DNA of 64,000 nucleotides from Magallana gigas (GCF_963853765.1 NC_088855.1:59706001-59770000), one strand, 5' to 3'; positions 1 to 64,000 are shown, counted from the first letter of the stretch. Notes: generated from the letters alone by a model not told the origin. A program made the numbers and translations.

Positions 1-14467: not shown

Positions 14468-16219
14468 AATCTATATATTTTTTAATGAATGGAATGTCAA
14501 TCAATATAATCCTGTTTAAGGCCTATTAAGATATTTGGCTCTGATAAATCGTGTCACAATGGGTGAACCTCACAATGGACTACCTTACAATTATAACGAC
14601 AATGTTGTGTGTCTTTGGACAGGTACGGCATCATCTGGACAGATTTATATCAAATCATGGAACAGAACACACTGAATAAAACTAGAAAACATGTAAACGG
14701 GACATACATCAGTCCCAGGCTTTTTACACACCAACACACACACACACCTACCCACATATATAAACATTAAAGGACTGGATGTATACATATGTGAAGTGAT
14801 GGTGTAATATCAATTTTTTAATGAAAGGACACTTCAAGAAGTCAGATTCAAAAGTTGTAAGATCTGTCATCAACTGGATTAATTTAATATCACACAGTGT
14901 CTCTGTGGTCACTTTGAATTGATGAGGATTTTGGCAAGACTACATGTGATTGTCTACTTTTTGAGAGTTTGCTCCCTTGCATCTTAACAACTCTGTAGCA
15001 AATATAGCGAGACATTAAGGTGCCTCACTACACCTTGAAATAGTTTCTCAAATTGGCAGAAAATAACTTGATTATGATAGAAAGCATGATGGATATGAAG
15101 TATACATGTCAAATAGGTGGAAAAATGTTCAATTTTAGATAATAAATGATATTTTCAAAAATGTCATTCAGTAAACATGAACAAAAGCCCAAGGTGACCT
15201 GCAATCACAAGCATGATACTTTAACCACTGAGCTATGACGATACACATCTGAATTGGTTGATACAAACGGTTTTATTAACAAAACATTTAAATAGCCATC
15301 TTGTGACGTAGTGTCTTAAAAAGTATAAGTCTTGGTGTAGTGAAGTACCTTAAAGTGAAAGTGAACCAAAAAGAAATCATAATAAAAAAAGATGAATTGG
15401 ATCAAACTGATACAATAACTTGTTACTAACTAGATAAAACCAATCAATTAGAAAGGTGATTTCAACATTCATAAACAAGAAACTTAAAACAAGATCTACA
15501 ATCAAATATTTCCAATGCTAGTTTTTAAGAAATTCATTCTAGTACCGAGTGGAGCTATATACATAATATCACAGTCCACTTGGCATTGATTTATAACGCT
15601 TATTTACAGCTAAATCCTGGCTCAAATTCTACCTCAGTTTCTATAGCAAAAGCTCAATTTACTTTTTATCAGCTCTTGTCTGATTAATTTCTTTGCAGCA
15701 CCTAGCCTGATTTACTTTTTTAAGTATCTAGTTGAAGCATTCTTTTTGAGAACTTGCTATTTTAGAAGAAATAACACTAAATTCTGATGTTGATGATTTT
15801 TACAATGAGTATGAAAACTTGATTTAAAAAAACTTTCATTTTCCTAAGATTCATATAAAAAAATGAGAAATTAAAGTACAGTGTTTAAAAACTATATGGG
15901 CGGTAATACCCACAGACTGGATGGACATTGCAGACCATAGTGTTCACAAATATGATTTACAAGCATCTAAACACTCCTTGGTATGAAATTATCTTACAAG
16001 GCACAAATATACAATAAAATGAAATGATTCAAGTTTTGGCACATCTTTACACCGATCACAGAAATTGACATTGTCCATAAGGTTCTTAAGTCAGAAAAAA
16101 AAAATCACTATATTACCAAAAATCCAGTTGTCTGATTAGAAACACTCTGAGGTATGTTCCAAACAAACAAAGGGATCAGACTTTGACCTTGACCTTGGAT
16201 TTCACCTGACCTTCAGAGG

Positions 16220-19200
16220 TCACTCTCTCTTTGCCTCTTGATCCTCTGACTCTCCCTGGAGGTTCTCTGCCCCTGGGTTGTAGTAGGCGGGGCTGGATTC
16301 CTGAACAAACTCTTCCCTGGGGGTGGGGAGGGTGGGACTAGGGATGAAGTCCTCGTCTAGATCTTCAAGGTCAGCATTGGGGCGACTTCGGCGCCGGAGT
16401 TCCGTCATGGTGTGAATGGTCTGGTCCCGGCTATCCTGCTCCTCCTCCAGCCAGCTCTGTTCATACAGGGACATTCTAGTGATAATCTTATTTAAAATAA
16501 TTCATGAATATGCTAAAAATTTATTCTTTTTATAATTATCATTTAAGGCCACATCTTTGCTAGACAAGCAAGAAAATCCATGGTGTCTCTATTCACTCTA
16601 TATAATTTGCTATCGTAGATGTTAAGGCCGTTGAACAGCTGAGTGATGTCACATGGTTATATTACTTATATATTTAATTTGACAGCATTATTTTGAACTT
16701 ATTGGTGACACCTGCATGTACAATAGGGAGAAAATGATAAACATATGCATGTAACTGTACTGCGACACAAAATCTGTCAAAATACGTAAACTCCTAACCT
16801 TGACCTCGTCCCCGTACATCCGGAGGCTGAAATCCATCTTATTGCGGTACCTCTCGCCTCGGTACAAGTAAGGGGTCTGAAATAAGGACACACACAATCT
16901 ATAATAGAGCTCACTGAAAACATGTATTTATCAAACATTTCTACTGTAAAAGTAATCCGTCTTCATGCAAGATTCTAGGTCTGCAAGTACCTGTGTACCA
17001 TACAGAGGGCACTCGATGACTCAATGTTTTATTGTTTGATATATCGGGTATATACCTAGTTCCTTTCACCAGAATATAAATTATTACAATATTGTAAATG
17101 TTGTAAGTATTAATTCATGTACTAGTGTACAAAGTCATTTCTCACTTCTCTATTTCTGAATTGATCAGTCTAACATTAAGTAACTATAAAAAGACAACAA
17201 GCGATGAAAACAATCACAAATACACTTAACTTGTTTACCAATATTTAAGATACATCTTAATTACCTGTTAACGAGTTCTACCAGTACTTTTTACCTGTAG
17301 ATCGGTGGAGTCCTTCTGGAGAGCGATCAATCCACCGGTCCATTTATAGTCATCGTTCTCACACATGATCTTCTCCTCATCACTCAGGTAAACGTGTGCT
17401 GTCTGTTTAGCATGGTCTGAGACACAAATTCACAATTTCAGTGTTATCATATTTATTGTTATTATTTATTATTTATTGGCTGACCAAAAAAGCTTTCCAA
17501 GAAGGTAAGGAAAATTAAGGCAAAAACCTCAATTTTAAAGTATTTGGAATCATGAAAGATTTTTAAAATCATAAATTTTTGCCAAAAAAGTTGATAAGGA
17601 AAATTAGGCAAATGCCTAGGTTCTTAAATATCTGGAATCACTTATTTTGAACCATGAACGATTTTAAAATCAAAAAGTTTTGCCAGACTATCTGACTGAC
17701 ATAAGCCAAGGACTGAACTTCGTTATCCTACATGATTGTGATGTAACAAAACACAACACAGACATTTTTAAGTGTTGTCATTTTGTGACAAGAAGGTTGT
17801 CAATATAGGGCAAAATAGATTGATTAATTCACCATCAATGTCGTCCAGTTTGAGTTTCCTTCTGTACTGAATACGGAATAAAAACAGCTCCAGGATGAAC
17901 GCAACAACAATCGTCATGACAACCTACAAAAGATAAAGAGCTAGCTGGGATAACAATAACATTGTTATATTAAAAACTTAAAATAATTTAAACTGACAGT
18001 TGCTGCTCATATTTATCCAGGTGTATTGAGGATAAGATAAACTGTATATTCCTAATTGACCACGAGGAAGAAATCGCGAAAGGCACCCTTCGCGGATTTT
18101 TAAATCTTGCTTTTATTTTCTAAGAGTTAAAAACTATAAGAAATAAGGATAGAAATTCCGGGATTGCGATTTTATATTCTCGCGATTTGATCCGAAACCG
18201 CTGGATTGCGGAATTAAGTACTTGCGTAATAAAAGGAATTTACAGTAGGATTGCTACATGTAATATTAACAAGGATAATCTTCTTGTCCAGATGGTGATA
18301 GTAATAAAGTCTTGTCAACATCACACAATACAGGATGTCTTAGAAGAACATAATAATAGGTACATGTATCTAGTCCTAGTCTCTTACCATCATCACAATG
18401 TAAAACGTCATAAAGAAGACCCGCGATACTTCTCCTATATGATGTGCAAAGCCATCCTATAAATACCAGGAAAAAAGAACATCATGTTATATTGTCGAAA
18501 TGCATGTCACATTCATTTTTAATTTGCAAAAATAAAAAATATTTACATATGAATTGAAATTTCAAAATATAACTTACGAAAACAAAATTTTTGAACAAAT
18601 GTGCTTCATTTTTGCAAAATTTGTAATATACAAAAATACAGCACATACAGTTATTAACATGTCTATGTTTCCACGTACACAGTAAGTAACAAAATTCCAA
18701 CATTCCAAAACACTGAATAAAAAAGATGTGATTTTTTTCAGGTAAAGATCATTTGAAACATCCTGTAAATTTTAATGATTCTCTATATGATACTCTTATA
18801 TAGAGAACTATGAAGTGATATACCATGATAATGAAGTGATTACATACCATGATAAAGTGAAGTGACTATGTAACATGATGTAATGAAGTGACCACATACC
18901 ATGATGTAATGAAGTGACTACGTACCATGATATAATGAAGTGACTATATACCATGATATAATGAAGTGACTATATAATATACTGTAATGAAGTGACTATG
19001 TGCCATGATATAAGGAAGTGACTATATACCATACTGTAATATAGTGACTATGTGCCATGATATAAGGAAGTGACTATATACCATACTGTAATATAGTGAC
19101 TATGTGCCATGATATAAGGAAGTGACTATATACCATACTGTAATATAGTGACTATGTGCCATGATATAAGGAAGTGACTATATACCATACTGTAATGAAG

Positions 19201-22200
19201 TGACTATGTGCCATGTTATATTAAAGTGACTATATACCATACTGTAATATAGTGACTATGTGCCATGATATAAGGAAGTGACTATATACCATACTGTAAT
19301 ATAGTGACTATGTGCCATGATATAAGGAAGTGACTATGTGCCATGATATAAGGAAGTGACTATATACCATACTGTAATGAAGTGACTACGTACCATGATA
19401 TAATGAAGTGACTATATACCATACTGTAATGAAGTGACTACGTACCATGATATAATGAAGTGACTATATACCATACTGTAATGAAGTGACTACATACCAT
19501 GATGTAATGAAGTGACTACATACCATGATATATTGAAGTGACTATATACCATACTGTAATGAAGTGACTATGTACCATGATATAATGAAGTGACTATATA
19601 CCATACTGTAATGAAGTGACTATGTGCCATGATATAAGGAAGTGACTATATACCATACTGTAATATAGTGACTACGTACCATGATATAATGAAGTGACTA
19701 TATACCATACTATAATATAGTGACTATGTGCCATGATATAAGGAAGTGACTATATACCATACTGTAATGAAGTGACTATGTGCCATGATATAATGAAGTG
19801 ACTATATACCATACTGTAATATAGTGACTATGTGCCATGATATAAGGAAGTGACTATATACCATACTGTAATGAAGTGACTATGTGCCATGATATAATGA
19901 AGTGACTATATACCATACTGTAATATAGATATCATGTGCCATGATTTAAGGAAGTGACTACATACCTGTATAATGAAGTGATTACATAACATGATATAAT
20001 GAAGTGACTATGTACCATGATAATGAAGTGACTATATACCATACTGTAATGAAGTGACTATGTGCCATGATATAATGAAGGAACTATATACAGTCGGTTC
20101 AAGAACATCTTTTACAACATACACCATAGCATTGCATAGCATTGAAATCTCATACCATAGAAAACAATCTCATAGAATCGCATCCGGCATATCATACCAT
20201 AGCATAGCATACAATATTATTTTAACTGGGTTTTAAATGTTTTTATATGAAAAAAAATAAATGTTAACATTATAGATTTGTCATTAACTTTGGCTTCTAA
20301 TTATTTTACTTCGAAATATGTAGAACTCTTCTGTGTTTTTTTTCAAATCTCATAGCATACCATAGCATAGCATAGCATACCATATCATTAAGCCCTTCAT
20401 TTCAATTTCTCATAGCATAGCATACAATTCTCATAGCATAGCATACAAATCTCATAGCATATCATTAAAATCGCATACCATAGCATAGCATACAATTGTA
20501 AAAGATATGCATGAAATGACTGTACCATGATATAATGAAGTGACTACATACCATGATATAATGAAGTGACTACATACCATGATAATGAAGTGACTACGTA
20601 CCATGATATAATGAAGTGACTACATACCATGATAATGAAGCGACTATTTACAATGATGTAATGAAGCGACTACATACCTTGATAATGAAGTAACTATTCA
20701 CCCTGATGTAATAAAGTGACTACATACCATGATATAATGAAGTGATAACTTAACATGATATAATGAAGTGACTATGTACCATGCTGTCATGAAGTGACCA
20801 TGTACCATGCTAATGAACTGACTATGTATCATGATATAATGAAGTGACTACATACTATGATATAATGAAGTGATAACTAAAGATGATATAATGAAGGGAC
20901 TATGTACCATGATGTAATGTAGTTACTATGTACCATGATATAATGAAGTAACTACATACCATGATGTAATGAAGTTACTACATACCATGATGTAATGAAG
21001 TGACTACATACCATGATATAATGAAGTGACTATATACCATACTGTAATATAGTGACTATGTACCATGATATAATGAAGTGACTATATACCATGCTGTAAT
21101 GAAATGACTATGTGCCATGATATAATGAACTGACTACATACCATGATAATGAACCAGTTGTTAACCACGGTCAGCTCAAACAGCGTCACTGTCAAAATAA
21201 GCACAATCATTAACAGTGTTCAATAGAAACCTATTGATAAAACTATTTCACTTAAGGTATCCGATCCATAATAGCCTCAGATTCAATGAATCTGGCTGCA
21301 TAACAGATATGTATGGGCTTAACACTCTTGAACAAATTGTTCCTATAATTTAAGTATCAATATGTAAGTGTGGAATGTGTCCTAATTAATGACCTTTTCC
21401 TTTTTCTTAAGAGTTGTCCCCCTTTGCTTTATTCTATAAAAATTAATTCTAAAAAAATCTACACGGAATAAAATTTATTTTCAATAGTTTTTGTATTCCC
21501 ATTGATAAAATACATCTTTCCACCAAAACATTTTTTAATATTCCTAGTAATTACTTTTTTATCTTAAAAAATGTGCTTGTCTCCATAGACCTTAATGCAA
21601 ATCTTTATTAATTAATTACTGCTTAATTAATAATATTTTTGAAAATTTCTCTCGGTAAATCTTTTTCTACAGTAACTCTTAAATGCTTTAAATGAATATC
21701 AAAGTATTAAATACATGATGAATATTCAAGGTTGGAAAAATTTGGTCCTAATATGGATCGGATACCTTAAATCAAAGTTTTAGGCTTCTAAAAAATTTAC
21801 ATATCCCCCATAGTGAGCATCTTAAAAGTGACATGGACATGTTTTAAAATCAAATTTATATAATTCCATTTTGACTTATTACATTTCACTGATTTACATG
21901 TATTGCTAATGGATAGCCAAAACTTCAACGTCAGTTGTTGAGGTTGATTATTTTAAGGACTGGTCTATGAATACAGGGACTTTGATACTACCTACCCCCG
22001 GAGACCATGAAACCTACCCCCAGAGACCATGAAACCTACCCCCGGAGATCATGATGTTGCTGAAGTCGTTCAGATAGTAGTAGCCCTGTGTTCTGCTGTC
22101 ATTGGTGAAGCGGTAGAAGTCCTCTACGCTTGTGTTTCTACAAAACAAATTCAAAACAAACCTTAACAAACCATTGCTCGACCGATAGAAGTCTTCCACA

Positions 22201-25200
22201 TTTAAGTTTCTACAAATATTATTAAATAATGAAACTTCAACTGAATACCTATACATGTATTAGATAAAGGCCTATCAATGTACGACATCCATGCAAAATC
22301 TGTTGCAAGTCATACGTGAACTCCACGATCATTGACTATGTAACAATGTATAACAATCCCATAATACTTAAAATAAGTAGATGTTTTTCATACTAATTCA
22401 ATAAAATTCAATTTACAATTATGAACAATCACTAAAAGGGGCATTTTTGTCAGAGAAATTCCCTGAACTGAAAACTTGCTTACTACTTATTGCTCCAGTA
22501 TGGATGACTTACTTGCAGCAGTTCTTGAGATCTACATAAAGGAAGCACTCCATGCCGACAATGGCAAAGAAATAGTACACCAACATTATGACAACCACCA
22601 GGCTGAAACCAAAGGTCAAGGTCAAGTTAAAACTAACACACAAACAACTATACAAACCCATTTTATTCATGTTCTCTTCAGATTTCAGAAATCTTTTTAA
22701 GAAACTGTAGATTTATCAAGTACATTTTTATGTTTGTGTGGTTTTTACACTGATTTACATGGATATTGGTAACCAATAGCAACAGTGAGCTGTGAACAGT
22801 CGGTAACCTTACCTGATGAGTCTGGAGAAGAGAACGAACAATGTCCCCAACACGTCCCGGTAACTCCGCTTGACCTTGAACAGTCTGTGCATACAATGGA
22901 CAGAGAATTGGAAACCAGTGAGATTTAGTTACAGGAAAGAATGAATCAAAATTTCAAAAATTTGATGTCAGAGCAATACATGTACTTGTCAATAAATCTA
23001 TCTGACACATAGTATTTATTCATGAAACCATGTAACAAAGTTGATGCTATTCATCCAATTGACAATAACAATTTCTAATTGATAAATCCCTAATATCTTG
23101 ATGCAAACATGTGAGAGTGATATCAGTATATACTAGTATATTTTGATCCTCGAAGTTAAGAGATATCTGCAGCTGTTATATCTTGATATTAGTAATCTTT
23201 AAAATGAAAACAGTAATGACAAAATTTTGTGCTGGTAATAAAGTAATTTATCTGCATTAATTACCGCAGTAGTCTGAATGGGCGGAGTACAGTGATGTAG
23301 AAGAATGAGTCGTTGAAGTACTCGCCCAGTAATCCTACCACGCTGGTCATTGTCACCAGGAAGTCAAACCTACAACAGACCGACAACGTTACTATTAATA
23401 ACACCATCAGTACTCGCCCAGTAATCCTACCACGCTGGTCACCGTCACCAGGAAGTCAAACCTACAACAGACCGACAGCTTTACTTTTAATAATGGACGA
23501 TCACTGGACAACGTTACTATTAATAATGGACGATCACTGGACAACGTTACTATTAATAATGGACGATCACTGGACAACGTTACTATTAATAATGGACGAT
23601 CACTGGACAACGTTACTATTAATCATGGAGGATCACTGGTCAACGTTACTATTAATCATGGAGGATCACTGGTCAACGTTACTATTAATAATGGACGATC
23701 ACTGGACAACGTTACTATTAATCATGGAGGATCACTGGACAACGTTACTATTAATCATGGACGATCACTGGTCAACGTTACTATTAATCATGGACGATCA
23801 CTGGTCAACGTTACTATTAATAACACCATTACCATCAACAATGGACGTTCAAACAGATATATAGCAGTAGAATCCTACTTCAATGTGAGGAATTAATATC
23901 TGTGTCAGATCAAGTGAAGCCATTGCAGATATCAAGATCTTGCTTTTAATTTCCTGACAGTGAAAGCTATGTGAAATTATTATAACATTTTGTGTTTGCA
24001 ATTCTATATTCTTATTGTTTATGTAGTAGATTGACCCTGAATTAAGTGCTCACAGAAGCTACTGCTGTAACACATGTAAACCCTTTATCAGAATACTTCA
24101 AAACGATACTCACAAATCCCAACCGGTTGTAAAATATTCTACTGGACCTTTGCCAAGAATTTTAATGGAAGCTTCTAAAGTGTATACTGAAAGAATCGTG
24201 GATAAGGTATGTTAGATACATCCAAAAAACAAATTACATTCATGTTTTATTAAATATGACTGATCTGTCAACATTTATATTTTCTTTGTATATAATCTAC
24301 ATGAAAATATCATAGGAAAAACAAAGAGACTTACTGCATATAAAAATAATGGAAGCCCAGGTAATTGTAAAGTTGTAGTGCTTAACATCAATATTCTCCC
24401 CTTAAAAACAAAAACAGATCATTTTTACACATTGCACTGCACTGTCCAATGTAACTATATGATCACCCAAGTCTTTCCTACCTATTCTTACACTGCCTAC
24501 TCTGTCATTAGAGCGTTTACTATCCATTGCTTAACTCTCAGATCTTTCTTATTTTATACAGTGAGCTCGCTAATGTTAAAAAATCTTCTCTCACAGCATT
24601 CTGCTAACTTTTTCTTACCCTAACCGCTACTCTTTGTGACCTTTTCTTTCCTTGACCTCTACTTTAAATAACCTTTCCTCTCCTTGACTTCGCTCTCTAT
24701 GACACATCTTTCCATGACCTCTACTTGACACTACCATTTCTGTCCTTGACCTCTACATTCCCTGATCTTTTTATATCCTTGACATCTACTCTCCATGACA
24801 TTTTTTGTCCTTGACCTTTATTTTCCTTGACCTTTACATTCTTCAACCTATTTAAACTTCCTCTAACCTTCACTTACGTGAGAGAGAAATAGTCTCCTCT
24901 AAGATCCAAGCAAAATTGACAGCAATTACCAAGTCTGGAAAAATCAGTGAGTTCATGTACATGTATTTGTCAAAAAGATCTGTATCTAACATCCTCAAAT
25001 TATCCAGTGTACAAAAAATAGTAAAAACTTTATCTTCATATGAACAATTACGTTGACAGTTAATAGGCATACACTGGCAACAGACATATCTTTGATTGGT
25101 TTTAGATGATCAGTATTGTTTTTATGATTTTTTTTAGGGTTTGGTTAAATTTAAAATTTGAAATTCATGTACAGGTTATAAGCTGCAAAACGTAAACTCT

Positions 25201-28200
25201 ATCAATAAGTGTCCAGGAAGCATTCCTGGATCTATGCTGGTCTCAAGAAGACCAAGGCATTAGGCATTTTTTCCAACAGAACTTCAGTCCTGGTTATGCT
25301 TCAGAATCATTTTATCTCTCATTAGACTTTTAGTCCAAGTTTATATAAATTATAATCTTATCAAACAATACTTACATATGAATCCTTCAAAACCTCGCCA
25401 GTTGACAAATTCATTCAGTTCTACAGATGAAAAATAAAATCCAGAAGTTAAAAAGATTTTAATCAATGTCCATCGGGTAAGAGTACATGTCATTGAAACA
25501 CTTTCATCATTTTTGGCCAAAACTTTTCAAATTGAAGTTTAAAATAGAATTTAACTCATTTTTCAATTTCATAAAATGAAAAAATGAAAAATGAGTTATT
25601 CATCTTTGCAAAACAGAAATAAAATTTATCTGCATGTGGCAGCATTTGGCCTAATGTGACAAAGCCTGAAAACTAACAATTCATTTTATTGATCTATCTA
25701 TAACTTGTATTGATCTGAACTGCTTTATCGCTTTTCATTGTTCTTATAGAAACTTTCAAAGGTTGATCCCATTTCATATATCAAAAGTTTGCATAATATA
25801 CATTATATATTACTGAAAATGCCCCTCTCACCCCTTCTCTCGATAATGAACCATATACTTCAAAGAATACCAATAAGAGAGCCTAAAATTGACTATAAAG
25901 TTAACAAGGACAAGTTTAAGTGATGAATGCTTAACTTTTACTATGAAAAGAGCTACTGTATGCAGGGATATATATTGATAGGGTCATTGGCCACAAATCT
26001 ATGTATCCTTGGAACTGTGATTTTCACTTTATTCACGAAAATTGATAATGAAACCACAGTAGGTGTTATGTCATCACTTACTGGTACTCTATAACCATTA
26101 AACTATTTCAATGACAAACTAGCATATCACTGACATACCCTTTTTTTGTTTATAATTTTCTAATCACCCAGGGCATTTCATGAGGTTAAATATACTTTAA
26201 CAATTACTGTCAACTAACTTAAGAAAACACTTACTTTTGAAAATGAAGTTGAATGGATATCTGAAATTTGATGACCAAATCTTGAACTCCTCCTGTTTTG
26301 GCTAAAATATGATTACATATAAATAGAATCAAGATTTCATTGAGTTTATTTCAGTGCATAGAAATAACACACACATAATGTTTGATTAGCAGATATCTGA
26401 ATGACAGTCAAATCAATTCATTAATGCCAATAAAGCATGGCAGAATTACTCCTGGGAGCCTCAATACCCTAATCTCTACATAAATTCCTGTAAGTATATA
26501 AAACCAATAAACTGTTGGATCCTGAGGGTGTTAGAGATTGGAGACTGACCTGCCACTGAAGGTCAAGGACACTGTACACGCCGTAGAACTCCTCCATACT
26601 GAGACGACCCGACCGCGACTTGTTCAGCGTCTTAAAGATCAGGTAGGCATCTAACCTCTCTATACATAAAACAAACACCACTTTATCATCATGCTATTAG
26701 AAAAAAGTAACTGGAAAAAAAATTGTTCATTCATAATTTCATTCATTGTACATTCATCAATTGTATTCATAATTTTATAGATACTAAGGAGTCTGGGCCA
26801 GTGAGACCTACTTTTTTTGGGTCGGAGGTACCGCAGCATTCCGATAAAGTTCCTGATATTGACTGTGTTAGAATCCTACAAGATAAAAGCATTCAGTCAG
26901 CTTGGTCCTTCAGACACTTGTGTAGAAAAATATTCATATGAGACTAATAATTTTTATGTTCAAGATATAACTGAAATATGAATGAAATATTGTTGTTTCC
27001 TATATAAACCCTAGGAATAGTATCCACTATAATGATAGAAATTTAGCGTTCACAATTTTATGTTCTCACGATTTGATACAATACAGCCGAATAGCAGAAC
27101 TAAGTAATTGGGTAAAATAAGGAATCTACAGTTAATATTAATGACTGTTTTGTATAAAGACTTCTAAGGATCTGTTAGCTATATGTATATATTTTGTAAC
27201 AAAATTATGCAGGCATTCTAAAGGTGCATACCTGTTTTGTAACAAGGAGCTTGAAGGCATGTTGGCAGCCAATCCTCTTGTGAAAATATAACCTCTTTAA
27301 TTTTCTCTTCTCCAGATTTGAAAACGTATCGTACACAACAGCAAGTAGCTACAACAAGGCGATGAATTACTGTGGAGTTTCCTCTTAGGAAAATCATTAA
27401 CATAAAATGGTTTAGCTTTGTCAAATTATGACTTGCATTAAAAGCTGCAATCTGCTTGACATCACTTTTTAAAACTTGTAGAATTTAATGTCATTTATTT
27501 TGGACATTAAATTGTCCTTTTTTTTCACATAATGATAGAAAATAAAACATTAAAAAATTTCTATAAAATACTTAATGAGGCCGGGTCTAATTTGTTCTGA
27601 CCTTAATTTTTGATTGATTTTTTTTTACATGAAAAACTAATGATATAATTATAATTTTAAGATAACAAAAAAAATAAGACATTTACCACACCGTTTGTTT
27701 AAGGGGTCATCTCAAAGTTTGTTAATTTTTAACATAGGACCCATTGGGATTTTGCTTGAAATGTATCAATTTTGCACATTTTTTACATTTTTTTTTAAAC
27801 TTTTGCCCTAAGGATTTCTTTTTCTGTTCTATAATTAAAGTTATTGCTAAAACGCATCAAATGGTCAAATAAAAAAAACCTTTCACCTCCTGGTTTTTTC
27901 CAGGGGTCTTATCAAAGTTGTTTTTTGTATGCCCAATTTCCCAGATTTGTCAGATTATGGCTATATTTTATTTGACAAAGGCGGAAATAGTGATCTTTAT
28001 AGTATTATTAAAACATTCAGACATATTTAAGTAATAAATAAATATATGACATCACATAAGAAGGGTCATTAATATAAAATATATGGTTACTGTCTTGAAA
28101 TATATGAATTAAGCTATATTTAGGCGGGTTAAGAAAATGTGACGGAGGGCTCTTCACGTTTTCGACCCGAGCCCAAATATAGCTTATACATCAAGACATT

Positions 28201-31200
28201 TATGTTTATTTCACAATATAATATCAATTTTACGCATCAAATAAGCTATTTTCAACACATTTTGCTGAATATCTGCAGTTGAAACTATCAAGCCATGGCG
28301 TCAACAAAGCATATAGATGACGCCACAATACAAATGAAACGCTGCGCGAAAGCGTACGTACTCGTTCTGTACTCGGCCTCATTAATATACAAAAAGGAAT
28401 ACTTCAATTTAAGAGTGGGGTAAAATTGTGATACCAGACTGAGACATCATAATAATGGTGAGCAACTGTACAGATGGTGGGGGGAAATGGAGAAGGTCCA
28501 TTAGATGTTAGATAAATGCTCTGCATTATTCTAATTGCATTAAAAGCATCAAAATATTTTTAAGGAAAGTGTAAGCATATTTGAAAATAGATATTCGGTG
28601 ACATAACTTCCTCTCAGGAAATAGACTCACCAGATTCATAAGGAAATACAGAACTAAGGCCAGATACACAATGAAAAAGGCAGCGTTGAACCGCGAGCTG
28701 GCGTAGGCTGGCATCATCACGTCCGGGAAACTGAAGGCAAGGACAGTCAAGGTTAAAGCACTGGTTATAGCATTGATTTTGAAAAAAAAATTAATGAGCT
28801 AATTAATGCAAAAGCTTGAGATGCTTTGTTTTAAAAGGAGGGGGGGGGGTCAGGACTATCAAACAGAAATCACACAATTTTCTTACTTTAGTACACATAA
28901 TGTGGTTTTTTTTACAAAATCAATTGTTACTGGAAGAGAATTACAAAAATTCATTGTCAAAATGATTTTATTATAAGTCTTTGAATTCTCCAATTTACAT
29001 TCAAAAGTAACTTAATGATTTAATTTCACATTTATTAACAGCATTTTATATATTGAAACACACTTAAAAACAAAGTGCCAGAAATGGGTGATTTCGCTTC
29101 ATTATAAGAGTAATTTGTAATATGTGTCAAGTTTACAACATGTTAATAAGTCACAGGGAATGAAAATCACTTCACTGTAGGTGTCAAATCATTATAAACG
29201 TGTTCACTATAACTGTGTTTCACTGTATATCTAAATATTTACCGTAAATAAAATATCCTCTTTTATAAAAATTTGTGTTCAATTATGCCCAATATGTTTG
29301 CATGTGTCTAACAGCTTCGACATGTTTGTAAATTAGTATAGGGAGTCAACAGTAGCATTGGGCGGCCTCGTTAGTGGTATATGCGGGGTTACAACGTATG
29401 AGGGTGCTTACTTTGCAGTGGTCAATAAAACAAAGAGGCTGACAAAGCTGTCCTGTAGAGTGCTGAAATACTGCAAAAGAAAGTCAGAGTCAGTCCCTAC
29501 AGGTCCAGAGAAGGGGCCCCAAAAGCTACCATCATCACACATGGAATAATACAGCACATAGGAGCCACAATAGCTAGCACATTTTTACACAGAATTGTAT
29601 CGTAAATACAGTTAAACTCCATTATATTTAAGTCCTAGGGACTAATGGATTTACTTCATTATATCAATAAATTGTAATATCTGTATAACCAATTCGTAAT
29701 AATAACTATAGCGAAATCACTATTTTCTTTCACTAGACTACAATTTTTGCTAATTGAGGCTTAAAATGATAATACATTCTTTTGATACCTTTAATAATCG
29801 GATTGTGAATTAAAGAATTTATGTGAAAATAAATTCATTTAAACTGTTATGTTCAATGATGGTGCAAACTTTTTAAACTGTAGAGAAATTTGTTGTAAAA
29901 GTGTTAAAATTCATCATTATTCACCTCTACGGGACTCAAAATTAGTTTGCTATAACCGTAATTCTTTATATCTGACTTCATTATAACCATAAAATTTTGC
30001 AAAGATTTGTTAAGAATTTTAACAGAAACTCAAAAAAACTTCATTATAATTTCGAGATTTTGCTTTATCCGTTTTCGTACCTAACGAGTTTTCTGCACAA
30101 GCCTAAATACCTTCAACATTTATACATGTACATAGAATTTAACAATACATAGGGCCCCAATACACCCCTGCGAATGTGTTCGGAATGTTTTCTTTATCGT
30201 TGCTAAGTATGTAATAAATCCAGAGGTGCTCGAATGAAAGTTCACGAGACTTCACCGAGATTTCTTCAGTTCCTGTGAAATTTCGAGCGGAAGTATAAGT
30301 GTTCGGATAAAATTCTCAAAATACGTAAGTACTGATCGATTTTCATATCATATTTTACTTTAATTTATGTTAAAACATCAACATCTTTTAAGATGTATGT
30401 CTTATTTCACCATCTAGCGGTTTTTTAAAATTAAACGATGATATTCAGAATAGAGTTATCGTTCGTGTTCGCCCACGTGTAGAGTGGTTGATAATATAAA
30501 CATTGGGTTGCTTAATAAAATCATAGCCATGTTTGATGCTTGTGGTGTGCAATACCATGTTTTTAAAAAAAATAATGGGTGAATGTTTTGCATAAAAACT
30601 TAGTATATCGAGCCATTTTCAAGGAACATTCTGCATAAAATAGTACAGTCTGTTTCACTATTGATGTTATTACTAGGTCAGGCGCGGATCGAAAATTAAT
30701 TCTTAGGGGGAGATCTCTACTACGAATGTTAGTTGTCGCAACAGCAGAAAAATAACTATTTTTTGTATTGTCACATTTATTTCTAGAACACATTTTATCC
30801 ACCAATTAATGAAGATAAAGTTTAAAATCAATAAACCTCTAGAATTTATATTTGACTACAAGTACCTAGATTCTCTAAAATAGACTATAAACACGAGGCA
30901 CGATTTTTACTGCGAAACTGAAAGTGTCAAATAAAACCACGTGGTCTAAAATTTAAATGACAATAACATTCGCAGGGGTGAATAGCTAGTATGTTCTGCC
31001 AAATGAATGAATTCATTGTTTAGATAAGCATTATTTTACCATCAAGTATAGGAGTCAGCATTTTCTGTCAAAGTTTCTTACCGTGTCATTGGCAACTTGC
31101 GAGAAGAGATAAAATCCTGAAAATAAAAATACACCAAGTTGTGTATACTTTGCTTAATCTGTTAGTTACAAGAGTGAATATGGGACAGGGTTTTTGTCTG

Positions 31201-34200
31201 TTCCAAAACTACAAGTGTGCATGCAGTCTGACATAAGAAATTTTAAGGTAAATCAAATTTAGAACAAATCTAGAAGTGAAGGGATTAAATATTGTGCTCA
31301 AATCTTACCGAGTATGGAGAAAATTAAGATGAAGAACATGAGTAGGAAGATGAGTTCTAGGATTGGAGGCAGGGACATGAGGATCTGACGACTGATTCTG
31401 TAATCAAGATTAACAAGATTAATGTGATCATCCAATATACTTATATCAAGTCCAACTCTGACGACTGATTCTGTAATCAAGATTAACAAGATTATTGTGA
31501 TAATCCAATACACTGATATCAAGTCCAACTCTGACGACTGATTCTGTAATCAAGATTATTGTGATAATCCAATACACTGATATCTAGTCCAACAACAGCA
31601 TTTAATGTCCATAATCCAATCAAGAAAATCCAGTTCAGTGTAACCATTGTTTTGCACAATACTAGTGAATAAATCAATGCAAATTCATTTTACTTTTCAA
31701 AAACATTATAAAACTCTACTTGACTTCAGATCTGATTCTAATCTGACTCCCCTGATATCTAAAACAATGTCCGAGTCTGACCTTCTGACCCTTAGACACC
31801 AATACATGTATCAATATATTAGTCTGACCCCTTTTATATCGATACCTGAGCCTGACATTTGACCAATACATGTACAGTAAAACTCGTTTAGTACGAACAC
31901 GGATATAGCGAATTCTCGGATATAGCGAAATGCTTTTGAATCTCCGGTAAAATTCTTAACTTATCTTAGCAAAATGTACGATTATAACGAATTCGTATAT
32001 TACGAATTTACGGTTATAGCAACTCATTTTGAGTCCCGTAGAAGTGAATAATAAGGAAATTTCACACTTTTATAACGAATTTCTTTACAGTTAAAAAAGC
32101 TGGCACTACCACTTAACATAATAGTTTGAATGAATTTATTTTTCATAACTGTTTTTCAATTCATAATCAGATTATCAAAGGTATCAAAGTAATGTATTTT
32201 TATTTTAAGCCTCAATTAACAAAAATTATAATCTTGTGAAAGAAAACATGTATATAGTGAATTCGCTATAGTTATTGTTACGAATTCGTTATACGGATAT
32301 AGCGAATTACGGATATAACGAAGTAAATCCATTGGTCCCTAGGACTTCGCAATAACCGAGTTTTACAGTATCAATATATTAGTCTCACCCCTTTTATATC
32401 GATACCAGAGCCTGACTTTTGACCCCTCTGAAATCAATAACAATATCTGAGTCTGACCTTCTGACCCCTATGATATACAATATCTGAGTCCAACCTTCTG
32501 ACCCCTACCATCTCAACAACTATATAGAGTCTGGCCTTCTGACCCCTACCATATCAACAACAATATAGAGTCTGACCTTTTGACCCCTCTGATATCAATA
32601 ACAATATCTTAGTCTGACCTTCTGACCCCTCCGATACCTTTTACCAATCTAATTTGATAGTGTTATCAATATCTGAGTCTGACCATGTGATATCAATATC
32701 AGTATCTTAACCAGTCTTTTTGACCCTCTAATAACAATATCTGAGTCTGACCTTCTAACCCCTACGATATCAACAACCATATCGAATCTGACCTTAGCCC
32801 CTCTGATATCAATAGCAATATCTAAGTCTGACCTTCTGACCCCTACGATATCAACAACAATATAGAGTCTGACCCTCTGACCCCTCTGATATCAATAACA
32901 ATATCGAGTCTGACCTTCTAACCCCTACGATATCAACAACAATATCGAGTATGACCTTCTAACCCCTCTGATATCAATAACAATATCGAGTCTGACCTTC
33001 TGACCCCTCTGATATCAATGACAATAACTGGGTAACGACATAAATGACATACTAACCATGCATTTCATAGGTATATACAATAGAAATATGTGTTAAAACT
33101 TATGTGTTAAAACTTATGTGTAATATTTCAGCGCAAAGAAGCATTTTAACTACAGTTGCTGATTTTGAATTTTGTAATTTAAAATTGATCTGACACAGAA
33201 AATGGAAGGTTGTGTTCAGCTAAAAAAAAAACAAAAAGAGTTTCTGCTACATTAACCTTGCTTTCGAAATCTGTAAATGATGGCATGAAAGTTGTAAGTG
33301 ACTTAGAAGACTTTTGTGTATTAAAAAGCAATTTATACATGACTTTAAATGTTTAGTCAGATCAATTTGGGCACTCGATTACTTTGATTTACTATATGAA
33401 TTCATTTTCCCAGATATGTTGATAGGTACAAAATATCGTTTTCTTTTTGTTGGTTTTGATTCGGCTGGCCCCGATGAAGACCTTTTCTTATTGGAAGCCA
33501 TCACACTTAATGGTTTAAACCTTCGGTTTGTCAAAGCAACTCACGATAATAATTAACACTTGCTGTGTCTGTTATATAGCCATATTCAGCATTGTTTACG
33601 TAGCTCGTAGATCCAAGCTCAGCTTGGGTTCATAACTGGAAGTCAAACGCGCAACATAATTTACGAACCAAATCCGGAAATCGGGAGATTTTTGGATTGT
33701 TCAACAAAAATCGGGTGAAAAGCATGACCCGCCGGGTCATAAAAAATAATCGGGTGAAGAGAAAAAAACGGGTGTGACCCGACGCAAGCGGGTCAGTTGG
33801 CAAGTATGGATATCAATAATAATATCTTAGTCTGACCTTCTGACCCCTCTGATATCAATAATAATATCTTAGTCTGACCTTCTGACCCCTCTGAAGTAGT
33901 GTGTGTCAATCAGGAAGAGTGGGCGGAGCGCCCTGGTGACCCGGAAGTGATTAGTCTGTCGAATCAGCACCACAACAGACTCTATGAACATAATGGCCAG
34001 TGTGACAGACTGAAAAAAGGTGGAATACAAACATTAGTTCCCAAAAGTAGATTTTTAATTGACTGTCCGGTTATTAAGGCAAATTCATTTTAAAGAAAAA
34101 ATCAAGGTTCTGCTTTTAATATATAGCATTTAGAAATATATTAAATCTTATTTTCTTCTGACAAAATTGTTAATTAAAGGACTATGTGCGGTATGGTCAA

Positions 34201-37200
34201 ATATCTGCCCCCGATTTCAACCAATTTCTAAATAGTATCGTATAAAAAAAATCTTCACAAATCATTGTATAGAGGATGCCTATCACTTTAATCTTGATTT
34301 TAGTCATCATTGCTCATTCGCTGTTTATCTATGATGTCACCTAAATGACATAATTCCCGCAAATTTGCAAACAAATGAAAATATTCTCATTTTTGCTCTA
34401 TATTTTGCATTCGGAAGTATAGAGCGGAGGTCTGCTCAAGTGCGATTTTAACATACGTTTTTCTTCAGATAGTTATACACATTATGCTAAAAAATGGTAC
34501 TTGAGCAAGCCTGCGCTCGATGTTTCCCAGTCGAAAAACCATCGAAAAACACCCATATTTTGCTACAAAACATCAATTTATCGAAATAATGCAATCTTTC
34601 TGACGTCCTTTCTACATTATGACGTCACTGTGGTGTTAAGCTTTTACACCCTTATTTCCAATATGATTTTAACTATCTTTCACCTTAATTTTAAAGCTTT
34701 TTCTAAAACTTTGATTTTGGGGGCAAAAAATGCATAAAACCGCACATAGTCCTTTTACACGAATTGTACAGATCTTTAAAGAAACATTAGGTTGAATTTC
34801 ACCTTGATGGAAGTCCGCTTGTGTTTGATAAAAGTCTTCCAACCTAGCCATCTCATCTTGATGGCTAACTGTAGGGCAAGAATTAGCTGGCCCAGAATCT
34901 CCAAAGAACCATGGACCTACAACATAGATTATACATGTCTGAGGAACTCCCCAAAGAGCCAAGGACCTACAACATAGGTTAGACATGTCTGAGGAACTCC
35001 CCAAAGAGCCAAGGACCTACAACATAGGTTAGACATGTCTGAGGAACTCCCCAAAGAACCAAGGACCTACAACATAGGTTAGACATGTCTGAAGAACTCC
35101 CAAAAGAGCTAAGGACCTACAACATAGGTTAGACATGTCTGAGGAACTCCCCAAAGAACCATGGACCTACAGCATAGGTTAGACATGTCTGAGGAACTCC
35201 CCAAAGAACCATGGACCTACAACATAGTTTAGACATGTCTGAGGAACTCCCCAAAGAGCCATGAACCTACAACATAGGTTAGACATGTCTGAGGAACTCC
35301 CCAAAGAACCATGGACCTACAACATAGTTTAGACATGTCTGAGGAACTCCCCAAAGAACCATGGACCTACAACATAGGTTAGACATGTCTGAGGAACTCC
35401 CCAAAGAACCATGGACCTACAGCATAGGTTAGACATGTCTGAGGAACTCCCCAAAGAACCATGGACCTACAACATAGTTTAGACATGTCTGAGGAACTCC
35501 CCAAAGAGCCAAGGACCTACAACATAGGTTAGACATGTCTGAGGAACTCCCCAAAGAGCCATGAACCTACAACATAGGTTAGACATGTCTGAGGAACTCC
35601 CCAAAGAGCCAAGGACCTACAGCATAGGTTAGACATGTCTGAGGAACTCCCCAAAGAGCCAAGGACCTACAACATAGGTTAGACATGTCTGAGGAACTCC
35701 CCAAAGAGCCAAAGACCTAGAACATATTCATCTTGTTGAATCTTTTTCACAACTCCATATGTGCAAAAAAATACTTGACGTATGCGAACCAACAAAATAT
35801 AAAATTAATTCTATCAGTTAAGGAAATTGTATTTAATGTTAAAAAACTTAAATCAGTTAGGAATATTAAAAGTGGTTTTTTTCCTAAAAAGCTATATGAT
35901 AGAGATGATATTCAAACTGTAAACTGAGATGGGTACTTAGCATACATGCTGTATGTACTCTAATGCTTGCAAGGCACTAAGGCATATACAGAACAGGTGA
36001 TATAGTATGAATATCTTTAAGGGATGGTACTCCAACAAGTAACCAACTGGAAGTACAGTGAAAGCTTATGATATCCCAACAGGTATTGTAAGGTATCAAT
36101 AATTGTATGAAATGTTCACTCCCACAGGAAGTGCAAGATATTAACACCTGTATGAATGCTTACTCCCACATGGGTTCTTACCCAGACAGGTAGTATAAGA
36201 TATCAACACCTGGATGGATGTTTACCTTACAGGTAAGGTAAGGTAGGTAATGAATCCTTACCCCTACAGGTAGTGTAAGGAAGGGCACGGCCGGTCGTTC
36301 ACACGCAGCCAGCAGCAGGAGACCAAGGGCTGCCACCAGGTCCAGAACCTGGAACCACTGATGATGGGCTATCTGATAGGCGGGCAGGGCGTTACAGTTC
36401 CGGGGGTGGGTGTAGAACTTGTCGTTGTTCTCGCCTTCCTGTAGAAATATGGCCGCCTCCTGGTAGTTCAGCTCCCATAACTTCCTGTTGTCTCTGCGAC
36501 TCATTTGGGCAGAGATCGGGATATCGTAGCCCATGTTACCCGTGTCATTGACAATTTCATACTCGGACTCCGCTAACAAAAGAAATTCATTCTGAGTATT
36601 AACATGTCTGAATAGAATAAGAAATCATTACAAAGTAACTATATGTCTTGATGACATCTTTGTAACTGCCTAGCTTACAATAACTTACTAACTACTTACA
36701 TGAACTACATGTTTTTATTAAATTCTATGCTGCAGACTCCAAATGGAAAAAAATATCAAAAATAATTTTAAAAATTTGTAATATATAGAACCACTTTAAC
36801 AAGACTTTGGATTTTCGGAGGAAAGTAATATCTATTTCTTGTATCAAAACAAGTTAAATATGATGCTAGTTTCGCTGGTTTCAAGTGAACTATGCATAGA
36901 TTGCATAGTCTTAGCTCAAATGCCAGAGAAAGCTTTTTGATTTCAAAAAGACATGGCTGAGTAGCAAGCAATGACCTAGACAGGCCATAGTCAAAATGCG
37001 TTTTGACAACAACTCAAAGTCCATTTAGCTCTTGTTCAAATGCTTCAATCATTGCAGTACTGTAAATTCCTAATTAAACGCGAGGAATTTATATCTGCGT
37101 AAAATCGCAAGAAGCATGCCTAGCGGATTTTAAAACCTCCCTATTATTTTCTGGGAGTTGGGAACTATAAGAAATATTCATTTGATAAATGTTCTGCGTT

Positions 37201-40200
37201 CGCGATTTTACATTCTCCGAATTGATACAAAACCGCAGAATTAAGTACTCGCGTACTATAAGGAACTTACAGTACTCAGTAAAGCTGGTAAAATAAGAGT
37301 CAGAAAAAAATTACCATTCTCTAAATCTACAACAAATCTAGATCTACTTCTAGATCTGTAGCAGAAATACTTTCTTCACATCAAAATACATTATTCTCTT
37401 ACATATTGTATTCAATTTGAAACTTGAATTATTAATTTTGTGTGTTTTAGACAGCCTTCAAATTCCTTCTATAAAATATCCTAAAATACAAAGAAATTCA
37501 AATAATTAATTTCTTTGTATATAAATCCTTGATTCAGGTAAGAATAGAATTAATGATAAACAATAAGTAATTTGATTACATTGTTCATTTAAGCACTAAA
37601 ACATTACTTTTGAAAGATGTTAACTCAAAAGTGCAATGGTGTGTGCATACAAATTGAGTTATGCGCTCTTGCACACAACATTGTGGATTTAAGACCGCAT
37701 CTTTTAAGAAATAATGCACAAATTAATTACAATTTTATTACATAATTTTATTTTTCATTCTGTTAATCACTAAATAAAACCTTTGGTATAATAATAAATC
37801 AATAAATTGAATTCATTTATTCATTTAACAGTTAACAAATTTTACACCAATGAAATGTTTTTCAGTGTAGGTACAAATGCAATTTAACGGGGGGGGGGGG
37901 GGGGGGGGGGGGGGGGAAACGTGAATTCAATGTAAATATCATCTATTGGTAATAACATTAAATAAGATCTTTCATGCTTTGATATATCAATAAATTTAAT
38001 ATCACTAGACAGGTGACTTTAACAAATAGGTAATGTGTGCATTTTGAAACAATGGTTAAAATTTAAAACACAAAATGTGGATTTTAAAAATGCAGTGAAA
38101 AATGTATTCCTTTTTTAATTGATTTCACCATATACACCTTTATGACATTGTTATTGTAATAACTGGTAGCTTTAAAATTTTATCTCATTCTATAAAAGTG
38201 TATGTAAATATAAAATTGATAAATTAAATAATCACACATTGAGTAAACAAATTATTGAATCAGATGTGTTTGAAGCTTTCAATATCATGGTATCCATCAT
38301 AAATTACTGAATGTTAAGATTCAGAGAAAAAAAAATGACTAAATAAAAATGGTATATTACATGTACATGTACAAGTCTATATGTCAAATGACTATATATA
38401 TCATAATACCAAATCAGTGATAAAACAATGTGTATTTATTTTAAAAACTACTGGTAATGCTGAAATGTTCCCCCTAGTTAATTTCCTGATCTGATACTCG
38501 AGTAAAAGTATGAGTGGGCTAGCGATTAAATGAGAAAATTATTATTTTTTTGTAGGCAAACTTTTAAGGCAATATACATAAATAAATTTGTGAGGAGGAT
38601 TACATTTTTCAACTTGATTCTAATTTATAAATTAAAAAGATTTAAAATATGAAAAATAGTGCAGAAATAGAACGGAAAACAGCAAAAATCTACCAAAAAT
38701 TTCCTGGATGCAGTAATTCTATCATTATATTTATAGTTTGTTAAATACAAGTGTGCGGGTCTGTTGAACATGATATATTACATTGGTGAGGCTTTATATG
38801 AAATTGTTTTCATATACTGAAGAAGCAGAAATATTTATTGAGTATTTGATTTTGTTACTTTCCTTGGCTTATTTTCAATGAAAATAAATCCTTGATGAAA
38901 TTTAACCCCGGAATTCAGAAATACAGAATTGATAAATAATAAAAAGTAACAATTTAGAGATTACAAAATGACAGAATTAGTTAGTTAAATCCTTTTCCGT
39001 GCCATGAAGGCACATAGGGTTGGTGCTTATCCCCGGTTTCCGTGGTGCTAAGCATAAGCCAGTACCCAATTTCAGCTGTGTGGTCTGGGGTTTGAACCAG
39101 CAACCTTTCAGTTACTGGCCTAACGCCCATAACCACTGAGCCATGTGCTTCACCAACTTACAATATGACGAAATTAAATCCCAACAAAAATTTGTTGTTC
39201 AAAGACAAAATCTAAGCTAACTAATATCTATGCTTCTATTGTACACACACGACTTTATTTTGCATCCTTTTCATATTTTTTTCCTGAATATGAGTACGAT
39301 ATGAACACGTATCTCTGATGATTGGTACATTTTTCTGTATATTTGTTTTAAGTTTGATTTGAGCCAATAAACTGAACTTGAACTTTACAATGTGCCTGTA
39401 CAGTAATTATAATTCAGGAGTATTAGAGAACAGGAGATGACAGTCCTTGGCGGCTGTGCTAATGGGGTACAGATCTCACTGATCTAAGAACAATGTGTGA
39501 GGTAAATCTAAGGTGATCAAAAATGATGATGTGCTTAGACTCTTTCATAAAAGATTACATGTGTCAGTTGTAGCATAAATCAATATTTGCTAATACAGAG
39601 CACACACGCTGATCAGTACAGTATATTAACACATGCTGTCCCTTCCAAAATATTAATAAATACAATACAACCTGACCATCAAAGTGGTTGTAGAATACGA
39701 ATGCAGTTTGAAAGTTATGTCAGACAAACCTCAATATTTGGACACTAATTTAACTTTATTAAAAGTAAAAAACTACCAATACATATCTGTTCATTAGTAT
39801 TTCCTTAACCCTTAGAATTTTAATTGTAAATGTACAGACCAATTTCTACCAAAGCCGTGGACTATGTCACCCGGTTAACAGGTGTGTGTCTGTCAGTCAA
39901 TATATCAGGACTTGATAGCTCATTAGCACAGTACATAGGGGCCCTGGCCCCTGGGTTCAAGTCAATTTGAAACTATTCACAACTGTTTACATACATGTAG
40001 TGAACAGAGATGATACGTTGTGCGACTGGTATTTAGAGAATTTTTTTTTTTCGAAGACTTATTATTGTAAAGTGTTGATTTCCTGTTCAGTACTAACACG
40101 CAGGAAAACTATCTAATACATTGTAAAAAATGTTATAAATATTAATATGGCATATATATGTTTGTTTATTCAGTTTCGATCTGAGTGTCCTTCAAATTTT

Positions 40201-40942
40201 TATATTAACTTTGTTATTGTATAAGATTTCCTCCCAGTAAAATCAACATGAGAGAAAAACAAACAATTTTATGACAGACATCATTAACATATATATAATT
40301 ATATTTTTATGTAAATGATGTTTGATGTAAAAAAAAAATTTTTCTTCTCATGTTTTCATGATATACATGTATAGCGTACATATCGGGCTGGGCCTATAGG
40401 ATTTCATTTTAATTTCAATTTAGTTAAGTTTCACAGTTTTCAGTGGTGACATTTTCATCGTCATTTTTCCACAAAAATTTCAGCTTGAAATTTATACATC
40501 ATAAACAGTGTAATGTGATCATCAAGGGTAGGACTGAACACATTATACAGTATCATGTTTCATCACTTGCATCTCATTCCATCTGTTAGGGCTAAAATAC
40601 TTCCTTAAATGGACACATGTTCGATAAAAAATGTTTTAAAACCTGCTGTAGTCTAGAGAATGTGAACTCTTCTCCTCTGATACTATGGCATCAGACTGAA
40701 CAAGAGTACTTGTTTAAAAGCTCTAAAAGTAAACAAGTTTGAAAGTGAAAGTTTATCTGTTTATCGGGTAACCTTGTAAAGTTCTTGCTACTTATTCAAA
40801 ACAATGATCGAGAAGACAGAGTATGTAAAAAAAAGTATACATTAACATTTGCCTCGTTAATTTGTGAGCAATACTTACATATACTTGAAGTCCGCTGGTT
40901 TTCACGGATTGGGCGAAGGGGACGGTCTACATTACCCGCCAT
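16220..40942 (-). CDS. TPCN1: Two-pore calcium/sodium channel protein 1 (TPC1), 26 coding exons, 833 aa
   Basis: Exons (minus strand): 40942-40879, 36572-36262, 34916-34803, 34009-33879, 31397-31309, 31116-31082, 29470-29412, 28730-28631, 27348-27232, 26875-26812, 26650-26550, 26301-26235, 25420-25376, 24934-24878, 24400-24335, 24186-24114, 23369-23265, 22884-22813, 22602-22513, 22137-22040, 21188-21142, 18456-18388, 17923-17833, 17416-17295, 16876-16799, 16456-16220. Total 2502 nt, all GT-AG, phases consistent. TPC1 motifs: [32 protein letters not shown], filter I LLTTANFPDVMMP, EF-hand-like linker, IIS4 [11 protein letters not shown], filter [12 protein letters not shown]. Confidence 0.96.
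18040..18247. mobile_element. TA-flanked MITE; second copy at 37058-37274
   Basis: Ends ACTGTA(T/A)ATTCCT ... AGGAA(T/C)TTACAGTA, with shared internal sequence (AAATCGC, GCGGATTTT, GCGGAATTAAGTAC) in both copies. Confidence 0.65.
18810..21153. repeat. 26-bp minisatellite (ATGAAGTGACTACATACCATGATATA), ~70 units, whose last unit is the TPCN1 exon 21 donor site
   Basis: Periodicity is directly visible. The minus-strand unit TTCATTATATCATG|GTATGTAGTCAC matches the exon/intron junction at 21142/21141. The array is interrupted by a MITE. Confidence 0.95.
20091..20522. mobile_element. MITE with internal (CATAG)n repeats inserted in the 26-bp satellite
   Basis: TIR CAGTCGGTTCAAGAACATCTTTTACAA / TTGTAAAAGATATGCATGAAATGACTG. 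TA target duplication at 20089-90 and 20523-24. Confidence 0.75.
21991..22055. repeat. 22-bp tandem triplication of the TPCN1 exon 20 donor site
   Basis: CCTACCCCCGGAGACCATGAAA x3. GT dinucleotides at 22039-38 (true), 22017-16 and 21995-94. Confidence 0.9.
23317..23478. repeat. 92-bp-offset duplication of the TPCN1 exon 17 acceptor plus 53 nt of exon
   Basis: AGTACTCGCCCAGT...CCTACAACAGACCGACA present at 23317 and 23409, with 2 substitutions. Confidence 0.9.
23480..23825. repeat. 33-bp minisatellite (~10 units) in TPCN1 intron 16
   Basis: TTACTATTAATAATGGACGATCACTGGACAACG repeated. It produces the spurious [14 protein letters not shown]. Confidence 0.95.
31384..31580. repeat. 73-bp tandem repeat x3 containing the TPCN1 exon 5 acceptor
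   Basis: CTGACGACTGATTCTGTAATCAAGATT at 31385, 31458 and 31531. AG-complement (CTG) at 31398 (true), 31471 and 31544. Confidence 0.9.
31873..32370. mobile_element. Tc1/mariner-type MITE
   Basis: Imperfect TIR TACAGTAAAACTCG / CGAGTTTTACAGTA, TA-flanked, with internal TATAGCGAA/TATAACGAA motifs. Similar to a fragment near 29.6-30.1 kb. Confidence 0.6.
33027..33805 (+). mobile_element. Insertion interrupting the 42-bp array, with a Helitron-like 3' end
   Basis: Ends with the hairpin TGACCCG-ACGCAAG-CGGGTCA followed ~6 nt later by CAAGT (CTAGT-like). The 5' boundary is uncertain. Confidence 0.35.
34901..35723. repeat. 50-bp tandem array (~16 units) whose first unit is the TPCN1 exon 3 acceptor
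   Basis: Unit GGACCTACAACATAGGTTAGACATGTCTGAGGAACTCCCCAAAGAGCCAA. On the minus strand, CTATGTTGTAG|GTCCATGGTTCTTTGG equals the junction at 34917/34916. Confidence 0.96.
38978..39143 (-). mobile_element. tRNA-derived SINE-like copy
   Basis: Minus-strand A-box-like TGGCTCAGTGG and B-box-like GGTTCAAACC, followed by a non-tRNA body and a (TAAC)n tail. Confidence 0.5.
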
Positions 40943-41295
40943 ACTTGTTTATCCATTCGGAAATTCTCCAGTCGTGGGTTCCGAAGGGAAAGTAGTCCTA
41001 TTGGTATATTCATGCGCTACTTGATAAATAACTTTGTTGAATTATGTGAACATCTGTTTATATTGTTCCAAATTTGAAATTAACTCTCTCAACATGATAT
41101 TTTGATATATAATTTAAAAGAATACTTATAATCATGAATTGATACATAAGAATATATATAAGATACATGGAACTATCTGTTGCTAGTGTAAGACATGTCA
41201 ACAAATTAAATGTGATAAGGTTAAATCAAGATGGCAGAGTCCGTTTAGAGTAACTGACACAACATTGTATGTAATTTTTAAAGAAAGGAAAGACA
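40943..41295. promoter_or_regulatory. Putative bidirectional promoter/5' UTR interval between TPCN1 and IQCD
   Basis: Only 353 bp separate the divergent start codons. The interval contains an imperfect RFX X-box-like GTTGCTAGTGTAAG at 41179-41192 (weak match). Confidence 0.55.
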
Positions 41296-44200
41296 ATGGC
41301 GACGGGACAAGTGTCGCGTGTAATTACGGAGGCCATTCCAACTGAGCCTACCCTTAAATTACATATGCCACACCCGCCTAACAGTAAGTTTGGTGTTCCT
41401 CCAAACAAAATTCGCAATAAATTGCGATTGGATCCATCAAGAGCATTAGAGCCAACAAGAAAAAAGATTTCTACGATCGAGGCCCAGCGTGTGATGTCAG
41501 TGTTTGAGGATACGATTTGTAAAGCTGAAATTGTTTCAATCCTTCCATTCATTTTAGAGAATAGAGAGAGGTTTCGAGTAAGCCTTGGAGCTGAACTCTC
41601 TTTGTTATTGGATATTCATAAAAACACTGTGGAAAGCTATGAAGAAATCAAACAGCAGCTTGATATTCAGATGCGCCAGAGACGCATCAGAACAGCTAGC
41701 ACAGAGAAGAGTGAAGGTTTTGAGGATGAGGGAATGGGAGAGTATGGGGCCAGCACAGAGAGTCCTATGCCTGAGGCAGAACAAATGGGTGGGTCACGGA
41801 GGAGCAGTGTAGCTAGTGCACGGTCCGTCCGATCGGCCCAGTCTGTGGAGAGCTATGACAGCCAGACAGAGAGGACCATGAGAAGTCTCAGTCTGGTAGC
41901 ACAGCAGCTCAGCAGCTCCTGTAAAAATATCCTCAGGGCATTCCTGACCAATCCCAATGCCCTGAGCATGATCAAAAACCAGGCAAGACGAGCAGAGCCT
42001 TGCAGTATGTTTCTGAAGGATATGTCTGACCTCAGGGACATTTTGCTGAACAAGCTGTTGACCACCCCAGAGGAAGAGAAGGAGAGAATGCAGTACATTC
42101 AGGAGGTTTCCAAGCGGGAGAGACAGAACGCCACAGTGATTGAGGACCTGGAGCAGAAACTCAAGGCGGCCATGGATGATAAAGATGAAGAAGTATCTCA
42201 TTTATTCAGCTTCTGATAATTAATTTCTTGATGTATATTATTGAAAAAAAGTAGAGTTCTTATTCGTAATTAAGAATTATTTAAACTTTATATAAAAAAT
42301 TTGGAAGCATGTACAATAATATGCAATGGTTATCTCCACTGCTTAATAATTATTTATGAAATTAGAAACATCTTTGACACATAAATTTTTTTAAATCTTA
42401 TAGAATATCAAAGAGAAAGTCCTCATCTATGAATTGTCATATGTTACACTCTTTTAACAGATCAAGAAGAAGAATTCCATCATCAGAAAGCTCCAGGCAG
42501 ATCTGCGTCAGATTGAGAAGTTTTCAGACGAGAACAATAAAAGAGTGACCAATGAGGCGGAAAAACAGGAACAAGCGGATCTAAAGAACAGCGAGGGCAA
42601 GAAACAGCGCCTGATGACGGAGCTGAACCAGCTGAAAACGCAGCTGCAGAACGCGGTGATGGAACACAGGGAAAACGAGCAGGAACTGAGAAGAGTACGT
42701 CTTGTTACTGGTGTAGTGTAGTAGTCACCTCCCCCAGAGTTCACCCCCTGAAACCAGCACAGGAAATATCCCTCTCCATAGATATAGATAATTGATCAAA
42801 CTTACATTGATGCCTTAGAATTTTTGATCTCTCTCTTTTATATCAATATATTTTACGGTTAGCTTTACATGCATTTCATATTGATTGTAATTTTTACGTA
42901 TTTTAGTAAAGTTAATTTTTTAAATCTTGAACCAACCCCCCCAGAATATTTTATGTGCTGGTTTTGAAATCTACCCTAGAATGCACTGAGTGTAAAAACT
43001 CCTCTGGTACAAGGATGACATATTCCATTTGTTTCATAATTCTTGTTTCAAAATCAAAACTTCTTTCATTTATATCAGCATTTATATATAACCGGTAATT
43101 CAGAAATTTATTTTCATTTTCCAGCTTTGCTTTTATCAATTCCTTCAGTCAAAATTTAAATCTATGAATATCACTTTTTGGTAACAAGTTTTGATTCAGA
43201 AATACTTTGATGATTTTTCCAAAGAAGTTTGACCCCTCCGTCTATGCCATCCTTGTACCCGTGTAAGTTTGCACTCTGGATAACTTGGTAGCACTTCCTC
43301 TGTAGATGTTGTACTCCTAGCATGCACTATCCTCTGGTAGATTTGTCCTCACAATCTCTCCTACATAGATCACATATACCAGTAGATATGTAGATATACT
43401 AGTAGTACCTATTATATCTTTGTAGTTCTTAAATAGAAAGTTGTCTAGATTACATTTAGAAACTCTTGTAGATTTAAAAAACAAAACCAGATTTTTATTT
43501 TCACATTTATGATTTTTTTTTTCACTCTTCTATCTTCTTTCTTGAATTTGTTAGGTTGGTTTTTTTTTTTTATTTCTAACAAAAGTAGAAACATGAACTA
43601 GAAACAATCTGTCAGCATTAACATGAATTAGGCCATAAAAATTAAACTCTTGGTTTTAATTAGGCCAATATTTTCAAAAACAGATGCGGTCGGGTTGTGA
43701 TAATTTTTTTTTTCATTACAAAAAAAAGATGAAATATTTTTTTCTTTTATTTTAATAATGCGCAATTCTTATTAAAATCCAGAAATTAAAAGCAATGTTT
43801 CAAAGCAAAAAAATAGTTACCTTACGATGAATGTATCTATCTTATCAGATTAATTAGCTAAAACTAAATAAAATGAAGAAGTCATCATGTTCTTTAAGAA
43901 ACACCACAACTACAAGGCTTGAGAAAGCCATGTGTTTAGGCATAATGGGATATTTACCGGTAGTATAGTACAAGCTGCAGAACCTCTCCTTCTGTATACA
44001 TTTGTAGTTACCGTAAATGACTTTCTTCTTCATACCAAAACTAAAATCATTGCTGTCGCGATCATAACTTGAATGTCCTCTAACTAGAGTTGGCGGCCAT
44101 TTTCAAATGAAATAGTTAAATCTGAATTATCACGATGATTGCAATTATGTTATTTAATGAAGTCAAGCGTTTTACTGACTTGAGTATCTAAAACAAGTTC

Positions 44201-47200
44201 ATAAATTTATCCGAATTTTTTTATAGATTTTCAAGTGCACATGCGAAATTTTAATTTTGTTCATTTAGTGATAAAAATAGGCAATGTACAATGTTAAATT
44301 AGATGTGAGCGGATCTTTGAACCATTTTTTTTGTTGGCTTAGGAATTTCTTTAACTATTATTGGTAAATTTATTTTGAGTCAGTTTTAAAAGTAATAGTA
44401 AATAATTAAGTTAGGGTAGATGCAATAAATTTTATTGCTTTTTTGAGACTTTTCAAAAGCAGATTGAAAAAATTTCCAAGGGGAATGTATCATTATATAC
44501 CAGGTATATAAAACTATAAGGGGTCTATAGAGGATATCTGAACTAGATGTGTAAACTGGAGTACAACATTTATGACAGAGTAACCTCCCCTCTGAGGTGG
44601 CACTACATTAACACTCTGTGACAGGTCGGTAGTTTTCTAGTTCTGTGTTCCTTTGACCTGTGTCTGAAGGTCACTGAAGGTCACTCTCTCTCTTGCACTG
44701 GATTATGTTTGTCTTTTGTGGTCACTCAAGTAAGCATGTTAATTTCCTTTTCAAAATGCACAAGATTGAATGGGAAAGAATTACATAGAAGGTGACTTAA
44801 TGTTATTTACTGAAACCCCTGCATTTGCTCATTGCGGACTAGAGGATATGATGTACATTTATAAGGGTTTTCATGATTTCATAAATAATCTTATCTAATG
44901 CTTCAATCAAGGTAAAAGCATTTGCAATAATGAAAAAACAGTAACATTTTCCTTTGAACCAGATTTTATCTCTCCTGAAGTTTTTTTATTAATCCAGTTA
45001 AGTAGTCACATCTTAGGATCTAGGAAACCCTGAATCTCAAAGTTCAATTAAAATAAAAAAGCCATTAAAAAGGTTTATTTGCATGCAAGAAGTTTTCTTA
45101 GGATTGTACAATCCTCGTCGACTTGAATATATCTTGTCACAACCTGTCTCTAATTGGCTGGTAATATATAATTTCCATATAATCCCATAATATGTTAATT
45201 AACGGTGCTACTGTTGTGGCGAGCGCAGCAAGAATTACACGTACCTTGCATCATTGTCAACTTAATGTTATTTAGTTATTAACAAACGTCAAAGAATTTT
45301 TGAGAGAGAGAGAGAGATTATTTTTTTTGTACCTTTTTTTTCAGGTTCATTTTAAATTGTTTAAAAATTTGTTTACTTTTGAATTCTAATTACATACGTT
45401 ATCCGTGCCCCGAACCCCTGTTTGTAGGAGTGTGATTTTCCATTTTCAAATTTAATGTTTGACTATATGCAATATATGCATAAATTTTTGAACTGTTTAT
45501 TTTTTCTCTTTATTTTTTTTTTTTAGTTCAAAATATTTTTTTTTTTTAATTTCCTCCCTACTCTTCCTTTGTACATGCATGCAAAAATGGCTTAAAATTG
45601 GATCGATATGACAGTAAAGTATGGCTCTTGCTAGTATATATATTATCTCTCTATCAAAAATTTTTTTTTAAAAACCATGTCAATGAGGCAGGTATCGCAG
45701 TCTATACTGAAATAGCTAGTACACAAAATACAGATGTTTGATCCACCTCTAAATATATCGTAGGAAATATTTGTTTACGTACATGTATATCTTGACTCAA
45801 TACGAAGGAATGGAAGCATGTAAAAAATCTCTTGGATCTTACCAAAGCTTGTGCGATACTCAAAACATGTCTTTTTGTCTTTTTTGGCATAGCACCATTG
45901 ATGAAAACATTAGAGAGCATTATGGGATGTAGACAAAAAGTTTTTCTTGATGAATCAGTATATAGGTTTAGCTCGTTCTTTTTTCAGGGCACACTGGTTC
46001 TTTGAGCTCACTTAGCTCACCCATGCTGCGTGCCAGCGAGCTGCATCTGCTATAATCAACATCTCATCCCAAAATTACGGTACCGATCAGACCCACCCTA
46101 ACAGAAAGTAATTTTTAACCCCCAACTAAACCTTGGGTTTACTTTTGGGGTTTACTCTGGGTTTACTTGAGTGGACCCAGAGTAAATTCAAAGTTAACCC
46201 AGAGTGGACACAGAGAGAAAACCCCCGTCAAAAGTGTATCCCTGAAAGCAGGTGCTACATGAGTATTTGGAATACAAGGGCAGAAATTACAGGCAGTAAG
46301 ATGATAAGATACAAATGTAAAAGACGGGTCTGCTTCACACTTCAGTTTGAAAAGTGGACCTCAAAAGCAAACCACGAGTAAATTCAAAGTAAATTCCAAG
46401 TGGACCCAGAGTAAACCTCAAATGGACACGGGGTTAAGTTGGGGTCTACACTTTTGTGTTAGAGTGGGTTTGATCGGTAGTGTAGTTGTCACAAATTTGT
46501 TTATCTTGGTAAATCAGAAAAAAGTCATCACAAATAAAAATTGGTGAACGGTATATTGATATACAAGGAGATGTAATATAGTTTGAAGTATTTTGAAATT
46601 CAAGTAATGTAACATATATCAAAGAGAGGTAACTTTATTTTAGTGATCACCCATACTTAGTCAGATATACAGTAACGATCAGACCCAACCTAACAGAAAG
46701 TAAACCCCAACTAAACCCTGGGTTTACTTTTGGGGTTTACTCTGTGTTTACTACAGTGGACCAAGAGTAAACTTAAAGTATATCCAGAGTGTAAACAGAG
46801 AGTAAACCCCGACCAGAAGTAAACCCCTGAAAGCTCACTGACGCTACATGTGTAATTGGAATATACAAGGAGAAGGGGTTACAGTTACTAACAGTTAACT
46901 GTAGTAAGATGGTAAGATAAAAGAAGGGTCTGCTTCACACTTCAGTGCATACAGTTGAACCCAAAGCAAATCCCGAGTAAACCAAAAGTAAAACCTGAGT
47001 AAACCAAAAGTAAACCCCAAGTCGACACAAATTTTGAAAAAGCAGGCCCAGCTAAGCTAGAGATCTCGGAATTTAGTTGGGGTTTACTTTGGTGTTAGGT
47101 TGAGTCTGATCGGTACTGTAGCTGCTTGAGTTGGACACTGTTGCCAAGGTGAACAAAGTTGCCCAAAAGCATATTGTCCTATACTAATTAAGTCTGCAAT

Positions 47201-48084
47201 CCCTAATAACCCTGAAATCTTCAAATTTAGATTTCATTTAGAAACTGTTGTTTGGCCACTAATGCTCACAAAGTTTGTCTCAAAATGTCTTAGTTCAGAT
47301 TTTCAAATAGTCTTTGACATGTAGCACTCTCTCTGCATCAGAGGAGAGGGACCCTTAATCAACGATTTTGACTGATTGGCTGAAATAACTGGTTATAAAT
47401 GACAAATGTCCAGTGACTACCAAAGGATTGGGAAACCTTAAAAAATATAGAATTGTTATATTGTAATTTGATTTTGTTTTTTCCAGAAAAAATTCAGAGT
47501 TGAGTCACAAGTTGAGAACTGGATCCAGAAATATGATACAGACATGAATGAAAGACAGGTAGGCCTGACTGATAAAATAATGTTTGATGTTCCATATTGA
47601 ACAGTCTAAGTTTAAGACTTTTTTCTCTTTAATATTGAAGCTAAAGTTTTCAATTGTGCTTGTCACAATCTAGACTATATGACAAAAACTGTTACATTGA
47701 AATAAAGTACTTTTGATTGTTACTATTGTATCTCTTTTTATAGAAGTATGAGATTTCTGTGTTTAACAGAGTAAAGTTTTTATCCTATTTATTAAATCAA
47801 AAATTTCTGTTTGCCAGAGTGAGTACGAGGAGATAGACCTGGTGTACACTGAGGAGAAGAAGCAGCTCCATGAGTTGGAGGAGCGGTTCAAGACGCTGGA
47901 GGCAGAGTACCAGCAGATCATGGAGGAGCGCCGCGTGGCAAGGGAGAAGCGAGAGGCGGCGGAGAGAGAGATGGCACTGATGGTGAAGGCCGCCACCACT
48001 ATCCAGGCATTCTGGCGGTCCTTCAAAGTTCGCAAGGCACTCAAGGCCCGCAAGAAGAAGGGTGGCGGCAAAAAGAAAAAGTAA
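41296..48084 (+). CDS. IQCD: Dynein regulatory complex subunit 10 (IQ domain-containing protein D), 489 aa
   Basis: Exons 41296-42192, 42461-42694, 47487-47558 and 47818-48084, all phase 0 and GT-AG. Motifs RALEPTRKKI, VENWIQKYDTDM, coiled coil, C-terminal IQ motif AATTIQAFWRSFKVRK and Lys-rich tail. Confidence 0.92.
46077..46485. mobile_element. MITE with internal ~10-bp GGGGTTTACT repeats (copy 1)
   Basis: TIR GTACCGATCAGACCCA..CTAAC / GTTAG..GGGTTTGATCGGTAG, matching copy 2. Confidence 0.7.
46669..47120. mobile_element. MITE with internal ~10-bp GGGGTTTACT repeats (copy 2)
   Basis: TACAGTAACGATCAGACCCAACCTAAC ... GTTAGGTTGAGTCTGATCGGTACTGTA, TA-flanked. Confidence 0.75.
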
Positions 48085-49519
48085 AGCTTTGTGTGAGGTG
48101 GCTGTGTTGTCTGCGGGTTGGTGGGGCATGCTGAGTGACATCACTATATTTGTGACATCACTATATGTGTTTCATCACAATAGCATGCATTGTCTTTGTA
48201 ATTAAATAACTATCTATACCATCTGGTTGTTGAAATGTACTCACATGATATATGTAAACACAATAAATTGTCTGCTTTTGTTGAAGTGTGGTTTTTTTTT
48301 AACTTAGACTAAATTAAGCCAGATTTAGTTTGCTATTTACATGTGTAACATTTTGGTGTGGAATTCATGTGGACTAATTTCACCGCCATCATCAGACCTG
48401 AGGCACAGAATATTGTTTGTCACTTCTCCAGGAGCTCATCAGAGAGAATTTACAACCCATCAAATATGTATTGCCTCCACAATGTTTCTTTGTCAGTTCA
48501 TCAAGTGTCCATCATGTTTGGTTTGCACATTATGATTATCAATGTTTTATTTCTCAACAAATTCTTATTTTTATAAAAAAAAATTCATTTTACCAGTAAA
48601 ATTACATATCTGGTAATAATTCATGTGAACATTTTAAATGTTTATTTTCTATTGCTCTATTTACAACACATAAAGTATGTGGTTTATTTTCACAGTTCAG
48701 CTTAAAGAATGAGGCTCACGGAGAGTAATGGTAGCCAGGTTCCTTCCCTGTATTACTGTTTATGAAATCTGGACGTGAAGATAAAACATTGGTGAAAGTT
48801 CCTGTTTATGCATTGTTTGATATACATGTTTACCCCCTGTTTTACAGTTGTGTATTTGCTACTTCTAAGATAAATTCTTTTTACATTGTTTGTAATGAAG
48901 TCTTTTCTTTATTTTTGAATTATTGTCTGATAGTCAAGATAACCAATATCCACAATTTTCCCATGAAACAACCACAATGTATTCTTGTCAATTTATGAAA
49001 GAAGAATTTATAAATCACTAGATGCTTTACAATTATTACTTTGTAATTCTAGCCTTTTCAACTGTTTTTTCAATCTCAGTTAATCATATGTCATGGTTAA
49101 TTATGACGTCACACGGCGTAAGAATACACGAGGTAATTTCAAAAATGATTTTGTGATGTACAGATATAAATATAAACACGAGCTATGTATTTTCTCTGAA
49201 GCGCTATAGTTACCTTCATACCCGTATGATTCACCAAAGAAAGCAACTGATACAGAGCTTACATTATTTCACAATTTTGTTATGTAAAAAAGAAATTTAG
49301 CTTGTGTTACCTTTAACAATTATTTAATGCCTGTATTGGCAGTTACACACCTGCATGTACGCAACTCATCAGGTACCAACGTGAACGCAAGCAGGGAGTG
49401 CCGCACACTTGCACCAACAACGCAACCTAACTCAAGCAGGGTTGACCGCACACTTGCACCAACAACGCAACCTTAGTGGCACTAACACGCTTTGACAGCA
49501 TAACGGAATATTGAGTTTC

Positions 49520-49858
49520 TGGTCAATATGAGAATTCAAGTGGAGATAAATATCTGATAAGTGGAGATAAATATCTGACAAGTCGACATAATTATCTGAC
49601 AAGGTAAAGTGGACATAATTATCTGACAAGGTGAAGTGGACATAATTATCTGACAAGTGGAGATAAATATCTGACAAGTCGACATAATTATCTGACAAGG
49701 TGAAGAGGACATAATTATCTGACATGGTGAAGTGGACATATTTATCTGACAAGGTGAAGTGGACATAATTATCTGACAAGTGAAGATAAATATCTGACAA
49801 GTCGACATAATTATCTGACAAGTCGACATAATTATCTGACAAGTCGACATAATTATCC
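49520..49858. repeat. Tandem repeat built on GACATAATTATCTGACAAGT modules, probably inside an interspersed element (~49090-49962)
   Basis: Visible ~21-33-bp modules that generate the spurious SDNYVDL / IIMSTCQ ORFs. Confidence 0.85.
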
Positions 49859-50132
49859 GGTGGCAGATCTATGTCGCCATACGCAAGTATTCGGCAGTCA
49901 TTTATTAGACAGGTCCATCATTACATTTTACCAAGCGCGATCATGAAATGATTAAACCATGATGATCTTGGAATGATAATTTTTTCACCGGTTACAGAAT
50001 CAGTTCCGAATAGGTTGGTCAAATGTAAAAAAAAAAAAAAAATGTTTAATTTAGACACGAAGCCTCGGGGAGATGGGGGTATCTACATATAAAAAACTGA
50101 ATGTTGAAGGAGTTGCCACCCATACACCATTC

Positions 50133-52146
50133 TTTTTAGCTCACCTGAACCGAAGGTTCGTTCGTCCGTCTGTATGTATTAAACTTTTCACATTTTTGAC
50201 TTATCTAGAACCACTGGACCAAATTTAACCAAGTAAGCATCCATATGGGGAGTAATGCTAATTATTTAAAAATAAAATGGAGACCTTTTTTGAAAGTGAG
50301 ATAATTATTAAACAGTGAAAATAGGATGCGTGTCTTAAAAATCTTCTCAAGAAACATTTACTAGTAGTGTCAACATTCTTATCACACTCTGGTTTCAGGC
50401 ACGTAGCATCAGGGGGGCCAGGTTGAAATTTCCTTTCTTTTTCTTTTTTTTGCTTGTCAAGATTTTTTGGATGAGTCTGCCCCCCCCCCCCCCCCCCCCC
50501 CACTTTCAAAAACGATGCTACGTGCCTGGGTTTTCACCGTCGTGATGTTCGGGGAATAGCTCAGCAGATTTGTGGCTATGTGAGGTACTCACGTTCACAA
50601 TACCTAAGGAATCAAAATCCGTAGAAATTAATTAAAAGATGTTTATTTCGATGAGCCGCAAGTTGGAAAGTGATTTCGAAAAAATCATTTACCAACGCGG
50701 TCACTCTACGGACATGAAATTGACCAATCAGGTAACTCATTTTAAAAAGGTTAACGCCCAATTTCGGCAAAATTTCTTTGATGCTTGACACTGTTAGCTA
50801 AGCCAAAAAGTGGTTACAACAATTACTCGCATTTCCGCAAAGAACCTGTAACAAAGACAGGATTAATTAACTTGAAGCCCAAACAAAATAATTAAGTTTA
50901 TCTACGTGGAATACGCACAAATTTCTATTTCAAATAACAACATTTTTCAATTAATCGAACAGTGAAATATCATGAATTGCTGGTTCATGTTACTTATAAC
51001 TGTTACATTAAAAAAAAGTTTAAAATTTATCAATTTAAACTTAACTATAAACTGTTACAGTACTTTAAGTTTAAATTGATAAATTTTAAACTTTTAATGT
51101 ATAACATTTACATCACATATAAAGAGAAGATTCTAAATTGTTTAATTTGTGACCCCTGACCAATAATGGGGTCCCAAAATGGGTTTAAAGTTTAACTTAG
51201 AAATATAAAGGAAACTGTTTTCAAATCTTCTTCCCAAGAAATACAATTCTACATTTTATTTTTAAGCGATGAAAGCTTATTTTTGAATGTCATCGGTCCT
51301 ATAACATACCAAGGCTTTGTGAATGCCGCACTATAAGAGTATTTGTCTGCACAGTCTTGATGTGTTAAAGGACCAAGGACATCTCAAAATAAGCATTTAA
51401 TGATTATTATTTATATTCATATTGCTTTTTATTTGTATAAGGTATATTTGTGAATAGTCGCTAAGCCATTAAATACGCACTTTATAGTCAGGGATATGAC
51501 TCAAAATATAATGCTAGAAACTTTGTAGAGAAAAAAATCTTTTTTATTAATGAATATATACAATTCAACGTTTATTTTTCACGTCGGAGTACATGTACAT
51601 GCTAAATTGATAGCTAATATGTAAGTTTGAACCTTTCATTTAATATTAAAATGGTGATTATTCAAAACGCGTAATGACGTTAATATTTGTGCTCATGGCC
51701 GTGAATAGGTTAAGTGTTTTTACAGATATTTGAACGTCGCAGATTTCCAATGTGGAAATATTCACTAAATGTAAATTATATTTTATTGTGTATTAGCATC
51801 CTCATACCTCATTGTTCTCATAAAAAGATTACAATGACCTTTAAATCTTCATTTTGTATATTTTTATTTTGATAAATTTTTTTTGTATAATTATGTACTA
51901 GTTTATTTTAAATACAACTCCGTTATCTTTAATACGTTGTGGCCCAAGATAATAGGTTTGGCCAGGTGATGCATTTTGTATCTTAAAATATGATGCCAAA
52001 TAATTATGCTTCTTTTTATGCATTGTAAAATCTTGGAATATATGAGAGTTTTACACTTCTTTTAAATAGTTCCATATTTAAAAATCTCGAAGTAGAATGA
52101 TACAAGTAGTGTTCCGGTGAGCGATGTGACCCATGGGCCGCTTGTT
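50133..52146 (-). mobile_element. Helentron-type non-autonomous element (HINE/pearl-like) on the minus strand with nested insertions
   Basis: TTTTTAGCTCACCTGA...CGTCCGTCTG at the left end and GGTGAGCGATGTGACCCATGGGCCGCTTGTT at the right end are reverse complements of the termini of the 53406-55539 element. Confidence 0.65.
50396..50528. mobile_element. Small MITE with a perfect 15-bp TIR
   Basis: CAGGCACGTAGCATC ... GATGCTACGTGCCTG, with an internal poly-C. Confidence 0.7.
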
Positions 52147-53404
52147 AGGGGAGCAAATATAAAATTGTAGTTAATTGATGTTATAGGTAATAACATCGTC
52201 TCAAGCCACGGGTTTTGTGTCCATTCTATTTCGTGGAAATAGAATGGACACAAAACCCGTGGCTTGAGACGATGAGGTAATAAGAAATAGCAAAGCTCAG
52301 ACAATATTTACATTCACCATTAAGTACGATTCCCTCTATTTCGTACAGAAATTGATTGTACATTCATAGCTCTTTAGAAACTAACAGGACTGAAATCTAC
52401 CAACCAAGCTAGTGACCTACAATGTACGAAAAATCACGGACTGCACATTATAATCATGATGATGTCAGACTTAAGTTTCCATGGGGTTTTTTTTAATCTA
52501 AAATACTGATATACACGATAACTTGGTTCTTCTTTTTTTATAATAATTTCTTTTTTTTTCGATCAAATTATTAATTTGTTTAAAAAAAAAGATGTATATT
52601 AAAAATAAAAAGCAAAATATAGAAAGTGAATTGTTTGTTGATGTGATGATGTCTATTCTTTTTCTTTTAAGATTCTAAGACTTTAGTTATGAGAAGTAGT
52701 AACCTTCAGTTGATTGTGCTAATGAAAAATAAATACTGTGGATGCCTATCATTAGCTACAGTCCTCTTGGAGAGAATACTGGTATCTTAGCTATAGTCCT
52801 CTTGGAGATAATACTGGTATCTTAGCTACAGTCCTCTTGGAGTGACTACTGGTATCTTAGCTACAGTCCTCCTGGAGTGACTACTGGTATCTTAGCTACA
52901 GTCCTCTTGGAGTGACTACTGGTATCTTAGCTACAGTCCCCCTAGAGCGACGACCGGTATCTTAGCTACAGTCCTCCTATAGAGACAACCGGTATCTTAG
53001 CTACAGTCCTCTTGGAGTGACTACTGGTATCTTAGCTACAGTCCTCTTGGAGTGACTACTGGTATCTTAGCTACAGTCCTCCTGGAGTGACTACTGGTAT
53101 CTCAGCTATAGCCCTCTTGGAGTGACTACTGGTATCTTGGCTACAGTCCTCCTGGAGTGACTACTGGCATCTAAGCTACAGTCCTCTTGGAGTGACTACT
53201 GGTATCTTACTTACAGCCCTCCTGGAGTGTCTACTGGTATACTGTGGAATCAATAGAATTCGTGGTGGCTTAATTTTCGTGGTATTCTTGGATAGCCCTC
53301 TCCCTCGAATTTACAACCTCAACGAACACAAATTTAGGAAGAGTTGTTATCGTTACTGAAACTGAAAACCGACGCATCCACGAAATTACATCCCAACGAA
53401 TAAG

Positions 53405-53405
<1 letters not shown>

Positions 53406-53441
<36 letters not shown>

Positions 53442-55375
53442 GAACAATAGGTATGATAAAATCAGCTTAATGGAGTCATAATACAAACTATCTGGACAAT
53501 GTACAATAATACATGTTGATCCTGTATAAATAAAATCCATTTTCCCCCTGGATATTCTTATGTTTATAATCATTAGTCCCTTTTCTAACAGGATGATTTT
53601 ATAGTCATATAATATGTTGAGAATTGCAGATCTCAAAAAGATCCTTAACAATTGTTTATATATGGGATATAAACGTACATAAACTCTGAACCTTCTTGTG
53701 AGGCCAAAGAATTGTCCTGGGGCCAAAGTCTTAACAATTATAAAGAATCATCTGGCTGATTAGTTTCTGAGAAGAAGATTTTTAAAGATTTACCATATAT
53801 ATTCCTTTGTTAAACTTTGACCCCCCCCCCCCCATTGTGGCCCCACCCTACCCCTAGGGATCATGATTTTCACAACTTTGAATTTACATTACCTGAGGAC
53901 GCTTCCACACAATTTTAAGCTTTCCTGGCTGATTAGTTTCTGAGAAGAAGATTTTTAAAGATTTACTCTATATATTCCTATGTAAAACTTTGACCTTCCA
54001 TTGTGGCCCCACCCTACCCTCGGGGGTCATGATTTTCACAACTACGAATCTACACTACCTGATGATGCTTCCACACAAGTGTCAGCATTACAGACTGATT
54101 AGTTTCTGAGAAGATTTTTAAAGATTTACTCTATATATTCCTATGTAAAACTTCGATCCCCCATTGTGGCACCACCCTACCCCCGGGGGTCATGATTTTC
54201 ACAACTTTGAATCTACACTACCTGAGGATGCTTTCACACAAGTTTCAGCTTTCCTGGCTGATTAGTTTCTGAGAAGAAGATTTTTAAAGATTTACTCTAT
54301 ATATTCCTATGTAAAACTTCGATCCCCCATTGTGGCCCCACCCTACCCCTGGGGATCATGATTTTCACAACTATGAATTAACACTACCTGAGGATGCTTC
54401 CACACAAGTTTCAGCTTTCCTGGCTGTTAAGTTTCTGAGAAGAAGATTTTTAAAGATTTACTCTATATATTCCTATGTTAAACTTCGACACCCCATTGTG
54501 GCCCCACCCTACCCCCAGGGGTCATGATTTTCACAACTATGAATCTACACTACATGAGGATGCTTCCACACAAGTGTCAGCTTTACTGGCTGATTAGTTT
54601 CTGAGTAGAAGATTTTTAAAGATTTACTCTATATATTCCTATGTAAAACTTCGATCCCCCATTGTGGCCCCACCTTACCCCCGGGGGTCATGATTTTCAC
54701 AACTATGAATCTACACTACCTGAGGATGCTTTCACACAAGTTTCAGCTTTCCTGGCTGATTAGTTTCTGAGAAGAAGATTTTTAAAGATTAACTCTATAT
54801 TTTCCTATGTAAAACTTCGACCGCCCATTGTGGCCCCACCCTACCCCCGGGGATCATGATTTTTACAACGTTGAATCTACACTACCTGAGGATGCTTTCA
54901 CACAAGTTTCAGCTTTCCCGGCTGATTAGTTTCTGAGAAGAAGATTTTTAAAGATTAACTCTAAATATTCCTATGTTAAATTTCGACCCCCCATTGTCGC
55001 CCCATCCTACCCTTCAGGGTCATGATTTTCACAAATTAGAATCTACACTACCTGAGGATGCTTCCACACAAGTTTCAGCTTTCCTGGTCTTATGGTTCAT
55101 GAGAAGAAGATTTTAAAAGATTTACTCTAAATATTCCTATGTTAAATTTCGACCCCCCATTGTGGCCCCACCCTACCCCCGGGGGTCATGATTTTCACAA
55201 ATTAGAATTTACACTACCTGATGATGCTTCCACACAAGTTTCAGCTTTCCTGGTCTTATGGTTCATGAGAAAAAGATTTTTGAAAATTTCTCGAAAATTT
55301 TCATAAATTCCTAATTATCTCCCTTTGCAAAAGGGCGTGATCCTTAATTTTCACAAATTTAAATCCCCTTAGGCT

Positions 55376-55424
<49 letters not shown>

Positions 55425-55503
55425 GAAAATGTTGAAAATGTGAAAAGTTTACAGACAGACGGACAGACAGACAGACGGACGACAGACAAAATGTGATCAG
55501 AAT

Positions 55504-55539
<36 letters not shown>
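53406..55539 (+). mobile_element. Helentron-associated interspersed element (HINE/pearl-like) carrying a Cg170-like satellite
   Basis: 5' AAACAAGAGGCCCATGGGCCACATCGCTCACCTG, central ~166-bp tandem array, GACA/GACG microsatellite, and 3' hairpin AGCTCACTTGAGC..GCTCAGGTGAGCT followed by AAAAA. This is the architecture known for oyster HINEs. Confidence 0.82.
53748..55281. repeat. ~166-bp satellite array (~9 units), Cg170/HindIII-like oyster satellite
   Basis: GAGAAGAAGATTTTTAAAGATTTACTCTATATATTCCTATGT...CCCATTGTGGCCCCACCCTACCCC recurs about every 166 bp. Confidence 0.85.
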
Positions 55540-56819
55540 TCAACACTCCACGAAAATTGGCCTCCACAAAATTAAGTGATTCCACAGTATTAGCTAGTCC
55601 TCTTGGAGTGACTAATGATATCTTAGCTACAGTCCTCTTGGAGTGACTACTGGTATCTTAGCTAGTCCTCCTGGAGTGACTACTGGTATCTTACCTACAG
55701 TCCTCTTGGAGTGACTACTGATATCTTAGCTAGTCCTCTTGGAGTGACTACTGGTATCTTAGCTACAGTCCTCTTGGAGTGACTACTGGTATCTTAGCTA
55801 CAGTCCTCTTGGAGTGACTACTGGTATCTTAGCTACAGTCCTCTTGGAGTGACTACTGGTATCTTAGCTACAGTCCTCCTGGAGTGACTACTGGTATCTT
55901 AGCTACAGTCCTCTTGGAGTGACTACTGATATCTAAGCTACAGTCCTCTTGGAGTGACTACTGGTATCTTAGCTACAGTCCTCTTGGAGTGACTACTGGT
56001 ATCTTAGCTACGGTCCTCATGGAGTGACTACTGGTATCTTAGCTACAGTCCTCTTGGAGTGACTACTGATATCTTAGCTACAGTCCTCTTGGAGTGACTA
56101 CTGATATCTTAGCTACAGTCCTCTTGGAGTGACTACCACTGTAAGTGTATACAATATCTGTTATCCAGGTCCAATCAAGGATGTACGGGGATTTACCCCG
56201 AGTTGTATTTCATACGCCCCAATGTCGCAGGTGACATAGAAAATAATGGAATTTATTGAGTATCAAGTATTGCAAAAAACTAGATCTGCTAAAGCAGGAC
56301 TTGATTCAGTAAACAAAAAGTTTTCTCAACAGTATAGCTGTTACAGTAATGTATTGTCAAGAGAAATATTTTATATATATCAAAATTTTCTTTGTCCACA
56401 TGGACCATGGACAAAGAAAATTTTGATATATTAATTATCAATATTCAGACAGATATCAGATGTTCTACCCTACATAACAGAAACTGTGATATCAATTCGA
56501 TTTTATACATTCAGCATCTTATCATTACAAATTCTTCATTAAAGTAAAATTAGTTGTACACAAAAGGTTTTATAACAACACGTACAAAAACATGTACATT
56601 GTACCATATTCTGTAAATTTAAGACTAATGATAAATAAACATGTATAAAACCTGTTAGAACATGAGTCCTAACCGATCATCCCTGTTTATACTGTAAAAG
56701 ATTCAGATCATAATAAAATTACACTGATCACAATCTCAGTCCAACCTTCTGACAGAAGAGATGATGTTGTTGACAATTGACAGTAAATAGTCCTGTAATA
56801 TCACTACACTACAGTGCTA

Positions 56820-58022
56820 TCAGGAGGCCTTTGTTTTCTCCCACTGCTCTGGAGTTAAGGTTTTCATCTGGAATGCGTGGATGACCTTTAATTCTTCTTC
56901 TAAAACTTTATTCACAAGCCTACAAGAACAAAGATAAACTATTTTCATTTCTTCCACAAAATGGTTTTGTCCTGTTACACTGGTATTTCATTAAAAACCA
57001 AAAAATCTGTCAAAAATCTTGAGAAGCCTTAACAAAGAGCCTTGGTGAATTTTAATGCCATTTTTTTTAACTTATTAATTTTCCACCTTTGTCATATTAA
57101 TATTCTTCATTAAAAACCGAATTTATGTCAGTGAAGAGTTCCACCTGTGTCTCTGAAGAAGGGGAAGCCCCTCAAACTTGGAGGAGACAATGACGGTCTG
57201 AAACTTGGCACCACATCCATCTGACATGTCCACAACTTCCTACAAAGAATAAAAGTACTGAGAGTACTGAAGGATGAAGGCAAGCAAAATGTACATGCAT
57301 GCATACTGTAAACGTACTATATTTGGCGTGTACAACATTTGGTAGAAATTAGTTTTTGAACAAGTTGGAAGATTTGAATTAGCGTATTCCTGAATGTGAC
57401 TATTCTTATACATATATGCTTGGCATTTAGCGATGTAGTTGATTTAGCAAAAGTCGCATTCCGCCAAAAGCACTAAATAGAATACACAGCAAATGTAGTG
57501 TGATAACAGTATTACAACATCTGAGTTATTTAAGAAAAACAGTCTATGATATTTTTTTCTATTGCATCTAGTCTTAAGGCCAGCATTTTTTTAATTTTAG
57601 GTTTACAAACCCGCCGCTCGGTTTTCTGAGTTTTTAGAAAAAAAATAAAATTACAAAAAAGATTTTTTTTTCTCCCCGACAGCAAATTTTTCCTAGTAGG
57701 AAAAGTGTATCGTCATTGTTATCACAGAGGCATAAAATCTGCTCTTTTTGTGTCATGATAGCCTAAAAATTTCTTACGCATCTTTTTCTCGTGCTACATT
57801 CTTCAGAGAAGCTTCTACAAGCACTCTGCTGTAAGTTTCATACTTTGAAGTTTTACCGACAGTGTTGACCAGTGGCTAGACGAAATAGTCACACTTCACT
57901 GAACATGGCTTCGATAGTTACCTGTGCAGCTGTTTTCAAGTACATCACTGTAAAATGATTCCCTTTCTTTTTGTGTTGAATTGGCATATGTATTCATTGG
58001 CTTTTTTAAACATTTATTTTAC

Positions 58023-58087
<65 letters not shown>

Positions 58088-60740
58088 TGTATTAGAGATA
58101 TTATAAATTTCTGCAGTAACTATTCTCATGAACACAATTTAAAGTGACTTGCCTAGTGAATTAAAAAAAAATCATATTTTGCATATTATTGTTTGTGCAT
58201 TTTCCGTTATTTTCAATTAAAATTTACCATTTCATAATTCATTGCATAGTTGTAATTTGTACATGGAAATTCAACAGGATAAAATACATGCACACATATA
58301 GTTGCAGTGATTTTATAGAGTCTGTTCACATTCACAATGTTATGTTTGAGTTTTCTCACATATAAACACCCAAACCAATTTTGTAAATAAAATGTGAGAG
58401 ATCAATGAAGTTGAATATTTTTTAACTAGTCTACTGCAGAAAACATGAAAGTAATAAATATTTTGTATAGTAATAATTATATACTAGTATCATACAGGAG
58501 AAAACATTATGACTTTATGTACATAAAATTTAGGTTTTTTTTTATAAAATGAAATGTTGACATGTTCGACAATAGTCTGACTAGGAACTTTGAATCTTGG
58601 GCTAGTAACTTTGTGGCCAATTTTTGTAATTGCACACCCCTGACATTGCTATATGTACATGTAATTTCAAAGCTGTATGTCTAATATTCTATTGTACTAT
58701 TTCAGTGATATGTTACACAGATGACATACTTTTCATATGCTACACTTGATGCAGTTACACATCACTATCATGAAGTTGTCATTCATTATATTATTAGAAT
58801 AAAGATGATGTCATAAAAGGGTTTTTTTCTCCTACAGAACTTTACAATTTTGTGGTTCGTAAACCTAAAAATAAGAAAATTGTAGGTCAAAAGAGGTTTT
58901 TATTTTTTTTTTATTTCCTCCTCCTACGGAACTTTATCATTTTGTTGTTTGTAAACCTAAAAATAAAAAAATGCTGGCCTAATGATTTTGTGTATCCCCT
59001 CAGCATCTGGTGACATAAGACTCCACGGCTTTTCTGTCACCTTGAGACAAATATTTTGGTATTTTGTCCTTTGGCAATTTTACGCAATGTAGTATATGTG
59101 AAATAATAACTCTGAGAGATATTACACCTTATGGGTGTTATTTACTCAGGGTTTCAGTTCTCAAATTCCGATTGTTAAAAAGTTCAATGTAATGAGTAAA
59201 ATTTGTTCTAAACACAAAAAGTATTTATGAAATGAATTATTATTGACAAAACATTCAATAGTTTTACTTTATTATGGAATTATGCTCAAACAAAAATTGA
59301 CTTTAAGCCAAACAGAGGAAATTCGGACTAAATTTTGCAGATTTTGATTTCTGCTAAAAGTTTTTTGGCAGTAGTCTAAAATTAAAAGTTAGGATTTTAT
59401 ATTAAAGTCTACGTAATTTTGCATATTTTCCGTTGGTTTTACCTCACTTATTCATTAAAATAATCTTATGGCACGAATAATAATAATATTGAAAAATGCT
59501 TAAAAACGATAAAAGACATCATATCTCAAAATTTTGATCATTGACCTCATATAAATTTTATGCCAACAGAATAAGGTCAATATAAGTAGTTCAATATCAT
59601 AAATGTTTTTGTATTATCATCATTCAATTTTTTGTAAAATTGAATCAAAAATGGGTAGGGATTTGAAAACTGATAGAGGAAATTCGGACTGAATTATTTT
59701 TAAAAATTGATGCTGAAATCTTAATGTTGTATACTTATTTAGTGCCACTACCATTCGTAAACTGTATCTTATTTTTTAAAGTGTTTAATTATTTTTAATA
59801 TTTTATAATTAGGAAAATCTCAATCGTAGTGTAAAATTTTAAGGGATTTTTCTTGAATTTTCAATAAATATTCAATTTACTCAAAAAGTAAGTCATTGAC
59901 CTACTTTTCTGAAAGTGAAAAATAACAATACAAGCAAAGGTCTATAACACACAATAGATGGGTTTTCATTATCATCAGTGGATTTTTTTTTCATTCTGAG
60001 TAAACGTCATCCTTATACAACCTCTAAGGCAAGAGAGACAACAAAAAGTTTGGGAGAGTCACATCCAACGTATGCGGGATCATTTTTAAAAGAAGTTTTA
60101 TCTTTTATTATAATGTTTCAACTGTCTATATTAAACAGACAGTTTAAAGCAACTCATTTTATACTTTTTTGTAAAAAAGCAAATCATGACCTCTCGATTA
60201 CCTTCCATTTGAAATCTGTCTAGTAGTTTTGAAGTGTTTGAGACTACTAGATGCATAAAACACTTGGAAAAATGACCAACACAAATTTATTTTGACTATT
60301 GATATCTTCCATGCAGTATTACTTTTTGGAAATAATTGCTATAAATACCAATAGGAGATTTACATTATGTATTATCAAAAATCTACATTAATTTCACTCA
60401 TAATTTCTTAATTATTGTAATTATATCAAAACCTAACCTAAACAGTTTATCTTTATATTTACAAACCAAGTATCATTGTTTACAGCCAGACAAATTGATT
60501 ATGAGTCTGTTTGGGTACGAGTCGGTTTGGATACGACTTTACCTGTTTACTTGATTCCATTTCTCATCCCATTACAGCCCCCAACCCCCGGTCAATTTTG
60601 GTTGTCTGGTAATACATAAAACACACATCGAAAACATGAAAAGGGAAGCTTTGTTATGTTAAACTACTAACCAAGTGTGTGATATCGCCGAGTTCCTGAG
60701 AGGATCTCAGCTTCTCTTCGATGTGCTCAGTGCTGGACAT
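56820..60740 (-). CDS. BOLA2: BolA-like protein 2, 87 aa (missed by the ORF track because the exons are short)
   Basis: Exons 60740-60672, 57239-57145 and 56919-56820, GT-AG, phases 0 and 2. Translation: MSSTEHIEEKLRSSQELGDITHL-EVVDMSDGCGAKFQTVIVSSKFEGLPLLQRHR-LVNKVLEEELKVIHAFQMKTLTPEQWEKTKAS*. It has the BOLA2-type GCG, FEG..LLQRHR and IHA motifs. Confidence 0.93.
57574..58981. mobile_element. TIR element in BOLA2 intron 1
   Basis: TTAAGGCCAGCATTTTTTTAATTTTAGGTTTAC / GTAAACCTAAAAATAAAAAAATGCTGGCCTAA. Confidence 0.6.
58036..58084. repeat. (AG)n microsatellite
   Basis: Uninterrupted AG dinucleotide run. Confidence 0.95.
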
Positions 60741-60971
60741 GTTTTCTTTGCTTTACGAATGAACTATAGCAAAACGAAAAATTCAATGAAATGTTATTCA
60801 GCAGGTTTTTCAACGAGTCAAAGAGCTATAAAATGTTACATAACTATATTCTATCTTTATATTTATTAATCAATTCACCTTTAATGTGAAATTGAATGAC
60901 GATTTAATTGATTAAAAAATTAAAAGTAATTTTCGTTTTGAAAACTTTATCCTCTTAGTCTTGAATGTGAC
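60741..60971. promoter_or_regulatory. Putative bidirectional promoter between BOLA2 and the SelO-like gene
   Basis: 231 bp between divergent ATGs. Confidence 0.5.
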
Positions 60972-62947
60972 ATGAGGCTACTTTCACTTTTACTGACACT
61001 TCTACATTTCGGTGGCTATGATTTTGTTTTAGCAAGGTCCAGTGACTGTTTTAAGTTATCAATTTTAGATCTAGTCACAAATAGCCAATGTCCGAGACAT
61101 TATGCTCCACAAAGTTTTCATACATGGCGATTTGACCGTCATCAAGATCTAGCCGCCTCCTTCCCGTTGGATCCTATTGCACAAAATTTTGTTCGACAAG
61201 TCCCGGGCTGTTTGTTTTCGGTCACCTATCCTCTTCCACTGAAGTCAAAACTGCAGCTTGTTGCTTTTTCTAAGCCGGTTTTTAATGATATTCTTGGTCT
61301 GACTGATGCTGCAACCTCAGAAGTAGAGTTTGTGGAATTTGTGAGTGGCTCTCTCATTTTGCCTGGTTCTCTCCCTTTGTCACACAGGTATGGAGGGCAC
61401 CAGTTCGGATACTGGTCGGGACAGTTGGGAGATGGGAGGGCGGTCATGCTGGGGAAGTTTGTCAGTCACCGCGGTGAAAGATGGGAGCTCCAACTGAAGG
61501 GGTCAGGACGAACACCGTACTCACGCCATGGAGACGGTCGAGCGGTGCTGAGGTCATCTGTTCGAGAGTTCTTGTGTAGTGAAGCAATGTTTCATCTCGG
61601 TATGTTTATGCTTCTGTATGTTATTATACTGGAAATGGAAAAATAAATAGATTTTTGAAATGCTTGCATGTATATGCTTCCTATGTTTGAGACATGTATT
61701 AAGATTGAAGGCAAAAGTAAAATGTCTACCCCTATGGAAAAATATGAATTTGGTAGCTCTATTTCAAACAGTAGTAATTTCTTTCTGACCAATTTTTCTT
61801 GTCATTGATATTCATATGTATCAAAGTTTTATAATTTCTTAATATATGTATCTTAAATGTAGGTATTCCAACCAGTCGAGCGGCAACACTTGTAGTGTCT
61901 GATGATCCAGTTGTGCGTGATCAGTTTTATAACGGTAAACCACGAACAGAGAGAGCTGCAGTTGTCCTTAGGTTGGCTCCTTCCTGGTTCCGAATTGGTT
62001 CATTAGAGATATTGGCGAAAAACAAGGAACTTGAGCTTCTCCAACAGCTTTTGGATTTTGTCATCAAGAATCATTTTCCTCAGGTTGATATTAAGGCTAA
62101 GGACAGGTACTTCGCTCTGTACAGTACAATTGTGTCACAAACAGCTCAGCTAGTGGCCAAGTGGCAGAGTGTGGGATTTACCCATGGCGTCTGCAACACC
62201 GATAACTTCAGTCTTCTTTCTATCACCATTGACTATGGACCTTTTGGGTTTATGGACGAGTACAATCCTAGATTTGTTCCCAATACTTCGGACGATGAAG
62301 GAAGATACAGCTATGAAAACCAGCCAGATGTTGGTTACTTCAACTTGGAAAAACTTGGAGATGCTTTAAAACCAGTCCTGATAAGATCTCAAGTGAAACA
62401 ACTTCAGAACATTCTGAAAGGTTATGAGAGAATTTATAAAGACAAGTTCATGGAATTGTTTAGGAGAAAACTAGGCTTATTGACCATTGATGAAGATGAT
62501 GAAAATTTAGTGGCTGTATTTTTAAAAATCATGGAGGACACAAAAGCAGATTTTACTATGTCTTTTTGTGAACTTGGAGAAATTGATCTGAGAGAAATAT
62601 TAAATACGAAAGAAGTACCCAAGAAATACTGGGCACTGACTTCAATGGCAGACCATGAGTGGTTCTGGAATTGGGTAGATAAATATAAAATCAGGCTAAA
62701 GCAGGAAGGGATAGACGAGGCGACTCGACAGACACTGATGAATAAGACCAACCCCAGGTACATACTGAGGAACTGGATGGCTCAAGAGGCCATAGAGAGG
62801 GCTAACAACAATGATTTCAGTGGGGTCCAGAAACTACTGAGGGTCCTGGAGCACCCCACAGACTGGGACCCAGAGGCGGAGCGTGCAGGGTATGCCTCAC
62901 GACCCCCAGACTGGTCCAAATCTCTGAAAGTCAGCTGCTCCTCATGA
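60972..62947 (+). CDS. SelO/YdiU-family protein adenylyltransferase (AMPylase), Cys-type, predicted signal peptide, 570 aa
   Basis: Exons 60972-61599 and 61863-62947 (phase 1, GT-AG). Motifs GHQFG..GQLGDGR, QLKGSGRTPYSRHGDGRAVLRSSVREFLCSEAM, HGVCNTDN..IDYGPFGF, NPRYILRNWMAQ and C-terminal VSCSS. Orthology to SELENOO versus a paralog is not determined. Confidence 0.92.
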
Positions 62948-63384
62948 TTCTAGGAAGGAATGATTAACGAGGGAGGGGGAGGCATTGTGTATACATGTTT
63001 TGTTTGCATTATTAAAGTCTTTGTTTTTTGTTTTTCCTTTAAGTTATTTGTTTCTTTGGTCAGCAATTTTGTAGCCTATCCCCTGTTTATTTCACTTAGC
63101 TATATTATATTGGGGGTGTCAGGTACAGGTACTGTATGTGAGGCGTTGTCGCACAATTCATGGTCATTCTGCTACTGTACAATACATAGTATGCTCTGTT
63201 TCTTTAGGTGACCATTGTTTAAACTGTAAAGAAATATTTGAGTCGAAGGATAATCACAATCCTTAAAAATTTATAGAAAAGACAATTCAAGTCATTTATT
63301 CTCAAGAACCACTCAATTTATACACACGATACAATATCATATGGCACATGAGGTACACAAATATAAAATCAATATTATATTTGA

Positions 63385-63665
63385 CATAGGCGTCGGAACG
63401 GGGGGGGGGGGGGGGCTAGGGGGGCTTAGCCCCCCCCCCCCCTCCCCCCACGTTTTTTGCAAATTTAGACTAACCATTAGGCACATAGCAGCATAGAGGG
63501 TTTAGCCGCCCCCCCCCCCCCCCCCCCCCCCACTTTTTCTCGCCGGAAATGTAATTGCTCCTAAATTTACATTGAAAGATTGAGAATTAGTTTTTTTTTT
63601 CAATACTTCTGAGGATTAGTCACACCCCCCCCCCCCCCCCACTTTCAATTTGCTTCCGACGCCAG
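63385..63665. mobile_element. Poly-G/poly-C MITE-like element
   Basis: Termini AGGCGTCGGAA / TTCCGACGCC, with internal poly-G and poly-C tracts. Confidence 0.5.
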
Positions 63666-64000
63666 TGTTTAAATATAATTGTCAAGGGTATGAGCATGCA
63701 ACTAAATTGTCAATCTATTTGAGGTTATAAGAATTGTTAAACAGCATCGTGGAGGAGAGGTTTACTAATTTAGTTTTAATTAGATTGCTAAAATGTGCAA
63801 GTCAAAGTTCTACCAATAAACAGGGTGGGGTGCATAACGATGCATGCAACAAGTATGAATGAAATGGAATTTTGGAAATAAATTCATTGAATTTCTTATA
63901 TTTTACAATCATGATGACACGACAATTTCCTTTTCATCACAATTGCATAGTTTATTAATAAGTAATTTTAGAGAAAAAAATATTTTGTGTTAAAAAGAGG

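What the first reader, a model, noticed from the sequence alone, without database searches (positions are those of the whole stretch)
18810..36290. TPCN1 splice junctions repeatedly act as seeds of junction-specific tandem repeats, filling introns with decoy splice sites
Seen: tandem repeats of unrelated sequence sit with their terminal unit exactly on a functional exon/intron boundary. Donors: exon 21 (26 bp, ~70 units), exon 20 (22 bp x3), exon 4 (~42 bp, >15 units) and exon 2 (degenerate). Acceptors: exon 3 (50 bp x~16), exon 5 (73 bp x3), exon 17 (92-bp offset x2) and exon 20 (72-bp offset, old). Each unit contains 12-53 nt of exon plus the GT or AG and adjacent intron, and always expands into the intron, leaving the protein intact. 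That is 7-8 of 50 junctions in one gene. I saw no such repeats at the 16 junctions of the other four genes. Inference: this is either (a) a mutational mechanism tied to splice junctions, such as co-transcriptional R-loops or pausing, or (b) selection, because junction-spanning duplications regenerate the splice site and survive. Either would be a route to intron lengthening, splice-site sliding and new exons. I do not know of this pattern being described for bivalve genomes.
Basis: partly seen in the sequence, partly recalled or inferred. Interest (0 to 1): 0.85.

Follow-up and report, generated by a model that had tools for sequence, protein, structure and literature searches.

The report
Splice-junction minisatellites in oyster TPCN1
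Eight of the 50 exon-intron junctions of an oyster TPCN1 gene have been copied in tandem into the adjoining intron. This is real, but it is most likely a neutral by-product of very frequent small duplications in short-intron oyster genes, it occurs across the genome, and single cases are long known from human genes such as F7.

Summary
Confirmed. TPCN1 lies on the minus strand and has 26 coding exons, mapped with a cDNA contig. Tandem copies of its own junction sit at 8 of 50 junctions. Six are strong (exon 3, 5, 17 acceptors; exon 4, 20, 21 donors) and two are decayed (exon 2 donor, exon 20 acceptor). Units hold 12-53 nt of exon plus an intact splice site. Stable mRNA uses only the exon-adjacent site, and the nearest decoy would give an early stop. 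The arrays tested are locus-specific and recur, with other copy numbers, in an independent M. angulata assembly.

The pattern is not peculiar to TPCN1. TPCN1 of C. virginica, Saccostrea and Ostrea each carries 2-7 independent junction arrays. In this genome, 7 of 147 junctions sampled in myosin genes have them, and so does ERCC6L. This scan also noted the same thing in other windows of this genome.

A uniform-duplication model expects 11-21 junction-spanning arrays among 66; 22 are seen. Breakpoints are not anchored at the junction. A junction-linked bias of up to twofold is not excluded. Donor-side cases are known in human F7, IFI6 and CBS. I found no description of acceptor-side arrays or of this prevalence.

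The parts
15324..40968 (-). TPCN1 (two-pore channel 1) gene. It has 26 coding exons and a CDS of 2508 nt. The first coding exon is 40942-40879 and the last is 16456-16223, followed by the 3' UTR.
   Evidence: Spliced mapping of P0167. cDNA contig L001 aligns to all 26 exons at 96-100% identity. Orthologues share the same 26-exon structure.
36074..36285 (-). Exon 2 donor (last exon base 36262), followed by three or four decayed copies, about 45-50 bp apart, of the exon end plus GTAAG.
   Evidence: TRF finds 45 bp x 2.2 at 36074-36170. The junction probe scores 20/28 here and 21/28 in M. angulata. Local alignment matches 20 of 23 positions, score 31 against a shuffle maximum of 23.
34901..35726 (-). 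Exon 3 acceptor array: 50 bp x 16.5, 95% matches. Each unit is about 31 nt of intron ending in AG plus the first 19 nt of exon 3. The functional acceptor is the last one (first exon base 34916).
   Evidence: (15 copies at 21/28 or better). Ten upstream AG sites score within 1 bit of the real site. The sequence occurs only at this locus in the genome.
33809..33894 (-). Exon 4 donor (last exon base 33879) with the first two units of the 42-bp array, which are 100% identical. Each unit is the last 15 nt of exon 4 plus 27 nt of intron.
   Evidence: (28/28).
32407..33026 (-). Continuation of the exon 4 donor array: 41-42 bp x 15, 71-88% matches.
   Evidence: M. angulata has 7.8 uninterrupted units at the same junction.
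33027..33808 (-). A transposon-like insertion of about 780 bp that splits the exon 4 donor array.
   Evidence: At least 40 near-full-length copies at 80-86% identity lie on all chromosomes of the same genome. It is absent from the M. angulata array.
31384..31593 (-). Exon 5 acceptor array: 73 bp x 3. Each unit is 60 nt of intron ending in AG plus the first 13 nt of exon 5. The functional acceptor is the last one (first exon base 31397).
   Evidence: (28/28).
23317..23493 (-). Exon 17 acceptor: a 92-bp tandem duplication made of the first 53 nt of exon 17 plus 39 nt of intron. The first exon base is 23369.
   Evidence: 28/28. The cDNA is 100% identical to the upstream copy over the 53 nt and differs from the exon copy. 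M. angulata has 9 junction copies here.
23474..23823 (-). A 33-bp x 10.6 intronic array just upstream of the exon 17 acceptor. It does not contain the AG. Its last unit is part of the 92-bp duplication.
22172..22216 (-). A decayed copy of the exon 20 acceptor (AG plus 38 nt of exon 20), 72 bp upstream of the real one (first exon base 22137).
   Evidence: 34 of 45 positions identical, score 35 against a shuffle maximum of 27. It lies in a stretch absent from M. angulata intron 19.
21990..22054 (-). Exon 20 donor array: 22 bp x 3. Each unit is the last 13 nt of exon 20 plus 9 nt of intron. The last exon base is 22040.
   Evidence: (26/28). M. angulata has one extra, decayed unit.
20523..21148 (-). 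Exon 21 donor array, proximal block: 26 bp x 24. Each unit is the last 12 nt or so of exon 21 plus GTATGT and about 8 further nt. The last exon base is 21142.
   Evidence: Eighteen GT sites in the intron score within 1 bit of the real donor.
18829..20087 (-). Exon 21 donor array, distal block: 52-bp higher-order units x 24, which is about 48 units of 26 bp.
   Evidence: The sequence occurs only at this locus in the genome.

Best explanation
These are junction-spanning minisatellites. Small tandem duplications of 20-100 bp arise very often in oyster genes. When the duplicated piece lies inside an exon it breaks the reading frame and is lost. When it lies in an intron, or straddles a junction, it is tolerated. 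A straddling duplication recreates an intact splice site next to the exon and pushes the spare copies into the intron.

The ancestral introns of this gene are short, about 130-350 nt for most of them. A quarter to two fifths of all tolerated duplications of this size must therefore straddle a junction. Unequal exchange or replication slippage then changes the copy number, which lengthens the intron and fills it with intact spare splice sites.

The spliceosome uses the exon-adjacent site, that is the first donor or the last acceptor. Use of the nearest spare site would give a premature stop, so such transcripts would not yield protein and would probably be degraded.

Shown here: the anatomy, the locus-specific origin of the two arrays tested, use of the authentic sites in stable mRNA, copy-number change between assemblies, recurrence in other oysters and other genes, and the fit to a uniform-duplication model. 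Inferred: the mutational process, neutrality, and the fate of mis-spliced RNA.
For: 1. Anatomy. Each unit holds exon sequence plus a splice site, and the terminal unit is the real junction.
2. The two arrays tested, exon 3 acceptor and exon 21 donor, match nothing outside this locus in the 564-Mb genome. A transposon inserted into another array, and a 166-bp satellite elsewhere in the window, have many copies.
3. Assemblies differ in copy number. At the exon 17 acceptor the window has 1 spare copy and M. angulata has 9. The exon 21 donor has about 72 units against 17. The two Saccostrea haplotigs have 25.2 against 21.2 and 5.9 against 7.9 units.
4. TPCN1 of C. virginica, S. echinata and O. edulis carries 2, 7 and 7 junction arrays. 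Where the same junction is hit in two lineages, unit length and exon extent differ. At the exon 20 donor the units are 22, about 42 and about 69 bp. These are independent events.
5. In the same genome, 7 of 147 junctions inferred in myosin genes carry such arrays (95% interval 1.9-9.6%). All were checked by eye and 6 of the 7 are also called by TRF across the junction. Four are in one gene. TPCN1 at 6/50 is not significantly different (Fisher p = 0.10). The ERCC6L array was verified as well.
6. Null model. 22 of 66 array families span a junction. The expectation is 10.9 with present-day collapsed intron lengths and 21.5 with the shortest orthologous intron lengths. In fully defined myosin introns (median 247 nt), 1 of 6 arrays spans a junction against 1.2 expected.
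7. The exon share of the unit is broad, from 0.06 to 0.82 with mean 0.43, and fits a uniform spread (KS p = 0.57). Donors and acceptors are hit equally, 10 against 12.
8. The cDNA contig L001 and several independent full-length transcript-derived proteins are colinear with the authentic junctions. For the six strong arrays, the nearest spare site gives a stop within 3-69 codons.
9. Precedent. Human F7, IFI6 (6-16), CBS, LMNB2 and PDGF have minisatellites whose first unit spans an exon-intron boundary. In F7 only the most upstream donor is used.
Against: With present-day intron lengths the excess is twofold and significant (p = 6e-5). For the window alone it remains nominally significant even under the generous null (6 of 13 against 2.9 expected, p = 0.04).

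The same junctions are hit in different lineages somewhat more often than random: 7 pair coincidences against 3.5 expected, P = 0.044. Arrays also cluster in some genes. TPCN1 shows them in four lineages (22/200 against 7/147 in myosins, p = 0.049), and one myosin gene has four.

The null model assumes a uniform duplication rate, treats all TRF arrays as local duplications, and uses proxies for ancestral intron length.
Confidence: 0.65

Rival explanations
1. A mutational bias is tied to junctions or to particular genes. Tandem duplications would start preferentially near exon-intron boundaries, for example through co-transcriptional R-loops or polymerase pausing, nucleosome or methylation boundaries at exons, or microhomology supplied by splice-site-like motifs. 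Alternatively some genes, such as TPCN1, would be minisatellite-prone.
For: There is a twofold excess over the uniform model when present-day intron lengths are used (p = 6e-5). For the window alone, 6 of 13 arrays span a junction against 1.5-2.9 expected. The same junctions recur across lineages (7 against 3.5 coincidences, P = 0.044), and the exon 20 donor is hit independently in three genera. TPCN1 carries many arrays in four lineages, and one myosin gene has four arrays within 2 kb. Several further arrays end within 0-25 nt of a junction without crossing it.
Against: The excess vanishes when the short orthologous intron lengths are used (21.5 expected, 22 seen). Breakpoints are spread over the whole unit and are not anchored at the splice site. 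Donors and acceptors are hit equally. TPCN1 does not differ significantly from myosin genes of the same genome (p = 0.10). The p values near 0.04 are uncorrected and post hoc.
Confidence: 0.2
2. Selection favours the arrays. Reiterated splice sites would act as splicing enhancers or U1/U2AF landing pads, buffer the authentic site against mutation, or lengthen introns to advantage.
For: Many spare sites are as strong as the real one: 10, 10, 6, 3, 3 and 18 in the six array-bearing introns. Arrays are present at the same junctions in the window and in M. angulata. In F7 a spare donor is used when the authentic one is mutated.
Against: No junction array is conserved between genera. Orthologous introns without arrays are spliced normally, and exon lengths are unchanged. 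Older units decay freely, with 71-80% matches in the distal exon 4 block and the proximal exon 21 block. Copy number differs freely between assemblies. The observed frequency needs no selection.
Confidence: 0.08
3. The pattern is an artefact or a coincidence: mis-assembled repeats, or ordinary intronic satellites that happen to abut exons.
For: Long tandem arrays are hard to assemble, and I could not lay reads on them.
Against: The same arrays sit at the same junctions in an independent M. angulata assembly, and in two Saccostrea haplotigs for that species' own arrays. The junction probes match nowhere else in the window at more than 20/28. Several DNA runs from different studies hold about half or more of the sampled words of the stretch. 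The two arrays tested are unique to the locus.
Confidence: 0.03

Closest known systems
Human F7 intron 7 minisatellite (37 bp, 5-9 copies), whose first unit spans the exon 7/IVS7 boundary (Borensztajn et al. 2006, PMC1557585)
   Same: The first unit of a tandem array is the real exon-intron junction, and identical spare donors follow in the intron. Only the most upstream donor is used. Copy number varies.
   Different: F7 has one array in the gene, on the donor side only, with 4 nt of exon per unit. Here eight junctions of one gene are affected, half of them acceptors, with 12-53 nt of exon per unit and up to about 72 units.
Human IFI6 (6-16), CBS intron 13, LMNB2 and PDGF junction minisatellites (listed in PMC1557585; for IFI6 see Turri et al. 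1995, as cited in PMC4526556)
   Same: These are minisatellites that repeat a splice donor because the first monomer spans the boundary.
   Different: In IFI6 and CBS the first two spare donors are used as well and give isoforms. In TPCN1 the nearest spare site at each strong array gives a premature stop, and no such transcript was seen among the assembled ones.
Intron gain or intron sliding by tandem genomic duplication (Hellsten et al. 2011, PMC3265369; Drosophila cases, PMC2891723)
   Same: A tandem duplication that includes splice-site sequence is tolerated because splicing removes the extra copy.
   Different: In those cases the duplication lies in an exon or shifts a boundary and creates a new intron or a new position. 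Here no intron is gained and no boundary has moved: exons 2-25 have the same length in five oyster species.
[quoted passage not shown]
   Same: Duplicated acceptors, as well as donors, compete for one partner site, and only one copy is used.
   Different: Those are two-copy constructs. The oyster arrays are natural, have up to 16-25 acceptor copies, and the copy used in stable mRNA is the one next to the exon.

Membership tests
Junction-spanning minisatellite (F7 / IFI6 type) | Head-to-tail array of units of about 10-100 bp | tested here: met
   TRF finds units of 22, 26, 42, 50, 73 and 92 bp with 1.9 to about 72 copies.
Junction-spanning minisatellite (F7 / IFI6 type) | The terminal unit contains a functional exon-intron boundary, so the splice-site sequence is repeated in the intron | tested here: met
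   Exon map from protein and cDNA. 28-nt junction probes match at 26-28/28 in the adjoining intron at six junctions, and two decayed copies are significant against shuffles.
Junction-spanning minisatellite (F7 / IFI6 type) | The authentic, exon-adjacent site is the one used, and spare sites are silent or minor | tested here: inconclusive
   The cDNA contig L001 and several full-length transcript-derived proteins use only the authentic sites.
Junction-spanning minisatellite (F7 / IFI6 type) | Copy number varies between alleles (VNTR) | tested here: inconclusive
   Copy numbers differ between the window and the closely related M. angulata assembly, and between two Saccostrea haplotigs. Variation within the window's own species was not tested.
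Intron gain or splice-site sliding by tandem duplication | A new intron, or a shifted exon boundary, relative to orthologues | tested here: not met
   All five species have 26 exons. Exons 2-25 have identical lengths in all six loci.
Dispersed satellite or transposon-borne tandem repeat | Copies of the unit occur elsewhere in the genome | tested here: not met
   The 50-bp and 26-bp arrays match only their own locus. The tool skips very common words, so this is not absolute. True dispersed repeats of the same window were found by the same search.
Tandem exon duplication (mutually exclusive exons) | A whole exon with both splice sites is duplicated and the reading frame is kept | tested here: not met
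   Units carry only part of an exon (12-53 nt) and one splice site. Use of the nearest copy gives a stop within 3-69 codons.

The most novel reading that the evidence does not exclude
Junction-spanning duplications arise or persist about twice as often as a uniform process allows. They would recur at particular junctions, such as the exon 20 donor in three genera, and cluster in particular genes, such as TPCN1 in every oyster examined and one myosin gene. That would point to a transcription-, splicing- or chromatin-coupled mutational process. On this reading about one junction in twenty in oyster genes sits beside a ladder of intact spare splice sites, acceptor ladders included. No acceptor ladder turned up in my literature searches.
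Probability: 0.2. Interest if true: 0.75.

Novelty: new variant of a known kind. Interest (0 to 1): 0.5.

Why it matters
Donor-side junction minisatellites have been a classical but rare model for how the spliceosome chooses among identical sites; F7 is the main example. If the sampled rate holds, oyster genomes offer very many natural cases: about 5% of junctions in myosin genes and 11% in TPCN1 across four lineages. These include acceptor ladders of up to 16-25 units and genes with several ladders.

That makes three questions testable at scale:
- Is the first donor and the last acceptor always chosen?
- How much mis-splicing and decay does a ladder cost?
- How far does minisatellite growth drive intron length in compact invertebrate genes? 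Here arrays make up 15-36% of intron length.

For annotation, such ladders are a source of wrong splice-site calls. For this particular gene the arrays look harmless.

Tried and rejected
- **Read-level RNA evidence.** No junction read counts exist. Only local scripts read the window file, and database protein ids were used for later searches.
- **Neighbour-gene control.** DRC10 has only 4 coding exons, so 6 junctions, and is uninformative.
- **Ion_trans (PF00520) hits.** In the own genome these were mostly intronless channel genes, so they were not used.
- **A larger genome sample.** A second gene family could not be fetched.
- **The M. gigas protein P0325.** It is 'not on record' for loci. 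M. angulata was used as the close relative.
- **Turri et al. 1995 (PMC306954).** The paper is not held. IFI6 is cited through PMC4526556 and PMC1557585.
- **Rejected: transposon or satellite origin of the arrays**.
- **Rejected: tandem exon duplication**.
- **Rejected: a link between the shorter isoforms and spare sites.** The 802-aa and 783-aa isoforms of the protein cluster are an N-terminal truncation and a skip of exons 7-8.
- **Rejected: a shared ancient origin for arrays at the same junction in different genera.** Their units differ.


Full report
**The gene and its exons.** The stretch lies in a minus-strand gene for two-pore channel 1. A search with the translated second exon found TPC1 proteins. 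A second search returned oyster TPC1 proteins, among them P0167, a transcript-derived protein of 836 residues. P0167 matches the window at 95-100% in most exons. With it I placed 26 coding exons and their GT/AG boundaries. An RNA-derived Logan contig that encodes P0167 (L001) aligns to all 26 exons with the same ends. The coding sequence is intact at 2508 nt.

The window is G000:C3:59706001-59770000. The M. gigas protein is 'not on record'.

**The observation.** I tested all 50 junctions with 28-nt probes, 14 nt on each side.

| Junction | Unit | Copies | Exon nt per unit | Probe copies in adjoining intron (>=21/28) |
|---|---|---|---|---|
| Exon 3 acceptor | 50 bp | 16.5 | 19 | 15 |
| Exon 4 donor | 42 bp | about 17, split by an insertion | 15 | 10 |
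| Exon 5 acceptor | 73 bp | 3 | 13 | 2 |
| Exon 17 acceptor | 92 bp | 1.9 | 53 | 1 |
| Exon 20 donor | 22 bp | 3 | 13 | 2 |
| Exon 21 donor | 26 bp | about 72 | 12 | 7 (ungapped) |

- All six junctions in the table have copies at 26-28/28.
- No probe matched anywhere else in the window above 20/28.
- The exon 2 donor and the exon 20 acceptor have decayed copies that still beat every one of 500 shuffles.
- Many spare sites are as strong as the real one. Counting sites within 1 bit of it, the six array-bearing introns hold 10, 10, 6, 3, 3 and 18.
- Use of the nearest spare site at any of the six strong arrays would give a stop within 3-69 codons.

**Are the arrays real and local?**
- The 50-bp and 26-bp arrays match only their own locus in the 564-Mb genome.
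- The same search finds dozens of copies of the 780-bp element inserted in the 42-bp array, and thousands of candidates for a 166-bp satellite elsewhere in the window.
- An independent assembly of M. angulata (L002) has arrays at six of the eight junctions (all but the two at exon 20), with other copy numbers. It has 9 junction copies at the exon 17 acceptor against 1 here, and 17 units at the exon 21 donor against about 72.
- Assembly artefact is therefore unlikely.
- Several DNA runs from different studies hold about half or more of the sampled words of the stretch.

**Other oysters.** I fetched the orthologous loci of C. virginica, Saccostrea echinata (two haplotigs) and Ostrea edulis. All have 26 exons. 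Exons 2-25 have identical lengths; only the first and last coding exons differ.

Each has its own junction-spanning arrays:
- C. virginica has 2.
- S. echinata has 7.
- O. edulis has 7, including an exon 18 acceptor ladder of 16 units.

Where two lineages share a junction, the units differ in length and in how much exon they hold. The shared junctions are the exon 5, 7, 17, 20 and 24 junctions. At the exon 20 donor, for example, the units are 22, about 42 and about 69 bp. These are separate events. The two Saccostrea haplotigs differ in copy number.

Tandem arrays make up 15-36% of TPCN1 intron length. They explain why intron 2 is 1345 nt here and 186-219 nt in C. virginica and Saccostrea.

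**Other genes of the same genome.** Notes of this scan report the same kind of array in other windows of this genome: OvoA, a receptor gene, OSTF1, ERCC6L and three 'window-wide' notes. I treated these as leads and tested the point myself.
- Pfam Myosin_head hits in the own genome gave about 145 kb of myosin-gene sequence.
- I inferred junctions from the hits and a splice-site matrix.
- Seven of 147 junctions (4.8%, 95% interval 1.9-9.6%) have a junction copy at 21/28 or better.
- All seven look like true junction-spanning repeats by eye, and TRF calls an array across the junction at six of them. Units are 20-96 bp, with 7-16 nt of exon per unit in the six TRF-defined cases. Four lie in one myosin gene on contig C1.
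- TPCN1 at 6/50 under the same criterion does not differ significantly (Fisher p = 0.10).
- I also fetched the ERCC6L place. It holds a 48-bp unit (28 nt of exon plus a GTTAGT donor) in about 17 copies, and the next exon follows downstream.
- The pattern is therefore genome-wide, not a property of TPCN1.

**Is it more than chance?** Array ends coinciding with junctions would be wildly improbable if arrays were dropped at random. That is the wrong null. The right question is how often an initial duplication of length u, tolerated only if it does not lie inside an exon, straddles a junction. For an intron of length I the chance is about 2(u-1) / (2(u-1) + I - u).

Introns of this gene that carry no arrays are mostly 130-350 nt, so the chance is high. 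I summed this over the 66 array families of TPCN1 in four lineages.

| Data set | Junction-spanning arrays seen | Expected, present-day collapsed introns | Expected, shortest orthologous introns |
|---|---|---|---|
| Four lineages | 22 of 66 | 10.9 (p = 6e-5) | 21.5 (p = 0.49) |
| Window alone | 6 of 13 | 1.5 | 2.9 (p = 0.04) |

The truth lies between the two columns. Three further results bear on this:
- In the fully defined myosin introns, 1 of 6 arrays spans a junction against 1.2 expected.
- The exon share of the unit runs from 0.06 to 0.82 and fits a uniform spread.
- Donors and acceptors are hit 10 and 12 times.

A process that cut at the splice site would not give this picture. What remains in favour of a bias is an excess of at most twofold. 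Added to that is a marginal recurrence of the same junctions across lineages (7 coincidences against 3.5 expected, P = 0.044), and clustering in some genes.

**How it works.** Shown:
- Stable mRNA uses the first donor and the last acceptor.
- Spare sites are intact.
- Using the nearest one would truncate the protein.
- Arrays change length.

Inferred: arrays are born by small tandem duplication and grow by slippage or unequal exchange, they are nearly neutral, and mis-spliced RNA is degraded.

For donors the choice of the first site agrees with the scanning model established on F7. For acceptor ladders I found no natural precedent in the papers searched. Which branch point and which AG are tried first is open.

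The first 53 nt of exon 17 in the cDNA equal the upstream spare copy rather than the exon copy of this haplotype. M. angulata has the same bases in its exon. The difference is therefore a substitution in this haplotype's exon, and the spare copy keeps the older state.

**What is known.**
- Minisatellites whose first monomer spans an exon-intron boundary are described for human F7, IFI6 (6-16), CBS, LMNB2 and PDGF.
- Tandem duplication as a source of new introns is described too.
- Searches for oyster or Crassostrea together with minisatellite, intron and splice terms found no paper on this pattern.
- The donor arrays here are new members of a known kind.
- Three features appear to be a new variant of that kind: the acceptor ladders, several ladders in one gene, and the prevalence and recurrence across oyster genera.

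**Limits.**
- The genome-wide sample is one gene family and 147 inferred junctions.
- The null model uses proxies for ancestral intron length.

Noticed in passing
window 33027-33808: A 780-bp element is inserted in the 42-bp exon 4 donor array. The same genome holds at least 40 near-full-length copies at 80-86% identity on all chromosomes, so it is a non-autonomous transposon. M. angulata lacks it at this place.
   Followed up: partly
window 53752-55289, flanked by 52747-53240 and 55596-56136: A 166-bp satellite (9.2 copies) lies between two 35-bp arrays. The 166-bp unit is a genome-wide satellite, with thousands of candidate matches at up to 95% identity. From memory it resembles the known 166-bp oyster satellite carried by Helitron-like elements. 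I did not test that.
   Followed up: partly
G000:C1:75375600-75378100 (tile starting 75374619; loci L060, L065): One myosin gene has four junction-spanning arrays within about 2 kb: acceptor 96 bp x 5, donor 53 bp x 3.6, acceptor 38 bp x 3.5 and acceptor 43 bp x 4.6. This is the same clustering as in TPCN1.
   Followed up: partly
window 23369-23317 and 23461-23409: Exon 17 of this haplotype differs by two adjacent bases, which changes a valine codon to a methionine codon, from the cDNA, from M. angulata and from its own upstream spare copy. The spare copy preserves the older state of the exon.
   Followed up: partly
window 31900-32340: A stretch of about 440 bp in intron 4 has inverted ends and is flanked by near-identical copies of about 50 bp. 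It looks like a miniature transposon insertion into the tail of the 42-bp array region.
   Followed up: no
L005 (O. edulis) 10655-10886, 13529-13616; L003 (C. virginica) 11819-12037: Several intronic arrays start or end within 0-5 nt of a junction without including exon sequence. Examples are the exon 3 donor in O. edulis and the exon 17 acceptor in C. virginica. These are not counted as junction-spanning in my tests.
   Followed up: no
window 49537-49857: A 21/27-bp array downstream of DRC10 has units containing a donor-like AAG|GTGAAGT. No exon was identified next to it.
   Followed up: no
window 37889-37916: A run of 28 G in intron 1 of TPCN1.
   Followed up: no
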